Source: an uncultured Acidimicrobiales bacterium (GTDB lineage: Bacteria > Actinomycetota > Acidimicrobiia > Acidimicrobiales > VFJN01). From it: a stretch of 64,000 nt of DNA. A program made the translations under genes and the position numbers. Location: positions 127,538 to 191,537 of the forward strand of contig CAVUBW010000026.1 of assembly GCA_963739835.1 (NCBI GenBank), in the 5' to 3' direction. Below are positions 1-64,000 of the stretch, piece after piece. The notes beneath the pieces were generated by a model, which saw only the letters and a list, made by a program, of their open reading frames with translations, had not been told where the DNA came from and searched no databases. Positions within the stretch are counted from its first letter, which is position 1; each line of letters opens with the position of its first letter.

Positions 1-509
1 AGCGCCTTGCCCTCCATGACCGGCAGCGCCGCCTCGGGCCCGATGTCGCCCAGACCGAGCACCGCGGTGCCGTCGGTGACGATGGCGACCGTGTTCTTCT
101 TGATCGTGAGGTCGTGGACCCGGTTGGGCTCGGCCGCGATCGCGTTGCACACCCGGGCGACCCCGGGTGTGTAGGCCATCGACAGGTCGTCGCGGTCGGC
201 GACCGGCATGCGGGCCAGCACCTCGATCTTGCCGCCGTCGTGCATGAGGAACGTGCGGTCGAGCACCTCGAGCACCTCGCAGCCCTCGAGCCCGTCGGCG
301 GCGGCGCGCACCGTGGCGATGTGCGCCTCGCTGCGGCAGTTGACGACCACGTCCTCCTCGAGGGCCGGACCGCGTACGTCGAACCCGCCGATGGCGGTGA
401 TGTTGCCGCCGGCCTCGCCGATGGCGGTGGCGAGGCGGCCGAGGGAGCCGGGACGGTTATCGAGGCGGACCCGGAGTCGGATCGAGTACGCAGCGGTCGG
501 CGATGTCAC
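1..509 (-). CDS. NAD(P)-dependent malic enzyme, N-terminal part (ACT domain plus start of malic-enzyme domain); gene continues beyond the left edge
   Basis: Own reverse-strand translation from GTG 509-507: VTSPTAAYSIRLRVRLDNRPGSLGRLATAIGEAGGNITAIGG...DRTFLMHDGGKIEV...RDDLSMAYTPGVARVC...VTDGTAVLGLGDIGPEAALPVMEGKA. The last motifs are typical of malic enzymes. Absent from the ORF track because no stop lies in the window. Confidence 0.8.
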   Translation of the reverse strand, partial: MTSPTAAYSIRLRVRLDNRPGSLGRLATAIGEAGGNITAIGGFDVRGPALEEDVVVNCRSEAHIATVRAAADGLEGCEVLEVLDRTFLMHDGGKIEVLARMPVADRDDLSMAYTPGVARVCNAIAAEPNRVHDLTIKKNTVAIVTDGTAVLGLGDIGPEAALPVMEGKA

Positions 510-575
510 GGGCGGAAAGTAGCCGCGCCGCCCGGCGTGCCCACAACCGGTTATCCGGGTCGTACGGTGGGGAGC

Positions 576-1649
576 GTGCCAGGCGTGTTCGACATCCTCA
601 CGACCGACGGCTTCGAGCAGGTGGCGTACTGCCACGACGCCGCGACCGGTCTGCGGGCGATCATCGCGATCCATTCCACCGCGCTCGGGCCCGGGCTCGG
701 CGGCACCCGCTTCTACCCCTACGCGTCCGAGGCGGACGCTCTCGTGGACGTGTGCCGGCTGGCCCGCGGGATGACCTACAAGCACGCCGTGTGCGGCAAC
801 GACCTCGGCGGCGGCAAGGCCGTGATCCTCGGCGACCCGGCGCAGGTGCGCAGCGAGGCCCTGCTCCGGGCGTACGGCCGGTTCGTCGAGGGGCTGTCGG
901 GCCGCTACCTCACCGCCGAGGACGTGGGCACCACCCAGGCCGACATGGACGTCATCCGGCGCGAGACCCGTCACGTGACCGGCGTGAGCGAGTCCCTGGG
1001 CGGGTCGGGCGACCCCTCCCCCGCCACCGCCTGGGGCGTGCTGTGGGCCATGAAGGCGGTGACCGAGCGCCTGTGGGGCACACCGTCGCTGAGCGGGCGG
1101 CACGTGTGCATCTCGGGCGTGGGCAAGGTCGGCGGGGCGCTGGCCGAGCACCTGGCCGCCGAGGGCGCCAAGCTCACCGTCACCGACGTCGACGGGGCCG
1201 CGGTCGACGCCATCGTCGAGCGGCACGGGGCGGTGGCGGTCGCCCCCGAGGCGGCCCACACCGTGGGCTGCGACATCTTCTCGCCCTGCGCGCTGGGCGC
1301 CGTGCTCAACCCGGTCACGATCCCCGAGCTGCGCTGCGACGCCGTGGTCGGATCGGCCAACAACCAGCTCGCGGCCCCGGCCGACGCCGAGCGGCTGCGC
1401 CACCGGGGCATCGTCTACGCCCCCGACTACATCGCCAACGCCGGCGGCGTCATCAACATCGCCGAGGAGCCCCACGGCTACGACCGGGCGCGGGCCTACG
1501 ACCGCATCCGCAGCATCCACGACACGCTGCTGGCCGTGTTCGATCGGGCCGAGGCCGACGGGACGACCACCGCCGCCGCGGCCGACCGCCTGGCCGAGGA
1601 GCGGATCGCCGCCGTGAGCCACACCCGCCTGATCCGCACCTCCCGGTGA
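576..1649 (+). CDS. Leu/Val/Phe dehydrogenase (Glu/Leu/Phe/Val dehydrogenase family)
   Basis: Last ~357 aa of track ORF 114..1649: VFDILTTDGFEQVAYCHD..GLGGTRFYPY..CGNDLGGGKAVI (catalytic Lys motif)..ISGVGKVGGALAEHL (Rossmann). Start set at in-frame GTG 576 after GGTGGGGAG; 567 or 585 are also possible. The upstream part of the track ORF is antisense to the malic enzyme gene. Confidence 0.85.
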   Translation: MPGVFDILTTDGFEQVAYCHDAATGLRAIIAIHSTALGPGLGGTRFYPYASEADALVDVCRLARGMTYKHAVCGNDLGGGKAVILGDPAQVRSEALLRAYGRFVEGLSGRYLTAEDVGTTQADMDVIRRETRHVTGVSESLGGSGDPSPATAWGVLWAMKAVTERLWGTPSLSGRHVCISGVGKVGGALAEHLAAEGAKLTVTDVDGAAVDAIVERHGAVAVAPEAAHTVGCDIFSPCALGAVLNPVTIPELRCDAVVGSANNQLAAPADAERLRHRGIVYAPDYIANAGGVINIAEEPHGYDRARAYDRIRSIHDTLLAVFDRAEADGTTTAAAADRLAEERIAAVSHTRLIRTSR

Positions 1650-1719
1650 CCGGAGGTTCGCGCAGACGTAACCCGTCTCCGGCCGGGCGGGGCCTCCCGG
1701 GTCGCTAGGGTCGCCGGCT

Positions 1720-2532
1720 GTGGCCATCGCTCTCGTGATCGTGATCGTGGCCGCCGGGCTGGCGTGTGCCGTGCTGGCCCGCGGCCGCCAGGACCTGCAA
1801 CGGCGGCTCGGCGCCGCCGGCGAGGAGCAGCGGCGGACCGAGGAGCGGTTGGCGGCCGTGACCGCCGAGCGGGATCAGCTGCGCGGCTCACAGGAATGGT
1901 TCGCCGCCGCCAACACCCGGGCGGTCGCCGAGGCCGACCGCCAGCGGGAGCGGGCCGACGACCTGGAGCGGCGGCAACGGGAGGCCGAGCACGCCGCCGC
2001 CAACGGCGCGGCCGACGCCGGGAACCGGGACGGCCAGGCCGACGACGACGGCGTGTGGCTGCTGCTCCTGGCCCACATCGCCCGCCGCTGGGGTGCGGTC
2101 GTCGGCGTGCCGCCGGCGGGGCGGGCGGTGACGACCGGGCCGGCGTCCGACCAGTTGCGCGAGGCGGTCGCCCGCGAGACCGAGCGCCTGCGGGAGGAGG
2201 TCGGCGTCGACGTCGAGGTCGTCGTGGCGGCCGACGACCCCGCCGGGCCCCGCCTGGGTGACAACCCGGCCGACCGGGTGCCGGCGCTGCTCGCCGCCGT
2301 CGAGCTGCTCGGCGTGCTGGCGGCCTCGGCGCAGCAGGTGACGGTGACGATCGGCCAGGAGCTGGTGCTGGAGGGCGACGGTTGGCTCGACGACGGCGAG
2401 CTCGCCGCCGTGCGCGACCGGGCCGCCGCGGCCGGGGCGGTGGTGGGGCCGGTGCTCGTGGACGACGAGCGGGCCGAGGTCGTGGTCCGCTCCAGCGACG
2501 ACACCACCGCGAGCCCGGCGGTCGGATCGTAG
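1720..2532 (+). CDS. hypothetical protein, N-terminal TM anchor plus Arg/Glu-rich coiled-coil-like region
   Basis: Track ORF; MAIALVIVIVAAGLACAVLA then RRLGAAGEEQRRTEERLAAVTAERDQLRGS... No family recognised. Confidence 0.5.
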   Translation: MAIALVIVIVAAGLACAVLARGRQDLQRRLGAAGEEQRRTEERLAAVTAERDQLRGSQEWFAAANTRAVAEADRQRERADDLERRQREAEHAAANGAADAGNRDGQADDDGVWLLLLAHIARRWGAVVGVPPAGRAVTTGPASDQLREAVARETERLREEVGVDVEVVVAADDPAGPRLGDNPADRVPALLAAVELLGVLAASAQQVTVTIGQELVLEGDGWLDDGELAAVRDRAAAAGAVVGPVLVDDERAEVVVRSSDDTTASPAVGS

Positions 2533-2586
2533 AGATCTAGAACGCCTCGCCGTTCCGTCAGGTACGGCGAGTAGCATTCGGTCCCG

Positions 2587-4443
2587 ATGGTGAGGCCTGG
2601 GGGCGAGACGCTGGTCGCCGCGCACGTCCACGCGTCGGGAGCGACCGTCACCGGCCGGGGCGGCACCGACGGCGACAGGCCGGTCGTCGAACCGAACCGG
2701 CCCCGGCTCGACGAGCGGCGGCTGTTCCTCGTCGCCGTCGCCGTCGTCGCGCTGCCCTTCGTCGTCACCGCCGTAGCGCTGATCACCGGCGTCGGCTCGC
2801 GCTACCTGCCGGCCGGCGACCTGGCCATGACCGAGATGCACGTGCGGGACATCGGCCACCACCAGGTGCTGACCGGGCTGTACTCCCGCCTCGACTGGAG
2901 CCACCCCGGCCCGCTGCAGTTCTACCTGGTCGCCCCGTTCTACTGGCTGAGCGGCCGCTCGTCGCTCGGCCTCGTGCTGGGCGCGCTGGCGCTCAACCTG
3001 GCGTCGATCGTCGGGATCCTCGCCGTCGCCCGCCGCCGCGGCGGCACCCCGCTGCTGCTGTGCAGCCTCGTCGCGTCGCTGCTGCTGACCCGCACGCTCG
3101 GGCCCGAGTACCTCGGCGACGCCTGGAACGTGACGCTGACCCTCCTGCCGTTCGTCCTGCTCGTGTTCCTCGTGTGGTCGCTCGGCGTCGGGGAGACGTG
3201 GGCGCTGCCGGTGGCCGCCCTCGTCACGTCGTTCCTGGTCCAGACCCACGTCGGGTTCCTGGTGCTGGCGCTACCGCTGTTCGCCGGGGGCGCGGTCGTC
3301 CTCGCCCGGCGGACCGGCCGCGGCTGCCGCCGGGCCGTGCTGGTCACCGCCGGGGTGCTGGCGGTCGTGTGGCTGCCGCCGGTGCTGGACGCGGTCATGC
3401 ACCAGCCGAGCAACCTGACACGGGCGTACGACTACTTCCGCGACCCCGGCGATGCCGGCCACTCGCTCGCCGAGGGCTGGCGGGTGGCGACCGGGCAGTT
3501 CGGCGCCAAGCCCGAGTGGCTCACGGGGAAGCTGCCGCCCGCGTTCACCGGCGAGTCGCCGTTCCTGCACGCCTCGCCCCTGCCCGTGCTGCTGCTGGTC
3601 GTGGCCGCGGCGGCGGTCGTGGTGTGGCGCCGGGGCCGCCACGGCCCCGGACTGGTGCTCACGTGGCTGGCGGCGCTCGCCGCCGTGGTCCTGTCGATCG
3701 TGCAGACCCCCGGCCCGGTCGGGGACTACCGGCTGCGCTACACCTGGGCGCCGCCGGCCGTCGCGGCGGTGATCGTCCTGTGGGGCGGCTGGCTGGCCGT
3801 CACGCGGTGGCGACCCCGCGCCGGCCGGGCGCTCGTGCCGGCGGCGCTGGCCGTCGCCGTGGCGCTGTCCGGCCTCGACGCGGTGACGGGCGCGCGGGCG
3901 GGCGTGCCCCATGAGGACGACGTCACGGTGGTCAGGGCGCTGTCCACCCCGGTGATCGACCTGGCCAGGAAGGTCGACGGGCCGGTGGTGGTCACGGACC
4001 TGGGATCGATCGCCGCGCCCTGGTACTCGCGGGCAATCGTGTTGCAGCTCGAACGCCGGGGCCTCGACATCGAGGTCGACCGCGACGTGCGCTACTGGTT
4101 CACGCCGACCCGGCAGTACTGGGGCGGCCGGGTCGAGGCCCGGGTGATCGTGGTCAGCGACGGGCACGTGGGCCGCCTCGTCGGCGTGGACGGCCTGACG
4201 CTGCTGGCCCGGTGGCGGCCGATCCCCGCCGTCCTGGACGTCCTGGCCCAAGGGGTGCTGGACGACGCCTTCACCAGCCACGAGGCCGGCAAGCTGAGCG
4301 ACGAGGACTTCGTACGGGTGGTCACGGAGGTCGGCGGCGCCCGGAGGGGCGCGCGGCCCCGGACGACCACCAACGACGTGGCAGTGTTCCTGGACGAGCG
4401 GCCGCCCGGCACGCCCCTGCCGCCGCCCGAGACCGACGGCTAG
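2587..4443 (+). CDS. large polytopic membrane protein, putative GT-C-type glycosyltransferase
   Basis: Track ORF, 618 aa. About 10 or more hydrophobic segments are followed by a soluble C-terminal domain. Function is inferred only from architecture; the start is uncertain. Confidence 0.55.
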   Translation: MVRPGGETLVAAHVHASGATVTGRGGTDGDRPVVEPNRPRLDERRLFLVAVAVVALPFVVTAVALITGVGSRYLPAGDLAMTEMHVRDIGHHQVLTGLYSRLDWSHPGPLQFYLVAPFYWLSGRSSLGLVLGALALNLASIVGILAVARRRGGTPLLLCSLVASLLLTRTLGPEYLGDAWNVTLTLLPFVLLVFLVWSLGVGETWALPVAALVTSFLVQTHVGFLVLALPLFAGGAVVLARRTGRGCRRAVLVTAGVLAVVWLPPVLDAVMHQPSNLTRAYDYFRDPGDAGHSLAEGWRVATGQFGAKPEWLTGKLPPAFTGESPFLHASPLPVLLLVVAAAAVVVWRRGRHGPGLVLTWLAALAAVVLSIVQTPGPVGDYRLRYTWAPPAVAAVIVLWGGWLAVTRWRPRAGRALVPAALAVAVALSGLDAVTGARAGVPHEDDVTVVRALSTPVIDLARKVDGPVVVTDLGSIAAPWYSRAIVLQLERRGLDIEVDRDVRYWFTPTRQYWGGRVEARVIVVSDGHVGRLVGVDGLTLLARWRPIPAVLDVLAQGVLDDAFTSHEAGKLSDEDFVRVVTEVGGARRGARPRTTTNDVAVFLDERPPGTPLPPPETDG

Positions 4444-4997
4444 CGCGCCTCGACGTCCTTCTCGAACGGGAAGCCCAGGTCGGGGGCCGTGACCAGCGCC
4501 CGGACCGGCAGGCCCTGCTCGGCCGCCAGCGCCGTGACCGTCCCGCCCCGGTCGACGACCGGCACGAGCAGCACGGGCTCGGCGCCCGCCTCGCGGACCA
4601 CCGCCGCGGCCTCCAGCATCGACACGCCCCGGGTCACGGCGTCCTCGGTGATCGCCACCCGGTCCCCCGGTTCCAACGCCCCGGCGACCCGGCCGCCGGC
4701 TCCGTGGTCCTTGGCCGTCTGGCGGACGCTGAACGCCCGCAGCGGCCGGCCCCGGACCGCGGCGATGCCGGCGGTGGCGAAGGCGACCGCATCGGCCCCC
4801 ATCGTCAGGCCGCCGAGCGCGGTCACGTCGTCGGGCAGCACCGCCAGCAGGGCGTCGGCCACCAGCACCATCCCGTCGGGGCGGCACGTCGTCTGCTTGG
4901 CGTCGATGAACCAGCCGCTGCGCCGGCCCGACTTGAGCACGAAGTCGCCCCGCCGCACGGCGTGCGTGAGCAGGTGCTCGACCAGGGCAGCCGTCAC
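4440..4997 (-). CDS. pyrE: orotate phosphoribosyltransferase
   Basis: C-terminal 185 aa of track ORF 4440..5873: VTAALVEHLLTHAVRRGDFVLKSGRRSGWFIDAKQ...LGGLTMGADAVAFA...PGDRVAITEDAVTRGVSMLEA. GTG start at 4997 overlaps the purM stop. Confidence 0.85.
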   Translation of the reverse strand: MTAALVEHLLTHAVRRGDFVLKSGRRSGWFIDAKQTTCRPDGMVLVADALLAVLPDDVTALGGLTMGADAVAFATAGIAAVRGRPLRAFSVRQTAKDHGAGGRVAGALEPGDRVAITEDAVTRGVSMLEAAAVVREAGAEPVLLVPVVDRGGTVTALAAEQGLPVRALVTAPDLGFPFEKDVEAR

Positions 4998-6049
4998 CCC
5001 AGGTGGACCTCGCGCCCCGGGCCGGACGCCGGGGCCAGGTGCCCGACCTCGACCGCCGCGTGCCCCGACCGGCGCAGCGCCGCGAGCGTGCGGGCGGCGT
5101 CGTCGGGCGGCACGACGACGAGCATGCCGAGGCCGAGGTTGAACACGTGCTCCATCTCGTCGTCGCCGACCTCGCCCCGGCGCTGGATCTCGGCGAAGAT
5201 CCGCGGCTCCTCCCAGGCGCCGCGCTCGACGACGGCGTCGCCGCCGTCGGGCAGCACGCGCACGAGGTTGCCGGGGATGCCGCCGCCGGTGATGTGGGCC
5301 ACGGCCCGGACGTCGACGTCGCCGCGCAGCGCGACCATCGCCGGCGCGTAGATCACGCGTCGGCCCCAGCAGCTCGTCGCCGAGCGGTGGTGCGCGCCCG
5401 CCACGCCGGCGTCGTCGAGGCCGCGGCCCGCCCGGTCGAGCAGCACCCGGCGGGCGAGCGAGTAGCCGTTGCAGCGCAGGCCGGGCGACGGCAGCCCGAT
5501 GAGCACGTCGCCGGCCCGCGACGCCTGGCCGGGCAGGATCCGGTCGCGCTCGACGACGCCCGACCGCGAAGCCGACGAGGTCGAACTCGCCGGGCTCCAT
5601 CACGCCGGGGTGCTCGGACATCTCGCCGCCGATCAGCGCGCAGCCGGCCTGGCGGCAGCCCTCGGCGACGCCGGCGACGATCTGCGTCGATCGCGCTCGG
5701 GGACGAGCTTGCCGACCGAGATGTAGTCGAGGAAGAACAGCGGCTCGGCGCCCTGGCACAGCGATGTCGTCGACGCACATCGCGACGAGGTCGATGCCGA
5801 TCGTGTCGTAGCGGCCGGCGGCCGGGCGATCAGCGACTTGGTGCCGACGCCGTCGGTCGACGACGACGAGCACCGGCTCGCGGTAGCCGGAGCCGGCCGA
5901 GCGACGAACAGCCCGCCGAAGCCGCCGATGTCGCCGATGACCTCGGGCCGGAACGTCGAGCGGACGTGCTCCTTGATCAGCTCGACGGCCTTCTCGCCGG
6001 CCGCGATGTCGACGCCGGCGTCGGCGTAGGTGAGCGGTCTCGTCGCCAT
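4994..6049 (-). pseudogene. purM: phosphoribosylformylglycinamidine cyclo-ligase (AIR synthetase), frame-disrupted in this sequence
   Basis: PurM segments are scattered over three frames: MATRPLTYADAGVDIAAGEKAVELIKEHV..GGFGGLF / GYREPVLV / STDGVGTKSLIA / AAGRYDTIGIDLVAMCVDDIA / QGAEPLFFLDYISVGKLVPE / IVAGVAEGCRQAGCALIGGEMSEHPGVMEPGEFDLVGFAVG / LIGLPSPGLRCNGYSLARRVLL / LGDELLGPTR / IYAPAMVAL..HITGGGIPGNL..NLGLGMLVVV. At least 8 frame changes. Confidence 0.85.
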
Positions 6050-6059
6050 CGCGCCGGCC

Positions 6060-7568
6060 TCAGGCGGTCGTGCCGTCGAGCGCCGGCTGCACGATGTCGG
6101 CGGCGGGCGCCACGAGCGGCTCCTCGAGCACGTGCTTCGCGTCAGGGTGACCGGCACCGGCACCGGGTAGTCGCCGGTGAGGCAGGCGGTGCAGAACGCC
6201 GCCGCTCGGCGCGCCGGTCGCGCTCCACCAGCCGGTCGAGCTCGAGGTAGGCGAGCGAGTCGACGTCGAGGTAGTCGCGGATCTCGCCGACCGAGCATGT
6301 CGGCGGCGAGCAGCTCGGAGCGGTCGCCGGTGTCCATGCCGTAGAAGCACGGCCAGCGGTACGGCGGCGACGAGACCCGGAAGTGCACCTCGCGCGCGCC
6401 GGCCTCGCGCAGCATCGCGCACGATCTGCTGCGGGGTGGTGCCCCGGACGATCGAGTCGTCGACGACGACGAGGCGCTTGCCGCGCGATGTTCTCGCGCA
6501 GCGGGTTGAGCTTCAGGCGCACGCCGCGGCCGCGCATGCGCCTGGCTCGGCTGGATGAACGTGCGGCCGACGTAGCGGTTCTTCACCAGCCCGTCGCCGT
6601 ACGGGATGCCGCTGCGGCGGGCGAAGCCCTGCGCCGCCGGGACGCCCGACTCGGGCACCGGCATCACCATGTCGGCGTCGACCGGCGCCTGCTCGGCGAG
6701 CTCCTCGCCCATGCGCTGACCCGGGCCGCGTGCACGCTCTGGCCGTAGAGCCGGGTGTCGGGCCGGGCGAAGTAGACGAACTCGAACAGGCAGAGCTTCG
6801 GGTCGCGGCTCGGCGAACGGGTGCGAGCGACCGGAGCCCGTCGGCGTCGATGACGACCATCTCGCCGGGCTCGACCTCGCGGACGAAGTGCGCGCCGACG
6901 ATGTCGAGCGCGGCGGTCTCGCGTCGCGAGCACCCAGCCGCCGTCGTCGGGGCGCGCCCGAGCACGAGCGGCCAGAAGCCGTGGGGGTCGCGCACGCCGA
7001 ACGACCGGGCCTCGTCCATGAGCACGAGCGAGAACGCCCCGGCGAGCCGGGGCAGCACGGCGGCGACGGCCCGAGCTCGACGGCTCGTCGCCGTCGCGGG
7101 TTCGGCCTCCAGCTCGGCGGCGATCAGCTCGGCGACGAGGTCGCTGTCGCTGGTGACGGTTGCCGGCGAGCATCCCGAGCCCCGTCGGCGAGCGTCGTCG
7201 GTGTTCGTGAGGTTGCCGTTGTGGCCGAGCGCGAACCGGCGCTCGCCGACCGAGCGGTAGACCGGCTGCGCGTTGCGCCAGGTGCGTCGACCCGGTGGTC
7301 GAGTAGCGGCTGTGGCCGATCGCGAGGTGGCCCTCGAGCGGCGCGAGGCGGCGCTCGTCGAACACCTGGTGACGAGGCCCATGTCCTTGACGACGGTGAG
7401 CTTCTCGCCGTCGCTGACCGCGATGCCGGCCGACTCCTGCCCGCGGTGCTGGAGCGCGTACAGGCCGAGGTAGGTCAGTTGGGGAACGGTGGGGCCGGGG
7501 GCGTACACGCCGAAGACCCCGCACGCCTCCCGCAGGTCGTCGTCGTCGGGACCGGCGGGCCCGATCAT
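6060..7568 (-). pseudogene. purF: amidophosphoribosyltransferase, frame-disrupted in this sequence
   Basis: MIGPAGPDDDDLREACGVFGVYAPG..LYALQHRGQESAGIAVSDGEKLTVVKDMGLVT / QVFDERRLAPLEGHLAIGHSRYSTTGS / NAQPVYRSVGERRFALGHNGNLTN / SDSDLVAELIAAELE / AFSLVLMDE..GVRDPHGFWPLVLG / LDIVGAHFVREVEPGEMVVID / PVPESGVPAAQGFARRSGIPYGDGLVKNRYVGRTFIQPSQ / AGAREVHFRVSSPPYRWPCFYGMDT lie in different frames. At least 8 frame changes. Confidence 0.85.
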
Positions 7569-7690
7569 GCCGGCGGCCCCGGTTGTTGCGCGTCGATCAC
7601 GGACCACAGTCTGCCGGACGGGCACCCCCGACCGGCGAACCGGCAGCCTGTGGCACCGGACGCGCTGCGCGTCCAATACGCTGCCGAGCG

Positions 7691-8218
7691 ATGGACCTGC
7701 TCCAGCGCACCCTCGCGCGCTCGCCGACGATCGAGAAGTTGGTCAAGTACTCGGCCGCATCGGCGGTCGGTGTCGGCGTCGCGGTGCCGGTCCTGGCGAT
7801 CGCGTACGGCCCGCTGGGCTGGCTCGCGGCCAACCTGCTGTCGGTCACCTGCGGGTCGGTGCCCAACTACCTCATCAACCGCCGCTGGACCTGGCACCAG
7901 ACGGGCAAGAACCGCCTGTGGGGCGAGGTCGTCCCGTTCTGGGTGATGAGCGTGCTGGGCATGATCCTGAGCCTGTTCGCGGTGAGCTACGCGGACCAGC
8001 GCTGGGGCACGAAGCTGTCGGTGGTGGTCGCCCAGCTGGCGGGATTCGGCGTCCTGTGGCTGGCCAAGTTCCTGATCCTCGACAAGGTCATGTGGAAGAT
8101 CGTCCACGAGATGCAGCCGGACGTGGCCATCGACGAGGCCGAGGCGGGCCTGATCGGCGCCCTGGACATGGACGGCAAGGACGGCGAGCCCGCAACCCCA
8201 GACCAGGTGAGGCGGTAG
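7691..8218 (+). CDS. GtrA family membrane protein
   Basis: ATG 7691 within track ORF 7583..8218: [30 protein letters not shown]...[32 protein letters not shown]...[12 protein letters not shown]. Typical GtrA-like pattern with four TM segments. Confidence 0.8.
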
Positions 8219-8232
8219 ACGGCCTCGTTAGG

Positions 8233-8288
8233 CGCTTTTCGTCCCTGGAACTGGTCGCCATGGCGACCACTTCCAGGGACAAAACGCG
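8233..8288. repeat. ~55-nt palindromic repeat unit (copy E1), 9 nt downstream of the purL stop and 15 nt after the gtrA-like stop
   Basis: CGCTTTTCGTCCCTGGAACTGGTCGCC-ATGG-CGACCACTTCCAGGGACAAAACGCG. Arms are near-perfectly complementary. Related copies lie at 25305-25360 and 51561-51616. Confidence 0.8.
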
Positions 8289-8296
8289 ACGGGGCG

Positions 8297-10522
8297 CTAG
8301 CCCTGGGTCGTCCCCTGACCCAGGAGGTCGGGGAGCCTTCCCCGCCAGGCAGCGACCACGTCGGCCAGGGCGAGGTCGACCATCCCGGACACCACCAGGC
8401 GGTCGCCGCCCGCCGACCCGATCTCGACGGCCGGGATCGCGGCCGTGCCGGCCCGCCGCCGCAGCTCGCCCAGCGCCGGCGGGTCCACCGCCAGGAGGAA
8501 GCGGCCCGGCGACTCGCCGAACAGCCAGCGATGGTCCGCCCCGTCGGGCGGCTGCACGACGGCCCCGACATCGCCCGCCACCGCCATCTCGGCCAGGGCC
8601 GGGCCCAGGCCGCCGTCGGCGGTGTCGTGGACCGCCAGCACGAGCCCGTCGATCACCAGGTCGCGCACGAGGTCGCACACGGCCCGGTGCCGGGCCAGGT
8701 CGAGCGACGGCGGCGACCCGGCGTGGTGGCCCCGCGCCCACGCCCAGCGGGAGCCCGAGAGGCCATCGACGTCGTCGCCCACCACCACGACCCGCGTCCC
8801 GGCGACGAGACCGACCCCCGGCGGCGGCGTCACGAGCCGGTCGATCATCCCCACCACGCCCACCACGGGCGTGGGGTCGATGTCGCGTCCCCGGCTCTCG
8901 TTGTAGAGGCTCACGTTGCCGCCGACGACCGGCACCCCGAGCGCCCGGCAGGCCTCGCCCATCCCGTCGACGGCCTCGGACAGCTGCCACATCATCTCGG
9001 GGTGCTCCGGGTTGCCGAAGTTGAGGCAGTTGACCAGCGCGAGCGGCCGCGCCCCGACGCAGGCCAGGTTGGCGACCGCCTCGGCCACCACCAGGGCCGT
9101 GCCGCGGCGGGGGTCGAGGGCGCACCACCGGTGGTTGCCGTCGGTGGTGAGCGCCAGCCCCCGGCCGGTGTCGACGCCGGTGACCGGGTGCTTGAGCCGC
9201 AGGACGCAGGCGTCGCCGCCCGGGCCGACGACCGTGTTGAGGAACAGCTGGTGGTCGTACTGGCTCGTGACCCACGACGTGTCCTGGATCAGCTCGACCA
9301 GGTCGGCGCCGGCGTCGGCCGGCGGGGCGAGCGCCGCGTCCGCGCCGCCGGCCAGCCGGGCCGCCCGGTCGGCGGGCTCGGCCCGGGGGCGGTCGAGCAG
9401 CGGGGCGTCGTCGTGCAGGGTCGACGCCGGGACGTCGGCGAGCACCGTGCCGCCGGGGCGGTCGAGGATGCGCAGCCGGCCGTCGCCGGTCACCGTGCCC
9501 ACCACCGCCGCACCGATCTCCCACCGGTCGCAGATGGCCAGCACCTCGTCGATGTGCTCGGGGGTGACGATGGCGAGCATCCGCTCCTGGCTCTCGCTGG
9601 TCATCACCTCGAACGGCTCCATGCCCGGCTCGCGGGTGCGGACCTCGGACACGTACGACGTCCATGCCGACCCCGCCCCGGCTGGCGGTCTCGCTGGTGG
9701 CGCAGGTGAGGCCGGCGCCGCCCAGGTCCTGGATGCCCACGACGAGGCTGGCGTCGAGCATGGCGAGGCACGCCTCGATGAGGCGCTTCTCCTCGAACGG
9801 GTCGCCCACCTGGACGCTGGGGCGCTTGGCCGCGTCGGTGTCGTCGTCGCTGAACCCCGCCGACGCCAGGACGGACACGCCGCCGATGCCGTCACGCCCC
9901 GTCGTGGACCCGAACAGCACCGCGAGGTTCCCGACGCCGGACGCCCGACCGAGCACCAGCCGCTCGACCGGCAGCACGCCCAGGCAGAACACGTTGACGA
10001 GCGGATTGTCCTGATACGTCTCGTCGAACACGATCTCGCCGCCCACGGTGGGGACCCCGACCGAGTTGCCGTAGCCGCTGATGCCGGACACGACTCCCTC
10101 GGCGATCCACCGGCTGCGGGCGTCGTCAGAGGTCCGAACCGCAGCGGGTCCATGAGTGCGATCGGACGGGCACCCATGGTGAAGACGTCCCGCAGAATGC
10201 CGCCGATGCCGGTCGCCGCGCCCTGATACGGCTCGATTGCTGACGGATGGTTGTGGCTCTCGATGCGGAAGGCGACGGCGATGCCGTCGCCGACGTCGAC
10301 CACGCCCGCGTTCTCGCCGGGACCGACCAGGACATCGCGCCCCTCGGTCGGCAGTCGGCGCAGGTGCAGCCGGCTCGATTTGTACGAACAGTGTTCGGAC
10401 CACATCACTGCGTACATGGCCAGTTCGAGGTGATTGGGCGCCCGTCGGAGCAGGCGGGCGATGTCCGCAGCCTCGTCGTCGGTCAGCCCGAGCGCACGGT
10501 GGATCGGCTCGTCGTCGGTCAC
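8297..10522 (-). CDS. purL: phosphoribosylformylglycinamidine synthase subunit PurL; ORF stays open but contains two mutually cancelling frame slips
   Basis: The N-terminal part (..[37 protein letters not shown]..) and the C-terminal part are in the track frame. The stretch ~9655-10127 reads as low-complexity nonsense in that frame. The genuine sequence ([62 protein letters not shown]) is in the frame of track ORF 8088..10403. Confidence 0.85.
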
Positions 10523-10626
10523 CGACCCAGGCTAGGCGACGTCTGGATGACCCCCGGACATGCGCGGCGAGGGCGCCGCAAGCCTCTCAATGGGCATCGG
10601 GCGACAAACCGAAATATGATCCGCGC

Positions 10627-11043
10627 ATGGCCGAAACGTCGCGTAAGCGAACCCCCATGAGCAAAGAACACAAGGCGGCCCTGGCCGAGGGTCGAGATCA
10701 GGGTCGGGCCGTGCGCCGATACCTCGAAGCGCTCGAGGCCCACAAGCCGCGGCGAGGCCGGAAGCGGTCGCCGGAATCCCTGAAGAGGCGCCTCGACGAT
10801 GTCGAAACTGAGATCGCCACCGCCGACCCGTTGAAGCGTCTGCATCTGGTCCAGGAGCGCCTAGATCTACAGAACGCACTCGAGGCAAGTGAGTCAAAGG
10901 TCGATCTCGACCAGCTCGAAAAGGATTTCGTCAGCTCCGCCGCGCCCTACAGCGAGCGCAAGGGTATCTCGTACTCCGCGTGGCGCGAGCTCGGCGTACC
11001 CGCCCAGGTCCTCGACCGCGCCGGCATCGCACGGAGCGCCTAG
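10627..11043 (+). CDS. hypothetical basic/helical protein
   Basis: ATG 10627 inside track ORF 10237..11043: MAETSRKRTPMSKEHKAALAEGRDQGRAVRRYLEALEAHKPRRGRKRSPESLKRRL... GC content is locally lower. No family recognised. Confidence 0.55.
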   Translation: MAETSRKRTPMSKEHKAALAEGRDQGRAVRRYLEALEAHKPRRGRKRSPESLKRRLDDVETEIATADPLKRLHLVQERLDLQNALEASESKVDLDQLEKDFVSSAAPYSERKGISYSAWRELGVPAQVLDRAGIARSA

Positions 11044-11076
11044 CCCGCCGCCCGGGTTCCGGCGGGCGGGACGGCG

Positions 11077-11754
11077 TCAGGCGGCCAAGGCGCCGGCGGT
11101 CACCAGCAACGACCGCAGCAGCGGGACACCGTCCGTCGAACCCAGCAGCGGGTGGCACGCACGCTCGGGGTGGGGCATCAGCCCCACCACGTTGCGCCCC
11201 GGGGAGCACACGCCGGCGATGTCGTCGACCGACCCGTTGGGGTTGTCGACGTAGCGGAGCACGACCCTGTCGTCGGCCCGCAGCTCGGCGAGGGTCTCGG
11301 GGTCGCAGGTGTAGTTCCCCTCGAAGTGGTTGATCGGGATGCGCAGCTCGGTGCCGACGGCGAGATCGGTGGTGAGCGCAGTGCCGGCGGCGGCCACCCG
11401 CACGCTGGCGGGCCGGCACAGGAACTTGAGCCCCGCGTTCTTCTGGAGCGCGCCGGGAAGCATGCCGGCCTCGCACAACACCTGGAAACCGTTGCAGATA
11501 CCGACGACGGGCCCTCCGGCGGCGGCATGCTCGGCAACGGCCCGCATCACGGGCGAGAACCGGGCGATGGCCCCGGGCCGCAGGTAGTCGCCGTGCGCAA
11601 ACCCCCCCGGCAGCACGACGGCATCGACGTCGCCGAGCGAGGAGTCGCCGTGCCACAGCAGCCGCCCCTCGCCACCGAGTGAACCGACCGCTTCGACGAC
11701 GTCGAGCTCGCAGTTCGACCCGGGGAACACGACGACGCCGACGACGGTGGCCAT
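11077..11754 (-). CDS. purQ: phosphoribosylformylglycinamidine synthase, glutaminase subunit PurQ
   Basis: Track ORF: VVVFPGSNCELD...VLPGGFAHGDYLR...GICNGFQVLCEAGMLPGAL...GLMPHPER. The Cys-His-Glu triad context of a class I amidotransferase is present. Confidence 0.92.
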   Translation of the reverse strand: MATVVGVVVFPGSNCELDVVEAVGSLGGEGRLLWHGDSSLGDVDAVVLPGGFAHGDYLRPGAIARFSPVMRAVAEHAAAGGPVVGICNGFQVLCEAGMLPGALQKNAGLKFLCRPASVRVAAAGTALTTDLAVGTELRIPINHFEGNYTCDPETLAELRADDRVVLRYVDNPNGSVDDIAGVCSPGRNVVGLMPHPERACHPLLGSTDGVPLLRSLLVTAGALAA

Positions 11755-11779
11755 GTCCGGAGCGTATCCGGGGACGTAG

Positions 11780-12031
11780 CTATGCCCGGACGATCGTGAC
11801 CGAGGCGTCCTCGATCACGGGGTTGGTGAGGAAGCGCTTGCACATGTCCTCGACCTCGGCGCAGGCGGTGGCCTCGTCGTCGGACTCGATGGCGAAGCGG
11901 AAGCACTTGCCGACCTTCACGCCGGTGACGCCCTCGAAGCCGAGGGCGGGTAGCGACCGCTCGATCGTGGACCCCTGGGGATCGGCGACCCCGGCCCGGA
12001 GGCGGGTCTCGACCAGCACCGAGAACTGCAT
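11780..12031 (-). CDS. purS: phosphoribosylformylglycinamidine synthase subunit PurS
   Basis: ATG at 12031 within track ORF 11780..12211: MQFSVLVETRLRAGVADPQGSTIERSLPALGFEGVTGVKVGKCFRFAIE... 83 aa, placed between the ComB-like gene and purQ. Confidence 0.88.
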   Translation of the reverse strand: MQFSVLVETRLRAGVADPQGSTIERSLPALGFEGVTGVKVGKCFRFAIESDDEATACAEVEDMCKRFLTNPVIEDASVTIVRA

Positions 12032-12035
12032 CGCC

Positions 12036-12899
12036 TCAGCGTAGAACCCGGCCCGCCAGCGGCGTGACAGCCCGGAACGTGCGGTCGTCGAGCACGGGGG
12101 CGACCTCCTCCGCATCGAGGATCGCGGCCGCCGCCACGTCGTCGTCGAAGCCCCACGCCGCCAGCTCCTGGCCCGACGCCGTGCGGGTGAGCCAGCCACC
12201 GAGGTCGTCACTCGCCGCCCGGAACAGCGCGACCGCCGCCCTCGCCTCGACCGACACCGACGCCGGGTCGCAGGCGCCGCGGTCGAGGAGCGCCGCCAGC
12301 ACGGCCCCGGCGCCCAGCAGGTCCTCGACCGCCGGGCGCAGCGGGCCCAGCGCGCCGCCCCAGCGCTCGCCCGCCGGGATCACCGCGATAGGCCCGCCCG
12401 TGGCCGCCGCCACCGCCGCCACCGCCCCCGCGTTGCGCAGGCACCCGGCGAGCACGAGCGGCGGCTCGGCGGCGGGGCCGTCGCCGCCGTCCTCGTCCTC
12501 GTCGACCAGCCCGTTGCGCACCCCGAACGCCAGCGCCGAGCCGTTGGGCGACGGCAGGACCAGCCGGGTGCCCGCCGGCAGGCGGCTCAGGTCGGACGGG
12601 GACAGCGACCACGCGCCCTCCTCCCGCCAGCCCGCCAGCTCGGCCCCGTGCTCGGCGGCGTACGCCCGGGCCGCGTCGCCCATGTCCCACATGTAGGGCA
12701 GCACCTCGCCGCCCCGACCCACCGCGACCGACACCGCGGTCGTGAACCGCAGCACGTCGACCACCACCACCGCCCGGGCGCCCGGGGCCACCCGGCACAG
12801 GCCCTCGATGCCCCACTCGCAGCGGAGGTCCCACGCCTGCTGCCGGCGGGCGGCGTCCAGGACCCCCTCCGGGGGGCGGGCGCCGCCAGGGGCTGTCAC
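12036..12899 (-). CDS. 2-phosphosulfolactate phosphatase (ComB) family protein embedded in the pur operon
   Basis: C-terminal 287 aa of artefactual track ORF 12036..15191: ..VVVVDVLRFTTAVSVAVGRGGEVLPY...LVLPSPNGSALAF...IAVIPAGERW.. The GTG start overlaps the purC stop (GTGA at 12896-12899). Its stop lies 4 nt before the purS start. Confidence 0.7.
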   Translation of the reverse strand: MTAPGGARPPEGVLDAARRQQAWDLRCEWGIEGLCRVAPGARAVVVVDVLRFTTAVSVAVGRGGEVLPYMWDMGDAARAYAAEHGAELAGWREEGAWSLSPSDLSRLPAGTRLVLPSPNGSALAFGVRNGLVDEDEDGGDGPAAEPPLVLAGCLRNAGAVAAVAAATGGPIAVIPAGERWGGALGPLRPAVEDLLGAGAVLAALLDRGACDPASVSVEARAAVALFRAASDDLGGWLTRTASGQELAAWGFDDDVAAAAILDAEEVAPVLDDRTFRAVTPLAGRVLR

Positions 12900-13798
12900 C
12901 CGCCCATTCCCGGCCAGTCGGCGAAGGGGCGGCCGGTGATGCGCTCGTAGGCCTCGACGTAGCGCTCGCTGGTCGACGCCAGCACGTCGTCGGGCAGGGG
13001 CGGCGGCGGCGGGTTGTGATCCCAGTCCTGGGTGTCGAGGTAGTCGCGCAGCGGCTGCTTGTCGAACGAGGGGGGCGTGGCGCCCGGCTCCCAGGCATCC
13101 ATCGACCAGAAGCGGGACGAGTCGGGCGTGAGCACCTCGTCGCACAGCACCAGCTCGCCGTCGACGAGGCCCAGCTCGAACTTGGTGTCGGCGATGATGA
13201 TGCCCCGCTCGCGGGCCCACTCCGAGCCCCGGCGGTACAGCTCCAGCGACGTGGCCGCCACCTTGGCTGCCAGCGACTCGCCGATCAGGTCGGCCGCGGC
13301 GGCCAGCGAGATGTTCTCGTCGTGGTTGCCCTGGGCCGCCTTCGTCGACGGGGTGAACACGGGCTCGGCCAGCCGGTCGGACTCGACCAGGCCGGGCGGC
13401 AGCGGCGCCCCGTGCATCGTGCCGGCGCGGCGGTACTCCTTCCAGGCGGATCCCGTGATGTAGCCCCGCACGATGCACTCGACCGGCAGCATGTCGGCCC
13501 GGCGCGTCAGCATCACCCGGCCGGCCAGGTCCGCGTCGTCCGCGGCCTTCTGCACCGATGCCGGCATGTCGGCCAGCTCGACCGACAGCAGGTGACCGGG
13601 CACCACGTCGGCCAGCTCGGCGAACCAGAACGCCGACATGGCGGTCAGCACCCGCCCCTTGTCGCGGATCGGCTCGGCCATCACGACGTCGAAGGCCGAG
13701 ATGCGATCGGTCGTGACCATGAGCAAGCGGTCGTCGCCGACGGCGTAGATGTCGCGGACCTTGCCCGAGTGGACGTAGGGCAGACCGAGATCGGTCAT
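12896..13798 (-). CDS. purC: phosphoribosylaminoimidazole-succinocarboxamide synthase
   Basis: Track ORF, 300 aa: LPYVHSGKVRDIY..LLMVTTDRISAFDVVM..IPDKGRVLT...IIADTKFELG. Confidence 0.92.
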   Translation of the reverse strand: MTDLGLPYVHSGKVRDIYAVGDDRLLMVTTDRISAFDVVMAEPIRDKGRVLTAMSAFWFAELADVVPGHLLSVELADMPASVQKAADDADLAGRVMLTRRADMLPVECIVRGYITGSAWKEYRRAGTMHGAPLPPGLVESDRLAEPVFTPSTKAAQGNHDENISLAAAADLIGESLAAKVAATSLELYRRGSEWARERGIIIADTKFELGLVDGELVLCDEVLTPDSSRFWSMDAWEPGATPPSFDKQPLRDYLDTQDWDHNPPPPPLPDDVLASTSERYVEAYERITGRPFADWPGMGG

Positions 13799-13831
13799 CG
13801 GTTCCTCCGTGAGGGATGAGGAGACGGCGGA

Positions 13832-15253
13832 CTAGAGGACGGGTTCGGGACCGTAGCGGGCGGCATCGGGGTGGTCGGCCACGATCTCGGCGACCTGGCC
13901 GACGAACGCCGCCACCTGGCGCGGCGCGGTGCCGACGAATCCGGCGGTGTCGGCCATGACCGCCGCGATCGCCTCGCGGTCGAGCCCGAGCCGGCCGTCG
14001 GCCGCCAGCCGGTCGACGAGGTCGTTGCCCGGGGCGCCCTCCCGCTGGGCCAGGGCGACGGCCACCGCGTGGTCGCGGATCGCCTCGTGCGCCTGCTCGC
14101 GCCCGACGCCGGCCCGCATCGCCGCCATCAGCACCTTGGTCGTGGCGAGGAACGGCAGGTAGCGGTCGAGCTCGCGGGCCACCACCGCCGGGAACGCGCC
14201 GAAGCCGTCGAGCACGGACAGGATCGTCTCGCACAGCCCGTCGGTCGCCAGGAACGCGCCGGGCAGCGCCACCCGCCGCACGACGGAGTCGGACACGTCG
14301 CCCTCGTTCCACTGGTCGCCCGCCAGCTCGGACACCATCGACAGGTACCCTCGGACGACGACGGCCAGCCCGTTGACCCGCTCGCACGACCGGGTGTTCA
14401 TCTTGTGGGGCATCGCCGAGCTGCCGACCTGCCCGGGCACGAAGCCCTCGGTGACCAGCTCGTGCCCGGCCATCAGCCGGATCGTCGTGGCGAGGTTGGC
14501 CGGACCGGAGGTCGCCTGGACGAGCGCGGCCACGACGTCGAAGTCGAGCGACCGCGGGTAGACCTGGCCGACGCTGGTCAGCGACGCGGCGAACCCCAGG
14601 TGCGCCAGCACGGTCGCCTCCAGCCGGTCGACCGCGTCGGGGTCGCCGAGCAGGTCGAGCTGGTCCTGCTGCGTGCCCATCGGGCCCCGGATGCCGCGCA
14701 GCGGGTAGCGGACCAGCAACTCCTCGACCCGGCGGTAGGCGACCAGCAGCTCGTCGCCGGCGTTGGCGAACCGCTTGCCGAGCGTGGTCGCCTGGGCCGC
14801 GACGTTGTGGCTGCGGCCGACCATCACCAGCGCTGCATGCTCGGCGGCCCGCTCGGCCAGCCGGGCCAGCACGGTCACCATCCGGTCGCGCACCAGCACC
14901 AGCGCCCGGCGGATCTGGAGCTGCTCGACGTTCTCGGTCAGGTCCCGCGACGTCATGCCGGCGTGGGCGTACTCGTGGCCGGCCAGGGCCGAGAACTCCT
15001 CCAGCCGGGCCTTGACGTCGTGGCGGTTGACCCGCTCGCGGGCGTCGATCGAGTCGAGGTCGACAGCGTCGATCACGGCCCGGTAGTCGTCGATGGCCTC
15101 GGCGGGGATGGGGACGCCGAGGTCGCGCTGGGCGGCCATGACCGCCACCCACAGCTCGCGCTCGAGGCGGACCTTGGTCTCGGGCGACCACAGCGCGACC
15201 ATCGGCTCGCTGGCGTAGCGGTACGCCAGCACGTCGGGGAGGACGGGCTTCAC
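13832..15253 (-). CDS. purB: adenylosuccinate lyase
   Basis: Track ORF, 473 aa: ..[14 protein letters not shown]...[13 protein letters not shown]...[17 protein letters not shown] (fumarate-lyase signature). Confidence 0.92.
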
Positions 15254-15271
15254 CCGCCCATTCTCTCCTGT

Positions 15272-15736
15272 TCAGTCAACGGGCGGGGTCATCTCCTCGC
15301 GGTGGCGCGCCAGCTCGTCGGCGAGCTTCTCGTCGTCGATCGCCAGGATCTGCACGGCCAGCAGGGCGGCGTTCATGGCGCCGTCGACCGCCACCGTCGC
15401 GACGGGGATGCCCTTGGGCATCTGCACGGTCGCGTACAGCGCGTCGACCCCGTTGAGCGCCCCGCCCGAGAGCGGCACGCCGATGACCGGCAGGGTGGTC
15501 TGGCCGGCGACCGCGCCGGCCAGGTGGGCGGCCATGCCCGCGCCGCAGATGATGGTGGCGTAGCCGTTGGCCCGGGCCGACGACGCGAAGGCGGCGACCA
15601 CGGCGGGCGTCCGGTGGGCGGACATCACCCGCACGTCGGCCTCGACGCCGTAGCGGGCGAGCGTGTCGACCGCCGGGGCCATCTTGTCCTTGTCGTTGGG
15701 CGATCCCATGAGGATCGCCACCTTCTTGTCGGTCAT
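15272..15736 (-). CDS. purE: 5-(carboxyamino)imidazole ribonucleotide mutase
   Basis: C-terminal 154 aa of track ORF 15272..16969: [19 protein letters not shown]...[10 protein letters not shown]...[27 protein letters not shown]. The ATG overlaps the purD stop (ATGA). Confidence 0.9.
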
Positions 15737-16969
15737 GTGGTCGCTGCCTCCCGAGCGATGTCGTGGCGGAAGTAGAGCCCGGGCCAGGAGACCTGCGCCA
15801 CCGCCGCGTAGGCCCGGTCGCGGGCGGCGGCCACGGTCGGCCCGGCGCCGGTCACCGCGAGCACCCGGCCGCCCGCCGTGACCAGGCCGTCGCCGCCCGG
15901 CCCGGCGGCGACGCCCGCGCAGAACACGGTGGCCCCGGCGGCCTCGGCCGCGGCGAGGCCCGCGATCGGGTCGCCGCTGCGGGGCGCGACCGGGTAGCCC
16001 TCGGTCGCGACCACCACGGTCACGCAGGCCTCGGGCCCGAAGGCCGGCGGCGGGGCCTGGGTGAGGTCGCCTTCGGCCGCCGCGGCCAGCAGGGCGGCCA
16101 GGTCGGACGTCATGCGGGGCAGGACCACCTGGGACTCGGGGTCGCCGAAGCGCACGTTGAACTCGACCAGGCGGGGCCCGCCGGCCGTCAGCATCAACCC
16201 GGTGTAGAGCACCCCCCGGTAGTCGATGCCCCGGCGGCGCAGCTCGGCCAGCGTCGGGGCGACGAACCGGTCCATCAGGTCGGCGACGAGGGCGTCGTCG
16301 ACCGCAGCCACCGGCGAGTAGGCGCCCATGCCGCCCGTGTTGGGCCCGGCGTCGCCGTCGCCGATGCGCTTGAAGTCCTGCGCCGGGGCCAGCGCCACGG
16401 CCCGCGTGCCGTCGCAGACCGCCAGGAGCGACAGCTCGGGGCCGGTCATGCCCTCCTCGATCACGACCGTGCGGCCCGCGTCGCCGAACGACTCGCCGGC
16501 CAGCTTGGCCCGCACGTCCGCCTCGGCCTCGGCCCGGGTGGCGGCCACGAGGACGCCCTTGCCGGCGGCCAGGCCGTCGGTCTTGACCACCCACGGGCCG
16601 GGCTCGGGCAGCGTCCGCAGGAACTCGATCGCCGGCTCGGCCTCGCTGAACGCGGCATAGCGCGGCGGTCGGGACGCCGGCCGCCTCGACCACCTCCTTC
16701 ATCCACGCCTTGGACCCCTCCAGCCGGGCCCCGTCGATCCCCGGCCCGAACACCAGCCGCCCGGTGGCACGCAGCTCGTCGGCCAGCCCGGCGACCAGCG
16801 GCGCCTCGGGCCCGACGATGAACAGGTCGGCCTCCACCTCGCCCGGCGGCGTCGCCACCGACCCGGGGATGCCGGGGTTGCCCGGCGTGACCACGACCTC
16901 GGCCGTCCGGGCCAGCACATGGGCGAGCGCGTGCTCGCGGCCTCCCGACCCCACCACGCACACCCGCAC
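15733..16969 (-). pseudogene. purD: phosphoribosylamine-glycine ligase with one frame slip near 16,660
   Basis: N-terminal part [50 protein letters not shown] is in the frame of ORF 15272..16969. [48 protein letters not shown].. continues in the frame of ORF 15733..16590. Confidence 0.85.
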
Positions 16970-16979
16970 GCCGGCCTCC

Positions 16980-19327
<2,348 letters not shown>

Positions 19328-19331
<4 letters not shown>

Positions 19332-20011
19332 GCGCGCCGCGCGACGCCGCCCGGCTCGCCGGTCGGGCGTGGAACAAGGCCCTGTGGCTGGCGATGAAGC
19401 GGTCGGGGCGCACCCACCTGACCCGCTACGCCATGTACCGGGCGCTGGAGGAGGCCGTCGACGGCCGGCCCGCGCGCGTGCTGTCGATCAGCCATTCCGA
19501 GCCGCTGTGCGAGGTCGTGGGCTGGACCGGCGCCGAGATCGTGACGGCGGACTTCCCGGACGTGTCGATCCTCGACCTGCCCTACGACGACGCCAGCTTC
19601 GACGGGCTCGTGTGCGACCAGGTGCTGGAGCACGTCGCGGGCGATCCCCAGCGGGCCATCGACGAGTCGGCCCGGGTGCTGGTGCCCGGCGGCACGCTGA
19701 TCCAGACGACCTGCTTCATGAACCCGCGCCACGACACGGTCGACATGTGGCGGTTCACGCCGCCGGCGCTCGACCTGCTCGCCCGGCGGGCCGGGCTGGA
19801 CGTCGTGGCGGTCGACGGGTGGGGCAACTTCACCAGCGTGCTGGCGTGCAGGGTCGGCTTCCGCAACCTGCCGATCCCCGAGGCCGACTGGAACCCGGTC
19901 CACCGGCTGGCGACCCGCACCCATCCCGACTGGATGATCTCGACGTGGCTGGTGGCCCGCAAGCCGGCCGCTCAACCGGCGGCGGCCGGTGTCAGCTCCA
20001 GCACCAGCTGA
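19328..20011 (+). CDS. class I SAM-dependent methyltransferase
   Basis: Track ORF: ..ARVLSISHSEP...LPYDDASFDGLVCDQVLEHVAGDPQRAIDESARVLVPGGTLI. The start overlaps the stop of the upstream GT. Confidence 0.75.
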
Positions 20012-20688
20012 TAGCGCTGCTCGCCGGGCGACGGCGGCCGGTCGCCGTCCCACCAGCAGCACGCCTCGGCGAGCCGGAACCCGCAGCGGGCCGCCCGGGC
20101 GGCGAGGTCGCCCGGGTCGAGCAGCTCGAAGTCCATCGTGTCGGTCGAGCCGTCGAGGTAGTCGATCGTCGAGACGAGGCGGTCGCCGTGCACCGCGTTG
20201 GTGATCGACCGGCAGCCGTCCGCCCGGGGCGAGGTCGTGGTGCCCGCGTGCGCCCGCACGAATCCCGGGTGGTAGACGTCGAGCAGCAGGCGCCCGCCGG
20301 GACGCAGCCGGGCGGCCAGGTCGCCGAGGACCCGGTCGTTGGTGGCCGGGTCGAACCAGCCGAAGCTCTGCCACAGGATCATGGCGGCGTCGAACGTGGC
20401 CCGCAGCGCCCCCAGGTCCCGCTGGTCGAGCGCCAGGAACCGGCCGGCCGGCACCCCGCTCGCCGCCCGGGCCACGGCGCCCACGTCGCGGTCGACGCCG
20501 GTGACGTCGTAGCCCGCGGCGGCCAGCGGCCCGGCGTGGCGGCCGGGCCCGCAGCACACGTCGAGGACGTGGCGGAAGGCGGGCAGGGGCAGCCGGCGGG
20601 TGATGCCGGCGACCTCCGCCCGGGTCCAGTCCTCCGGCACGGTGTCCAGGAACGCCTGGAACCACCGGCCGGAGTACTCGTTGGCCAC
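19972..20688 (-). CDS. class I SAM-dependent methyltransferase
   Basis: Track ORF: ..HVLDVCCGPGRHAGPLAAAGYDVTGVDRD...ILWQSFGWFD...LRPGGRLLLDVYHP. Its 3' end overlaps the convergent methyltransferase by 40 nt. Confidence 0.78.
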   Translation of the reverse strand: MANEYSGRWFQAFLDTVPEDWTRAEVAGITRRLPLPAFRHVLDVCCGPGRHAGPLAAAGYDVTGVDRDVGAVARAASGVPAGRFLALDQRDLGALRATFDAAMILWQSFGWFDPATNDRVLGDLAARLRPGGRLLLDVYHPGFVRAHAGTTTSPRADGCRSITNAVHGDRLVSTIDYLDGSTDTMDFELLDPGDLAARAARCGFRLAEACCWWDGDRPPSPGEQRYQLVLELTPAAAG

Positions 20689-20692
20689 CGGA

Positions 20693-22636
20693 TCAGTGGG
20701 GGATGAAGTCGCCGACCTGGTTGCCGGCCAGCACCGGGTCGACCGTCGTGGTCCGGACGAGCGCCTGGGTGAACAGCTCCTGGCTCGCAGGGACCGTCAC
20801 GACGCCGACGATCTGGAAACTCTGGCGCTCGCCGACGTCCAGCGTGCCGAGGTCGCACCGGACGACGTCGGGCGAAGGCGGGCCGTCCGTGAACTCGCAC
20901 CCCGGGAAGAGGCTCGTGACGTCCACGCCCGCGGGGACGAGCACGAGCAGGTCGGCGTTCTCGGCCGGGTCCGGACCGTCGTTGCGGGCGCCGGCGTCGA
21001 TCAGCACCTCGTGCTGGAGGCCGGGGCGGGCGACGATGCTCGCGCTGACGTCGGCGCCGAAGAACGACGCCGTGTAGTACTGCACGTGGCCGCCCGTGTC
21101 GGCGGCGCCGAGGTCGGTGTCGGCGCTGGCGAAGACAAGCGTGCCTGCCGGCGTGAACTGCGGGTTGGCGACCGACACCGGGCCGCCGCCGACCGCCGGG
21201 TCGCGCTGGGTCGCCCGGGTGGTCGTGGCGGTGAGCAGGTCGCGGACGTAGACGTCGGTGCCCGGCGTCGCGCCCGGGCCGAGGTCGGTGGCGGCGCTCA
21301 CGAACGCCACCCGCCGGCCGTCCGGGCTGAACGCCGGTGCCGTGCCGCCGCCGTCAGCGGCCGCGGTGCCCGCGGCGTTGACCGAGACCAGCGCGGTCGT
21401 CCCGGCCGCCAGGTCGCGCATGTAGATGTCGGGCACGCCGTTGGCGTCGGCCGGCCCGAGGTCGCTCGCCTCGCTCTCGAACACGACGTGGGTGGCGTCG
21501 GCGCCGAACCGCGGCGCGCGGGACGGGCCGTTGGCGGGTGCCGTGCCCGCGGCGTTGTCGGTCAGCCGCACGGTGTCGCCGGTGGTCAGGTCGTGCAGGA
21601 ACACGTCGCTGCGGCCGTCGAGGCGCAGGGTGAAGACGATCTTGGTGCCGTCCGGACTGAAGTGGGCGTCGTCGGCCGTGCCCGCCGTCGCGTCGATCGG
21701 CGACACGAGCGTCGTGTGGCCCCCCACGAGGTCGCGGACGTACAAGCGGCCAGACTGGTCGAACAGAGCGGTTCCCGGCACGTTCTCCACCAGGAGGCTC
21801 GCCTTGGACACGAAGGCGATCTTCGTCCCGTCCGGGCTCCACACGGTGGGCTCGAGGCCGATGCCGGCGCCCGCTGCGGCCTCGGTGCCGGCGGAGTTGA
21901 GCGTGACCAGCGACGTCGTGCCCGCCACCAGGTCGCGGATGTAGAAGTCGACGCCGAACGGGCCGTTGTTGTCGACCGGCCCGAGGTCGAACGCCGTGGT
22001 GGCGAACGCGATCTTGGTGCCGTCCGGGCTGAACACCGGCTGGAGCGCCGCGCCGTTGTTCGGGTCGGAGGTGCCGTCGCCCTTGAGCGAGACCAGCGAC
22101 GTCGTGCCGGTCGCCAGGTCGCGCAGATAGACCCGCCGGAGGGTGCCGTTGGACGGCGCACCCAGGTTGGTCGCGAGGCTGGCGAACGCGACCTTGCTGC
22201 CGTCGGGGCTCACGGCCGGCGGGTCGGAGGTGTTGTTGCCCCCGGTCACGCCGTCGGGGGCGACCGACACGAGCTCGCTCGCGCCGGTGTCGAGGTGGCG
22301 GACGTACACGTCGTCGAACCCCGGGTTGTCCTGGACGCCGGTCGCCAGGTTCGTGGCGGCGGTGGCGAACGCCACGGTCTCGCCGTCGGCGCTGACCGCC
22401 GGCGGCAGCTGCACCGCGACGGCGCGGTCGCCGGTGACCCGGCTGTCGGCGTTGCCGCCGGTGGTGCCCGCGGGGTCGACCGTGATCAGCTCGCGCCGCC
22501 ACGGTTGCGGCACCTCGCACGCGGCGGCCACCAGCGCCGCGAGCCCCGCGAGCGCGACCAGTTGCAGCTTGGACGTCCCGGTCGTGTCCCCTCCCCGGCG
22601 TGATCGGTCAGCAGGAAGCCGATGCTCTTGGTTCAC
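20693..22636 (-). CDS. PD40/TolB-like beta-propeller repeat lipoprotein with C-terminal DUF11-like domain
   Basis: C-terminal part of artefactual track ORF 20693..23608. Lipobox LAALVAAAC is followed by about 10 repeats of the type SPDG(T/S)K(I/V)AF.S.A.NL...D...DVY(V/I)RDL. Start proposed at in-frame GTG 22636; this is uncertain. Confidence 0.7.
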
Positions 22637-22715
22637 CAGGAAGTCGGTCGTGTCCGGGGCGCCCCCGGTCTCGCCGGTCAACAGCAGCACCTCTCCCAGC
22701 GTCGGTTCCGCCGTG

Positions 22716-22734
22716 CCGTGCCAGTGTGGCACGG
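22716..22734 (-). terminator. GC-rich hairpin 9 nt after the clpB stop (candidate terminator)
   Basis: CCGTGCCA-GTG-TGGCACGG, a perfect 8-bp stem. No U tract follows. Confidence 0.35.
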
Positions 22735-22742
22735 ATCGTGCG

Positions 22743-25240
<2,498 letters not shown>

Positions 25241-25269
25241 GCCGCACAGGATACAACCCGCTCACCAAA

Positions 25270-25290
25270 CTTGATAGTCAGGCACTCAAG
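25270..25290. promoter_or_regulatory. HAIR-type HspR operator upstream of clpB
   Basis: CTTGATA-GTCAGGC-ACTCAAG versus the published HAIR consensus CTTGAGT-N7-ACTCAAG (12 of 14 positions). It lies 30-50 nt upstream of the clpB start at 25240. Confidence 0.65.
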
Positions 25291-25304
25291 TTCGGACAGG
25301 CCGA

Positions 25305-25360
25305 CGCGTTTTGTCCCTGGAACTGGTCGCCAGAACGACCACTTCGGGGGACAAAACGCG
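25305..25360. repeat. ~55-nt palindromic repeat unit (copy E2), 9 nt downstream of the BY-kinase stop
   Basis: CGCGTTTTGTCCCTGGAACTGGTCG-CCAGAA-CGACCACTTCGGGGGACAAAACGCG. Same family as 8233-8288 and 51561-51616. Confidence 0.8.
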
Positions 25361-25368
25361 GGTCTGCC

Positions 25369-27126
25369 TCAGTTCCTCGCCGGGGGGGCCACGTCCCAGT
25401 CGGCATCGGGGTCGCCCTCGTCGTCGGCCCAGCGGGGCCGGCGACCGCGGCGGCCGTTGCCGCTCTCCTGCTCGACCGGGCCCTTGTGGTGGCGGGCGCG
25501 GGCGCTGGAGGTGGTCTCGTAGCGGTAGGGCTCGCCGCCGAACGAGTCGTCCGGGGACAGGCTGTTGAGCACCGTGCCGGCCAGCGGGGCGTCGACCTGG
25601 CGGAGCAGCTCGACCGCCCGGGCCAGGCTGCGCTTGGACGTGCGGTTGACCGACGTCACCAGCAGCGTCGTGTCGGCCATGCGGGCGAGGACCAGGGAGT
25701 CGGTGACCGCCAGGACCGGCGGGCAGTCGATGACCACCACGTCGTAGGTCTGGCCCAGCACGTCGATGAGCCGCCTCGCCCGCTCGCCGCTCAGCAGCTC
25801 GGACGGGTTGGGCGGCGGGTAGCCGGCCGGCAGGACCGAGAGGTTGGGCACCGAGGCCACCGTCTGGATCGCCTGGGGCAGCGTGACGTCGCCGATGAGC
25901 ACCGCCGTGAGGCCCGGCGTGAGCGGGACGTCGAGCACCTCCTCCATGCGCGGGCGCCGGAGGTCGCCGCCGACCAGCACGACCCGGTCGCCGGCCTGGG
26001 CGAACGCGATCGCCAGGTTGACCGCCACCGCGGTCTTGCCCTCGCCCGGTGACGGGCTCGTGACCTGCACGACCCGCACCTGGCGCTCGATGCTGAGGAA
26101 CTTGACCGACGTGCGCAGCAGGCGGAACGCCTCTGCCGCCGGGGCGTTGGGGTAGTCGACCGTCACCAGGTCGGAATCGGAGTCGTACTTGGGGATCAGG
26201 CCCAGCGTGGTGACGCCGGTGACCTGGTCGACCATCTCCTTCGACTTGACCGAGTCGTCGAAGTAGTCGCGCACGAACGCGAGCGCCGCCCCGAGGAACA
26301 GGCCGAACACCAGGCCGATCGCCAGGTTGAGCGGCAGGTTGGGGCTGACCGGCGTGTCGGGCGCCCCGGCGAGGCTGAGCACCTCGGCGCCGCCGCCGGC
26401 CGACAGTTCGACGCCCAGATCGACGTTGGAGAGCGTCCGCTGGATCTGGGCCGCCTGCGAGGTCAGCGGGTCGGTCTGCTCCTTGAGCGCCGCGGCGGTC
26501 TGCGTCCGCTGCGCGATCAGGGCGGTCGGGTTGCCCTGGTCGGTGGCGATCTGGGCGTCGATTGCGGCGAGCGGCTGGTTGATCGCGTCGATCTGGTCTT
26601 GGGTCTCCTGGAGCAGCGCCTCGAGCCGGCCCTTGGTCGTGTTCAGCCGCTCCTGGTCGATCGACTCGCGCAGAGCGACGTAGGTGTTGGCGTAGACGTT
26701 GACCAGCGTGGCCGCGGCCACCGGGTCGGTCGACAGCAGCGACAGCTCGACCACACTGGACGTGTTGCTGTTGTCCTCGACGCCGACCGGGCTGGCCGAG
26801 ACCCTGAAGATCTCGCCCTTGGACATCGAGCCCGTGTAGGCCTTGGCTACCGCGAACCGCATGCGGGACGACGAGATGAACGCGAGCTGGCTGCTCGCCT
26901 GGCGGTTGAGGTCGCCGCCGCCGTTGACGCCGAACACCATCGCCACCGGGTCGTTCACGCCGGTCGTGAGCACCTGGGCACGCACGCGGTAGCGGGGTTG
27001 GGGGACGACCGAGACCGCGATGGCAACGCCCACGCACACCAGCGTCGTGATGATCACGAGCCAGCGGCGCCGGGCGATGATCCCCAGATAGGACCGGAGA
27101 TCCGGCTCCTCCAGCGACGACTCCAT
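25369..27126 (-). CDS. polysaccharide biosynthesis tyrosine autokinase (Wzz-like domain plus BY-kinase)
   Basis: Track ORF, 585 aa. N-terminal TM plus chain-length-determinant region, second TM, then [18 protein letters not shown] (Walker A), [20 protein letters not shown] and a C-terminal YRYE. Confidence 0.85.
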
Positions 27127-27205
27127 GAGGCCCCGATCCTACAGGGAGCGGGTCTGCCCGGTCAGACTGAGCGCCCGGCCCGGCCTTGCGGCCGCATCGT
27201 CATGG

Positions 27206-27705
27206 CTGGCCGGTTGTCGTGGCTTCGGTTGGGTGTTGGCACTTGCGCGGGTGCTGGTCTGGCCCAGGGGCTGGTAAGGAGGCCGCCCGGGGGCGGCCTC
27301 CAATGTGAGTGTGGGGGCGGTCGGGTGGGCGTCAAGGACAAGCTCGCTGCGCTCGGCCGCCTGCGGCGGCTCCTTGACCCCCACCCGACCGCCTTTTTCC
27401 ACGCACGGTGGCCCTGGCTCGCCCCTGTTCTGGGGTCTCTTCGTTCTGGGTCGCGAAAGTGGTTGATAACCAACCACTTTCGAGGCCAGTTGCCCGCGCA
27501 ACGACTTCCCCCCGGTTAAACCAACGGTGTAAGGGTCACCGTGAGTGTCAAACGGGCGGTCGGGCGGGGGTCAAGGAGCCCCGCAGGGGCCCGTGCGCAG
27601 CACGGCTTGTCCTTGACGCCCGCCCGACCGCCCCAACAATCCCCAAAGAGGCCGCCCCCGGCGGCCTCCTAACCGGCCTCGTTATCGTTTGGTCGTTTTC
27701 GTTGG
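27206..27705 (+). repeat. ~0.5-kb structured repeat, copy 1 (core 27271-27676 with ~120-bp imperfect terminal inverted repeats)
   Basis: Aligns by eye with 36258-36761, with about 10 differences over the ~405-bp core. Hairpins: GGAGGCCGCCCGGGGGCGGCCTCC (27278-27301); GGCGGTCGGGTGGGCGTCAAGGA...TCCTTGACCCCCACCCGACCGCC followed by TTTTT (27317-27398); central palindrome GAAAGTGGTTG-ATAAC-CAACCACTTTC (27455-27481). Mirror-image hairpins lie at 27554-27676. Confidence 0.85.
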
Positions 27706-27871
27706 GGTTGGAGCGGCGACCAAGGGCCAGCCGGGCGCCCTCCACTAGCCTGGCCCGATCGCACTGGTCGCCCAGCCCTTCGGCGGCGGACAGCCGTCCC
27801 GGCCGTTTGCGCTGCCCGCCGGTCCGCCGGCCGAGCGGCGGCCACCGGTCGCGCCCCGCCGCCGGTCCCGC

Positions 27872-29164
27872 ATGGGCGGGGCGCTCTTCCTGGCGTGCCT
27901 CGGCCTCGCCCTGCTCGGCTTCAACAAGTTCCGGGTGGCGGGCACGCCGATCTCCGACATCGTGTTCCTGCTCGGTGCGGTGGTGACCGGGCTCAAGATG
28001 CTGTCGGGCAACACCGGCGACCTCTCGCCCCCGGCCATGCGCAAGACGTCGCCGCCGATCCTCCTGGGCACGATCCTGCTCGGCGCGGCCGGGACCATCG
28101 CCTGCCTCCAGTCGTTCACCCCCGCCGACTCGGCCATCCAGGTCGTGCGGATCGTGTGGATCACGCTCGTCTGGTTCTGGTTCCTGCGGGCCGTGACCCC
28201 CGACCGGATCGCGCTCAACCGGCTGTTCAAGGCGTTCGAGATCACGATCACCGTGAGCTGCATGGGAGCCATCGCCGGCTACTTCGGCCTCATCCACCTC
28301 ACCCGCGACAACCCCGACAACCGCCAGGCCGCGTGGTTCGGCCACCCCAACGAGCTGGGCGGCCTGCTGATCGTGGCCATGCCGCTCGTCGTGATGGGCC
28401 TGCCATGGCGGGACCAGCAGACCACCAAGCTGCCCTGGCGCCGCGTCGCCATGTTCGGGCTGGTCGGCTTCGCCATCGGCACGACCGGATCGCTCACCGC
28501 CTTCATCTCCACCGCCGTCGCCTTGTCGCTGTGCGTCGGGCTCAGCGTGCTGACCAAGGGCCCGCGGGCGCCGGGCGCGAAGCCGCCCAGCCCGATCCCC
28601 ATCCTGCTCGGGATGGCCGTGGCGGTGGCAGGCATCGCCTGGCTGTTCAGCAGCAACCTGCCCGTGATCGACCGGCTCACCCAGCTCGAGGGCGGCGACA
28701 GCGCGGTCAACGAGAGCGTGACCTCGCGGGGCAACGTCAACAACTTCGTCATCGGCAACTTCGACCACTCGCTCGTGACCGGCGTGGGCCTCGACGCCAA
28801 CACCAATTTCGTCAGCGAGCAGGACGGGCAGGTCGGCGCGTCCCGCGTCCACAACATGTTCCTCAAGCTGCTCTACGAGACCGGCGTCCCCGGGCTCGTG
28901 GGCCTGCTCGTCGTCGTGGTCGCCAGCGTCCGCCAGGCCTGGCTGCTCGTGCTCAACACGCGCGGCACGCCGCTGCACGCGGCGTCGATCGGGCTGATGT
29001 CGTCGATCCTGTCGATCAACGTGTTCGCGATGTTCCAGCCCGTCTTCGCCCAGCGGTTCTACTGGTTACCACTGGCCCTCGTGAGCGTGCTCTGGGCGCT
29101 GCGCCGCCAGGAGCTGCGGGACCGGTACCTCCACGGGCTCGCCGCCGCGGACGTCGCGGTCTGA
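27872..29164 (+). CDS. O-antigen ligase/polymerase family membrane protein (Wzy_C-like)
   Basis: Track ORF, 430 aa with about 10-12 TM segments. Contains AAWFGHPNELGGLLIVAMPL and SRVHNMFLKLLYETGVPGLVGLL, typical of O-antigen ligase/polymerase-like proteins. Confidence 0.75.
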   Translation: MGGALFLACLGLALLGFNKFRVAGTPISDIVFLLGAVVTGLKMLSGNTGDLSPPAMRKTSPPILLGTILLGAAGTIACLQSFTPADSAIQVVRIVWITLVWFWFLRAVTPDRIALNRLFKAFEITITVSCMGAIAGYFGLIHLTRDNPDNRQAAWFGHPNELGGLLIVAMPLVVMGLPWRDQQTTKLPWRRVAMFGLVGFAIGTTGSLTAFISTAVALSLCVGLSVLTKGPRAPGAKPPSPIPILLGMAVAVAGIAWLFSSNLPVIDRLTQLEGGDSAVNESVTSRGNVNNFVIGNFDHSLVTGVGLDANTNFVSEQDGQVGASRVHNMFLKLLYETGVPGLVGLLVVVVASVRQAWLLVLNTRGTPLHAASIGLMSSILSINVFAMFQPVFAQRFYWLPLALVSVLWALRRQELRDRYLHGLAAADVAV

Positions 29165-30376
29165 GGCCGCCTCGGCCCGCAGCGCCCCGTAGGTCACCAG
29201 CCACACGATCGCCGCCAGGCCCTGGCCCACGGCGAACCCGACGACGAAGCCCATCAGCCCGCCGATCAGGGCCCCGCCGAGCGGGCACACGACCATGAAG
29301 CCGATGCTGCGCAGCCGGGCGCCGATGCCCTTGGTGCCGTCCAGCGAGCGCACGCCGACCAGCCCGCCGGCGATGAAGCCGGCGCCGACCATGGCGACGC
29401 CCATCGGCACGAGGATGCCGTCGGCGGTGGCCCAGGTCGGGCCGAACAGCGCCCGGCCGAACGAGTCGGGCAGGATGACGCCGACCGCGGTCCACGCCAG
29501 CGACGACGCGCCGACCAGCAGCGACGCGCCGACGACCAGGCGGAGCAGCCGCTCGGGCTGCTCGCGCAGCCGCATGCCCTCGGGCAGCGCGGCGAGCAGG
29601 ACGCCGGCCTGCAGCGTCATGATCGGGCCGAAGAACAGCCACCCCGCCCGGACCGCGCCGTACGCGGTCAGCCCGAGGATCCAGCCGCACCCGACCAGCG
29701 CCAGGTAGGTCCCGGCCTGGGCGGCTGCGTACTCGCCGAGGAACCGGACGCCGAGCGCCCGGTGGTCGCGGAAGTACACGAGCGGGCGGGGCCGGTGGTC
29801 GAAGCAGCGCCAGCAGATCGCCGACGCCACCGCGGCGCCCAGTATGCCGCCGGCGCCCCACGCCAGCACGTACCAGCCGACCTGGGCCGACGCGGGCGCC
29901 ACGGCGATCGCCGCGCAGCTCGCGGCCAGCCACACCAGGTCGATCGTGAGCGCCATCGCCGGCCGGTCGATCATGAGCATGTAGCGCCAGGCGTCCTGCA
30001 GGAGGACCAGCGGCAGCACGACGGCGAGCGCGACCAGCGCCGAGCCGGCCATGCCCCCGAGGGCCGTGCCGGCGAGCGCGACCGCGACCGCCACCGCCAC
30101 CCCGAACGTGAACATCGCGCCGAGGTAGCTGGGCACGAGCGCCCGGCGGTCCGCCTCGGCTCGGGCCGAGTGCTGCGAGATCATCGGCTCGGCCACCAGC
30201 CCGCGGGCGCAGCCGACGGTGAACTGGAACACCAGCACCGCCACCCCGAACGCGGCGAACGGCTCGGGCGTGGCAAACGAGCGCGCCACCAGGATGGCGA
30301 CCACCACGTTCGACAGGCTGGAGGCCGCCTGGTCGGCGACGACCAGCACCCGGCGGGCATTGGTCGCGGTGGCCAC
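29066..30376 (-). CDS. polysaccharide flippase (Wzx/MOP superfamily)
   Basis: Track ORF, 436 aa: MATATNARRVLVVADQAASSLSNVVVAILVARS.. with about 12 TM segments. Its start lies 4 nt after the epimerase stop. The 3' end overlaps the convergent ligase gene by 99 nt. Confidence 0.75.
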   Translation of the reverse strand: MATATNARRVLVVADQAASSLSNVVVAILVARSFATPEPFAAFGVAVLVFQFTVGCARGLVAEPMISQHSARAEADRRALVPSYLGAMFTFGVAVAVAVALAGTALGGMAGSALVALAVVLPLVLLQDAWRYMLMIDRPAMALTIDLVWLAASCAAIAVAPASAQVGWYVLAWGAGGILGAAVASAICWRCFDHRPRPLVYFRDHRALGVRFLGEYAAAQAGTYLALVGCGWILGLTAYGAVRAGWLFFGPIMTLQAGVLLAALPEGMRLREQPERLLRLVVGASLLVGASSLAWTAVGVILPDSFGRALFGPTWATADGILVPMGVAMVGAGFIAGGLVGVRSLDGTKGIGARLRSIGFMVVCPLGGALIGGLMGFVVGFAVGQGLAAIVWLVTYGALRAEAASDRDVRGGEPVEVPVPQLLAAQRPEHAHEGQW

Positions 30377-30380
30377 CCGC

Positions 30381-31377
30381 CTAGCGGTCTCGGGAGAGCG
30401 ACGCGGCGACCTGGTCGTGGACCCAGGCGTAGGTGGCGGCGAGGCCGTCCTCCAGCGTGATCGACGGCGCCCAGCCCAGCCGCTCGCGGATCAGCGTGTT
30501 GTCGCTGTTGCGGCCGCGCACGCCCTTCGGGCGCGTCGAGCTTGTAGCGCGCGCTTCAGCTTCACGCCGGCGATCTCCTCGACGATGTCGACGAGCTGGT
30601 TGATCGTGACCAGCTCGTCGCTGCCGACGTTGAGCGGCTCGACGATGTCGCTGTGCCATGAGCCGCAGCGTGCCCTCGAGGCAGTCGTCGATGTACATGA
30701 AGCTGCGGGTCTGCTCGCCGTCGCCCCAGATCTCGATCTCGTGGTCGCCGGTGAGCTTGGCGTCGATGACCTTGCGGCAGATCGCCGCCGGCGCCTTCTC
30801 GCGGCCGCCGTCCCAGGTGCCGTGCGGGCCGTAGACGTTGTGGTAGCGCGCCACGCGCGTCGCGAGGCCGAAGTCCTCGCGGAAGTGGCGGCACATCCGC
30901 TCGCTGAACAGCTTCTCCCAGCCGTAGCCGTCCTCGGGCATCGCCGGATAGGCATCGCTCCTCGCTCAGCGGCGGTGACGTCGGTGCGGCGTCTGCTTGT
31001 CGGCGGCGTAGACGCAGGCCGACGACGAGTAGAAGAAGCGCTCGACGCCGGCGTCGCGGGCCGCCATCAGCATGTGGGTGTTGATCAGCACCGACAGCAT
31101 GCACAGCGGCCTTGTTGTGTCTCGATGAAGCCCATGCCGCCCATGTCGGCCGCGAGGTTGAACACCGTCGTCGACGCCCGTCGACCGCCCGGCGGCAGGC
31201 GTCGAGCAGCTGCAGGTCCGCGCTGCATGTTCTCGACGTCGTCGAAGACCTGGTACCACTCGTCCAGCGGCTTGACAGTCGACGGCCGCGGATCCGGCCG
31301 ACCCCGTCTTCCCGTAGCCGGCGCACCAGGTGGCCCCCGATGAAGCCCCCGGCGCCGGTCACCAGCACATGGTCCAT
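30381..31377 (-). pseudogene. NAD-dependent sugar-nucleotide epimerase (GDP-mannose 3,5-epimerase-like), frame-disrupted
   Basis: MDHVLVTGAGGFIGGHLVRRLREDG (ATG 31377) / FYSSSACVYAADKQT / YGWEKLFSERMCRHFREDFGLATRVARYHNVYGPHGTWDGGREKAPAAICRKVIDAKLTGDHEIEIWGDGEQTRSFMYIDDCLEGTLRLM / EPLNVGSDELVTINQLVDIVEEIAGVKLKR / RGRNSDNTLIRERLGWAPSITLEDGLAATYAWV lie in different frames. At least 4 frame changes. Confidence 0.8.
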
Positions 31378-31384
31378 TGTGAGG

Positions 31385-32737
31385 TCAGGTCTCCTGGGTC
31401 CGGGCCACCGCCTGGCGGACGATGGCCCGGTCGATGACGTCCTGGAAGCGGTCGGCGATGACCGCGGTGTCGAACGTCGTCTCAGCGTAGGCGCGAGCAC
31501 TGCGCCCAGCCGAAGAACGCAACGCTGCGTCGGTGCGGAGCTGCTTCGCCGCGACGAGGAAGGCCTCCTCGTCTGACGGTGGGACCACGAGGCCGGCGCC
31601 GGCCCGCTCGATCGTGCGGGCGGCGAGGTTCTCGGGCGGGATGGCGGCCAGAATGGGCCGGGCCGCACAGAGGTAGGACAGCACCTTGGACGGGACGGAG
31701 AAGGTGCCGGCGGTCGGCTCCAGCAGCGCGACCAGCACGTCGGCGGCGCCGAGAATGTCCGGGTAGTCGGACATCGCCTGGAACGGCAGCAGGTGCAGGT
31801 TGGGCAGCGGGTCTTTGCGCAGCAACTCCCGGAGGCGGGCCTCGCCCATGCCCTCGCTGACCACCACGACGTCGGCGTCGCCGGAGCGCTGCTCGGCGAG
31901 CCGGTACAGCAGCTCGGGCCGGTGCTTGAGCCCGAGGGTGCCCGTGTAGAGGTAGACGAACCGGTCGCCGAGGCCCCGGCGCTGGCGCCACTGGTTGTCG
32001 CGGGGGCGCAGCGGCAGGTCGCCGAGCGGCGCCCAGTTCTCGATGACCGTGCAGTCGTCGGCGTCGATGCCCCAGGAGGCGAGCATCGGCTCGAAGTCGT
32101 CGGTGATCGACACGACGCCGGATGCCTGGCGCAGCAGCCGCCGCTCCAGGGCCTCGAAGCTCGTGCCGACCCGGCGCCCGAGGCGGGCGGCCCCGAAGCG
32201 CTCGCAGCGCTTCTCGGCCTCGGCGGTCATCGCCACGCTGTGGAGGTCCTGGAGCCAGAAGACCCACGGGACGCCCACCTTGCGGCACCAGGCCGCCGCC
32301 ACCGACTTGGCGACGAGCGGCACGTTGCAGGCGAGCACGACGTCGGGCCGGAACCCGGCGGCGACGCGGGTGAAGCGTCGGCCGTAGGCGGCCTCCTGGC
32401 TGATGCGGCGCACGGGCGCGTAGCGGGCGAACGACTCGCCCGCCGGGATGGCGACGACCGAGAGGTTCCCGTCGTCGTCGCCGCGCTCGAAGCGACCCTT
32501 GCCGCTGGTGTACGACCCGCAGTAGACGTGCTGGACCTGGTTGCCCCGCTGGGCCAGCGCCCGGCTGAGGTCGATCTGGAACGGATGGCCGGCGAAGTCG
32601 TGGACGAGGATGCGCAACGTGCGCGAGCGGGCTTGCTCGCCGGGAGCGACCGCAGGACGCCGCGCCGGCGGCGTGCGTGCGTCACTCACCGGGTCCGCAT
32701 CCGATTCGCGGAGCCACATCGACGTGTCCTCCCCCAC
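31385..32737 (-). CDS. GT4 glycosyltransferase (WcaI-like)
   Basis: Track ORF: ..RILVHDFAGHPFQIDLSRALAQRGNQVQHVYCGSY...VVSEGMG...PSKVLSYLCAARPILA. The homology-consistent start may be TTG at 32617 (MRILVHDF..) rather than 32737. Confidence 0.8.
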   Translation of the reverse strand: MGEDTSMWLRESDADPVSDARTPPARRPAVAPGEQARSRTLRILVHDFAGHPFQIDLSRALAQRGNQVQHVYCGSYTSGKGRFERGDDDGNLSVVAIPAGESFARYAPVRRISQEAAYGRRFTRVAAGFRPDVVLACNVPLVAKSVAAAWCRKVGVPWVFWLQDLHSVAMTAEAEKRCERFGAARLGRRVGTSFEALERRLLRQASGVVSITDDFEPMLASWGIDADDCTVIENWAPLGDLPLRPRDNQWRQRRGLGDRFVYLYTGTLGLKHRPELLYRLAEQRSGDADVVVVSEGMGEARLRELLRKDPLPNLHLLPFQAMSDYPDILGAADVLVALLEPTAGTFSVPSKVLSYLCAARPILAAIPPENLAARTIERAGAGLVVPPSDEEAFLVAAKQLRTDAALRSSAGRSARAYAETTFDTAVIADRFQDVIDRAIVRQAVARTQET

Positions 32738-32889
32738 GTTGCGCCGAACCCCTGGGTTCCCCTGCTGAGGCCGGATTCCGACCCTGTCCTACGGACGGCC
32801 CCAGCGATCCGGGCGGCCAGACGACCGCTTGTGACCGAAGAGTAAGATACGAATCTCGTGCCGTCCACTCCTGTGTCCTGGGACACACG

Positions 32890-34083
32890 ATGAGGGTTCT
32901 CGTCGTTCACAACCGCTACTCGTCGCGTTCACCCTCCGGTGAGAATGCGGCCGTCGACGACGAGATCCGCTGGCTCGGCATTGCGGGCGTCGACGTGGTC
33001 ACCCACCAGGTCAGCAACGACGAGATGGTCGACGTCGGGCCGCTCGACCGGGTGCGCGACGGGCTCGGCGCGGTGTGGTCGGTCGCGGCCCGCCGGCGCT
33101 TCGAGCGAATGCTCGACGAGTGCCGGCCGGACCTCGTCCACGTGCACAACCTGTTCCCGCTGCTGAGCGCGAGCGTGCCGCTGGCCGCCCGGCGCCGGGG
33201 GACGCCGCTCGTGTGGACCGTGCACAACCGCCGGGTCCGCTGCGTCGCCGGGGGGTACTTCCGGGACGGCCAGCCGTGCCACCAGTGCCGGCCCGGCTGG
33301 CGGGTGCCCGGCGTCGCCCACCGGTGCTACGCCGACTCGCTCGGCGCCAGCGCGCTGGTCACGGCGGCGACCTCGATCTTCCGCCGGGCGGCCCGCCGCG
33401 GGGTCGTGCCGGTCGCCATCAGCCGCACGATCGCCGACTGGCTGGGGTCGGCCGGCGGGTTCGACCGCGCCGCCGTGCGGGTCAAGTACAACGGGGTCGA
33501 CGCCCCGACCGACCCGCCGCCCCCGCCCGGCGAACAGCGGCGGTTCTGCTTCGTGGGGCGGCTGTCGGCGTACAAGGGGATCGTCCCGATGCTGGCGGCG
33601 TGGCGGGCGGCGGACGTGGACGCCGAGCTGCACATCCTCGGCGACGGCGACCTGGCCGCCGAGGTGCGGGCCGCAGCCGCCGCCGACCCCCGGATCGTCT
33701 GGCCGGGCCAGGTCCCGCCGGCCCAGGTCGCCGACACCCTGCGGGCGAGCCGGGCGATGCTGGTGCCGTCGCTGTGGGAGGAGGGGTTCGGCCGGGTGGC
33801 GGCCGAGGCCCAGGCGTTCGGCCGGCCGGTCATCACGTCCGGGCACGGCGGGCTGGCCGAGATCGTGGACGACACGACGGGCTGGATCACCGGCACGTCG
33901 GTCGCTGCGCTGGCCGCCGCGATCGGGGAGGCGGCGACGTCGTCGGAGGCGGTCGACCGCCGGGGGGCGGCGGCGGCCCGGCGCCACGCCGAGCGGTTCA
34001 GCCCCGAGGTCACGACCGCCGAGCTGATCCGCATCTACGAGGACGCCCGCCGGCCGCAGGCGGCGTCGGCCGCGGGGGCATGA
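32890..34083 (+). CDS. GT4 glycosyltransferase (paralog 1 of a tandem pair)
   Basis: ATG 32890 in track ORF 32677..34083: MRVLVVHNRYSSRSPSGENAAV..VHVHNLFPLLS..C-x11-CHQC-x12-C..LVPSLWEEGFGRVAAEAQAFGRPVI. Confidence 0.85.
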   Translation: MRVLVVHNRYSSRSPSGENAAVDDEIRWLGIAGVDVVTHQVSNDEMVDVGPLDRVRDGLGAVWSVAARRRFERMLDECRPDLVHVHNLFPLLSASVPLAARRRGTPLVWTVHNRRVRCVAGGYFRDGQPCHQCRPGWRVPGVAHRCYADSLGASALVTAATSIFRRAARRGVVPVAISRTIADWLGSAGGFDRAAVRVKYNGVDAPTDPPPPPGEQRRFCFVGRLSAYKGIVPMLAAWRAADVDAELHILGDGDLAAEVRAAAAADPRIVWPGQVPPAQVADTLRASRAMLVPSLWEEGFGRVAAEAQAFGRPVITSGHGGLAEIVDDTTGWITGTSVAALAAAIGEAATSSEAVDRRGAAAARRHAERFSPEVTTAELIRIYEDARRPQAASAAGA

Positions 34084-34087
34084 CGCC

Positions 34088-35329
34088 GTGCGGGTCGTCG
34101 TCGTCCACAACCGGTACTCGTCGCTGACCCCGTCGGGCGAGAACGTCTCGGTCGCCCAGGAGGTCGAGGGCCTCCGGGCCGCCGGGGTGGACGTGACGGT
34201 CCACGAGACCTCCAACGACGAGGTGCTGGGCGGCGGCGTGGCCGTGCGCGTGCGGTCGGCGGCCGGGTCGGTGTGGTCGCCGGGCGCGGCGTCCCGCTTC
34301 GGCGCGGTGCTCGACCGGGCCCGGCCGGACCTCGTCCACGTCCACAATCTTTTCCCGCTGTTCACGTCGAGCGTGCCGGGCCGGGCGGTCCGGGCGGGCC
34401 TGCCGGTCGTGTGGACGGCCCGGAACCTGCGCGTGCTGTGCGTCGAGGGCACCCACTTCCGCGACGGCGCCGACTGCGCCGACTGCCGGGCGGGCTGGCG
34501 GGTGCCGGGCATCCGCCACGGCTGCTACCGCGGGTCGGTCGCCGGCAGCGCGCTGATCACGGGGGCGACGTCGATCTTCCGGCGGCTGGCCCGCACCCGC
34601 CTGCAGACGATCGCGATCAGCGAGACGCTGCGCGACTGGCTGGTGGCGGAGGCGGGGTTCGACCCGGATCGGGTGCGGGTGAAGTACAACCCGATCCCGG
34701 CGCCCGGGTCGGCGGCCGCCGTGGGCGACCCCTCGGCGGGCCGGGAGTTCCTGTTCGTCGGCAAGTTCGCCGTCTACAAGGGCATCGACCTGCTGCTCGA
34801 CGCGTGGGGCCGGGTGTCGGCGCCGGAGGCCCGGCTGTGCTTCGTGGGCGACGGCCCGCAGGCCGACACGGTCCGGGCGGCGGCGGCCCGTGACCCCCGG
34901 ATCGAGTGGACGGGCCAGCTCCCGGTGGCGGAGGTGGCCGCCCGCATGGCCGCGGCCAGGGCCGTCGTCGTGCCGTCGGTGTGGGACGAGCCGTTCGGCC
35001 GTGTGGCGGCGGAGGCGTTCGCGACCGGCCGCCCGGTGATCACGACCGGTCGGGGCGGGCTGCGCGAGGTGGTCGGCGACGAGGCGGGCTGGGTGACGGG
35101 GACCGACCCGGCGGCACTGGCGGCGGCCATCGACGAGGCGGCGGCGTCGGACGAGGCGGTGGCGGCGAGGGGCGCCGCGGGCCGGACGCGCCACGCCCGG
35201 CTGTTCTCGGTCGAGGCGACGACGGCGGCGCTCATGGAGCTGTACGAGTCCGCGATCGCGGACCCCGAGCACGGGGGGCGACCGGCGGGTAACATCGCTG
35301 AGGAGCGGGGAAAGCGTCCGCAGCGCTGA
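34088..35329 (+). CDS. GT4 glycosyltransferase (paralog 2 of a tandem pair)
   Basis: Track ORF: MRVVVVHNRYSSLTPSGENVSV..VHVHNLFPLFT..C-x11-CADC-x12-C..VVPSVWDEPFGRVAAEAFATGRPVI. Collinear with the upstream paralog. Confidence 0.85.
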   Translation: MRVVVVHNRYSSLTPSGENVSVAQEVEGLRAAGVDVTVHETSNDEVLGGGVAVRVRSAAGSVWSPGAASRFGAVLDRARPDLVHVHNLFPLFTSSVPGRAVRAGLPVVWTARNLRVLCVEGTHFRDGADCADCRAGWRVPGIRHGCYRGSVAGSALITGATSIFRRLARTRLQTIAISETLRDWLVAEAGFDPDRVRVKYNPIPAPGSAAAVGDPSAGREFLFVGKFAVYKGIDLLLDAWGRVSAPEARLCFVGDGPQADTVRAAAARDPRIEWTGQLPVAEVAARMAAARAVVVPSVWDEPFGRVAAEAFATGRPVITTGRGGLREVVGDEAGWVTGTDPAALAAAIDEAAASDEAVAARGAAGRTRHARLFSVEATTAALMELYESAIADPEHGGRPAGNIAEERGKRPQR

Positions 35330-35350
35330 GGACGGACCAGGGGGAGCATC

Positions 35351-36256
35351 GTGGATACGACCACCACAGCACGCTCTCCCGGGCGGGTTGCGGTCACCGG
35401 GCGCGGCGAATCCGCCGCACAGAGCGATGCCACGTCACCGTCGGTCAACCGGCCCCGGTGGCTGACCTCGCTGGTGGCGGTGCTGGTGGTGGTCGACGGC
35501 CTGGCGATGGCGGCCGCGACGTTGACGGCCAAGCTCACGGTCACGGGCGCGGAGGGCGCCGAGGTCCACATCCGCTCGATCCGCCTGCCCGACACGGCGC
35601 TGGGCCTGGCGACGATCCCCACGTGGCTGGTGATCCTGGCCCTGGCCGACGCCTACGACGTCGGCCCGTTCGGCACGATGTCGGGACTCTGGACGAGGGT
35701 CGTGCGGGCCGGCGCCCAGCTGCTGGCGGTCGTGGCGGTGGCCTACTACGTGCTCCACCTGGCGCTGGTCGGCAGGGGCGTGCTGGCGGCGGTGGTGCCG
35801 CTGGCGGTGGTCTTCACCCTGGGCGCTCGGGCGGCCGTGGCCACCGTCCTGCGCCGCGCCAGACGCCGCGGCCGAGCCCGCCGCACGGCCCTGGTCGCGG
35901 GATCGCGCCGGGGCATCGACGCGGTGATCGACCAGCTGGCGGATCGCCCGGCGAGCGGCATCACCCCGATCGACGCCCTGGTCCTGGGCCCGGACGCCGA
36001 CAACGGCAACGCCGGCAAGCTCCCGGTGGCAGCCGGCGACGTGGGCGCAGCGGTGAGCGCGGCGCTCGCGACGGCAGGCGCCGAGGCGCTGATCGTCACG
36101 GGCGGGCTCGCTCGAGGTCAGCTCCGCGACATCGCCTGGCGCTTGGAGGGCACGGGCGTCGAGCTGCTGGTGATGCCGGCGCCTAGCGAGCTGGAGGAGC
36201 TGAACGCGGACATCCGGCCCGTTGCCGGGCTGCCGTTGTTTTACGTCGAGCGTTGA
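35351..36256 (+). pseudogene. exopolysaccharide polyprenyl-phosphate glycosylphosphotransferase, N-terminal 301 aa only (catalytic C-terminal domain missing)
   Basis: Track ORF has four TM helices, then a Rossmann-like region (RRTALVAGSRRGIDAVIDQL...EALIVTGGL...VELLVMPAP...IRPVAGLPLFYVER*). In this family the Bac_transf domain (about 190 aa) normally follows at this point. Here the TGA at 36254-36256 is followed 2 nt later by repeat copy 2. Confidence 0.7.
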
Positions 36257-36257
36257 T

Positions 36258-36761
36258 CTGGCCGCTGTTCTGGTCTTGGGTTGGGTGTGGGCACTTGCGT
36301 CGCGCGCGGGTCGGCCCTGGGGCTGGTAAGGAGGCCGCCGGGGGCGGCCTCCAATGTGATGGTGGGGGCGGTCGGGTGGGCGTCAAGGACAAGCTCGCTG
36401 CGCTCGGCCGCCTGCGGCGGCTCCTTGACCCCCACCCGACCGCCTTTTTCCACGCACGGTGGCCGTGGGTCGCCTCTGTTCTGGGGTCTTTTCGTTCTGG
36501 GTCGCGAAAGTGGTTGATAACCAACCACTTCCGAGGCCAGTTTCCCGCGCAACGACTTCCCTCCGGTTAAACCAACGGTGTAAGGGTCACCGTGAGTGTC
36601 AAACGGGCGGTCGGGCGGGGGTCAAGGAGCCCCGCAGGGGCCCGTGCGCAGCACGGCTTGTCCTTGACGCCCGCCCGACCGCCCCAACAATCCCCAAAGA
36701 GGCCGCCCCCGGCGGCCTCCTAACCGGCCTCATTTCGTTTTCGTTTCGGTCGTTTTCGTTG
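36258..36761 (+). repeat. ~0.5-kb structured repeat, copy 2 (core 36323-36726), same orientation as copy 1
   Basis: Same hairpin series as copy 1; central palindrome at 36506-36532. The left edge abuts the truncated transferase stop. The right edge lies about 5 nt from the true hspR stop (36766). The tail carries TCGTTT-type short tandem units with a different copy number from copy 1. Confidence 0.85.
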
Positions 36762-36765
36762 TCGT

Positions 36766-37148
36766 TCAGCGGCCGCGGGTGTCGAACACAGCGACCGCCT
36801 GACGCAACGGCACGAGGTCGCGGCGGTACTGGCGGTGGGTGTCGGCCACCGCGGCGGAGGCCTGGCGGCGGACCTCGGCCAGCTCGGCGTGAGGCTGGCG
36901 ACCTCGGCCTCCAGCTCCAGGACCCGCGGCACGCCGTCGAGGTTGAGGCCCTCGTTGGTGAGCTCCTGGATGCGGCGGAGCCGGTCGATGTCGGCGTCGC
37001 TGTAGCGGCGGCTGCCGCCGCTGGTGCGGGCCGGGTCGACCAGGCCCTTGCGCTCGTAGATGCGCAGGGTCTGCGGGTGCACGCCGGCCAGCTCGGCGGC
37101 GACCGAGATGACGTAGACGGCGCGCGTGGACTCACGGGCGGCGGGCAT
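36766..37148 (-). pseudogene. hspR: heat-shock repressor HspR (MerR family) with one frame slip near 36,890
   Basis: [78 protein letters not shown] is in the track frame. After the slip the sequence continues [42 protein letters not shown] (own translation; stop at 36766-36768). Confidence 0.85.
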
Positions 37149-37154
37149 GGCGCA

Positions 37155-38322
37155 TCATCCATCCTCGACTCCGAGATGGGCGCGGGGCGAGCGGCCGTTG
37201 CTGGCCGCGGCCAGGGCCTCGACCGCCGCGCGCTCGCTCGTCGGTCAGCTGCGGCGGGCACCGCGACCTCGACGGTGACGAGCAGGTCGCCGGTGCGCCT
37301 TGGCGGTCGGCGACGCCGCGGCCCTTGCACCCGGAACGTGCGGCCGGACTGGGTGCCGGGCGGGATCCGGAGCGTGACCGGGCCGCCGTCGAGCGTCGGC
37401 ACCTCGACGTCGGCGCCGAGCGCCGCCTCGGCGAAGGTGATCGGCACCGCGCAGCGTGAGGTTGTCGCCGTCGCGGCCGAACAGCGGGTGCGGCGCGACC
37501 GTGGCACGTCGACGAGCAGGTCGCCCGGCGGGCCGCCGTTGCGGCCGGGACCGCCCCGGCCCTTGCAGCCGGATGCGCTGGCCGTCGGCGACGCCGGCGG
37601 GGATGCGCACCTTGACCTCGCGGGGCCGGCGCTCGACGCCGCGGCCCCGGCAGGTCGGGCACGGGTCGGTCGATCGATGCAGCCCCGGCCGCCGCAGGTC
37701 GGGCACGGCTGGGAGAACGAGAAGAAGCCCTGGTTGTCGTCGACCACGCCGCGGCCGCTGCACTCGCGGGCAGGTGTGCGGCGCGGTGCCCGGCTTGGCG
37801 CCCGTGCCGTGGCAGGTGCCGCACGGCGCGTCGCTCGTGAGGTGGAGCGTGGTGGTGAGCCCGCGCACGGCGTCGGCGAAGTCGAGGTGCAGCTCGGCCT
37901 CGAGGTCGTCGCCGCGCTGCGGGCCGGTGCCGCGCGCCGGACCGCCGCGCGCCGCCGCGCCCGCCGACCGCGCCGAACAGGCCGCCGAGCAGGTCGCCGA
38001 GGTCGCCGACGTCCTCGAACCGGAAGCCGCCCGGACCGCCGGGCCGCCGGCGCCGCCGGGCCGCCGAACCCGCCGCCGCATCGGGCCGAGCCGGCGGACC
38101 TCGTCGTACTCCTTGCGCTTGGCCTCGTCGCCGACCACGTCGTAGGCGGCCGAGATCTCCTTGAACCGCTCCTCGGCGGCGGCGTCGCCGGGGTTGGCGT
38201 CGGGGTGGTAGCTCGCGCGCCAGCTTGCGGTACGCCTTGGTGATCTCCTTCGGCGTCGCGTTCTCGGCGACGCCGAGGACCTTGTAGTAGTCCTTCTCGA
38301 ACCACTCGCGCTGCGGTGCCAT
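37155..38322 (-). pseudogene. dnaJ: chaperone DnaJ, frame-disrupted
   Basis: [38 protein letters not shown] / [18 protein letters not shown] / [43 protein letters not shown] / CPTCRGRGV / [19 protein letters not shown] / [11 protein letters not shown] lie in different frames. Own translation gives the true stop at 37155-37157, 6 nt before the hspR ATG. Confidence 0.85.
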
Positions 38323-38973
38323 CAGCCGCTCCTCTCGTCAGCTCCGCGTCGCACCTTCGACCATGCGCCGGCCGCAGCGACCCGGCCCTTCCAGCGGTAG
38401 CCGGTGCGCAGCACCTCGGCGACCACCGGCTCGCCGCCCTCGCCCGGCTCGTGCATGCACCGCCTCGGCGACGGTCGGGGTCGAACGGCTCGCCCTCGGG
38501 GTCGAGCGGCTCGAGGCCCTCCTTCTGCGAGCGCGCCGAGCAGCGCGGCCAGCACCGGCTCGACGCTCGGTCGGCGCCGTGGGCGACGCCGGCCTCGCAC
38601 GCGTCGAGCACCGGGCAGCAGCTCCTCGACGAGCCGGCCGCGTCGGCCCGCTCGACCTCGTCGTCGCTGCCGCTTCTGCGACCCGCTTGCGGTAGTTCTC
38701 GAAGTCGGCCTGCGACCCGGCGGCATGCCTCGAGGTACTGCGTCGCGCTCGGCCAGCAGCACTCGGTCGACGTCGAGCGTCGGCGCGTCGAGTCGCTCGC
38801 CGAGGTCGGCTCGTCGGCCGTCGCCGTCGCCGTCGCCGGTCGCCGGCGCGCGACGTCGGCCGTCGGCGACCGTCGCCGCCGCGTCGTCGGTGCCGGCCGG
38901 CGTCGTCGCTGGCGTCGGCCGGTCGTCCGGCGGCCTCGACCGCCTCGCGGTCGGCTCGGTCGCGGATCGCTCA

Positions 38974-38974
<1 letters not shown>
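38322..38974 (-). pseudogene. grpE: nucleotide exchange factor GrpE, frame-disrupted
   Basis: Fragments LAERD / [10 protein letters not shown] / [15 protein letters not shown] / [15 protein letters not shown] / [35 protein letters not shown] were recovered by own translation in shifting frames. The stop overlaps the dnaJ ATG (TGATG). The start is approximate. Confidence 0.75.
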
Positions 38975-42278
<3,304 letters not shown>

Positions 42279-42926
42279 GCCACCACGGCAGCCCGGGGAA
42301 CGGGCAGCACGAGGCGTCGTCGGCCGCGAAGCCGCCGCCCAGCCCGGCCAGCACCCGGCGGTGGTCGAAGCCCTTGTGGGTCACCCGGATGTCGGCGGGC
42401 CGGCCCGCCGGGCGCCCGGCGAGCGACGCGGCCAGCAGCTCGCGGGTCGAGTAGTCGCTGCGGCGCCGGAACATGACCATGCGGTTGAGCTCCTTGGCGA
42501 GCAGCGGCGGGCCGCCGATGATCGGCACCGAGATCAGCACCTGGCCGCCCGGGGCCAGCATCCGCTCGGCGTCGGCCGCGAACCGGGTGGTCTCGTCGGG
42601 GTAGAGGTGCTCCAGCGTCTCGAAGCAGCACAGCAGGTCGACCGAGCCGTCGGCCACGTCGTCGACGGCGGCCACCGCCTCGTAGCCCTCGGGCTCGTGC
42701 CCGGACTCGGGGTCGAAGCCGAGGAGGGTCAGGTCGGGACGGGCCCCGGCCAGCGCGTTGAGGAAGGCGCCGTCGCCGCAGCCGTAGTCGAGGACCGTGC
42801 CGCCCTGGCGCACCTCGGCGGCTGCCCGGTCGAGCGAGAGCTTGTGGCGCTGCCGGTGGGCGTAGCGCGCGACGGGGTTGGCCGTGTCGATCGTCTGGCG
42901 GTTGTAGGTGACCTCGCGGGTCACCG

Positions 42927-43538
42927 TCACGCCCCCGGGGACGCCGGCACCGCGTCGGCGGTGTCGGCCGCGGCGAGGAAGTTGCGCAGCAGGTCGTGGC
43001 CGCCGGCGGTGAGGACCGACTCGGGGTGGAACTGCACGCCCTCGACCGCCAGCGTGCGGTGCCGCAGCCCCATGACCACGCCGTCGTCGGTCCAGGCGGT
43101 GATCCGGAGCTCGGGCGGGACCGAGGCCCGGTCGACCACGAGGCTGTGGTAGCGGGTCGCCTCGAACGGGTCGGGCAGGCCGGCGAACACCCCGGTGCCG
43201 TCGTGGCGGATCACCGACGTCTTGCCGTGCATGATCTCGGGCGCCCGCACGACCTCGCCCCCGTAGATCTGGCCGATGCACTGGTGCCCGAGGCACACCC
43301 CGAGCACCGGGCGGCGGCCGGCGAAGTGGCGGATGACGTCGTTGGACAGGCCCGCATCCTCGGGCCGGCCGGGACCGGGCGAGATCAGAACCGCGTCGGG
43401 GTCGAGCGCCACGAGGTCGTCGAGCGGCACCTCGTCGTGCCGGCGCACGACCGGGTCGGCGCCCAGCTCGCCCAGGTACTGGACGAGGTTGTAGACGAAG
43501 CTGTCGTAGTTGTCGATGACGAGGACCCGCGCTCCCAC
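42927..43538 (-). CDS. trpG: anthranilate/aminodeoxychorismate synthase component II (glutamine amidotransferase)
   Basis: Tail of artefactual track ORF 42927..44744: VLVIDNYDSFVYNLVQYLGELG...ISPGPGRPEDAG...GVCLGHQCIGQIYGG...GVQFHPESVLT. Confidence 0.88.
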   Translation of the reverse strand: MGARVLVIDNYDSFVYNLVQYLGELGADPVVRRHDEVPLDDLVALDPDAVLISPGPGRPEDAGLSNDVIRHFAGRRPVLGVCLGHQCIGQIYGGEVVRAPEIMHGKTSVIRHDGTGVFAGLPDPFEATRYHSLVVDRASVPPELRITAWTDDGVVMGLRHRTLAVEGVQFHPESVLTAGGHDLLRNFLAAADTADAVPASPGA

Positions 43539-43582
43539 GGCGGCCGAGGCTAACGGGTCCGGGCCCGCCGGGGCACGGGGGA

Positions 43583-45169
43583 TCAGGCCGGCACGGCCTC
43601 GGCCACGGCGACCACCTCGACCGGGCTGGCGAGGGCCTCGGCCAGCAGGTCGGCGCGGCTGTTGGCCGAGTAGAGCTCCAGCGACACGTCCTGTGCCGGC
43701 GCCGGGGTGGCCTCGATCGAGAGGATCCCGCCGTGGCCCTCGCGGCAGGCCACCGACGCCACCCGGGAGGCGTGGTTGCGGTCGAGCCCGACGGCGATGC
43801 GCAGGATCCCGGCCAGCACCCGCACCCGCTGCTGGTCGTCCGGCGCCAGCGCGGCGAACTCGGGGTGCTTCTTCCGGGGGGCCGACTTGCGGTGGTAGCG
43901 GGCGACCTGGGCGATCAGCTCGATCTCGCGGTCGGTGAACCCGGTGAGCAGCTCGCTGTTGCGGATGACGTAGTAGCTGTGCTTGTGGTGCCCGGCGTGC
44001 GACACGAACAGGCCCACGTTGGCCAGCAGCGCCGCCGCCTCCAGGACCTCGCGGCTGTCGTCGCCGAGCCGGTGGCGCCCGGCGGTGGCGTCGAACAGGT
44101 CGAGCGCCAGCCGGGTCACCTGGGCCGAGTGGTCGGGGTCCTCGTCCATCTGCTCGGCCAGGCGCAGCACCGAGCGCCGGCGCAGGTCGGAGAGGTGGTG
44201 CAGCGAGCCGCCGTGCTCGCGCCGCCAGGTGTCGAGCAGGACGCCCTCCCGCAGGGCGTAGTCGGAGAACACCAGCTCGTCGATGCCCGCTGCGTGGACG
44301 ACCTGTTCGAGGATCAGCGCGCCGGCCAGGATGATGTCGGCCCGCCGGGGGTCGAGGCCGGGGATCCGGGACCGCTCCTTGACCGTCGGCGCCTTGACCA
44401 GCCGGCGCACCACGCCGTCGATGTCCTCGCGGGTGATCCGGAAGTTGTTGAGCGTGCGGGGCACGCCGCCCTCCTGGCGGGCCGCGGCCATGGCGCACAC
44501 GGCGCCGATGGTCCCCGACGACCCGACCGCCACCTCGAACCCGGCCCGGCGGACCTCGCGCACGGCCGGGGTGAGCACGGCCCGGATGTCGCGGCGGCAC
44601 GACTCGACCGCGCCCGCCGAGAGCTTGGGGCGGGACAGGTAGCGCTTGGTCAGGCGGATCGAACCGAGCTTGAGGCTGCGGGCGGTGAGGATCTCGCCCT
44701 TGGCCCCGACCACCAGCTCGGTCGAGCCGCCGCCGATGTCGCACACGAGCACCTGGCGGTCGAACACGGGGACGGCCTGGAGCACGCCGAGGTGGATCAG
44801 CCGCGCCTCCTCGAAGCCGGAGATCACCTCGACGTCGATGCCCTCGGCCCGGGCCCGCTCGATGAACGCCGACCGGTTCTCGGCCTCGCGGACCGCCGAC
44901 GTCGCCACCGCCCGCATCGACGCGCCGTGGATGGCCGCGACCTGCTTGAACCGGACCAGCGCCTCGATGCCGCGGGCGATCGCCCCGGGCGTCATCCGCT
45001 TCATGTCCCCCGCAGCCGAGCCGAGGCGCACCATCTCGCGCTCGCGTTCGAGCACCTCGATGCGGTGCTCGCCGACGCGGGCCACGACGAGGTGCACCGA
45101 GTTCGTGCCGATGTCCACGGCGGCGAGCACGCTGTTCACCACAGGTGAGCGTAAGGCTGCCGAGGGCAT
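43583..45169 (-). CDS. Ppx/GppA family phosphatase with C-terminal HD domain
   Basis: Track ORF 43583..45409, trimmed to ATG 45169 (MPSAALRSPVVNSVLAAVDIGTNSVHLVV..DIGGGSTELVV...HHKHSYYVIRNSELL). Confidence 0.85.
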   Translation of the reverse strand: MPSAALRSPVVNSVLAAVDIGTNSVHLVVARVGEHRIEVLEREREMVRLGSAAGDMKRMTPGAIARGIEALVRFKQVAAIHGASMRAVATSAVREAENRSAFIERARAEGIDVEVISGFEEARLIHLGVLQAVPVFDRQVLVCDIGGGSTELVVGAKGEILTARSLKLGSIRLTKRYLSRPKLSAGAVESCRRDIRAVLTPAVREVRRAGFEVAVGSSGTIGAVCAMAAARQEGGVPRTLNNFRITREDIDGVVRRLVKAPTVKERSRIPGLDPRRADIILAGALILEQVVHAAGIDELVFSDYALREGVLLDTWRREHGGSLHHLSDLRRRSVLRLAEQMDEDPDHSAQVTRLALDLFDATAGRHRLGDDSREVLEAAALLANVGLFVSHAGHHKHSYYVIRNSELLTGFTDREIELIAQVARYHRKSAPRKKHPEFAALAPDDQQRVRVLAGILRIAVGLDRNHASRVASVACREGHGGILSIEATPAPAQDVSLELYSANSRADLLAEALASPVEVVAVAEAVPA

Positions 45170-45214
45170 CCGCGGCGGACGTACCCCGGCCGGAGAGCGT
45201 CTAATCTGGCACCC

Positions 45215-45509
45215 ATGGCCAAGCCAGCGAAGCGCCACGTCCCCGGGGGCCGGGTCACGCCGAAGGGCGGGTCCGGCGACAAGGGCCGCCCCCCGCAGTC
45301 CGGGCGCTACACGCCGCCGGTGCCACGCCAGGTGCAAGGTCAGCCCGATCTGGGTGCCGATCCTCATGTTCGGCCTGCTCGGCGCCGGCCTGGTGGTCAT
45401 CTTCCTCAACTACCTCGGCCTGCTGCCCGGCGGCGTCAGCAACGCCTACCTCGGCGCCGGCCTCGGGGCGATCTGCGCCGGCATCATCGTGGCCACGCAG
45501 TACCGCTGA
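45215..45509 (+). pseudogene. crgA: cell division protein CrgA with one frame slip near 45,335
   Basis: MAKPAKRHVPGGRVTPKGGSGDKGRPPQSGRYTPPVPRQV (frame of ORF 45215..) then VSPIWVPILMFGLLGAGLVVIFLNYLGLLPGGVSNAYLGAGLGAICAGIIVATQYR* (frame of ORF 44646..45509). Two TM segments, actinobacterial CrgA layout, with the conserved trpG/ppx neighbourhood. Confidence 0.75.
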
Positions 45510-45771
45510 CCCCCTACCGCGCGGTGGCGCGCGGTTGCTACTGTCCGCCCCCGGAATGTGACGGTCGCGGAACGTGGGCAACCGGCCGTTTTCCGGCGTG
45601 TCACCTGGTCGCCGCCCTATACCCCCTGCAGGTGGACGGCAAACGTCCGAAGTTACATCGGTGTTACTCTCCCCAGGCTTGTCCACAGGCTGTGGGCAAG
45701 TGGTGAACCTGTTCGCGTGGCGCGCCCCCCAGCGCTTAACCGGCGGTAGCCCGCGGGGGCACTGATGCCGG

Positions 45772-46104
45772 TCAGCCGTCGATGGGGGCGACGAGGTCCA
45801 TGTCCTCCTGGCAGTGCCGGGGCGGATCGGGGACCTCGTCGTTGGCGCTGGTCATGCGCACCTCGGTGCCACAGATCGAGCACCGGTAGGTGATGCGGAC
45901 CTTGCGCAGCTCGCCGGCCGGCGGGGGCGGTGGCAGCGGCGTGGCCAGGCCGGACACGATGCCGATGCCGATCTTGAGGATGAGCCAGCCGGCCACGACC
46001 GCGACGACCACCGCCAGCGGGCTGGCCCGGGTCAGCAGCCACGCCGCCAGCCCGACGACCGCCAGGACCACGAGGGTCGGCCACGGGAACCTCCGCCTCC
46101 GCAC
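45772..46104 (-). CDS. small membrane protein with C-terminal CxxC...HC zinc-ribbon-like motif
   Basis: Track ORF, 110 aa. Two TM helices, then PPPPPAGELRKVRITYRCSICGTEVRMTSANDEVPDPPRHCQEDMDLV. Confidence 0.5.
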   Translation of the reverse strand: MRRRRFPWPTLVVLAVVGLAAWLLTRASPLAVVVAVVAGWLILKIGIGIVSGLATPLPPPPPAGELRKVRITYRCSICGTEVRMTSANDEVPDPPRHCQEDMDLVAPIDG

Positions 46105-46146
46105 GTCCCCATCGTAGGGCCGGCGTCCTAGCGGACCACCAGGACA

Positions 46147-48568
46147 CTAGGGCGCCACCGGGCGGCAGGCCTGGCCCCGGAGCCCCGGGCACGGCATCGG
46201 GTCGTAGGGCGCCGGCGGCACGTCGACGCCGTCCAGGGTGGACAGGACCAGGGCCGACGGGCGGGCCGCGGTGCGCGCCACCTGGATCGTCGGGGTCGCC
46301 CCGCCGTAGTCGGGGTTCTCGAACTCCCAGATGGCGTGGTTGCGGCCGGGCGTCGCCACCGACAGGCGCAGGCGCGACCCGGCCCGCATCGGAGCGGCGA
46401 ACGAGGGGATCTCGACCCGGGCCTCGACGAACCGCCCGGGTCGCAACGGCTGGCGGTCGCGCTCGGTGAAGCTGTGCACGATCTCCAGGCCGTCCGATGT
46501 GCGCTCCTCGGCCCGGTCGGTCAGGTCGAGCCAGCCGTTCTGGAGCAGGCTCTCGGTGCCGTCGGGCCGGACCTCCGAGACCGTGACCTGCACGTTCGCC
46601 TCGGTCGCGTCGGCCGCCACGTACAGGTCGGCATAGCCGGGGCCGGCGAATACGGTGTCGTGCTCGAACGGCGGCGTCATGTAGGCCAGCTCGTCGCCGG
46701 CTGGGAACCGGGTCCAGTCCGCGGTGTCCCAGACCCGGGCGAGCAGCGGGTAGTCGCCGGTGCCGCCGAACAGCGTCGAGCCGCCCGCATCGGGGTCGAA
46801 GCGGAACTGGTCGGCGCCGCCGCCGTCGCCCCGACCCTGGGGGGCGTCCGGCGTCAGCGCACCGCCCGCGCCCAGGTACCAGGTCGTCGCCTGGGCCTCG
46901 GGCGCCGGCCAGCGGTCGAAGCTCTCCTCGAACGTGCCGCCGGGCTCGCCGATCTCGTCCCGGCCGAGCCCGCTCTCGTACTGCACCCGGACCGGCTTCT
47001 CGGCCTCGTACGCGGCCCGGGCCCCGGCGAGGTCGTCGCCGAAGCCGGCGAAGCGGTCGGGCTCCAGCTCGATGTCGTCGACGTGGAACTGGTCGGCGAG
47101 GATCGGGGGCAGCGCCTGGCGCACCAGCGGGTTGATCACGGGCACCCGGTCGGCGACGTAGAGCTCGAGGAACTCGTACCAGCGCACGACGTTGGCCGGG
47201 CCGTAACCGTCGGGGTGGCGGCCGTTCCACAGGTTGACCCGCAGCAGCGGGGTCGAGTCGAAATGGTCGAGCATGGCCGTGAACTGGGGCCCGGTCTGCT
47301 CGTCCTGGAACGCCCCGGACAGGAACACCGGCGCCTCGATGCCCCGGACCAGCTCGCGCAGGTCGCGGGCGGCCGCGGCCGGCGTGTAGCTCGACAGGCT
47401 GTGGACCAGGTTCTCGAAGTCGGGGTTCTGGGCCCGCAGCGGCATGTTGGCGGCGCACGTCTGGTCGCCGCCGGCCACCCGGGCCGCCACCCAGTCGGTG
47501 CCGCCGGGGCGGCTCTCGGCGTCGCGCTCGGCGGATCCACTGCTGGGTGAAGCCCGAGTTGAAGATGCCGCCCGGCCAGGCCTCCAGCCAGGGATCGGCG
47601 ATGACCGACTGGGGCGTGATCGCCGCCAGGTGGGGCGGGTTGGTGGCGGCGGTGTAGAGCTGGGTGATCCCCGAGTACGACAGGCCGACCATGCCGACCT
47701 TGCCGCCCTTGACCCAGCTCTGGCGGGCGACGGTCTCGATGACGTCGTAGCCGTCGGCCATCTGGGCCGGGTTGAACACGTCGAACACGCCGCCCGAGCA
47801 GCCCGAACCCCGGAGGTTGACCGACACGGTGGCGAAGCCGAGGGCCCGGGCCAGGCGCACGCCCGGCTCCTCGGCCGCGGGGTTGGACGGCGAGTAGCCC
47901 GAGTACTCGACCACCGTCGGCCACGGGCCGGGCCCGTAGAGGCTCTCGTCGGGGAACCGGACCATGGCCGACAGCCGGACGCCGTCGCGCATCTCGATGT
48001 AGCCGTAGCCGTCCTCGACCGACGTGCCGGGCTTGGGCGTGCCGAAGATGTCGAGGTGGGCGCCGGAGAGCTGCTGGCGCTCGTAGAGCGCGGGATCGGG
48101 GATGTCGTCCCGGGCCGGGACGGTCAGCACCGCGGTCGCCAGCCGGGGGTCGGCGGACTCGTCGACGAGGGCGTAACGGCCGGGCGCCACGGTGGTGCCC
48201 CGGGCCACGTCGAGCTGGGAGTAGTCGAGGGCGGAGCCGGACGGCAGCGTCTCGTACTCGGGGGGCAGGTAGGCGAACTGCGCCTGGCCCTGGTCGTCGG
48301 CGAGGAGGGTGAGCAGCTTGCGGCGGTGGGCGCCGTAGAGGGTCAGCGGCTCGCCGGGCGTGGCACCGGTGACGGTGAGCTGCTCGACCCCGGCCCGGAC
48401 GTCCCAGGGCGCGGGCTCGGTGCCCCGGAGCACGCGGGCGAACCCCTCGTCCCCGCCGGCGGGGCCGGGACCGCCGGCGTTGCGGCACGCGACGGACGCC
48501 ACCGCCACGACCAGGCCGAGCGCGACCAGCAGCGTTCGCCGGCGCCGCGGGGCCGCCGCGTTCGTCAT
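46147..48568 (-). pseudogene. CocE/NonD family hydrolase (X-Pro dipeptidyl-peptidase S15-like), secreted; one frame slip near 47,537
   Basis: The N-terminal part (signal/lipobox LVVAVASVAC; ..VVEYSGYSPSNP..NLRGSGCSGGVFD..GMVGLSYSGITQ..) is in the frame of ORF 45653..48568. The C-terminal 447 aa are in ORF 46147..47490. Confidence 0.8.
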
Positions 48569-48607
48569 CTACCCCTCCCGAGTTCGTCGAATCTGGTCCG
48601 AACCGTC

Positions 48608-48645
48608 GGGCCGGCCGGTCGACCCCCTTCGCGGCCGGCCGGCCC
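48608..48645 (-). terminator. GC-rich hairpin downstream of the thiolase stop (candidate terminator)
   Basis: GGGCCGGCCGG-N16-CCGGCCGGCCC, an 11-bp perfect stem. No U tract follows. Confidence 0.3.
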
Positions 48646-48667
48646 GGGGCCGGTCAACGTGTGCCGG

Positions 48668-49867
48668 TCAGCCCAGGCGCTCGATGATGGTGGCGTTGGC
48701 CATGCCGCCGCCCTCGCACATCGTCTGGAGGCCGTAGCGGCCGCCGGTGCGCTCGAGCTCGTTGACGAGCGTGGCCAGCAGCTTGGTACCCGAGCAGCCG
48801 AGCGGATGGCCGAGGGCGATGGCGCCGCCGTTGACGTTCGTCCTGCCGAGGTCGGCGCCGGTCTCGGCCTGCCAGGCCAGGACGACCGAGGCGAACGCCT
48901 CGTTGACCTCGAACAGGTCGATGTCGTCGAGGCTCAGGCCCGACCGCTCGAGGACCTTGGCGGTGGCCGGGATGGGGCCGGTCAGCATCGATCACCGGGT
49001 CGACGCCGGCGAGGGCGAAGGTGTGGAACCGGGCCCGGGGGCGCAGGCCGAGGGCGCTGGCCCTCTCCTCGGACATGATCAGCGCGGCGGAGGCGCCGTC
49101 GGTGATCTGGCTGGAGTTGCCGGCGGTGACCTTGCCGTCCGGCTTGAACGCCGGCTTGAGGTTGGCCAGCGTGTCGACGGTCGTGCCCTCGCGGATGCCT
49201 TCGTCGGCCGTGACCAGCTCGTCGGACTCGCTGAGGTCGCCGGTCTCCTTGTCGCGGTGGATGCTGCGGACGGCGATGATCTCGTGCTCGAACCGGCTCT
49301 CGGCGCGTCGCCTGGGCGGCCGGCGCTGGCTCTCGGCGGAGAAGCGCGTCGAGCTGCTCGCGGGAGAGGCCCCACTTGTCGGCGATCAACTCGGCCGAGA
49401 TGCCCTGGGGCACGAGCCCGCCGACGTCGGCGTAGCGCTGCCCGACCCGGGGCCCGAACGGGAACCCGAACTTGCCGTCGCCGATCGAGGCGCCCATCGG
49501 GACCTGGCTCATGACCTCGACGCCCGACGGCGACGACGACGTCGTGCACGCCGGCGATGACGGCCTGGGCGGCGAAGTGGGCGGCCTGCTGGGACGACCC
49601 GCACTGCCGGTCGACGGTGGTGCCGGGCACGGACTCGGGCCACCCGGCGGCGAGCACGGCGTTGCGGGCGATGTTCACCGACTGCGAGCCGACCTGCATG
49701 ACGCAGCCCATGATGACGTCCTCGACGATGCCGGGGTCGATGTCGTTGCGCTCGACCAGCGCGGTCAGGACCTCGGCCGCCAGGTCGGCCGGGTGCCAGC
49801 CCGACAGCTTCCCGTTGCGCTTGCCGCCCGCGGTGCGGACGGCGTCGACGATGACGGCGGTGGGCAT
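48668..49867 (-). pseudogene. acetyl-CoA acetyltransferase (thiolase), frame-disrupted
   Basis: MPTAVIVDAVRTAGGKRNGKLSGWHPADLAAEVL..VDRQCGSSQQAAHFAAQAVIAG / MSQVPMGASIGDGKFGFPFGPRVGQRY..AELIADKWGLSREQLD / [76 protein letters not shown] lie in three track ORFs. At least 3 frame changes. Confidence 0.88.
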
Positions 49868-49937
49868 GGGGGTTGCTCCTTTGTCGCGCCGTGCCCGGGA
49901 CCTTCCCTCGCTAGCCCGGGCGGGTCAGGGCGGCTCA

Positions 49938-49955
49938 CTTGACCCTTCGGTCAAG
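49938..49955. promoter_or_regulatory. perfect palindrome CTTGACC-CTTC-GGTCAAG between the anti-sigma-like gene stop and the thiolase start (operator or terminator)
   Basis: Read directly at 49938-49955. It lies 71-88 nt upstream of the thiolase ATG (49867) and 51-68 nt after the stop at 50006. Confidence 0.3.
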
Positions 49956-50005
49956 CCAGTCTGCCGAGGTCGCGGGGCCGGGCGCAACCGCAGTTCGCGG
50001 TCGGC

Positions 50006-50938
50006 TCAGACCATGGGGTGGGCGATGGCGGCGGGCGGGGTGCCGCCGGACGGGGCGCCCGTGCTCGGCGGGGTCGTGCCGCCGGGGGCCAGTGCCGAGG
50101 TGCACACGATGAGCTCGCTGACCATCGACCACGGTCCCTTGGCGGGGTCGCTCGCGCCGCGCACGTGCGCCAGCGCCACGACGTCGCCACCGTTGACGAC
50201 CTGCACCATCTGGTCGATGGCCGGGTCGCCCATGCGCTGGGACGGGTAGCCCCGCGCCACGCTCACGGCGTCCACGGGCATGTGCGCGGCGAGCGCGGCG
50301 CGCACCGACGGGACCAGCGTGGGCAGCGGCGGGTCGATCGGCAGGTCGACCAGGCGGGTCTGGGCGGCCTCGTCGCAGGCCAGCTCGGGCGTCTTGTAGT
50401 AGCCGGCGGTGTCGACGAGGTCGACGCGGCGCCGGTCCGGGATGCCGTTGACGATGCATCCGACCGCCAGGACGCCGGGCGGCACGGGCGTGCGCAGCGC
50501 CTGGGCGCCGACCGGCGCCACCATCGGGCCCGACGACCAGCCGTCGTTGGTGACCTCGACCTCGACCGGGCTGGGCAGGCTGTTCAGGACCCGCAGGTGG
50601 AGGCCGTCGCGCTGCGGGCGCACCGACGCCACCGGCACCTCGATCCCGGTGGGCGTGCAGCGCACCTCGACCGAGCTCGGGAACTCGGCCCGCGCGCCGG
50701 CCGGCTCGGCCGACTCGGACAGCGTGACCGACTCGTGCCTGTCGCCAAACCCGCCGGAGATCAGCGAGACGGCGACGGCCAAGCCCGCCAGCACCGCCGC
50801 CGTGGCGACAGCTCCACGGCGGCGGTGCAGCCGGCGGTGCCGGCGGGCGGCGACCCGGTCGAGTCCGTGCTCGGGGGGGTCACCGGCGGACGATGCGAGG
50901 CGTTCGAGGCGGGAGCGCAGCTCATGGTCTTCGCTCAC
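50006..50938 (-). CDS. single-pass membrane protein, putative anti-sigma factor
   Basis: Track ORF, 310 aa. Cytoplasmic N-terminus, TM segment AVATAAVLAGLAVAVSLI, then an extracytoplasmic domain. Its start overlaps the stop of the upstream ECF sigma gene by 4 nt. Confidence 0.55.
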   Translation of the reverse strand: MSEDHELRSRLERLASSAGDPPEHGLDRVAARRHRRLHRRRGAVATAAVLAGLAVAVSLISGGFGDRHESVTLSESAEPAGARAEFPSSVEVRCTPTGIEVPVASVRPQRDGLHLRVLNSLPSPVEVEVTNDGWSSGPMVAPVGAQALRTPVPPGVLAVGCIVNGIPDRRRVDLVDTAGYYKTPELACDEAAQTRLVDLPIDPPLPTLVPSVRAALAAHMPVDAVSVARGYPSQRMGDPAIDQMVQVVNGGDVVALAHVRGASDPAKGPWSMVSELIVCTSALAPGGTTPPSTGAPSGGTPPAAIAHPMV

Positions 50939-51498
50939 GCCCCCGACCCCTCGTCCGGGCGATGAACCAGCGCGGCGCGCGCCTGGCTCACGAGCACCCG
51001 GACGGTGGCAGGGCGGATCCGCATGATGCGTGCCGCGTCGGCCGCGTCGCAGTCGAGTAGCTGGGTCAGGACCACGGCCTCGCGCTGGCGCGGGGTCAGC
51101 CGGGCCAGCGCTCGGCTCACGTGGTCACGGTCGGCGGCCAGGTCGGCCGGCTCCGGCATCGGCGGCGGCGTCGAGTGGGCCAGGACGTCGACGACCCGCC
51201 GAGCGGCACGCACCGCCCGTCGGGTGCCGCTGTGGTGGAGGTTGAAGGCGGTGCGGAACAGGTAGCCGGTCGGGTCCGCAAGGTCGGACACCCGGCCCCA
51301 GCGCTCCCACACCCGGCAGAAGGCCTGCTGAGCGAGCTCCTCGGCCTCGTCGCGGCTCCCGGTCAGGACGAACAGGGCGCGAAACAACCGCCGTTCGTTG
51401 GCCAGGTAGAAGTCGTCGAACGGCAGCGCGGGCCGGACGCCGATGGTGATCGGTGCCGGATGGGTGGAGCGCTCAGTGACCACGGACAAGGGCAACAC
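50935..51498 (-). CDS. ECF-type RNA polymerase sigma factor
   Basis: Track ORF: ..FDDFYLANERRLFRALFVLTGSRDEAEELAQQAFCRVWERW (region 2)...LTPRQREAVVLTQLLDCDAADAARIMRIRPATVRVLVSQAR (region 4). Confidence 0.85.
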   Translation of the reverse strand: MLPLSVVTERSTHPAPITIGVRPALPFDDFYLANERRLFRALFVLTGSRDEAEELAQQAFCRVWERWGRVSDLADPTGYLFRTAFNLHHSGTRRAVRAARRVVDVLAHSTPPPMPEPADLAADRDHVSRALARLTPRQREAVVLTQLLDCDAADAARIMRIRPATVRVLVSQARAALVHRPDEGSGA

Positions 51499-51560
51499 TG
51501 CCCCAAGAACGCCCCAGACGCACGCGGTGTGTAGAAGATCGCGCGAATTTTCTCATGAAC

Positions 51561-51616
51561 GACGTTTTCTACGCGGAAGCGGTCGCGATGGCGACCACTC
51601 CCGCGTAGAAAACGCG
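51561..51616. repeat. ~55-nt palindromic repeat unit (copy E3), 4 nt downstream of the hup stop
   Basis: GACGTTTTCTACGCGGAAGCGGTCGC-GATG-GCGACCACTCCCGCGTAGAAAACGCG. The outer and inner stems are conserved relative to E1/E2. The middle stem differs on both arms (ACGCGG/CCGCGT versus CCCTGG/CCAGGG). Confidence 0.75.
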
Positions 51617-51620
51617 AGGG

Positions 51621-52232
51621 TCAGCGGGACGACTTGCGAGCCGGCGCCTTGCGGGCCGGCGCCTTGGCGGCCGGCGCCTTGCGGGCGGCGGGGGCCTTGC
51701 GGGCCGGGGCCTTCTTCGCCGCGGTCTTGGTCGCCGGGCGCTTGGCTGCCGTCTTGCGGGCGGCGGCCGTGCGGGTCGTCGTCGTGCGGGCGGCGGCGGT
51801 CTTGCCGGCCGTCGTCTTGCGGGCGGTCGTCTTCTTCGCGGCCGTGGTCTTCGTCGCCGCCGTCTTCGCGGCGGGGGCCTTGCGAGCCGGGGCCGGCCGG
51901 GCCGGGGCCGGCGGGGCCGGGGGCCACACGCCCCGCTCGAGCTTGGGCGCCAGGCTGGTCTTGACGACCGCGTCCTTGAACCCCTTGAGCGGCGTGATTC
52001 TCGCCTTCTTCGACGCCTTGATGCGCACCGGCTGCTGGGTCTGCGGGTTGCGGCCCATCCTCGCCGGCCGGTCGACCTTCACGAACTTGGCGAAGCCCGA
52101 GATCGACACCGGCTCGCCCTTGGAGACGACCGCGGTGACGACGTCGGTGAATCCCTTCAGCACCGCGTCGACTTCCTTGCGGTCGACGCCGGACTGAGTG
52201 GACACCGCTTGGACCAGATCACGACGGTTCAC
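51621..52232 (-). CDS. hup: HU-family nucleoid protein with long Ala/Lys/Pro/Thr-rich C-terminal tail (HupB/Hlp-like)
   Basis: Track ORF: MNRRDLVQAVSTQSGVDRKEVDAVLKGFTDVVTAVVSKGEPVSISGFAKFVKVDRPARMGRNPQTQQPVRIKASKKARITPLKGFKDAV, then about 100 aa of AAKKTTARK-type repeats. Confidence 0.9.
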   Translation of the reverse strand: MNRRDLVQAVSTQSGVDRKEVDAVLKGFTDVVTAVVSKGEPVSISGFAKFVKVDRPARMGRNPQTQQPVRIKASKKARITPLKGFKDAVVKTSLAPKLERGVWPPAPPAPARPAPARKAPAAKTAATKTTAAKKTTARKTTAGKTAAARTTTTRTAAARKTAAKRPATKTAAKKAPARKAPAARKAPAAKAPARKAPARKSSR

Positions 52233-52421
52233 AGGCTCCTCCTAGGTCGTTGGAACGCGCACAGTTTCGTCAACTCGTAACGACCACACGCGGATACCGG
52301 GGCGTATTCTTACGAGTTTTGCTGGAAAATGCATCACCCTGAGCGCGATCGCGCCGATGGCGCCTAGGTTTTTCGCCCCTGAAAGCGACGGAACGTGACG
52401 CGGGGGCGGCGAACGCGGCGT

Positions 52422-54095
52422 CTACAGCGCCGCCAGCCAGCGCTCGGCCTGCTCGCGCGCGGCGGCGCAGCTGCTCGACCGTCGCCTCGTCGATACGCCG
52501 CAGCCCGACTCCGCGATTGAGCTGTCCGTTGACCTCCGCGTGGCCCATGCCGGTCGCCCACACGAGGTCCTGCACGAGCTTGGCGTTGCGGTCGCGCAGC
52601 GCGGAGCGCTCCACGCGGGGGTTGACCGGCGGACCGTCGCCGCCGCCTGCTCCGTTGCCGTTGCCGTTGCGTCCGGAGCCCGGCAACGCCGGCAGCATCA
52701 CGTCGAGCGCGGCGTCGCCGGCGCCGACCGCGTCCTGGCGGTCGAGCCGGTCGAGGCGGTCCAGCACCGCCTCGTCGACGTCGAACACCGACGACTCCTC
52801 GGTGCCGGTCACCACCGCCGACAGCGCGGCGAACATCGACAGCTGCGTGCCCCGGTCCTCGTCGTGCACGAGGTCGTCGAGCCGGGCGTCGTCGCCCACC
52901 GGCTCGTCCTCGGTGCGCTCGCGCCGGCGGAGGCTGTGGCGACGGGCGTCCGCGATCTGCACCGCCCAGCCCCGCAGCCGGGCGTCGTCGGGGATGAACA
53001 GGTACGCCTTCTGGCGCGGCACGCCCGGGGTCCACCGCACGAACCGGCCGACCGCCTGGCGGAAGAACAGCTCGGTCGTCGTGGTCGTGGCGTACACGCC
53101 GACCCGCAGGCGGGGGATGTCGACGCCCTCGGACACCATGCGGACGGCCACGATCCACGGGTCGCCGGCCGAGGCGAAGCGGGCGATGCGGCTGGACGAG
53201 CGGGGATCGTCCGACACGGCCACCGCGGCCCGCACCCCGCACCGGTAGCGCAGCAGGTCGGCGATCCCCTGGGCGTGGTCCTGGTCGGCCGCGATCACCA
53301 GGCCGGCAGCGTCGGCCTGGTGGCGGCGCAGCGCGGTCAGCCGCTCGTTGGCCTGCAGCAGCACGGTCGCCAGCCATTCGCCGTCGAGGCTGAGCGCGGT
53401 GCGCAGCCGCTGCGACGCACGCGCCCGGTCGAGCGGATCGTCGAACGCCGCGGCCTGCGCCTCGCCGTCGGGGGCGATCCACTCCATGAACCCGTTGATC
53501 CGCGGGAAGTACACGGGACGCACCACCCGGCCGTCGCCGAGCGCATCGGCGTAGCCGTACTCGAAGTCCGGCACCGCCTCGTCGCCCACATAGCGCACGA
53601 ACGGGATGGCGAGCGTGTCCGAGCGGAACGGCGTGCCCGACAGCGCCAGCCGCCGGGGCGCGACCTCGAACGCCCGCCGCACGGACTCGCCCCACGCCCG
53701 GTCGTCGCCCGCGTGATGCAGCTCGTCCAGCACGACCAGCGCCTCGGCCACCAGCGGGCGGAGCGCGTCCGGGTTGGACGCCACCTGCTGGTAGGTGGTG
53801 ACGAGGCCGTGGACGTCGGCCGGCAACCGGCCCCCCGCCGGCGACCAGCGCGGCTCGAGGTGGAGGCCGAACCGCGCGGCGGCGTCGGCCCACTGCAGCT
53901 TCAGGTGCGAGGTGGGGGCGACGACGACCAGGCGCCGCCCGGGTGCGCGGCCAGGTCGTGGACGGCGGCGCACAGGGCGAAGGTCGTCTTGCCCGCGCCC
54001 GGCGTGGCGACGGCCAGGAAGTCGGGCGCGTCCGAGGCGGCGAGCCGATCGAGGGCGCGCTTCTGCCACGGGCGGAGACGGACGCTGCGAGACAT
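52422..54095 (-). pseudogene. DEAD/DEAH-box (superfamily 2) helicase; frame slips near 53,935 and 52,455
   Basis: MSRSVRLRPWQKRALDRL..FLAVATPGAGKTTFALCAAVHDLAAHPG (ORF 53901..54131 frame) continues RRLVVVAPTSHLKLQW..VVLDELHHAGD..LALSGTPFRSD..MVSEGVDIPRL (ORF 52270..54069). Own translation gives the true C-terminus ..EQAERWLAAL* with a stop at 52422-52424. Confidence 0.8.
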
Positions 54096-54111
54096 GGGGA
54101 CGCCGATCTTC

Positions 54112-54930
54112 TCACGTGCGCGCCCCGGCAACGATCGACTCGACGACCGCGGCGGCGCCGTCGTCGGCGCACGACGCCGTGACCTCCCCGGCCGCCGCCA
54201 GCGCCTCGGGATGGCCGCCCGCCATCGCCACCGAGCGCCCCGCCCACCGCAGCAGCGCCACGTCGTTGAGGTGGTCGCCGATGGCCACGACCTCGTCGCG
54301 GTCGACGCCGAGGCGGTCGCACATGCGGGCCACCCCGAACGCCTTGTCGACGCCGGCGCCGGTGATCTCGACGAATGCCGCGCCCGAGCAGGACACGACC
54401 AGGCCGTCGGCCACGAGCGGCGCGACCGCGGCGAGGAGGTCGTCGCGCACCAGCTCCGGGTGCCCCGCGAACAGCTTGGTCACCGGCGGGAACGGCGGGC
54501 CGAGCGCGTCGACGACGGCGCCGGCGTCGGTCTCGTCGTCGATCACCGGCCGGGAGTCGACGAACGCGGTCTCCCATGCCCAGCCCGACGGCGACTCCCA
54601 GCCGAACCGGACGCCGGCAAGGCCGGCCCGCAGCGCGGCCAGCGCCGCGGGGACCGCCGCCGGGGCCAGGGGGTGGTGCTCGACGACGGTCGCCGACGCC
54701 CGGTCGTAGAGCACCGCCCCGTTCGAGCACACGAGGTGGCGCAGCGCGGGCGACGGCGCGACCCGGGGGACCGCGGTGCGGAAGCTGCGGCCGGTGGCGG
54801 CGACGACGGTGATCCCGGCACGGACCGTTTCCCCGAGGGCGGCGAGCGTGCGCGGCGAGAGCCGCCCGCCGGGGCCGAGAAGGGTGCCGTCGAGGTCGGT
54901 GGCGACGAGGCGGACGGGGGGCAGCGGCAC
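54112..54930 (-). CDS. HAD-superfamily hydrolase (Cof-like)
   Basis: Tail of track ORF 54112..55575 from GTG 54930: VPLPPVRLVATDLDGTLLGP...ITVVAATGRS...VVAIGDHLNDVALLRWAG. Confidence 0.8.
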   Translation of the reverse strand: MPLPPVRLVATDLDGTLLGPGGRLSPRTLAALGETVRAGITVVAATGRSFRTAVPRVAPSPALRHLVCSNGAVLYDRASATVVEHHPLAPAAVPAALAALRAGLAGVRFGWESPSGWAWETAFVDSRPVIDDETDAGAVVDALGPPFPPVTKLFAGHPELVRDDLLAAVAPLVADGLVVSCSGAAFVEITGAGVDKAFGVARMCDRLGVDRDEVVAIGDHLNDVALLRWAGRSVAMAGGHPEALAAAGEVTASCADDGAAAVVESIVAGART

Positions 54931-55054
54931 TCCCGGATCGTCGCGTTGTAACAGGATCGTCGGGAAATCGGTGCAAACGGATCGGAGCCCCCGTGCGTCT
55001 GGGGAGTCGTGCACCGCGCAAATGGCGCGGGAGGCGGCACCGAAGGAGATCCGG

Positions 55055-56294
55055 ATGCGACTGCTGCGGCGGCTTGTGCAGCTCGTGATCGTGGCGATGG
55101 TCGTGAGCTGGGTGCTCGCGACGATGACTGACGTGGCGGCGTCCCCGGCCGATCCGCCCGAGCAGGCGCCGGAGGTGGCTCCCCTGCCTCCGGCGCCCCC
55201 CGCCCCTGGCCCGGGTCCGTGGGACAGCTGGACCCGTGACCGGGACGGGACGGACCACGAGCTGGCCGACCCCGGGGCGGTGTACGCGGACGGTGCGTTC
55301 CACGCGTACGGCACCTCGTCCACCCAGTGCGTGGGCGGGCAGTGCACGATGTGGTGGGTCCCCCGCTTCACGGCGGCGTCGCTGTCCGAGCCCGGCGACC
55401 CCGGCGGGCGACGCGATGCCCGAGCGGCCGGCGTGGGTCCCGGCGTCCGACCGGGCGATCTGGGCCCCGTCGGTCGCGCATGTCGGCGGGCGCTACGTCC
55501 TCTACTTCGCGGCGACGGCGGCGTCGGGACCGGACCGGGGGCACAAGTGCCTGGGCACGGCCGAGTCCCCGACACCGGCGGGCCCGTTCGTGCCGCAGGA
55601 CCGGCCGCTCCTGTGCCGGGCCGGGTTCTGGACCCTCGACCCCTACGTGGTCGACGACGCGTCCGGGCCGGTGCTGCTGTGGCGCCAGGACGACGACGCC
55701 CACCCGACCGGGCGGATCGTGGCCGCCCGACTGCGCCCCGACGGGCTGGGCCTGGCGGACGGCGCGGAGGTCCGGACGATGATGACGGGCGCCTCGGCCT
55801 GGGAGGACGGCTACACCGCAGGCGGCGCGGTGGCCGCGGCGGCGCTGCGCGGCCCGGCGAGGACGGCGGGGACGGCGGCCGGGCGGGGGCGGAGCGCGGG
55901 CGCGGCGGCGGACCCCGCCGGCATCGGCCCGATCGAGAACCCGGCGCTCGCCCGCGACCCGGCCACGGGCACGTGGCTGCTCACGTGGTCGGCCAACCGC
56001 TGGGAGACCCGGGACTACGCCACCGGCCTGGCGACGTGCCAGGGCCCGCTCGGCCCGTGCCAGCGGGTCAGCACCGATGCGCCCTGGCTGCGCACGTCGA
56101 CCGACCCCGCGATCAGCACGGGCGCCCGGTTCGACGGGATCGGCGGGCTGACGTTCGTCGCGGGCCCCGACGGCGCGCTGTACGCGCTGTTCCACGCCTA
56201 CCGGTCGGGCCCGGCGGACGCCCCCGGCGGCCGGTTCGGCTGGGCGTACCGGGTCGAGGCCGCCGGCGGCGGCTACCGGCTGGTCGAGTTCTGA
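55055..56294 (+). pseudogene. secreted glycoside hydrolase family 43-like protein; one frame slip near 55,400
   Basis: MRLLRRLVQLVIVAMVVSWVLA..ADPGAVYADGAFHAYGTSS (ORF 54776.. frame), then ..IWAPSVAHVGGRYVLYFAAT..TLDPYVVDDASGPVLLWRQ..IENPALARDPATGTWLLTWSANRW (ORF 55236..56294). GAAGGAG sits upstream of the ATG. Confidence 0.7.
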
Positions 56295-56379
56295 GGGCCG
56301 GGACGATGACCTGCCGTTCTCAGGACGGCTGGCTGCCGCGGCGCCCGCGATGTCACGCCTCCGACCCGGCCCCGTACCC

Positions 56380-56964
56380 CTAGCGGCGGTGGTGCTCGCG
56401 GTAGAGGTCGCGCAGGACGCCGATCTCGGCGCAGTGGTGCGTCGCCTCCAGGAACCCGTAGCCGACTGCGCCCCACGCGGGCCGGTCGTCGCCGGCGGCG
56501 CCGACCCGCAGGCGCTCGTCGTCGCAGGAGCGCAGGTGGTCGTCGATGCGGGCCACGAGGTCGGTCATCAGCGCGACCGCCCCGGCGGCGTCGCCGGGAA
56601 CCTCGATCTCGTTCCAGTCCTGCGGGCCGAGGTGGAGGCCCCGGGCGACGTAGTCGTTCAGGCAGTCGTAGCCGTGCATGAGCCGCCAGGCGACGGTGGT
56701 GACCGGGGGCGGGACGGGTGGGTTCCACGAGTTCTCGACGACCCAGTCACCCTTGCCCCAGACGAGCGGGGCTGACGTCTCGCTCCGGCGCCGGACGCTC
56801 CAGCACCCGGGGACGGGCTCCCAGAAGTACTGGTCGTCGCTCAGCCCGGCGAGCGTCCGCCGGATCACGGTCCAGGCGGTCGCCAGCTGCCAGCGGAGCA
56901 CGTCGGCGACCCGGGTGGTGGCCCAGTCGCGAACGTGGGCATCCTGGCTCCCCTCGCCGGCCAC
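56380..56964 (-). CDS. DinB-like superfamily protein
   Basis: Track ORF, 194 aa: ..VLRWQLATAWTVIRRTLAGLSDDQYFWEP...VAWRLMHGYDCLNDY...EATHHCAEIGVLRDLY. Four-helix DinB-type pattern with conserved His residues. Confidence 0.6.
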   Translation of the reverse strand: MAGEGSQDAHVRDWATTRVADVLRWQLATAWTVIRRTLAGLSDDQYFWEPVPGCWSVRRRSETSAPLVWGKGDWVVENSWNPPVPPPVTTVAWRLMHGYDCLNDYVARGLHLGPQDWNEIEVPGDAAGAVALMTDLVARIDDHLRSCDDERLRVGAAGDDRPAWGAVGYGFLEATHHCAEIGVLRDLYREHHRR

Positions 56965-57086
56965 GGCGTGAGCCTAGGCACACGGGCGCGGTCCCCGGGG
57001 CGCATCGCTCGGGCGCGGGCGCCCGCGCAGCGCTGCACGCCGTGCCGGCGCGTCTGGTTCCACTACCCCCCCGGCGTAGCGAGCGG

Positions 57087-57476
57087 TCAGGTCCGCCGCT
57101 CGACCAGTTCGACCGGGTTGCCGTCGGGGTCGGCGACCCAGGCGACCCGCAGCGTGCCGAGCCAGTCGTGGGGCTCGGAGAGCACCGGCGCGCCCGCCGC
57201 CACCAGGCGGGCCACGGCCGCGTCGGTGTCGTCGGTCCACAGCGTGACCTCCATGCCCCGCCCGGGTTGGGCCAGGTCGAGGTCGAGCCCGTGGTCGGCG
57301 GCGGCGGAGGCGACCGAGGCGACGCCCAGCTTGAACCCGTCGAGGACCATCTCGACGTGGATCGGGTCGCCCTCGCGGGGCGTCCGGAACGTCTCCTCGA
57401 ACCCGAACGCCCTGTAGAACCCGACCGACCGGGCGACGTCGGTGGCGTAGACGTTCACCTGCGGCGTGGAGAACAT
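57087..57476 (-). CDS. VOC family protein (glyoxalase/bleomycin-resistance fold)
   Basis: ATG 57476 in track ORF 57087..57563: MFSTPQVNVYATDVARSVGFYRAFGFEETFR...VAWVADPDGNPVELVER. Confidence 0.8.
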   Translation of the reverse strand: MFSTPQVNVYATDVARSVGFYRAFGFEETFRTPREGDPIHVEMVLDGFKLGVASVASAAADHGLDLDLAQPGRGMEVTLWTDDTDAAVARLVAAGAPVLSEPHDWLGTLRVAWVADPDGNPVELVERRT

Positions 57477-57537
57477 GGCTTCGACCGTAGGGCACGGCCC
57501 CCGGCGGGCTGCCGTCGGCCTCGCGTAGCGTGGGCGG

Positions 57538-57978
57538 GTGCCCTCGCTCACCGTGGTGGCCACGATCGGCTACGAGGGCCGGAGCGTCGACGACCTGATG
57601 GCGGCGCTGCGAGCCGCCCGCGTGGCGCGGGTGGTCGACGTCCGCGCGACGCCACTCAGCCGCAAGCGGGGGCTCTCGAAGCGCCCGCTCGCGGCGGCTC
57701 TCGCCGAGGCGGGCATCGGGTATGAGCACCTGGGCGGGCTCGGCAACCCGCGGGACAACCGCGACGCGTTCCGGGCCGGGCGGCCGGCCGCCCGCCGTCG
57801 CTACGTGCGCCGTCTCGACCGGGAGGGCGCGGCCGACCTGGCGCAGCTGCGATCGCTGGTGCGCGGGGAACCGATCGCGCTGCTCTGCCTGGAGCGCGAC
57901 CACGAGGTGTGCCATCGCGGGACCATCGTGGACCGGTTGCAGCGCGACGACCCGACGATCGTCGTGCGGCACCTCTGA
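57538..57978 (+). CDS. DUF488 family protein
   Basis: Track ORF: VATIGYEGRSVDDLMAALRAARVARVVDVRATPLSRKRG..ALLCLERDHEVCHR. Confidence 0.8.
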   Translation: MPSLTVVATIGYEGRSVDDLMAALRAARVARVVDVRATPLSRKRGLSKRPLAAALAEAGIGYEHLGGLGNPRDNRDAFRAGRPAARRRYVRRLDREGAADLAQLRSLVRGEPIALLCLERDHEVCHRGTIVDRLQRDDPTIVVRHL

Positions 57979-58053
57979 TTCCCGGGCTGGCACCAGCGCC
58001 CGCCGGCGTTACGCTGCCGCATCGGGCCCCGACGCGCGGGGCATGCCTGCACC

Positions 58054-58803
58054 ATGACGAGCGACCAGTCTCCGGGGCGCGGCGCCCGCGCCGGGCGGTG
58101 GGGGCGCCTGGTCGCGGCGATCTGCGTGGTCCTGGCGGCGTCCGGGCTCGCGGGCTGCGGCGGTGACGTCGACAAGCCAGGCCCGGTTCTGCTGGTCGGC
58201 GACTCCATCTTCTTCCTGGCGAGCAACGACCTGACCCAGGCCCTGCAGTCGGACGGCTGGACGGTGGTCGTCGACGCCTACCCCGGGGCCGGCATCCAGG
58301 GCGGCGGCTACACCCCGCTCGACTGGCCGTCGCGGCTGGCCGACATGGTCGGCTCGGTCCACCCGCGGGCGGTGGTCGTCGAACTCGGGACCAACGGCTG
58401 CGACGGCTGCCCGTCGCTGGACGAGGCGATCGACGCCGACATGGCGAGCCTGCACGGCATCGACCCGGTGCTGTGGCTGACGGTGAACACCGAGGGGCCG
58501 CGGGCCGACCTGGGCCGGCAGGTGAACGCCGCACTGGCCGGCGCCACCCGGCGCCACGACAGCCTCGAGCTGCTGCGCTACGACGAGTGGATGAAGGGCC
58601 GCACCGACCTCGTGCCCGCCAACGACGTCCACCCGACCGCGGAGGGCAACAAGGCCATCGCCGGTCACGTGGCCGACGCGCTGGACGAGCGTGCCGGGGG
58701 CTGGCACCGTCTGCGGAACCGGGCGGTGGGCGCCGTCGTCGTCCTCGGCATCATCGCGGTGCTGCTGCGCCCCCGCCGCTCGGCGGTGTCGTCCCGGCGC
58801 TGA
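58054..58803 (+). CDS. SGNH/GDSL-like hydrolase lipoprotein with C-terminal hydrophobic segment
   Basis: Track ORF. Lipobox LAASGLAGCGG; VLLVGDSIFF (block I Ser); ELGTNG; NDVHPTAEG (block V); C-terminal AVGAVVVLGIIAVLLRPRR. Confidence 0.7.
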   Translation: MTSDQSPGRGARAGRWGRLVAAICVVLAASGLAGCGGDVDKPGPVLLVGDSIFFLASNDLTQALQSDGWTVVVDAYPGAGIQGGGYTPLDWPSRLADMVGSVHPRAVVVELGTNGCDGCPSLDEAIDADMASLHGIDPVLWLTVNTEGPRADLGRQVNAALAGATRRHDSLELLRYDEWMKGRTDLVPANDVHPTAEGNKAIAGHVADALDERAGGWHRLRNRAVGAVVVLGIIAVLLRPRRSAVSSRR

Positions 58804-59008
58804 GATCCGGCGGCGGTCGGCGGCGGCGGTCGCGCACCGCGCCGACGGCCAGGTTGAGCGCCATGCCCGCGGCCGCGGCGCTGCTGGCCAGGAACGGCAG
58901 CAGCTCCTCGACCGGGGCGCCGGCGATGTGGGCGATCATGTGCCCGGGTACCGGTCGGTCGCCGTCTTGGTCATACCCGTGCAGAGTCGTCGGCGGCCCG
59001 AAACTCAT
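58751..59008 (-). CDS. possible small hypothetical protein downstream of the ECF sigma gene
   Basis: ATG 59008 inside track ORF 58751..59359: MSFGPPTTLHGYDQDGDRPVPGHMIAHIAGAPVEELLPFLASSAAAAGMALNLAVGAV.. No family recognised. It overlaps the SGNH gene end by about 50 nt. Confidence 0.25.
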   Translation of the reverse strand: MSFGPPTTLHGYDQDGDRPVPGHMIAHIAGAPVEELLPFLASSAAAAGMALNLAVGAVRDRRRRPPPDLSAGTTPPSGGGAAAPR

Positions 59009-59022
59009 CGCGCAGGCGCTAT

Positions 59023-60042
59023 TTATTCGTCGACCCACTCCTCGGGCAGGTCGAACCAGCGGTGGGTCGCGGGGTCGAGCCAGGCGTTCAGCGCCGTGAT
59101 GAGACCGTCCCGGAGGCTCAGGACGGTGACCGCCCCCAGGTGGAACCGGCCGTCGTCGGGGTCGCGGAGGTAGAACGCCACGGCGAGCTGACCGCTGGCT
59201 GTGATCGGGCGTGCGTGCCACGCGTTCTGGAACGCCCGCTCGGACAGGAACCGGCCGATGTCGACCCTGCCCCGGAACCAGGCGGGGAACGGCGGCATCG
59301 TGAAGCTGGCGTCCTCGGCCAGCATGGCCAGCACGGCGTCGACGTCGGCCCGCTCCCACGCCGCGACGAAGGCGGCGACCAGGTCGCGGCTGGCCCGCTC
59401 CCCCAGCTCCCGCAACTCGGCCGCCTGCGGGCCGGCGACGAGCCGGGCGTCGACCGTCCGGCGCGCCCGCTGGAGCGCGCTGTTCACGGCGGCGACGGTC
59501 GTGTCGAGCGCCTCGGCGACATCGGCCGCGGGGAACTCCAGCACGTCGCGCAGGATCAGCACGGCCCGCTGGTTGGCCGGCAGCCGCTGGAGGGCGGCGA
59601 CGAAGGCCACCTCGACGTTCTCCCGCCGGTCGTAGCGGTCGGCGGGGTCGCCGCCGATCGGGTCCCCGGGATACGGGTCCAGCCAGACGGGGTCGTCCTC
59701 GGCGAAGTCGCCCAGGTCGTGGACGTCGGTCCAGGCGGGCCCGCGGTCGGAGGACAGCACGCGGCGGGGGCGGCGCTCGGCCACGCGGAGGGAGGCGTTG
59801 GTCGCGATGCGGTAGAGCCAGGTGCGCAGCGAGCTGCGGCCCTCGAACCCGGCGAGGCCCCGCCAGGCGGCGAGCAGGGTCTCCTGGAGCGCGTCCTCGG
59901 CGTCCTGGAGCGAGCCGAGCAGGCGGTAGCAGTGTGCGTGCAGCTCGCGCCGGTGGGTGGCGACGAGCCGCTCGAACGCCTCGCGGTCGCCGGGGGCCAC
60001 CGTCGCGGTGGCGGTGCGGGTCGAGCGGGAGTCGGGTGCCAT
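59023..60042 (-). CDS. ECF sigma factor with C-terminal SnoaL/NTF2-like extension (SigG/SigJ-like, ECF41/56 type)
   Basis: ATG 60042 inside track ORF 59023..60399: ..FERLVATHRRELHAHCYRLLGSLQDAEDALQETLLAAWRGLAGFEGRSSLRTWLYRIATNASL..LPANQRAVLILRDVLEFPAADVAEALDTTVAAVNSALQRAR, then about 130 aa (..AFVAAWERADVDAVLAMLAEDASFTMPP..). Confidence 0.85.
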   Translation of the reverse strand: MAPDSRSTRTATATVAPGDREAFERLVATHRRELHAHCYRLLGSLQDAEDALQETLLAAWRGLAGFEGRSSLRTWLYRIATNASLRVAERRPRRVLSSDRGPAWTDVHDLGDFAEDDPVWLDPYPGDPIGGDPADRYDRRENVEVAFVAALQRLPANQRAVLILRDVLEFPAADVAEALDTTVAAVNSALQRARRTVDARLVAGPQAAELRELGERASRDLVAAFVAAWERADVDAVLAMLAEDASFTMPPFPAWFRGRVDIGRFLSERAFQNAWHARPITASGQLAVAFYLRDPDDGRFHLGAVTVLSLRDGLITALNAWLDPATHRWFDLPEEWVDE

Positions 60043-60061
60043 CTCCCTAAGACTGTCGCGC

Positions 60062-60679
60062 GTGGGGAAACTCGTCGCCGACGACTCGACGGTGCCGTGG
60101 TGCGCGAACGTGGGCCAGGTGAGCGGACTCGACACACCCTGGGAACCGCCGCTGGCCGGCACGGAGGTCGAGCACCTGATCGGTGCGCTCGACCGCCTGC
60201 GCACGACGTTCCGGTGGAAGGCCGACGGGCTGGACGACGCCGGCCTGCGGACGACCGTGGGGCGCTCGTCGCTGACCCTCGGCGGCCTCCTCAAGCATCT
60301 CGCCCTCAACGAGGACTTCGCCTCGACGGCGAAGCTGAGCGGCGCGCCTCTCGGCCCCCCGTGGGACACAGCGGGGGCGAGCGAGGACTGGGAGTTCACG
60401 TCCGCTGCCGACGACAGCGCGGCGGAGCTGTACGCGCTCTGGGACGGTGCTGTCGAGCGGTCGCGGGCGCGGTTCGCGGCGGCGCTGGCCGACGGCGGGC
60501 CCGACCAACTGATCCACGTCGCGTGGCCGGACGGCCGTCACGCGAGCCTGCGCCGGCTGCTGTTCGATCTGGTCGAGGAGTACGGAAGGCACGCCGGCCA
60601 CGCCGACCTGCTGCGTGAGGCGGTCGACGGCCGCGTCGGCGAGGACCCGCCCCCGGGCTGGCGGCCGGTGTCGCCGTGA
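60062..60679 (+). CDS. DUF664/DinB-family protein
   Basis: Tail of track ORF 59957..60679: ..EVEHLIGALDRLRTTFRWKADGLDDAGLR..SLTLGGLLKHLALNED...LRRLLFDLVEEYGRHAGHADLLREAVDGRVGE. The start is uncertain (GTG 60062 or about 60119). Confidence 0.75.
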   Translation: MGKLVADDSTVPWCANVGQVSGLDTPWEPPLAGTEVEHLIGALDRLRTTFRWKADGLDDAGLRTTVGRSSLTLGGLLKHLALNEDFASTAKLSGAPLGPPWDTAGASEDWEFTSAADDSAAELYALWDGAVERSRARFAAALADGGPDQLIHVAWPDGRHASLRRLLFDLVEEYGRHAGHADLLREAVDGRVGEDPPPGWRPVSP

Positions 60680-61051
60680 CAGGGGGACCGGCGGTCGCAG
60701 GGGCGACGCTCGTCCTGCTCCTCCCCTCCCGCTCGACGGCTCGATGTGGCCCGACGAGGTGCGCGCGCTCGCCTCGCGCACGGTGGCCCCGACCCTCTAC
60801 GACCTGGGCGAGTCCATCGAGGAGTGGGCAGCGGGTGTCCTGGATCTCGCAGGGCCGGGCCCGCTGGCGGTGGTCGGCAACTCGGTCGGCGGCTCGTGCG
60901 CGCTGCCGCTGGCGTCGGCCTCGCTCCCGACCGGGTGCGTCTCGCGGTGGCCGGCGCCGGTCACTACGTTCCGCTGGAGCGGCCGGCGGAGCTGGCGGCC
61001 ATCCCGGCGAGGCGATCGCACGGTCCAGCCCGCGACCTGACCGGCGTTTAG
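60676..61051 (+). pseudogene. alpha/beta-hydrolase remnant (frame slips plus internal deletion of about 100 aa)
   Basis: ..ATLVLLLP / LDGSMWPDEVRALASRTVAPTLYDLGESIEEWAAGVLDLAGPGPLAVVGNSVGGSCAL / APDRVRLAVAGAGHYVPLERPAELAAI. The nucleophile-elbow block (GNSVGG) and the C-terminal His block (GAGHYVPLERP) are only about 20 codons apart. Confidence 0.6.
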
Positions 61052-61241
61052 ACGTCGACGCGGGGCTCGATCCGCGGTCCGGCCTCGTCCGTCAGGACCC
61101 CGCCGCCCACGAGCGCCAGAGCCACCGTGCTGAGGCGGGCGGAGGAGTTCGACCGGCGGAGCACCACCGTCTGTGGCACACACACATCACGCCCACGCCC
61201 TGTCCGCCGCGGATGTCGGCCCGGGATTTGGGCCGGACCGT

Positions 61242-62064
61242 CTACGGTCGTCGGCCCCAGGCCGAGATCAGCGGCGCCGTCGTGACGTCGAGTCGCCCGG
61301 CCTCGACCGCCTGCAAGTGGGCGTCGATCTCCTCGGGGGTCACGTAGCCACCCGCGATGAGCCCCTCGCGCACCTGGTTCACGTTGGCCTTCTCCAGCTC
61401 CGATCCCGCCGTGAGCGCCAGCGGCATGAACGCGTCCGCGGCGACCTCCACCAAGCCCGCCTCTCGCAGCAGCCGCGGCAGCCGGCGACCGAGCTCCAGA
61501 TCGGCGCCCCGTTGAGCGAGGAGCGCTCGAACGCCCGCCCGGACCTTGTTCGCCAGTCGCTGTTCGAGCCCCACGACGTCGACGCACGCCAACGGCTGCA
61601 TGGCTGGGTCGAAGTCCTCGATGAGGAGCCATCCCCCGGGACGGAGTGCCGCCGCCATGCGCTCCAGGGCCACTTCTCGCTGGGGAACGTGGATGAGGAC
61701 GAGTCGGGCGTGGACGAGGTCGAAGAGGCCCGGGGGTGCGTCGTCCGCGGCGACATCGTGTTGACGAACCTCGACGTTCCCGCCGACAAGCTGCTGGGTC
61801 CAGGACACATCGATGTCCGTCGCGAGCACGTGACCCGATGGCCCAACCCTCGAGGACAGCCACGCCGGGAATGGAGGGCCCACCGACGCCAACTTCCCAG
61901 CAGTGCCACCCGGCAGCGATGCCGAGCGCGTCGAGGTGCCGGAAGGTCACCGGATTGAACAGTTCGGCGAGACTGTCGAAGCGCTGCCCGGCCTCGGCCG
62001 CACGGTTGTCGAACAGGTAGTCGCTACCAACAGAGGACAGCGGCGGCTCAGTCACTGAGCCCAT
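61242..62064 (-). pseudogene. class I SAM-dependent methyltransferase with one frame slip near 61,880
   Basis: MGSVTEPPLSSVGSDYLFDNRAAEAGQRFDSLAELFNPVTFRHLDALGIAAGWHCWEVGVGGPSIP (ORF 61048..62064 frame), then AWLSSRVGPSGHVLATDID..FDLVHARLVLIHVPQRE..LRPGGWLLIEDFD (ORF 61242..61892). Confidence 0.75.
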
Positions 62065-62199
62065 GCTTCCTTGTCAGCGGCGACGCTGCCATGCCCGTGG
62101 GTTGCTCCGACCCGACATGGCCCGCGACGCGTCAGCCCGAGGGGTGCGCGACCCGGCCTCAGCGAGTGCCTTGCCGCCGTCGCATACGATCCAGCGCGC

Positions 62200-62754
62200 A
62201 TGGCCGGGGAGCGGGCGATCGACGCAGGGACGCCGGAGTCGCGCCAGATGGCCGAGGGCGTGCGGCGCGGCCGTCCGCTGCACCGAGCGGCTGAACGCGC
62301 TCCCATACGACGACCGCGAGCGCATCGCAGCGGCTTGGAGCGAGCTCACCGGCCAGCCCGTCGACCCGACCCTTCGCCTGATCCCGCCGGTGTACAGCGA
62401 CTGCGGCCTGAACCTCCGCATCGGCCGGAACGTCTTCGTGAACCAGGGCTGCCGGCTTGACGACATCGGCGGGATCGAGCTCGGCGACGACGTGATGCTC
62501 GGCCCCGGCGTCCGCATCATCGCTCGGGCCACCCGCTCGACCCCGCGCTGCGTCGACGCCAGGTCACCGCTGCGCCGATCGTCGTCGGACGCAACGTCTG
62601 GATCGGCGCCGGTGCCACCATCCTCCAGGGCGTCACGATCGGCGACGACGCCGTGGTGGCCGCCAGCGCGGTTGTCACAGGTGACGTCCCACCCGCCGTC
62701 CTCGTCGCCGGCGTCCCGGCGCGGATAGTGAAATCCGTGATCGACGGGTCCTGA
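62200..62754 (+). pseudogene. maltose/galactoside O-acetyltransferase-like (left-handed beta-helix) enzyme, frame-disrupted
   Basis: MAGERAIDAGTPESRQMAEG / [81 protein letters not shown] / own translation of the last frame ..[59 protein letters not shown] (TGA at 62752-62754). Confidence 0.75.
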
Positions 62755-63009
62755 CCGGCGAGCCCGAGACCTCGTTGTGCGGCTCCTGCAGTCGGCGGAC
62801 TTTGGACGATCCGCTGCGTGTCGGCCACCGGCTGTTCTGGTCCGCCTTCGCGGCCGGCGGCGGCGGCGCGAGCTTCGTGCCCGACGACTCGAGACGCCCG
62901 TCGCTGGTCGAGACGGGCGTCTCGGCCGGTGATGGATCGGTGGTCATCACCTACCACCGTGGCGCATCGCCGGTCCACTTCTGTCCGTCCTCATGAGCTC
63001 CGGCGACGA

Positions 63010-63480
63010 CCGGTCGCTAGTGCGGACAGCGCTAGGTCACCGAGCGTTGGCCCGTCCAGGACTTGCGGCCGGGGTCGTCCTCCTGCGTCAGCAGTTGAAG
63101 CGGGAGAACAACGTGCCGGTGCTCGGGGAGCTCAAGAACCGCGCGGTCGCGGCGCTCGTTGCGGTGTCCACCGGTCGTGGTCGAGGCGTTGCGGGAGCGG
63201 CGGGCGTTGCAGGCCGAAGAGCGGGGGCCCGCCGGGCCCGGTGGTCGGCCGAGTGGGCGAAGGTCGAACTCGTGTTCACGACGGCGAACGGGCGGCCGGT
63301 TGATGCGTCGAACCTGCGTCGCTACTTCCCTAGCGCGTGCAAGCGGGCGGGGATCGGTCGGTGGACGCCGTACGAGACGCGGCATTCCGCCGCCTCGCTG
63401 ATGTCGGCGGCCGGCGTGCCTTTGGAGCACGTCGCGGATGTGCTGGGGCACAACGGGCCGGCGCCGGCCGGCCTGACGGC
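63010..63480 (+). pseudogene. tyrosine recombinase (phage-type integrase) remnant: about 155 aa of the catalytic domain, frame-disrupted, with the N-terminal half and catalytic Tyr region missing
   Basis: ..VVLLRQQLKRENNVPVLGELK / CPPVVVEALRERRALQAEER / WSAEWAKVELVFTTANGRPVDASNLRRYFPSACKRAGIGRWTPYETRHSAASLMSAAGVPLEHVADVLGH (R..HxxR box context) lie in two frames of ORFs 62993..63883 and 63159..63401. Confidence 0.7.
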
Positions 63481-63513
63481 GACCATGACGAGGGCTGATG
63501 CCCTGGTCAGACC

Positions 63514-63558
63514 TGGTGGAGACGATGGGATTCGAACCCACGACCCCCTGCCTGCAAG
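63514..63558 (-). other. 3' half of a tRNA-Ala(UGC)-like gene (anticodon loop to CCA); att-site-like pseudo-tRNA
   Basis: Reverse strand reads CTTGCAG-GCAGG-GGGTC-GTGGGTTCGAATCCCAT-CGTCTCC-A-CCA, that is the anticodon loop (UGC), the 3' anticodon stem, a 5-nt variable loop, the T arm, the acceptor 3' strand with U70, and CCA. Neither the matching 5' anticodon stem (CCTGC) nor the acceptor strand (GGRGACG) is present upstream. Confidence 0.7.
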
Positions 63559-63673
63559 CCGTGGGCGTGGTGCGGATGACACCTCTGACCTGGGCTGGCG
63601 GCTGCCCGGCGTGGCCTGTGGTTGCCTCTGTCGGTCTGGTCGTGTGGCCCGTGTGTGGCCCGGCGGACCGTCG

Positions 63674-63892
63674 CTACGACTCGTCGTCGGCGTCGTGGAA
63701 GTAGACGGTCATCGAGTACCAGTCGCCATCCTCGGTGACCTCATCATGGAAGACGATGTCCAGAACCTCCACCGGGCCCAGCCCCTCGATCGAGTCGGCG
63801 ACCCGCCTCAGAAGCGCAGGAACGTTGTCCTGACCGGGGCCATTCGGGTTCGCCTGGCTGAAGTGCCGAACGTTCCAGGATGACGCACACAC
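63674..63892 (-). CDS. small acidic hypothetical protein in a lower-GC flank
   Basis: Track ORF, 72 aa: ..LLRRVADSIEGLGPVEVLDIVFHDEVTEDGDWYSMTVYFHDADDES. No family recognised. Confidence 0.4.
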   Translation of the reverse strand: MCASSWNVRHFSQANPNGPGQDNVPALLRRVADSIEGLGPVEVLDIVFHDEVTEDGDWYSMTVYFHDADDES

Positions 63893-64000
63893 GGTGTCGC
63901 AGTCTTGCAGCCGTACGTGCTCTGAACGGGTGGGGTTCGGTGTTCGACCTAGTGGTCTCGCGCGTAAGTCATTGTGAGTTACGCGACCTTGAGTGGGCGG

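Follow-up and report, generated by a model that had tools for sequence, protein, structure and literature searches.

Three palindromes of 56 bp, E1, E2, and E3, lie in the window, the 64-kb stretch of Acidimicrobiales DNA analyzed here (Table 1). All three are found just past the stop codons of the minus-strand genes purL, BY-kinase, and hup, as stated in the initial annotation, the measured distances being 4–8 nt. E1 is 8 nt from the stop codon of purL (position 8297), and because it is also 14 nt past the stop codon (position 8218) of a plus-strand gene for a GtrA-like protein, it is located between convergent genes (identities from Pfam). E2 is 8 nt past the stop codon (position 25369) of the gene for the BY-kinase (Wzz/GNVR/AAA_31) and approximately 65 nt upstream of an open reading frame with a Clp_N domain (Pfam) on the same strand as the kinase gene. 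Finally, E3 is 4 nt past the stop codon (position 51621) of the gene for HU, whose product has an AKP-rich tail, and is upstream of a gene for an ECF sigma factor (Pfam) that is on the same strand as the HU gene.

Table 1. Palindromes of the family in the window, their apical cores, and a possible relative
Feature	Positions	Strand	Description
E1	8233..8288	.	56-bp palindrome, GTCCCT/AGGGAC subfamily, core GGAACTGGTCGC-CATG-GCGACCACTTCC
E2	25305..25360	.	56-bp palindrome, subfamily of E1; two stem imperfections
E3	51561..51616	.	56-bp palindrome, CTACGC/GCGTAG subfamily
E1 apical core	8247..8274	.	28 bp: 12-nt arm, variable 4-nt loop, 12-nt arm
E2 apical core	25319..25346		equivalent of the E1 core
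E3 apical core	51575..51602		equivalent of the E1 core
Possible distant relative only	27449..27487	.	central hairpin GGTCGCGAAAGTGGTTG-ATAAC-CAACCACTTTCGAGGCC within a separate structured repeat of ~410 bp

Each palindrome is predicted to fold on either strand into a stem of 24–26 bp closed by a 4-nt loop, with minimum free energies of −38.1 to −47.5 kcal/mol (z scores of −5.8 to −9.4; none of 200 shuffled sequences was as stable). The energies are −38.1 kcal/mol (plus) and −43.9 kcal/mol (minus) for E1, −42.0 and −40.1 kcal/mol on the two strands of E2, and −41.7 kcal/mol (plus) and −47.5 kcal/mol (minus) for E3, in whose minus-strand stem all bases are paired, with two G·U pairs. E2 has an imperfect apex (GGTCGCCAGAACGACC), and its right arm, which reads CGGGGGAC, creates one G·T pair and one mismatch. 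In all three copies the run of T residues pairs with the run of A residues within the stem, and the middle of the stem differs between copies on both arms (GTCCCT.../...AGGGAC in E1 and E2, CTACGC/GCGTAG in E3), both of which had been noticed at the outset. The palindromic layout described at that time holds as well, but the letters given for its beginning do not: E1 begins with CGCTTTT and E3 with GACGTTTT, and neither begins with CGCGTTTT.

A covariance model, R1, made from 60 copies identifies exactly three matches in the 64-kb window, which are E1 (68.2 bits), E2 (64.9 bits), and E3 (66.1 bits), each with an E value of about 1e-15 and each at the coordinates originally reported. A degenerate fourth copy, which had been suggested near 52368–52418, was discarded: its fold is no better than those of shuffled sequences (z scores of −0.3 and +1.4), it aligns poorly, and R1 has no match to it at E ≤ 1. 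Elsewhere in the window, an arm of the hairpin at the center of the ~410-bp repeat resembles the family core, and R1 has a weak match at 27435–27501 (14.7 bits, E = 0.92).

A genome scan revealed that the palindromes belong to a family of at least 69 loci, of which at least about 35 come from a single Acidimicrobiales MAG, and R1 matches approximately 70 copies in the loci collected. The original suggestion of a dispersed, REP-like family of intergenic palindromes is upheld. The core arm, GGAAGTGGTCGC, recurs in Acidimicrobiales, in Intrasporangiaceae, and in one Sphingobacterium genome; this 12-nt apical arm is kept across lineages, whereas the outer stems are lineage specific yet self-complementary. 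Conservation stops at the foot of the stem, 27–28 nt to either side of the center, and neither a flanking motif nor a target-site duplication was found around the copies. Copies of the 56-mer that are more than 90% identical are present at dozens of unrelated loci in genomes whose orthologous genes are about 69% identical, and hence a copying mechanism is needed rather than convergence. A given site can be filled or empty: the spacer between the genes for CN_hydrolase and CopD is 32–37 nt in two loci (L033 and L073) and holds an element in two others (L077 and L080). Rfam returned no family at its gathering score, only generic matches to microRNA-precursor hairpins far below threshold; a literature search for the core 12-mers uncovered no paper containing them; collections of plasmids, phages, and viral contigs had no match to the family sequence; and a metagenome scan with the outer-stem pattern, in which the core was left free, gave just three matches, all of them unrelated.

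Several known kinds of repeat could be set aside. DNA-uptake sequences (DUS), which form pairs inside terminators in Neisseria and Pasteurellaceae, often also occur as single copies, including inside genes; here 115 of the 137 near-exact occurrences of the 12-nt arm are in complete hairpins, and the rest are mostly chance matches selected by the pattern. The core sites of integron attC elements are RYYYAAC ... GTTRRRY, and their cassette arrays are in one orientation; the arms of the present palindromes are GTTTTCT and AGAAAAC, and the neighbors are housekeeping genes. We also considered that each unit is a MITE, formed from the terminal inverted repeats at both ends of a DDE insertion sequence, as its two 26-nt arms together make up one inverted repeat and the start of the arm, GGAAG, presumably resembles the ends of IS5-type elements. 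This explanation is very hard to credit, given that there is neither a target-site duplication nor a conserved flank, that the conserved part is apical rather than terminal (the outer stem being the variable part), that the plasmid, phage, and viral collections contain no related full-length insertion sequence, and that no transposase adjoins any of the copies examined.

The initial annotation had described the differences between copies as compensatory changes in the stem. Indeed, pairing is preserved well beyond chance in the alignment: 85.5% of cells are paired, as compared to 73% in shuffled alignments, 219 cells have changes on both arms, as compared to 88 (none of 500 shuffles was as high), and the covariation score is 0.342, as compared to 0.124 (again 0 of 500). 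What these changes do not show is selection at the level of RNA. In 22 tandem contexts, mismatches that give G·U on the transcribed strand numbered 16 and those of the opposite kind (A·C) numbered 21, so that there is no excess of the former, and a comparison of the fold energies of both strands disclosed no consistent preference for the transcribed strand. Neither measure gives a sign of RNA-strand-specific selection.

The position of the copies relative to genes was scored with a home-made codon-usage gene caller, which is imperfect where frames shift. So scored, a stop codon is no more than 60 nt from the center in 50 of 61 copies (the median distance from stop codon to center being 38.5 nt), which is the bias toward 3' ends that had been put forward as a check. 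The gene pairs at the copies are convergent in 30 cases, tandem in 26, and divergent in 5, and those at background intergenic gaps are convergent in 44, tandem in 121, and divergent in 62; convergent pairs thus account for 49% of the copies (30/61) but 19% of the gaps (44/227; chi-square p = 3e-6). In the Intrasporangiaceae copies the stop codon can fall inside an arm (TGAGTGC). Copies were also found in divergent promoter regions (L033 and L043), and one is 12 nt upstream of a start codon. At one post-stop site two orthologous loci (L034 and L050) have different palindromes, which would suggest that the presence of a hairpin matters there whatever its sequence.

Such placement raises the question of whether the palindromes are terminators. 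A canonical intrinsic terminator is a GC-rich hairpin followed directly by a U-tract of 7–9 nt. The family does not conform to this description, as had been recognized from the outset: the run of four A residues belongs to the stem, of which it forms the 3' part, and on either strand what comes directly after the stem is not a U-tract but non-U sequence. Rather, a U-run before the stem and an A-run after it are the inverse of an intrinsic terminator. A terminator scan reported none of the three elements, and over positions 1–20000 of the window, which include the region of E1, it detected canonical terminators at a level not above chance. Terminator or stabilizer function is our inference for the hairpins.

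There are precedents among the Actinobacteria for hairpins of this kind. The TRIT motif ("Tuberculosis Rho-independent terminator," Gardner et al. 2011) is a conserved, palindromic hairpin without a U-tail that was reported as restricted to Mycobacterium and for which Rfam has no family; its approximately 150 copies are mostly bidirectional and closely tied to stop codons, and its authors, too, suspected that some factor recognizes the motif in double-stranded form (PMC3152330). By this description the present family is similar, being a conserved, tail-less palindrome of an actinobacterial lineage that is close to stop codons and mostly bidirectional. The arm that contains a stop codon (TGAGTGC) in Intrasporangiaceae is comparable to the TRIT stop at about −8, but the copies in the window begin 4–8 nt past the stop codon without overlap, and TRIT is not known to have an associated gene. 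In Streptomyces, Term-seq revealed that tail-less, highly structured 3' ends lacking U residues are common (PMC8269248). These I-shaped structures are, like ours, stable, GC-rich hairpins right past the stop codon with no U-tract, but they are unique to each gene, whereas here a single family with a conserved core is repeated.

On the basis of these precedents, the palindromes might be elements that act purely at the level of RNA, as factor-assisted, tail-less terminators or as TRIT-like stabilizers of mRNA 3' ends, their sequence being conserved because an RNA-binding factor reads the double-stranded stem and any association with a particular gene (below) being incidental. The tight placement after stop codons, the enrichment between convergent genes, the great stability of the hairpins on both strands, the finding that canonical terminators are no more frequent than by chance in 20 kb of the window, and the exchange of one palindrome for another at the L034/L050 site are all in keeping with such elements. 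We nevertheless consider this explanation unlikely. It does not account for near-identical 56-mers at unrelated loci when orthologous genes have diverged so much further, for the lack of a G·U excess on the transcribed strand, for the inverted arrangement of the U- and A-runs, or for the copies in divergent promoter regions and 12 nt before a start codon. In M. tuberculosis, moreover, predicted TRITs coincide with few of the 3' ends that have been mapped (bioRxiv 10.1101/2022.06.01.494293). Also against it is the finding, described below, that one gene family is bracketed on both sides in five contexts, far beyond the background density of hairpins.

Most of what is known of REP-type repeats comes from Proteobacteria, in which they are linked to RAYT transposases. 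The present family resembles the REPs and REPINs of Enterobacteria, Pseudomonas, and Stenotrophomonas in being composed of many short, extragenic palindromes (three copies in the 64-kb window), in its bias toward gene 3' ends and convergent pairs, in the changes on both arms that preserve the stem, in the occasional tandem pairs (L023, L033, and L043), in the bracketing of a single protein-coding gene by copies of the repeat, and in a plausible secondary use as hairpins at mRNA 3' ends. It differs in its nearly perfect stem of twice the length, in that conservation is centered on the hairpin apex, which is common to different orders, and in having no conserved GTAG at the foot. GTAG/CTAC is found only in the middle of the stem in the CTACGC subfamily; it is missing from the GTCCCY subfamily (E1 and E2) and from the Intrasporangiaceae types.

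A further difference is the nature of the bracketed gene. In five unrelated contexts (GlcD/CN_hydrolase, pntB/pabB, yjeF/acpS, upp/pntB, and unknown/ACT) hairpins of the family are present on both sides of a gene of about 300 codons, which was first noticed in two syntenic loci (L033 and L043); the further loci were chosen solely by homology of the protein. R1 scores 48–53 bits on the flanking hairpins of L074 and L080, and an alignment shows that the hairpins flanking this gene in Intrasporangiaceae share the 28-bp apical core that is common to different orders. By one uniform criterion, 10 hairpins are located in 3.5 kb of sequence flanking the open reading frame, as compared to 16 in approximately 59 kb elsewhere. 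The two flanks of a single locus are nearly identical (20/20 positions in L076, 17/18 in L077, and 21/24 in L088), and the paired hairpins change together from lineage to lineage, the apical 12 nt being variously GGAAGTGG, TGAAGTGG, TCAGGCGG, and CCCTCGACGCGC. Moreover, the flanking hairpin is of the same type as the solo hairpins of the same genus in Oryzobacter (L043 as compared to L032), Ornithinibacter (L080 as compared to L059 and L068), and Phycicoccus (L033 as compared to L039 and L054), and the same is true within an Acidimicrobiales MAG (L036, positions 972–1030 as compared to 2498–2551).

The AlphaFold model of the flanked protein has a pLDDT of 93.7. Its N-terminal 190 residues fold like AbiEi (Foldseek: 6y8q, E = 5e-5; also Rv2827c; 6y8q/1zel), and for the C-terminal part Foldseek returned the DUF559-like protein 3hrl, the homing endonuclease I-Bth0305I (3r3p), and the endonuclease domain of R2. 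Pfam assigns DUF559, AbiEi_4, and MTES_1575 with scores that are weak for single members yet consistent. A sister subfamily, which matches the other with an E value of 1e-10 in BLASTP, has precomputed matches to PF13338, PF04480, and PF18741. The invariant residues are E-x-D-x3-H and two more aspartates. By its modeled structure, then, the protein is an AbiEi-type DNA-binding module joined to a DUF559/Vsr-like nuclease domain of the restriction-endonuclease fold.

AbiEi antitoxins of type IV abiE systems (PMC7319586, PMC3985639) share with it the fold of the N-terminal 190 residues and the presence of one or two palindromes directly upstream of the gene, but the present protein lacks an AbiEii toxin partner and carries a nuclease as its C-terminal domain, and palindromes are also present past the stop codon of the gene and, genome-wide, after unrelated genes. 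The nuclease domain, as modeled, is a structural match to Vsr-like (EDxHD) homing endonucleases such as I-Bth0305I (PMC3239194) and to the R2 endonuclease, and as with homing endonucleases the gene is found in different housekeeping contexts in different genera. The gene is, however, outside any intron or intein and is bracketed by palindromes that also exist on their own.

These findings bear on whether the palindromes are classical REPs or REPINs that are mobilized by a RAYT, with the gene for this Y1 HUH transposase at another place in the genome and the AbiEi-DUF559 gene as a frequent neighbor or a preferred landing site. The extragenic palindromes, their bias toward 3' ends and convergent pairs, the tandem pairs, the compensated stems, and the GTAG/CTAC in the E3 subfamily would all fit. 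Nonetheless, we regard mobilization by a RAYT as improbable: GTAG is found in one subfamily only, and there away from the foot of the stem, the near-perfect stems of 24–26 bp contrast with the 10–12 bp of REP stems, and the hairpin-bracketed gene encodes an AbiEi-like and DUF559/Vsr-like PD-(D/E)xK nuclease, a fold different from that of a Y1 HUH protein (PF01797). In addition, tblastn with IS608 TnpA, IS200 TnpA, and E. coli YafM had no match at E < 0.05 in 650 kb, a weak argument in that the queries were approximate and the sequence covered a small part of each genome.

Alternatively, the hairpins could be immobile, either as dispersed double-stranded DNA sites at which an AbiEi-like regulator binds (operators or architectural sites) or as solo remnants of insertions of the hairpin-flanked gene, in the manner of solo LTRs. 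AbiEi promoters contain inverted repeats to which the AbiEi proteins themselves bind (PMC7319586), both subfamilies of the protein have tandem palindromes directly upstream of the gene, and recombination between flanking hairpins that are similar and palindromic would leave a single solo copy. But the sites follow the stop codons of unrelated housekeeping genes rather than being in promoters, and the conserved nuclease active site would be needless in a pure regulator. A profile search for the nuclease gene found none in the 64-kb window or in approximately 35 loci, 280 kb in all, from the Acidimicrobiales MAG with the window's subtype. With at least 35 solo copies and no copy of the gene in the sampled 280 kb of that MAG, the remnant explanation needs equally many independent insertions and deletions of the gene, and we think immobility of either kind improbable as well. 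In view of this search, it is the shared core and L036 that connect the gene to E1–E3. In the Sphingobacterium genome the core is present, and no AbiEi-DUF559 gene was found within the 8 kb covered.

What we favor, at about even odds, is that E1–E3 belong to a REP-like family of non-coding palindromes of about 56 bp that has spread over many intergenic sites in high-GC Actinomycetota and is tied to a nuclease that is not a RAYT, the product of the AbiEi-DUF559 gene. By analogy to the binding of inverted repeats by AbiEi, the protein would recognize the palindrome; its nuclease domain would nick at or near it, leading to the copying of the hairpin into new sites, and solo hairpins such as E1–E3 would be non-autonomous progeny. 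Copies would survive only at harmless places, just past stop codons. When transcribed, in either direction, the 24–26-bp stem would most likely be a tail-less 3' hairpin, which might block 3'-to-5' exonucleases or mark a processed 3' end after factor-dependent termination. Copies tolerated at gene 3' ends would thereby possibly be used there. Two observations do not sit easily with this explanation. In the second protein subfamily, in the uvrB/coaE context, lineage-specific hairpins are upstream of the gene only and could simply be autoregulatory operators, and the hairpins on both sides of the gene in the other contexts may mark duplicated targets or preferred sites of insertion instead of the ends of an element. 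A further-reaching possibility, which we consider less likely than not, is that the hairpins and the AbiEi-DUF559 gene constitute a previously undescribed two-part system that parallels RAYTs and REPs in function. In it, a sequence-specific nuclease that binds the palindromes, usually encoded by one copy per genome that is itself bracketed by them, would spread and maintain solo palindromes at gene 3' ends across the Actinomycetota.

For annotation, the elements are markers of gene 3' ends, and a small covariance model suffices to detect them. To our knowledge, the tail-less hairpins that follow genes in high-GC Actinomycetota (TRITs and I-shaped "terminators") have no known origin or reader. 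If the two-part system is real, it would supply a function for the large family of DUF559/AbiEi-domain proteins and might also explain the TRIT motifs of mycobacteria. If the link between hairpin and nuclease is true, it would represent a second, independent route to a genome-wide population of REP-like repeats and a role for an abundant, uncharacterized protein family, and the function of tail-less hairpins in Actinobacteria would become testable in cultured Phycicoccus, Oryzobacter, and Ornithinibacter.

The three palindromes that the initial annotation had identified in the window, E1, E2, and E3, are present as placed, each of them ~56 bp long and almost perfectly palindromic, in DNA of 73.4% G+C. 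Each unit consists of a CGCG clamp, four T residues, six variable bases, a 12-nucleotide arm (GGAA-NN-GGTCGC), a 4-nucleotide loop, and a mirror half ending in A4-CGCG. Folded as RNA, E1–E3 gave energies of -38 to -47.5 kcal/mol on both strands, with z-scores of -5.8 to -9.4, and none of 200 shuffled sequences was as stable. A proposed fourth copy folded at the level of shuffled sequence, aligned poorly, and was missed by the covariance model, and we have rejected it as a member of the family. The genes guessed to neighbor E1–E3 agree with Pfam (see the table), and the distance from stop codon to hairpin foot is 8 nucleotides for E1 and E2 and 4 for E3, within the claimed range of 4–9. Because the stop codon of a plus-strand GtrA-like gene lies 14 nucleotides before E1, that element is flanked by two stops and sits between convergent genes. 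The downstream genes on the same strand are a Clp_N-domain ORF for E2 and an ECF sigma factor gene for E3.

A scan of genomes, one per species, with GGAANNGGTCGCNNNNNCGACCACTYC recovered at least 69 loci. Among the matches listed, at least about 35 loci came from a single Acidimicrobiales MAG, CAWHNU01, whose copies are of the window's type (a CGCG-TTTT outer stem) and include both the CTACGC and the GTCCCY subfamilies. Further matches listed came from Ornithinibacter, Phycicoccus, Oryzobacter, Marmoricola, and other Actinomycetota MAGs, in which the outer stems are CGAGTGC, GTGAGTGC, GGCATA, or GACGTCATC and the core is unchanged; a Sphingobacterium contig of 37% G+C contributed two copies, and some ten of the matches listed were chance occurrences without a hairpin. 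The 12-mer arm lay inside complete hairpins in 115 of its 137 occurrences and was rarely found elsewhere, and secondary copies found solely by the covariance model (built from 60 copies) also retain GGTCGC and, mostly, GGAA. Sequence conservation stops at the foot of the stem; neither a flank motif nor a target duplication was seen around family copies. Nothing similar to the family was found in Rfam, plasmids, phages, or viral contigs, and a literature search gave no match to the 12-mer arms. Between the window and CAWHNU01 the elements are more than 90% identical, whereas one orthologous gene is only ~69% identical, which argues that the repeats have been copied or homogenized rather than having evolved independently. 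An orthologous spacer between CN_hydrolase and CopD genes lacks the element in two genera and contains it in two others.

Individual copies show further peculiarities. One (L037) is a chimera of a GTCCCT-subfamily left arm and a GCGTAC-subfamily right arm, so that its middle stem is unpaired; its sequence hints at recombination among copies or exchange of half-elements. A Marmoricola locus (L023) has three copies around a gene of ~113 codons, two of which have 14 nucleotides of 5' flank in common (CTGCCCTGCCGCCC), and thus the repeat unit in Marmoricola exceeds the hairpin and is asymmetric. In Sphingobacterium daejeonense (L005; genome 37% G+C), inverted copies of ~600 bp (79% identity), composed of several distinct palindromic units, among them GC-rich hairpins that contain the actinobacterial core GGAAGTGGTCGC, enclose a cupin gene and a zinc-ribbon gene (DUF1062-like by eye).

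Compensatory changes in the stems, as claimed in the initial annotation, occur beyond chance. In an ungapped alignment of 60 sequences from the matches listed, whose core columns, being set by the search pattern, are uninformative by themselves, the outer 14 stem positions differ freely by lineage yet remain complementary: 85.5% of cells are paired (73.1% after shuffling) and 219 are changed on both sides (88 after shuffling). The covariation score was 0.342 versus 0.124, with none of 500 shuffles higher, and shifted registers were just 37%–46% paired. The core dinucleotide GT (partner AC) swaps with AC (partner GT), with ten hybrids and no strand preference. Such compensation indicates that the sequence has been kept self-complementary, as a duplex or a hairpin, but the selected form need not be RNA. 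In 22 tandem contexts G.U-type mismatches numbered 16 on the transcribed strand and 21 on the other, and two-strand fold energies revealed no preference for the transcribed strand.

The family is also biased toward the 3' ends of genes. Using a codon-usage gene caller trained on the loci themselves (imperfect at frame shifts, and with two gaps in the window), we classified 61 copies as convergent (30), tandem (26), or divergent (5), as compared with 44, 121, and 62, respectively, for intergenic gaps of at least 50 nucleotides at the same loci (chi-square p = 3e-6). A stop codon lay within 60 nucleotides in 50 of the 61 copies; the hairpin center lay a median of 38.5 nucleotides from a facing stop (~10 for the foot; interquartile range 32–52) and 102 from a facing start codon. 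Exceptions are copies in divergent promoter regions (at L033 and L043) or 12 nucleotides from a start codon. Both positional bias and covariation thus characterize the family, contrary to the outcome that the initial annotation had named as refuting its proposal.

As the initial annotation had held, these are not canonical intrinsic terminators: whichever strand is read, the T-run lies on the 5' side of the stem and the A-run on its 3' side, opposite to the order in a bidirectional intrinsic terminator. The number of canonical terminator-like sites in positions 1–20000 of the window was at chance level (4, with 2.2 +/- 1.6 expected). REPs act as 3' hairpins in E. coli, and a role for family copies as tail-less 3' hairpins is plausible by analogy. 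Term-seq in Streptomyces found that a U-tract was missing from 353 of the 535 3' ends classed as highly structured (PMC8269248). A family element at one post-stop site (L034) has as its orthologous counterpart an unrelated perfect palindrome, GAACGTGGGTGAAGAACGTCG-CGATA-..., together with a methyltransferase-like gene inserted on the other strand (L050). Other unique strong intergenic palindromes, with stems of 14–19 bp, are present in the window outside the family, indicating that intergenic hairpins are a general trait of this genome.

Family hairpins also bracket a gene in some related genomes. The association was first noticed at L033 and L043, two syntenic loci of Intrasporangiaceae, in which an ORF of ~300 codons has one or two elements at either end. 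Further homologues were gathered by protein similarity alone and their contigs then retrieved; at every locus of this protein subfamily the ORF lies between two similar hairpins, in five gene contexts that are unrelated to one another. The upstream hairpin ends ~55–100 nucleotides ahead of the start codon. The downstream hairpin begins at the stop codon or overlaps it; this codon is in many cases the TGA within TGAGTGC. Paired hairpins are near-identical within a locus (20/20 at L076, 17/18 at L077, and 21/24 at L088; identical arms at L078 and L080), and their apical part varies by lineage (GGAAGTGG, TGAAGTGG / TCAGGTGG, TGAGGTGG, TCAGGCGG, CCCTCGACGCGC). By a uniform criterion there were 10 hairpins in 3.5 kb of ORF flanks versus 16 in the remaining ~59 kb. 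In Oryzobacter, Ornithinibacter, and Phycicoccus the flanking hairpins match in type the solo copies of that genus, and at L036 (an Acidimicrobiales MAG) a distant homologue has just upstream an element that shares its type with a solo copy at a distance of 1.5 kb. A sister protein subfamily, found in the uvrB/coaE context, carries a tandem pair of lineage-specific hairpins, confined to the upstream side. In both subfamilies a box, CTGTGGA(G/C)RA, lies 5–15 nucleotides past the upstream hairpin of every gene examined and could be a promoter element, operator half-site, or cleavage site.

The encoded protein combines an AbiEi-like DNA-binding module with a DUF559/Vsr-like nuclease domain. Individual members gave weak yet consistent Pfam matches (DUF559 in 10 of 13, AbiEi_4 in 6, and MTES_1575 in 5), which reached normal significance for all three domains in the sister subfamily, which is homologous to the first (E = 1e-10). 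A confident AlphaFold model (pLDDT 93.7) matched in Foldseek the AbiEi antitoxin 6y8q (E 5e-5) and Rv2827c (1zel) over the first ~190 residues, and DUF559-like NGO0050 (3hrl), the Vsr-like homing endonuclease I-Bth0305I (3r3p), and the R2 retrotransposon endonuclease domain over the last ~100. The motif E-x-D-x3-H and two more aspartates are invariant among 42 sequences. AbiEi proteins bind inverted repeats (PMC7319586); DUF559 papers examined by title and abstract disclosed no connection to repeats.

Features of the window and of loci from other genomes (L handles)
Feature	Location	Details
E1	8233-8288	purL: AIRS, AIRS_C, FGAR-AT linker (Pfam)
E2	25305-25360	BY-kinase: Wzz, GNVR, AAA_31 (Pfam)
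E3	51561-51616	HU: lysine/alanine/proline-rich tail (Pfam)
Rejected fourth copy	52368-52418	
HU-family protein	51621-52232	203 aa
Gene caller gaps	23182-25369, 36256-41004	
Unique palindromes	48607-48646, 50785-50834, 62890-62924	
Second repeat family	27269-27709, 36321-36760, L010:1793-2227	~410-440 bp
Clp_N ORF	24374-25240	minus strand
AAA-lid ORF	23358-24536	minus strand
Tandem paralogues	32891-34028, 34089-35235	plus strand
Repeat-bearing ORF	20693-23608	minus strand; repeats 21222-22405
Chimera	L037:7598-7665	
Marmoricola copies	L023:589-656, 672-739, 1116-1183	first and third have the 5' flank in common
Inverted copies	L005:1068-1623, 3461-4065	
Orthologous post-stop site	L034:5421-5476, L050:7595-7662	
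CTGTGGA(G/C)RA box	L033:2870-2913, L043, L073, L074, L076, L077, L078, L080, L088, L089	~45 nt before ORF start
CTGTGGA(G/C)RA box	L036:1048-1056	
Gene context 1		GlcD / CN_hydrolase (Intrasporangiaceae)
Gene context 2		pntB / pabB
Gene context 3		yjeF / acpS
Gene context 4		upp / pntB
Gene context 5		unknown gene / ACT-domain gene

We also note other features of the window. A second, highly structured repeat family has nested inverted repeats with arms of 57–77, 23–31, and 17 nucleotides; identity is 93% between its two window copies and 87% between these and the CAWHNU01 copy, its central hairpin arm GAAAGTGGTTG is similar to the core of the 56-bp family, and it may represent a MITE-like element or a gene for a structured RNA. 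Overlapping Clp_N and AAA-lid ORFs in different frames suggest a frameshift in a clpC/clpB-like gene (23358-25240), possibly a sequencing error of the long-read MAG. Two adjacent paralogues (69.6% identical over ~1.15 kb) form a tandem duplication, and internal DNA repeats (units of ~270–430 nucleotides, 67%–72% identity) suggest that one ORF would encode a repeat-domain protein. The HU-family protein has a C-terminal Ala/Lys/Pro-repeat tail of ~110 residues, typical for Actinomycetota, and matches Bac_DNA_binding and, weakly, HC2 (histone-H1-like) in Pfam.

The best-supported reading is that the family of E1–E3 is a REP-like system with another enzyme, in which a predicted palindrome-binding nuclease gene is bracketed by its own palindromes; we infer that the AbiEi-DUF559 protein binds and nicks the palindromes and mobilizes them. 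Solo palindromes, including E1–E3, would survive just beyond stop codons, where they may act as 3' hairpins. Alternatively, the hairpins on either side of the gene could serve as operators or represent target duplications or landing sites. Against the REP-like reading, profile searches of the window and of about 35 loci (280 kb) of CAWHNU01 found no AbiEi-DUF559 gene matching the window's own subtype, and it leaves the Sphingobacterium copies unaccounted for. The general workings resemble those of REP elements and their RAYT transposases, but the defining GTAG is not found at the hairpin foot, occurring solely in mid-stem of the CTACGC subfamily, and the other defining feature, a flanking RAYT gene, had no hit in a weak tblastn search of 650 kb (approximate queries, parts of genomes). 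The described phenotype of TRIT, the tail-less hairpin motif of Mycobacterium, is similar. The family was rejected as an intrinsic terminator, MITE, attC site, or uptake-sequence pair. By itself such a repeat family would be ordinary; what would surprise a specialist is how consistently its hairpins bracket an AbiEi-DUF559 nuclease gene, a finding that is directly testable.

Follow-up and report, generated by a model that had tools for sequence, protein, structure and literature searches.

Bacterial MITEs such as Correia of Neisseria, RUP/BOX of Streptococcus and Nezha of cyanobacteria are small, non-coding elements with long inverted-repeat arms. For Correia elements, an outward promoter and terminator-like hairpins have been described. 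REP/REPIN/BIME sequences of proteobacteria, which are mobilised by RAYT transposases of the Y1 HUH type whose genes are flanked by REPs, contain short palindromic units in inverted doublets that form hairpins and occur in hundreds of copies, and ERIC/IRU of enterobacteria are imperfect palindromes of ~127 bp. In composite transposons and in genomic islands flanked by direct repeats, two direct copies bracket accessory-looking genes. It was this last arrangement that a sequence-only reading saw in the 64-kb window (the whole stretch of DNA analysed here) of an uncultured Acidimicrobiales bacterium: two direct repeats around a surface-glycan cassette, taken as the borders of a composite or recombination-delimited module. 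Here, we come to a different view. With a probability of about 80%, the two repeats represent a MITE/REP-like element, dispersed, non-coding and restricted to one lineage, and were inserted secondarily into an ancestral locus without delimiting the cassette.

The repeat pair itself was recovered by repeat search, MAFFT and blastn as near-identical direct repeats at the positions first described (Table 1; 506 alignment columns, E = 0), and blastn revealed no third copy of the repeat in the 64-kb window. Divergence between the two copies is strongly uneven along the element (p = 1e-7). The 410-nt palindromic cores are 97.6% identical, with 10 differences, and two stretches of the copies, one of 167 and one of 103 nt, match perfectly; identity falls to 78% in the outer left arm and to 76% in the right tail (~77% for the ends). 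The earlier estimate of about ten core differences and more diverged outer parts was thus accurate. The description of the flanks was also upheld: the BY-kinase gene lies just outside the left copy and the dnaK operon just outside the right copy, and the right copy is indeed tightly wedged, beginning 2 nt past the stop of the upstream ORF and ending ~5 nt short of the true hspR stop codon (36766-36768). The extent given for the left copy applies to the shared repeat, but the whole insertion starts 32 nt further left, and this part (27174-27205) is absent from the right copy. GAGCG, which stands on both sides of the left insertion, is a candidate target-site duplication; no clear equivalent was found at the right copy. 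The repetitive tail blurs the ends of the element.

The element is a nested palindrome of about 435-540 nt without coding capacity; the ORFs that overlap it are spurious, high-GC ones. A variable hairpin lies at its centre; on each side of this come an inverted pair of a 24-nt motif, which makes four motif copies in all, and then a terminal GC hairpin, and a degenerate (CGTTT)n tail follows the last of these. Terminal hairpin T1 is conserved in all full copies and M1 contains a 30-nt block that is invariant between copies, whereas the central hairpin differs in sequence between copies, with compensatory changes. The arms are ~200 nt long and ~73-80% complementary. Copies L004, L001, L007 and L010 have symmetric ends; five copies, both window copies among them, carry a non-mirrored alternative left arm. 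On the minus strand, T2 precedes TTTGGGGATTG, and transcripts arriving from the right would meet this as a terminator-like signal. The promoter-like site, a consensus match, would point to Wzy in the left copy and antisense into hspR in the right copy.

Table 1 Coordinates of the two insertions, their internal modules and the adjoining genes.
Feature	Position	Strand	Remarks
Left copy, part common to the right copy	27206..27705	+	in divergent BY-kinase/Wzy spacer; 93.9% identical to 36258-36761
Full left insertion versus empty MAG site	27174..27712	+	539 nt in place of ~8 nt
Right copy = full right insertion	36258..36765	+	between CoA_binding_3 gene stop and hspR stop
GAGCG, candidate 5-bp target-site duplication, unproven	27169..27173	.	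partner 27709-27713; sequence read
Palindromic core, left copy	27269..27678	.	~73% match to own reverse complement
Palindromic core, right copy	36321..36729	.	repeat search, self-comparison, segment alignment
Terminal GC hairpin T1, GGAGGCCGCC-N4-GGCGGCCTCC	27278..27301	.	DNA fold -14 kcal/mol, z -5.0; right copy 36330-36352
Arm hairpin M1, two inverted 24-nt motifs GGCGGTCGGGYGGGSGTCAAGGA	27316..27393	.	-35.9 kcal/mol; right copy 36367-36444
Central hairpin GAAAGTGGTTG-ATAAC-CAACCACTTTC	27454..27483	.	right copy 36505-36534
Arm hairpin M2, second inverted motif pair	27554..27634	.	-45 kcal/mol, z -9.7; right copy 36605-36685
Terminal GC hairpin T2	27648..27671	.	right copy 36699-36722
Promoter-like site TTGACG-N16-AACAAT, outward-facing	27613..27640	+	consensus match only; right copy 36664-36691
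BY-kinase-type gene (Wzz + AAA_31/ParA-like P-loop domains), outside left copy	25369..27126	-	domain search; orthologue L013 8032-9786
Wzy_C (O-antigen ligase/polymerase family) gene, first inside bracket	27872..29164	+	domain search
301-aa membrane protein, CoA_binding_3 domain only, full-length	35351..36256	+	domain search, homologues
hspR (MerR family), last dnaK-operon gene, frameshifted in assembly	36766..37148	-	comparison with relatives

Evidence for secondary insertion comes from relatives. The gene order clpB, BY-kinase, Wzy … CoA_binding_3 gene, hspR-dnaJ-grpE-dnaK is common to the MAG of a sister species and to three or four further relatives, and both repeat sites are empty in all of them. 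The spacer between BY-kinase and Wzy measures 745 nt in the window versus 214, 214, 228 and 212 nt in relatives; the spacer between the CoA_binding_3 gene and hspR in relatives has 100 nt or, on a 15.7-kb contig of JGI 3300056388, 8 nt. Homology of 91-92% between the window and the MAG locus (L013) reaches 27173, resumes at 27713 and continues to 36257, and L013 retains no trace of the element; homology to another relative (L012) breaks at 36257/36258 and 36765/36766. The cassette is found at the identical locus, but without repeats, in L013 and in the contigs P0004, P0123 and P0125. The element occupies these sites in one lineage and is missing from the orthologous sites of others. Since the relatives keep the cassette and the gene order with both sites empty, the cassette is the ancestral part and the repeats were inserted later. 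The idea of a composite or recombination-delimited module cannot be upheld against the same cassette in the same place with neither repeat in the sister MAG and the metagenome relatives. The comparison of relatives for presence or absence of the cassette, which the sequence-only reading had proposed, gave the same answer: the cassette is there, the repeat copies are not.

Outside the window, the 24-nt motif was found in only one of 185,579 species genomes scanned, the Acidimicrobiales MAG of the sister species, at 11 loci on 5 contigs; the family is thus recorded from two genomes so far. The MAG copies are 72-91% identical among themselves and 79-88% identical to the window copies; the latter, at 97.3%, are more alike than any two MAG copies, which reach 91% at most. 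Partial and variant modular copies are present (L002, L005 and L006), two of which are mosaics (L002, L006). The MAG copies start 0-36 nt past stop codons and their neighbours are unrelated housekeeping genes; neither transposase nor glycan genes were found beside the 11 loci, and no transposase with matching ends was detected among the window ORFs scanned or beside the MAG copies. The element is dispersed, and the family is habitually located immediately 3' of genes. That it marks cassette borders had been suggested, but 11 dispersed intergenic loci in the MAG with no enrichment at glycan cassettes speak against this; such a distribution was what the sequence-only reading itself had named as refuting its view.

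Searches of other collections gave little. Rfam had no match in the whole window at gathering thresholds, and at E values up to 10 only sub-threshold hairpin-type matches to models of eukaryotic miRNA precursors. BLAST against plasmid and phage collections gave no match to the element, and viral contigs gave none either. The invariant terminal 21-mer, searched for in metagenomes, matched once and by chance, within a coding sequence of an organism of 55% GC. The repeat is probably a point at which short-read assemblies break. A literature search retrieved no relevant description of a comparable actinobacterial MITE. Taken together, this is a new MITE/REP-like family in an uncultured soil Acidimicrobiales group: less than ~600 bp in length and without coding capacity, with inverted repeats, dispersed copies and filled and empty orthologous sites. 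The features of a composite transposon are lacking, as the cargo is present without the repeats and the flanking units are non-coding palindromes without a transposase.

The gene content between the copies was mostly as first described: Wzy_C, three GT4 genes, an epimerase gene (frameshifted in the assembly) and the CoA_binding_3 gene. However, the gene taken for a flippase had no Pfam hit, and the priming transferase did not stand. The product of the 35351-36256 ORF lacks the C-terminal catalytic Bac_transf domain (PF02397) of polyprenyl-phosphate glycosyl-phosphotransferases such as WbaP, and tblastn with PglC found no Bac_transf-type domain in the whole window. This ORF had been regarded as a truncated transferase, but its homologues all have ~290-350 aa with CoA_binding_3 only, and a relative ends at the same residue (…LFYVDR*). 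That the right copy cut short a priming transferase is thus ruled out: ~300 aa is the natural size of this protein family and the stop is the native gene end. Neither integrase nor transposase was found among the window ORFs scanned, and the window represents core chromosome.

How did the two copies come to lie around the cassette? Both would have entered two short intergenic spacers of a conserved chromosomal locus in which the cassette was already present. They may have been mobilised in trans by a transposase that recognises the repeated arm motifs, and selection may limit surviving insertions to tiny spacers. Two simple independent transpositions alone are insufficient, because of the 97.3% closeness of the pair and the strongly uneven divergence; the homogenised core hints at gene conversion between the two copies, which could later have held the cores alike while the ends drifted apart. 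A variant of this scenario, which refines the preferred explanation and does not compete with it, starts from one insertion followed by local copying, that is local hopping or ectopic gene conversion, with continuing conversion keeping the cores alike. We consider it a tentative possibility, with somewhat less than even odds. It fits that the window copies are each other's nearest relatives, that both combine the alternative left arm with an L004/L001-type centre, a combination absent from the MAG copies, that core and ends differ so much in identity, and that left-copy variants occur in the right copy of an independent contig, L015. On the other hand, the closeness may merely reflect a subfamily of the source genome, since the copies compared outside the window are all from the MAG, and a cross-over in the de Bruijn graph could have produced what is seen in L015. 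Tn3-type ends with a 5-bp target-site duplication were not adopted as an explanation: there is only one candidate duplication and a 9-nt resemblance to such ends.

Other explanations account for less of this evidence. The direct orientation of the copies, the close bracketing of the cassette and the core identity are what one would expect if the repeats were functional borders of a mobile glycan module, acquired together with the cassette in a composite-transposon-like manner or by Campbell-type integration. This is very improbable, given that the cassette of the sister MAG is 91% identical at the nucleotide level throughout and, as in the other relatives, occupies the same locus with neither repeat, that no integrase or transposase was seen in the scanned ORFs and that the element is dispersed at unrelated loci. 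Another option, which we regard as unlikely, is that a gene for a structured non-coding RNA, or a cis-regulatory RNA element, was duplicated at two sites and forms a long rod-like hairpin serving as terminator or stabiliser. The fold of the palindromic core is very stable (z-scores of -16.5 and -13.6), compensatory changes affect eight base pairs, mostly in the central stem, the copies lie directly past stop codons, and terminator-like terminal hairpins and a promoter-like site are present. But the element is without an Rfam match, its two strands fold almost equally well, and the arm mismatches show no bias of G:U over A:C. Because these mismatches are strand-symmetric (G:T 39 versus A:C 29), the element is a DNA inverted repeat and an RNA-selected hairpin is ruled out. 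Filled and empty orthologous sites and modular partial copies are, in addition, typical of mobile DNA. The element may still have a regulatory side-effect on neighbouring genes.

The assembly also deserves attention, as the element is a dispersed repeat and many indel errors are found in clpB, the epimerase gene and the dnaK operon; one junction could have been joined falsely through the repeat. There is next to no chance that this is so. In independent assemblies of relatives, the two flanks of each copy lie next to one another, and L015, a short-read metagenome contig, crosses the left junction of the right copy in the filled state; the junction at the right copy is not an assembly join, because this independent contig shows it too. 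Judged by coordinates, a Logan contig that encodes an identical Wzy stops ~20 nt into the tail of the left copy. Synteny across both copies in relatives together with L015 therefore disposes of an assembly join, which had been named as a possible refutation. The frameshifts in the dnaK operon are not pseudogenisation linked to the insertion, since indels cluster in every highly conserved gene (clpB, epimerase, dnaJ/K), yet those orthologues that were inspected are intact (clpB, epimerase, hspR and dnaJ in the MAG, dnaK in a related contig). The pattern fits consensus errors of Nanopore metagenome assembly (source project PMC12313526).

The main value of these results is corrective. What looked like a cassette bracketed by repeats is two generic dispersed-repeat insertions into a conserved locus, and the supposed gene truncation is a native end. 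The undescribed MITE/REP-like repeat of a poorly known lineage is useful for repeat annotation, for explaining breaks in short-read assemblies and as a strain or species marker. Of the suggestion that the repeats are a RecA substrate for cassette deletion, the mechanistic part holds: the long identical runs make homologous recombination between the copies possible. Hypothetically, the pair could let homologous recombination delete the 8.5-kb cassette, which would make for a deletion-prone architecture around a surface-glycan locus. It is tempting, if a long shot, to speculate that recombination between the copies works as a low-frequency on/off switch, part of the population losing the Wzy-dependent cassette by deletion, while the promoter-like site and the terminator-like hairpins rewire expression of Wzy and BY-kinase and run antisense into hspR-dnaK. 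Likewise, a mechanism new for Acidimicrobiia could underlie mobilisation of the family; this is conceivable because of the nested-hairpin modules, the lack of a clear target-site duplication and the stop-codon-adjacent sites.

How does the element compare with the known systems? With composite transposons and genomic islands it has in common two direct copies around accessory-looking genes, but its flanking units are devoid of genes, and relatives lacking the repeats show the "cargo" to be ancestral at this locus. Like ERIC/IRU, it is an imperfect palindrome in transcribed intergenic regions near stop codons, and related species differ in whether a given site is filled or empty; ERIC is shorter, unrelated in sequence and belongs to another host phylum. 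The likeness to REP/REPIN/BIME is in the 24-nt motif, arranged in inverted, hairpin-forming doublets, in the reassortment of modules into mosaics and in the extragenic position directly downstream of genes, often where two genes converge. In contrast to these, the motif is not palindromic in itself, the copy number is low (~11 loci) and the doublets form part of a larger unit bounded by terminal hairpins. From the MITEs named above it differs in being larger (about 435-500 nt), in its nested palindrome with five hairpins and two alternative left ends, in having a candidate target-site duplication only and no parent IS found, and in its restriction to two Acidimicrobiales genomes. It shares with them the small size, the lack of coding capacity, the long inverted-repeat arms, the multiple dispersed intergenic copies and the presence/absence polymorphism at orthologous sites and, with Correia elements in particular, a possible outward promoter together with terminator-like hairpins.

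The 0.5-kb repeat that brackets the Wzy-type glycan cassette is a modular inverted-repeat element without coding capacity, which occurs dispersed and is polymorphic for insertion. In the window, whose G+C content is 73.4%, its copies at 27206-27705 and 36258-36761 form a direct repeat with 93.9% identity over 506 columns (E = 0). Repeat finding, MAFFT and blastn all returned these coordinates, in agreement with the sequence-only reading on position, orientation and tight flanks; no third copy was detected by blastn in the 64 kb. The right copy starts 2 nt past the stop codon of the 35351-36256 reading frame and ends about 5 nt short of the hspR stop codon (36766-36768). Identity between the copies is 78% in the outer left arm, 97.6% in the 410-nt core and 76% in the right tail, with perfect runs of up to 167 and 103 nt; the earlier count of about ten core differences and more divergence outside was thus accurate (10 in 410 nt).

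Each copy forms an extensive imperfect palindrome (27269-27678 is about 73% identical to its own reverse complement) of nested, modular organisation, and either strand is predicted to fold as a rod about 400 nt long (z-scores −16.5 and −13.6). The element had no match in Rfam at gathering thresholds, and permissive thresholds added nothing beyond sub-threshold hits to hairpin-type models for eukaryotic miRNA precursors. When each left arm was aligned to the reverse complement of its own right arm, G:T and A:C mismatches were roughly balanced (39 vs 29). This near equality gives no support to an RNA fold of either strand in particular; the palindrome is therefore read as an inverted repeat at the DNA level. 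Long blocks such as GGCGGCTCCTTGACCCCCACCCGACCGCCT and GGCCTCCTAACCGGCCTC are invariant across all copies; the central hairpin varies in sequence between copies and keeps its self-complementarity.

Features of the element, its variants in the genome of a probable sister species (MAG loci L002-L011) and homology of the window to the orthologous MAG locus (L013)
Feature	Coordinates	Where	Description
T1	27278-27301	left copy	terminal GC hairpin
M1	27316-27393	left copy	hairpin from two inverted copies of the 24-nt motif GGCGGTCGGGYGGGSGTCAAGGA
C	27454-27483	left copy	central hairpin
M2	27554-27634	left copy	second inverted motif pair
T2	27648-27671	left copy	second terminal hairpin
Tail	after T2	left copy	degenerate (CGTTT/G)n
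Left end type 1			mirror of right end
Left end type 2		both window copies, L003, L009, L011	different arm, ~65 nt
Variant	6860-7110	L006	single arm fused to different module
Variant	4752-5323	L002	different centre, duplicated internally in tandem
Variant		L005	fragment
Homology block 1	22761-27173	window	L013 5440-9833, 92%
Homology block 2	27713-36257	window	L013 9842-18369, 91%
Homology block 3	36766-38602	window	L013 19500-21293, 85%

A scan for the four-fold motif, with one genome per species for 185,579 species, matched one genome alone, with 11 loci spread over 5 contigs of the Nanopore MAG "uncultured Acidimicrobiales MFD04850.bin.2.134". Its MFD prefix fits the Microflora Danica long-read soil project (PMC12313526). 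The window DNA is distinct from this MAG and probably represents a sister species, since the syntenic DNA is about 91% identical. No match was found in plasmid and phage collections or viral contigs, and a metagenome scan with the invariant terminal 21-mer gave one match only, by chance, in an unrelated organism. Eight MAG loci carry full-length copies, 72-91% identical among themselves and 79-88% to the window copies; the other three carry partial or variant forms. In L002 and L006 the common arm module (terminal hairpin plus motif pair) occurs with other repeated modules, GGGACGCGTGTTACGC… and GGTGCCCGAGGGCGTCGGCGACACGCT…. The family as a whole is a mosaic whose modules reassort.

The MAG copies lie 0-36 nt past gene stop codons, often tightly between two genes; the tight wedging of the window copy is therefore a trait of the family. 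Their neighbours are unrelated housekeeping genes: α/β-hydrolase and M13 peptidase, acyl-CoA synthetase, LuxR and TetR regulators, G6PD and P450, glycogen-debranching enzyme and TauE, subtilases, SerA and a LeuA-like protein, methionine aminopeptidase and methyltransferase. Neither glycan-cassette genes nor transposases are among them. The repeats had been read as cassette boundaries, and this does not hold for a generic element dispersed over unrelated sites. At one MAG locus (L011:2969-3160) a convergent Methyltransf_28 reading frame enters the element about 190 nt before its stop; the insertion may have replaced the native C terminus, or there may be an assembly indel.

A mobile or recombination-delimited cassette, as had also been proposed, is contradicted by the MAG and other relatives, which hold the cassette at the same locus without the repeats. 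The orthologous MAG locus reads clpB, BY-kinase, Wzy, membrane protein, epimerase, GT4 genes, CoA_binding_3 gene, methyltransferase, hspR, dnaJ and grpE, and is homologous to the window in three continuous blocks. From the gap between the first two it follows that 539 nt (27174-27712) stand in place of about 8 nt at the left site. The BY-kinase/Wzy spacer measures 745 nt in the window, against 214 nt in the MAG; three other relatives, from metagenomes, have 214, 228 and 212 nt. The first 32 nt of the left insertion (27174-27205) have no counterpart in the right copy, and a 5-bp GAGCG on both sides is a candidate target-site duplication with no clear equivalent at the right. In a 15.7-kb contig of a relative (protein 90% identical) the same gene order continues into hspR-dnaJ-grpE-dnaK, and the stop codons of the CoA_binding_3 gene and hspR lie just 8 nt apart; in another relative the spacing is 100 nt. 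The MAG (L013, 18369-19500) and a further relative (L012, 1116-2247) carry a Methyltransf_21 gene instead of the element, and their homology to the window breaks exactly at 36257/36258 and 36765/36766. The empty sites of the MAG hold no remnant of the element. As the cassette is intact in relatives with empty sites, the cassette and its position beside the dnaK operon are ancestral and both repeats are later insertions. Of the proposed mobile or recombination-delimited cassette, only the potential for homologous deletion between the two repeats, via identity runs of 100-167 nt, still stands. The CoA_binding_3/hspR junction is a hot spot of change among close relatives (8 nt, 100 nt, Methyltransf_21 gene or 0.5-kb element). 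The sister genomes also differ downstream of clpB, where window 20811-22760 (about 1.95 kb; the PD40/DPPIV_N/DUF11 part of the 20693-23680 frame) corresponds to only about 45 nt in the MAG.

An assembly artefact at the copies, which the sequence-only reading had considered in the form of a false join, is ruled out: in relatives the two flanks of each copy are genuinely adjacent, and a short-read contig assembled independently from a different sample (L015, 97% identical) leads out of the CoA_binding_3 gene, across the same junction of stop codon plus "TC", and 184 nt into the element. A Logan contig whose Wzy is identical starts about 20 nt within the tail of the left copy (from coordinates, not DNA), as is expected of an assembly breaking at a repeat. 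In L015 (1307-1490) the right-site copy lacks 22 nt of the T1 hairpin and then carries left-copy variants (AATGTGAGTG…), being 99% identical to 27285-27412 of the left copy downstream of the gap; gene conversion between the copies, or else a short-read assembly graph that crossed from one copy to the other, would account for these variants. The window copies are 97.3% alike, exceeding every pair of MAG copies, and have a module combination in common that is absent from the MAG copies. Divergence at their ends is about 10 times that in their cores (p = 1e-7). Gene conversion that homogenises the core, or ends prone to slippage, would fit this pattern better than one recent copying event.

Frameshifting indels cluster solely in the most conserved genes of the window (22761-25400, 30400-31500 and 36766-40900), with 14 events each in clpB and the epimerase and 24 across hspR-dnaJ-grpE relative to the MAG orthologues and essentially none in neighbouring genes; dnaK is broken into six frame pieces. 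Intact orthologues exist for clpB, epimerase, hspR and dnaJ in the MAG, and for dnaK in a related contig. The indels therefore look like errors of consensus calling or polishing where a long-read metagenome assembly meets conserved genes, not like signs of pseudogenes.

Within the cassette, the epimerase was confirmed via its orthologues, and the presumed flippase (29066-30376) had no Pfam match. The 35351-36256 product has CoA_binding_3 as its sole domain and had been taken for a truncated transferase. Among the 120 homologues listed of 154 matches (E ≤ 1e-10), almost all have about 290-350 aa and the same architecture, including those 86-90% identical, and the L012 orthologue stops at the equivalent residue (…LFYVDR*), so that the short form is native. 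PglC tblastn found no Bac_transf catalytic domain in the 64 kb. The family comprises widespread Acidimicrobiales membrane proteins of about 300 aa, corresponding to the N-terminal CoA_binding_3 part of WbaP-type priming transferases without the catalytic domain, and its gene has a conserved position at the end of the glycan cluster. The adjacent GT4 genes 33097-33973 and 34295-35180 are paralogues (about 71% DNA identity across about 0.9 kb) from an old tandem duplication; the matching MAG region is called as one fused 590-aa product.

The element would presumably be mobilised in trans by a transposase, for which the obvious candidate recognition sites are the four conserved 24-nt motifs together with the invariant subterminal hairpins. 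Selection or target preference may confine surviving insertions to tiny spacers after stop codons. Short T-rich stretches come after the terminal hairpins on the inward-reading strand, and judged from this arrangement the hairpins could terminate incoming transcription. Near the right end lies an outward promoter-like site, TTGACG-N16-AACAAT (27613-27640 and 36664-36691), predicted to be aimed at Wzy from the left copy and antisense into hspR from the right copy. The element is a new MITE/REP-like family in an uncultured lineage.

Follow-up and report, generated by a model that had tools for sequence, protein, structure and literature searches.

A family of non-coding, mosaic hairpin repeats with polymorphic insertion sites in uncultured Acidimicrobiales

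Genomic location and architecture of the element

The window (i.e. the whole 64,000-nucleotide stretch of uncultured Acidimicrobiales DNA that was analysed in this study) carries an exopolysaccharide gene block, extending from Wzy to CoA_binding_3, which is bracketed by two direct copies of a hairpin-rich repeat (Table 1). The first copy (designated here as W1) is located between divergent gene starts, 47 bp upstream of the intact start codon of a Wzz-kinase gene. The second copy (W2; 36258-36765), positioned ~9 kb downstream of W1 in the same orientation, takes up all of the spacer that separates the stop codons of a convergent gene pair, i.e. the CoA_binding_3 gene (TGA, 36254-36256) and hspR (TCA, 36766-36768).

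Truncation of the sugar-transferase gene by W2 was considered and ruled out, as the 301-aa CoA_binding_3 protein matches the sizes of its homologues (~290-350 aa). Likewise, an apparent extension of a 142-aa MerR/HspR ORF into the element was dismissed, given a frameshift in hspR near 36890, the true stop codon being the conserved TCA indicated above. A frameshift was also observed in the peptidase S15 gene at 46.1-48.6 kb and, since several window genes are thus affected, single-base indels between copies may represent sequencing errors.

Table 1. Positions (window coordinates) of the repeat copies, their constituent parts and associated sequence features
Feature	Position	Strand	Remarks
W1, entire inserted block	27174..27712	.	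Missing at the orthologous site of MAG MFD04850.bin.2.134, where 8 bp (GCACCGCC) are present instead
W1, GAGCG, left copy of a possible 5-bp target-site duplication	27169..27173	.	
W1, GAGCG, right copy of a possible 5-bp target-site duplication	27711..27715	.	
W1, left X module	~27205..27268	+	CTGGCCG..GGCACTTGCG..GGCCCAGGGGCTGG; non-palindromic; from the alignment of copies
W1, left arm	27269..27410	+	GGCTGGTAAGG, hairpin A, hairpin B, T-run, then CCACGCACGGTG
W1, hairpin A	27278-27288/27291-27301		GGAGGCCGCCC/GGGCGGCCTCC; 11 bp, 100% complementary
W1, hairpin B	27316-27393		Stem 27316-27338/27371-27393; 23 bp, 96% complementary; C.C mismatch; 32-nt apex
W1, T-run	27394-27398		TTTTT, directly after hairpin B
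W1, variable centre	27411..27538	.	Holds the extended palindrome and the 5' part of the CGGTG-N7-CACCG hairpin
W1, central palindrome	27455-27481 (core); 27449-27487 (extended)		GAAAGTGGTTG-ATAAC-CAACCACTTTC; 11-bp perfect core
W1, hairpin CGGTG-N7-CACCG	27525-27541		3' half inside the right arm
W1, right arm (inverted)	27539..27681	-	Ends in CCTAACCGGCCTCG
W1, hairpin B' of the right arm	27554-27577/27610-27633		24-bp stem; GTTT on the inner side, minus strand
W1, hairpin A' of the right arm, terminal	27648-27668		
W1, right Y module	27679..~27709	+	Array of T-rich 6-8-nt units (TCGTTATCGTTTGGTCGTTTTCGTTG); length differs between copies
W2, X module	36258-36320	.	
W2, hairpin A	36330-36352	.	
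W2, hairpin B and T-run	36367-36444 + T-run	.	
W2, palindrome	36506-36532	.	
W2, hairpin B'	36605-36684	.	
W2, hairpin A'	36699-36719	.	
W2, Y module	36730-36765	.	
Solo C-pal members	8233-8290, 25306-25362, 51563-51618		

W1 was found to consist of two inverted arms of ~135 nt surrounding a centre of ~150 nt, together forming a ~415-bp unit (27269-27684), with each arm containing one 24-nt GC hairpin (A) and one 78-nt hairpin (B) with a 23-bp stem. A preliminary description of this DNA had reported nested GC-rich hairpins, a B stem followed by TTTTT and a mirrored right arm at 27271-27676, all of which were present as described. The extent required revision, as the inverted repeat spans 27269 to ~27681, with both arms running inward as far as CACGGTG, and is contained within a larger inserted block (Table 1); core and inserted blocks measure ~415 bp and 508-539 bp, respectively. 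The right arm, judged by eye to be the reverse complement of the left arm at ~80%, was shown to form inverted-repeat pairs with 86-90% complementarity over 57, 31 and 24 nt. The perfect 11-bp central palindrome with its ATAAC spacer was confirmed, and the accompanying CGGTG/CACCG hairpin is indeed present, but with a loop of 7 nt rather than 9 nt.

The hairpin structure of W1 is far beyond chance expectation: the B-stem pattern was matched eight times in the window compared with zero matches in 100 shuffles, and the predicted fold energy of the 431-nt W1 stretch was -331 kcal/mol (z=-22.4). The opposite strand was nearly equal in this respect (z=-20), both strands of the element folding equally well because it is an inverted repeat. 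No ORF was conserved across 10 aligned copies, consistent with the earlier view that the element is not protein-coding, and a tRNA scan of the window yielded no tRNA genes.

The preliminary description had also referred to copies, and W1 and W2 were indeed shown to be 97% identical in the core, with near-identity covering 27269-27683. This near-identity is indicative of recent copying or gene conversion. Beyond the core, weaker but clear similarity between the two copies was observed in the X module on the left and the Y module on the right.

Distribution of the repeat family

An exact-pattern scan for the B stem, covering one genome per species, identified MAG MFD04850.bin.2.134, derived from an uncultured member of the Acidimicrobiales, as the sole organism with multiple copies (11 loci on five contigs), with every further hit a single chance match. 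This MAG harbours at least nine full copies, found in both orientations and all intergenic, in addition to solo and truncated arms; these copy counts represent lower bounds, given the exact-pattern nature of the scan. The full copies exhibit 72-92% identity among themselves and 78-87% identity to the window copies. In addition, L009 is a solo arm, L006 is a truncated one and L003 has two arms that enclose a different centre of 312 bp. Furthermore, the hspR-side element of the window is also present in a lineage that is ~88% identical in DNA, where a further copy adjoins hspR on JGI contig L037, this contig ending inside an arm.

The B-stem pattern scan of JGI metagenome contigs returned single chance matches only, a terminal-sequence pattern scan of JGI metagenomes and viral contigs returned no match and blastn against plasmids and phages produced no match to the element. 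Rfam searches over the window revealed no match at gathering thresholds, and permissive E-values produced only microRNA hairpin models, which scored far below their thresholds (best 31 bits vs 70). A covariance model of the arm, applied to all sequence examined, recovered the known arms only, with no additional arm in the window. The earlier statement that no known repeat or RNA family matches was thus correct at the sequence level (Rfam, blastn and pattern scans), and no repeat of this kind was found in the literature on Acidimicrobiia and Actinobacteria. By sequence comparison, the element is a new repeat family to which no named family corresponds. Interspersed hairpin repeats are, to our knowledge, familiar from Proteobacteria and from a small number of other phyla but little described in Actinomycetota, and we know of no description at all from uncultured Acidimicrobiales.

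Conserved arms and mosaic build of the repeat

The anatomy of the repeat was established from an alignment of 10 copies and 22 arms. From the outside to the inside, each arm comprises GGTWAGG, hairpin A, a linker of ~14 nt, hairpin B, the T-run and CAC(G/T)CACGGTG, with a mean column identity of 83% across the 22 arms. The sequence of hairpin B is almost invariant, with the same stem position occupied by a C.C mismatch in 22/22 arms, while its apex can form two mini-hairpins (with TGC and TTC loops) that vary in compensatory fashion. Standard pairing was observed in all 713 cells of the A and B stems, and compensatory double changes were detected in three pairs, the clearest being a CG to GC exchange in hairpin A of seven arms. 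Since 28 of the 34 pairs are invariant, stem conservation acts mainly at the sequence level, and this pattern is better explained by recognition of the arm by a protein, or by recent spread, than by selection acting on RNA shape alone.

Outside the arms, the repeat was shown to be a mosaic. The left end is represented by X in five copies (W1, W2, L004, L016 and L020) and by an inverted Y instead of X in four others (L002, L005, L011 and L017), with the outermost X and Y modules not mutually inverted in five of the nine full copies that possess an intact left end. These left-end types reassort against three centre types, the centre being the most variable part of the element. The notion that X and Y represent pre-existing insertion targets is unsupported, as neither module was encountered away from arms in the 178 kb examined.

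These observations bear on one of the proposals of the preliminary description, namely that the element is a large structured ncRNA gene, which in this case would have been duplicated and whose hairpins would constitute functional RNA structure. The extremely stable predicted fold of both strands (z=-22 and -20) would agree with such a gene, as would some compensatory changes, which affect the central palindrome as well as hairpin A, the B stem and the apex mini-hairpins. However, the equal folding of the two strands is a consequence of the inverted repeat, no Rfam family was matched at the gathering threshold and the element occurs in either orientation relative to its flanking genes. Arms are, moreover, found solo or around unrelated centres, and variation is greatest in the centre, the very part in which a unique function of such an RNA would reside. 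A promoter motif scan revealed no promoter-like site pointing into the centre, and the terminator-like signals of the arms would block transcription entering from outside. An ncRNA gene is thus considered very improbable.

The central palindrome belongs to a second repeat family

The central palindrome of W1 was identified as a diverged member of a separate, dispersed family of ~56-nt palindromes, designated here as C-pal (consensus CGCGTTTTGTCCCnGGAAnnGGTCGCCAnnGCGACCnnTTCCnGGGACAAAACGCG), to which the centres of L011, L013 and L017 are close matches. Solo C-pal members were detected in the window (Table 1) and, at numerous positions, in the MAG loci. Furthermore, a 1.25-kb element whose transposase belongs to the IS30 family (NCBIfam NF033563, E=2.8e-86; Pfam HTH_38 and rve) occurs twice in the MAG, each copy being inserted within a different C-pal member and accompanied by a 3-5-bp direct repeat. 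Because the two IS copies sit inside different C-pal members, C-pal represents the target of the IS30-family element and not its end. A derivation of C-pal from fused IS30-family ends was ruled out, since the flanking palindromes differ and the IS possesses ends of its own (GGCGGATTC.../...GAAACCGCC), which also differ from the ends of the repeat described here. This targeting resembles the insertion of IS1397 and ISKpn1 into the BIMEs of E. coli. Two co-occurring palindrome families, one of which is an IS30-family target, provide a compact system for studying the origins of repeat ecosystems.

Insertion-site polymorphism between close relatives

Protein look-ups led to an orthologous MAG region (L036) that is collinear with window positions 26840-47152 at ~90% nucleotide identity. 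At the site of W1, this region contains 8 bp (L036 20046-20053) in place of the 539 bp of the window, and the flanks of the site (27027-27173 and 27713-27978 in the window) match the MAG sequence at 97% and 87% identity, respectively. The site of W2 was compared among relatives with HspR proteins that are at least 96% identical: the element is present in the window and in L037, the two genes are separated by 8 bp in a 15.7-kb JGI contig (as deduced from gene coordinates only) and both the MAG and L035 have a methyltransferase gene at this location. In principle, the empty sites might have arisen by deletion. As read from these alignments, the comparison shows gain or loss of the element at specific sites between close relatives, together with recent copying within the window genome.

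Because both window sites differ among close relatives, the element is regarded as a mobile, non-coding repeat. Our preferred interpretation, to which we assign a probability of roughly 0.6, is that it belongs to a family of mobile repeats that are non-coding, non-autonomous and confined to one lineage, resembling MITEs in their behaviour and BIMEs in their build. Such an element would most probably be moved by an enzyme that is encoded elsewhere and that recognizes the conserved arm.

The direct orientation of W1 and W2 around the Wzy-to-CoA_binding_3 block might also suggest that the two copies are the attL and attR sites of an 8.6-kb exopolysaccharide island, or that the pair is an assembly artefact, the frameshifted window genes being suggestive of an error-prone long-read assembly. 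Both suggestions are effectively refuted by synteny, as the same block is found at the same place in the MAG and in the JGI contig with one or both repeats missing. In addition, no integrase was identified among the Pfam-scanned flanking genes, and the element is present in independent assemblies (the MAG and L037). A short-read Logan contig containing the Wzy gene of the window begins 187 nt upstream of Wzy (at ~27685), within a base or two of the point where the identity between W1 and W2 ends (27683/27684), a break that is typical of a genuine repeat. Short-read assemblies break at the edges of these repeats, and the family is a marker of recent genomic change among closely related lineages.

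Candidate target-site duplications, for which the preliminary description had proposed a search, were observed at individual copies but were not consistent across the family. W1 is flanked by GAGCG on both sides (Table 1), a duplication that is ambiguous because the block carries 31 extra nt (27174-27204) which other copies lack. L017 is flanked on both sides by the 8-bp sequence GGGTTTGA, the status of which as a general target duplication is weakened by the fact that part of the right flank of L017 (TGACCCCGCCG) is common to L013. No clear target duplication was apparent at W2 and the other copies (the left arm of L013 is truncated, so that this copy was not assessable). A 13-nt match between the end of the element (CTRACCGGCCTCG) and the spacer between hspR and the methyltransferase gene in the MAG was evaluated as a footprint or target and attributed to chance, as it recurs in unrelated coding sequence.

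A cognate transposase was also sought. The neighbours of the copies are unrelated genes (Wzz-kinase, Wzy, CoA_binding_3, HspR, TetR, subtilases, TauE and HMGL), and no transposase adjoins any copy among the flanking genes of the window and MAG loci. A partner IS with matching ends was not encountered in the window, the MAG loci, plasmids, phages, viral contigs or JGI metagenomes. Finally, tblastn searches of 178 kb with approximate IS200 and RAYT queries returned nothing credible (best hit E=0.24, inside a peptidase gene); a weak RAYT match at window positions 48480-48665 was rejected, since it falls inside the frameshifted peptidase S15 gene.

Predicted transcription signals and gene context

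At least four T residues are present within the 8 nt that follow the B stem on its inner side in 17 of the 22 arms, and the free energy of the B hairpin was calculated at -44 to -66 kcal/mol. Because these T-runs follow the B stems inward, transcription entering from either side would meet a hairpin and a U-run. The B hairpins are missed by a simple terminator scan, as their loops are larger than it allows. An outward-facing TTGACG-16 nt-CAnnnT motif was observed in 18/22 arms, its TTGACG being located on the outer half of the B stem and its -10-like hexamer beginning with C or A, compared with T in the consensus. Following insertion, each arm would thus present a stable hairpin and T-run to incoming transcription and should act as an intrinsic terminator, while the outward motif of each arm may act as a (predicted) promoter, by which the element may insulate and rewire neighbouring genes. 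The bidirectional terminator/insulator action that the preliminary description had listed as an option is therefore kept as a plausible effect of the element, as deduced from its sequence.

Most copies begin 0-12 nt from a stop codon, such flush junctions being expected from compact intergenic spacers, and 10 of 12 copies have one or more genes transcribed towards them. Among these 12 copies, convergent, tandem and divergent contexts occur at a ratio of ~4-5:5-6:2, which is not clearly different from random expectation; no enrichment for convergent or terminator positions was found, and two of the copies, including W1, lie between divergent genes. As W1 sits 47 bp upstream of the Wzz-kinase gene, the promoter of this gene must now lie beyond the element, unless it is contained within the remaining 47 bp. 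The former upstream DNA of this gene is situated beyond an inward-facing terminator-like arm, an arrangement that would fit a promoter supplied by the element. If the predicted terminator and promoter signals are functional, insertions would alter the transcription of their neighbours, in this case the exopolysaccharide block and the hspR-dnaJ heat-shock genes.

A fixed cis-regulatory module, i.e. a bidirectional terminator/insulator that is vertically inherited and lost in some lineages rather than mobile, would be in keeping with the inward hairpin and T-run of 17/22 arms, with the position of W2 exactly between convergent genes and with the hspR-side element common to the window and L037 (~88% identical in DNA). 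It is, however, difficult to reconcile with a dozen copies at unrelated loci (TetR, subtilase, TauE, HMGL and exopolysaccharide genes), with the position of W1 between divergent starts, where a terminator role is not obvious, and with the intact W1 site of the MAG, where 8 bp replace 539 bp and the flanks are well conserved. Moreover, W1 and W2 are 97% identical, compared with a divergence of ~10% between the genomes. We therefore consider a non-mobile module to be quite unlikely.

Comparison with known repeat families

The preferred reading as a mobile repeat invites comparison with MITEs, one of the classes put forward in the preliminary description. The repeat shares with MITEs its small size (less than ~600 bp), non-coding nature, inverted arms, multiple dispersed copies and insertion polymorphism, whereas two hallmarks of MITEs, i.e. 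a fixed target duplication and a known parent IS, were not seen. As its outermost ends are moreover mosaic rather than a simple inverted repeat, the element is better called MITE-like than a strict MITE.

The Correia/NEMIS elements of Neisseria are bacterial MITEs for which both promoter and terminator activities have been reported, and the arm motifs of the present repeat would suggest the same. Both are non-coding, multi-copy and intergenic, possess inverted-repeat ends, would form long hairpins if transcribed and vary in presence between relatives. In contrast to Correia/NEMIS elements, the repeat is three to five times longer, has two-hairpin arms of ~135 nt rather than 26-bp inverted repeats, shows no consistent (TA-type or other) target duplication, carries exchangeable outer modules and has no known parent IS.

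With REP, BIME and REPIN sequences (PMC3733652, PMC2817692, PMC3116915), the repeat has in common GC-rich palindromes located after stop codons, inverted pairs and mosaics with other motifs, as well as several unit families per genome, variable presence among relatives and the targeting of one palindrome family by a dedicated IS. REPs are defined by a GTAG or CGTC tag and by units of 20-40 bp (PMC3733652), whereas no conserved tag of this kind is present in the 22-arm alignment, in which hairpin A is preceded by GGTWAGG, and the units measure 24 and 78 nt in arms of ~135 nt. Furthermore, at least 11 MAG loci were detected (by exact-pattern scan), compared with hundreds of REPs, and no RAYT was found in 178 kb. 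The list of phyla with such repeats in a 2013 survey does not mention Actinobacteria (PMC3733652).

RAYT-like genes flanked by long inverted repeats, which form moderately abundant repeat families, have also been described (PMC3733652). These TIR repeats and their TIRYT 'TIRtrons' (PMC3733652) resemble the present repeat in being moderately abundant long inverted repeats, some of them self-complementary, that occur as dimers or clusters and are unrelated to GTAG REPs; a GGGGWSAS motif is common to some TIR repeats (PMC3733652). Unlike TIRtrons, no tyrosine transposase gene flanked by the arms of the repeat was seen. The arms also resemble intrinsic terminators, in that a GC-rich hairpin is followed at once by 3-5 T residues and faces incoming transcription, although the 78-nt stem-loop with its branched apex is far above the usual size of such terminators and the T-runs are short.

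Taken as a whole, the repeat is MITE-like in behaviour, and its build and context are closest to REP/BIME mosaics and also near the long inverted repeats linked to RAYT-like genes. It is filed outside the named families because it fails the REP definition and because the MITE hallmarks of a fixed duplication and a parent IS were not seen. Nothing in this assignment overturns current ideas.

A more specific version of the preferred interpretation holds that an HUH tyrosine transposase (RAYT/TIRYT), encoded once elsewhere in the genome, mobilizes the repeat in the form of single-stranded hairpin DNA, which would make it a system of the REP/BIME or TIR-repeat type. The mosaic of inverted, GC-rich palindromic units in intergenic positions just after stop codons, the lack of a clear target duplication and the precedent of RAYT-like genes with long inverted-repeat families (PMC3733652) would all be compatible with such a system, as would the invariant stem with its fixed mismatch, which is expected of a protein-recognized hairpin, and the presence in the same genomes of a second palindrome family that is a specific IS30-family target. 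On the other hand, neither hairpin carries a GTAG/CGTC tag, the arms starting with GGTWAGG instead, the units and arms are larger than REPs (PMC3733652) and the tblastn searches with IS200/RAYT queries revealed nothing credible in 178 kb. This version is accordingly possible but rather doubtful.

Going beyond the general reading of a mobile repeat, it is conceivable, though decidedly unlikely, that the arms serve as apex-branched recognition hairpins for a single-strand-specific (HUH/TIRYT-like) or new Acidimicrobiales transposase and that the element is a portable 'insulator cassette'. Each insertion of such a cassette would bring along two inward intrinsic terminators and two outward promoters, thereby actively rewiring its neighbours. 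The exopolysaccharide block between the window copies would then provide an example, with 47 bp of the original upstream region of the Wzz-kinase gene left in place.

A second dispersed repeat family and an associated insertion sequence

Besides the element, the mosaic hairpin repeat with two inverted arms and a variable centre, a second dispersed repeat family was observed, consisting of near-perfect palindromes of ~56 nt (CGCGTTTTGTCCCnGGAAnnGGTCGCCAnnGCGACCnnTTCCnGGGACAAAACGCG) located in short intergenic gaps. These palindromes are present in the window and at many sites in loci L002-L011 of the related Acidimicrobiales MAG MFD04850.bin.2.134, with compensatory stem changes among copies, and a diverged member constitutes the centre of the 405-bp element.

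The same MAG was shown to contain two copies (97% identical) of a 1.25 kb insertion sequence, assigned to the IS30 family by NF033563 (E=2.8e-86). Each copy interrupts a different 56-nt palindrome and is accompanied by a direct repeat of 3-5 bp (GAC/GCGAC). This insertion sequence is therefore palindrome-targeting, with a parallel in IS elements whose insertion sites lie within REP/BIME.

Coordinates of repeats, insertion sequences and associated genes
Feature	Window	Related MAG or relatives
56-nt palindrome copies	8233-8290, 25306-25362, 51563-51618	
IS30-family IS copies		L006 ~447-1692; L011 ~6560-7771
Exopolysaccharide-type gene block	25369-36256	
Additional 31 nt of copy 1	27174-27204	
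CoA_binding_3-hspR spacer	36257-36765	L035 1116-2246; L036 10388-11517
Element/subtilase junctions		L013 768-837; L017 5529-5600
hspR (frameshifted in window)	36720-37148	
Peptidase S15/PepX (frameshifted in window)	46147-48568	

Genomic context of the element copies

The window encompasses an exopolysaccharide-type gene block, encoding a Wzz/tyrosine-kinase, a Wzy-like O-antigen ligase, GT4 glycosyltransferases and a stand-alone CoA_binding_3 protein. The block is adjoined by hspR and dnaJ, followed by grpE and dnaK in the syntenic region of the MAG. Two direct copies of the element flank the Wzy-to-CoA_binding_3 part, and recombination between them could result in its deletion.

The spacer separating the CoA_binding_3 gene from hspR represents a hot spot for indels. 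In the window and in L037 (a JGI contig of a relative) it contains the element, in the MAG and in L035 (a contig of another relative) it is occupied by a Methyltransf_21 gene, and in one JGI contig it comprises only 8 bp.

At copy 1, 31 additional nucleotides (CCCGGCCCGGCCTTGCGGCCGCATCGTCATGG), which include a small CGGCC/GGCCG hairpin, belong to the inserted block; copy 2, the MAG copies and the empty site of the MAG all lack them.

In the MAG, the element copies at L013 and L017 each directly precede a subtilase (Peptidase_S8) gene, a different one at each locus. The two copies share a short motif (TGACCCCGCCG...AAAGCG) past the element end; nucleotide similarity between the two loci does not reach into the subtilase genes.

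Frameshifted genes in the window

The hspR and peptidase S15/PepX genes are intact in relatives, but frameshifted in the window, where hspR changes frame near position 36890 and the peptidase gene is spread over two frames, suggesting long-read assembly errors rather than pseudogenes.
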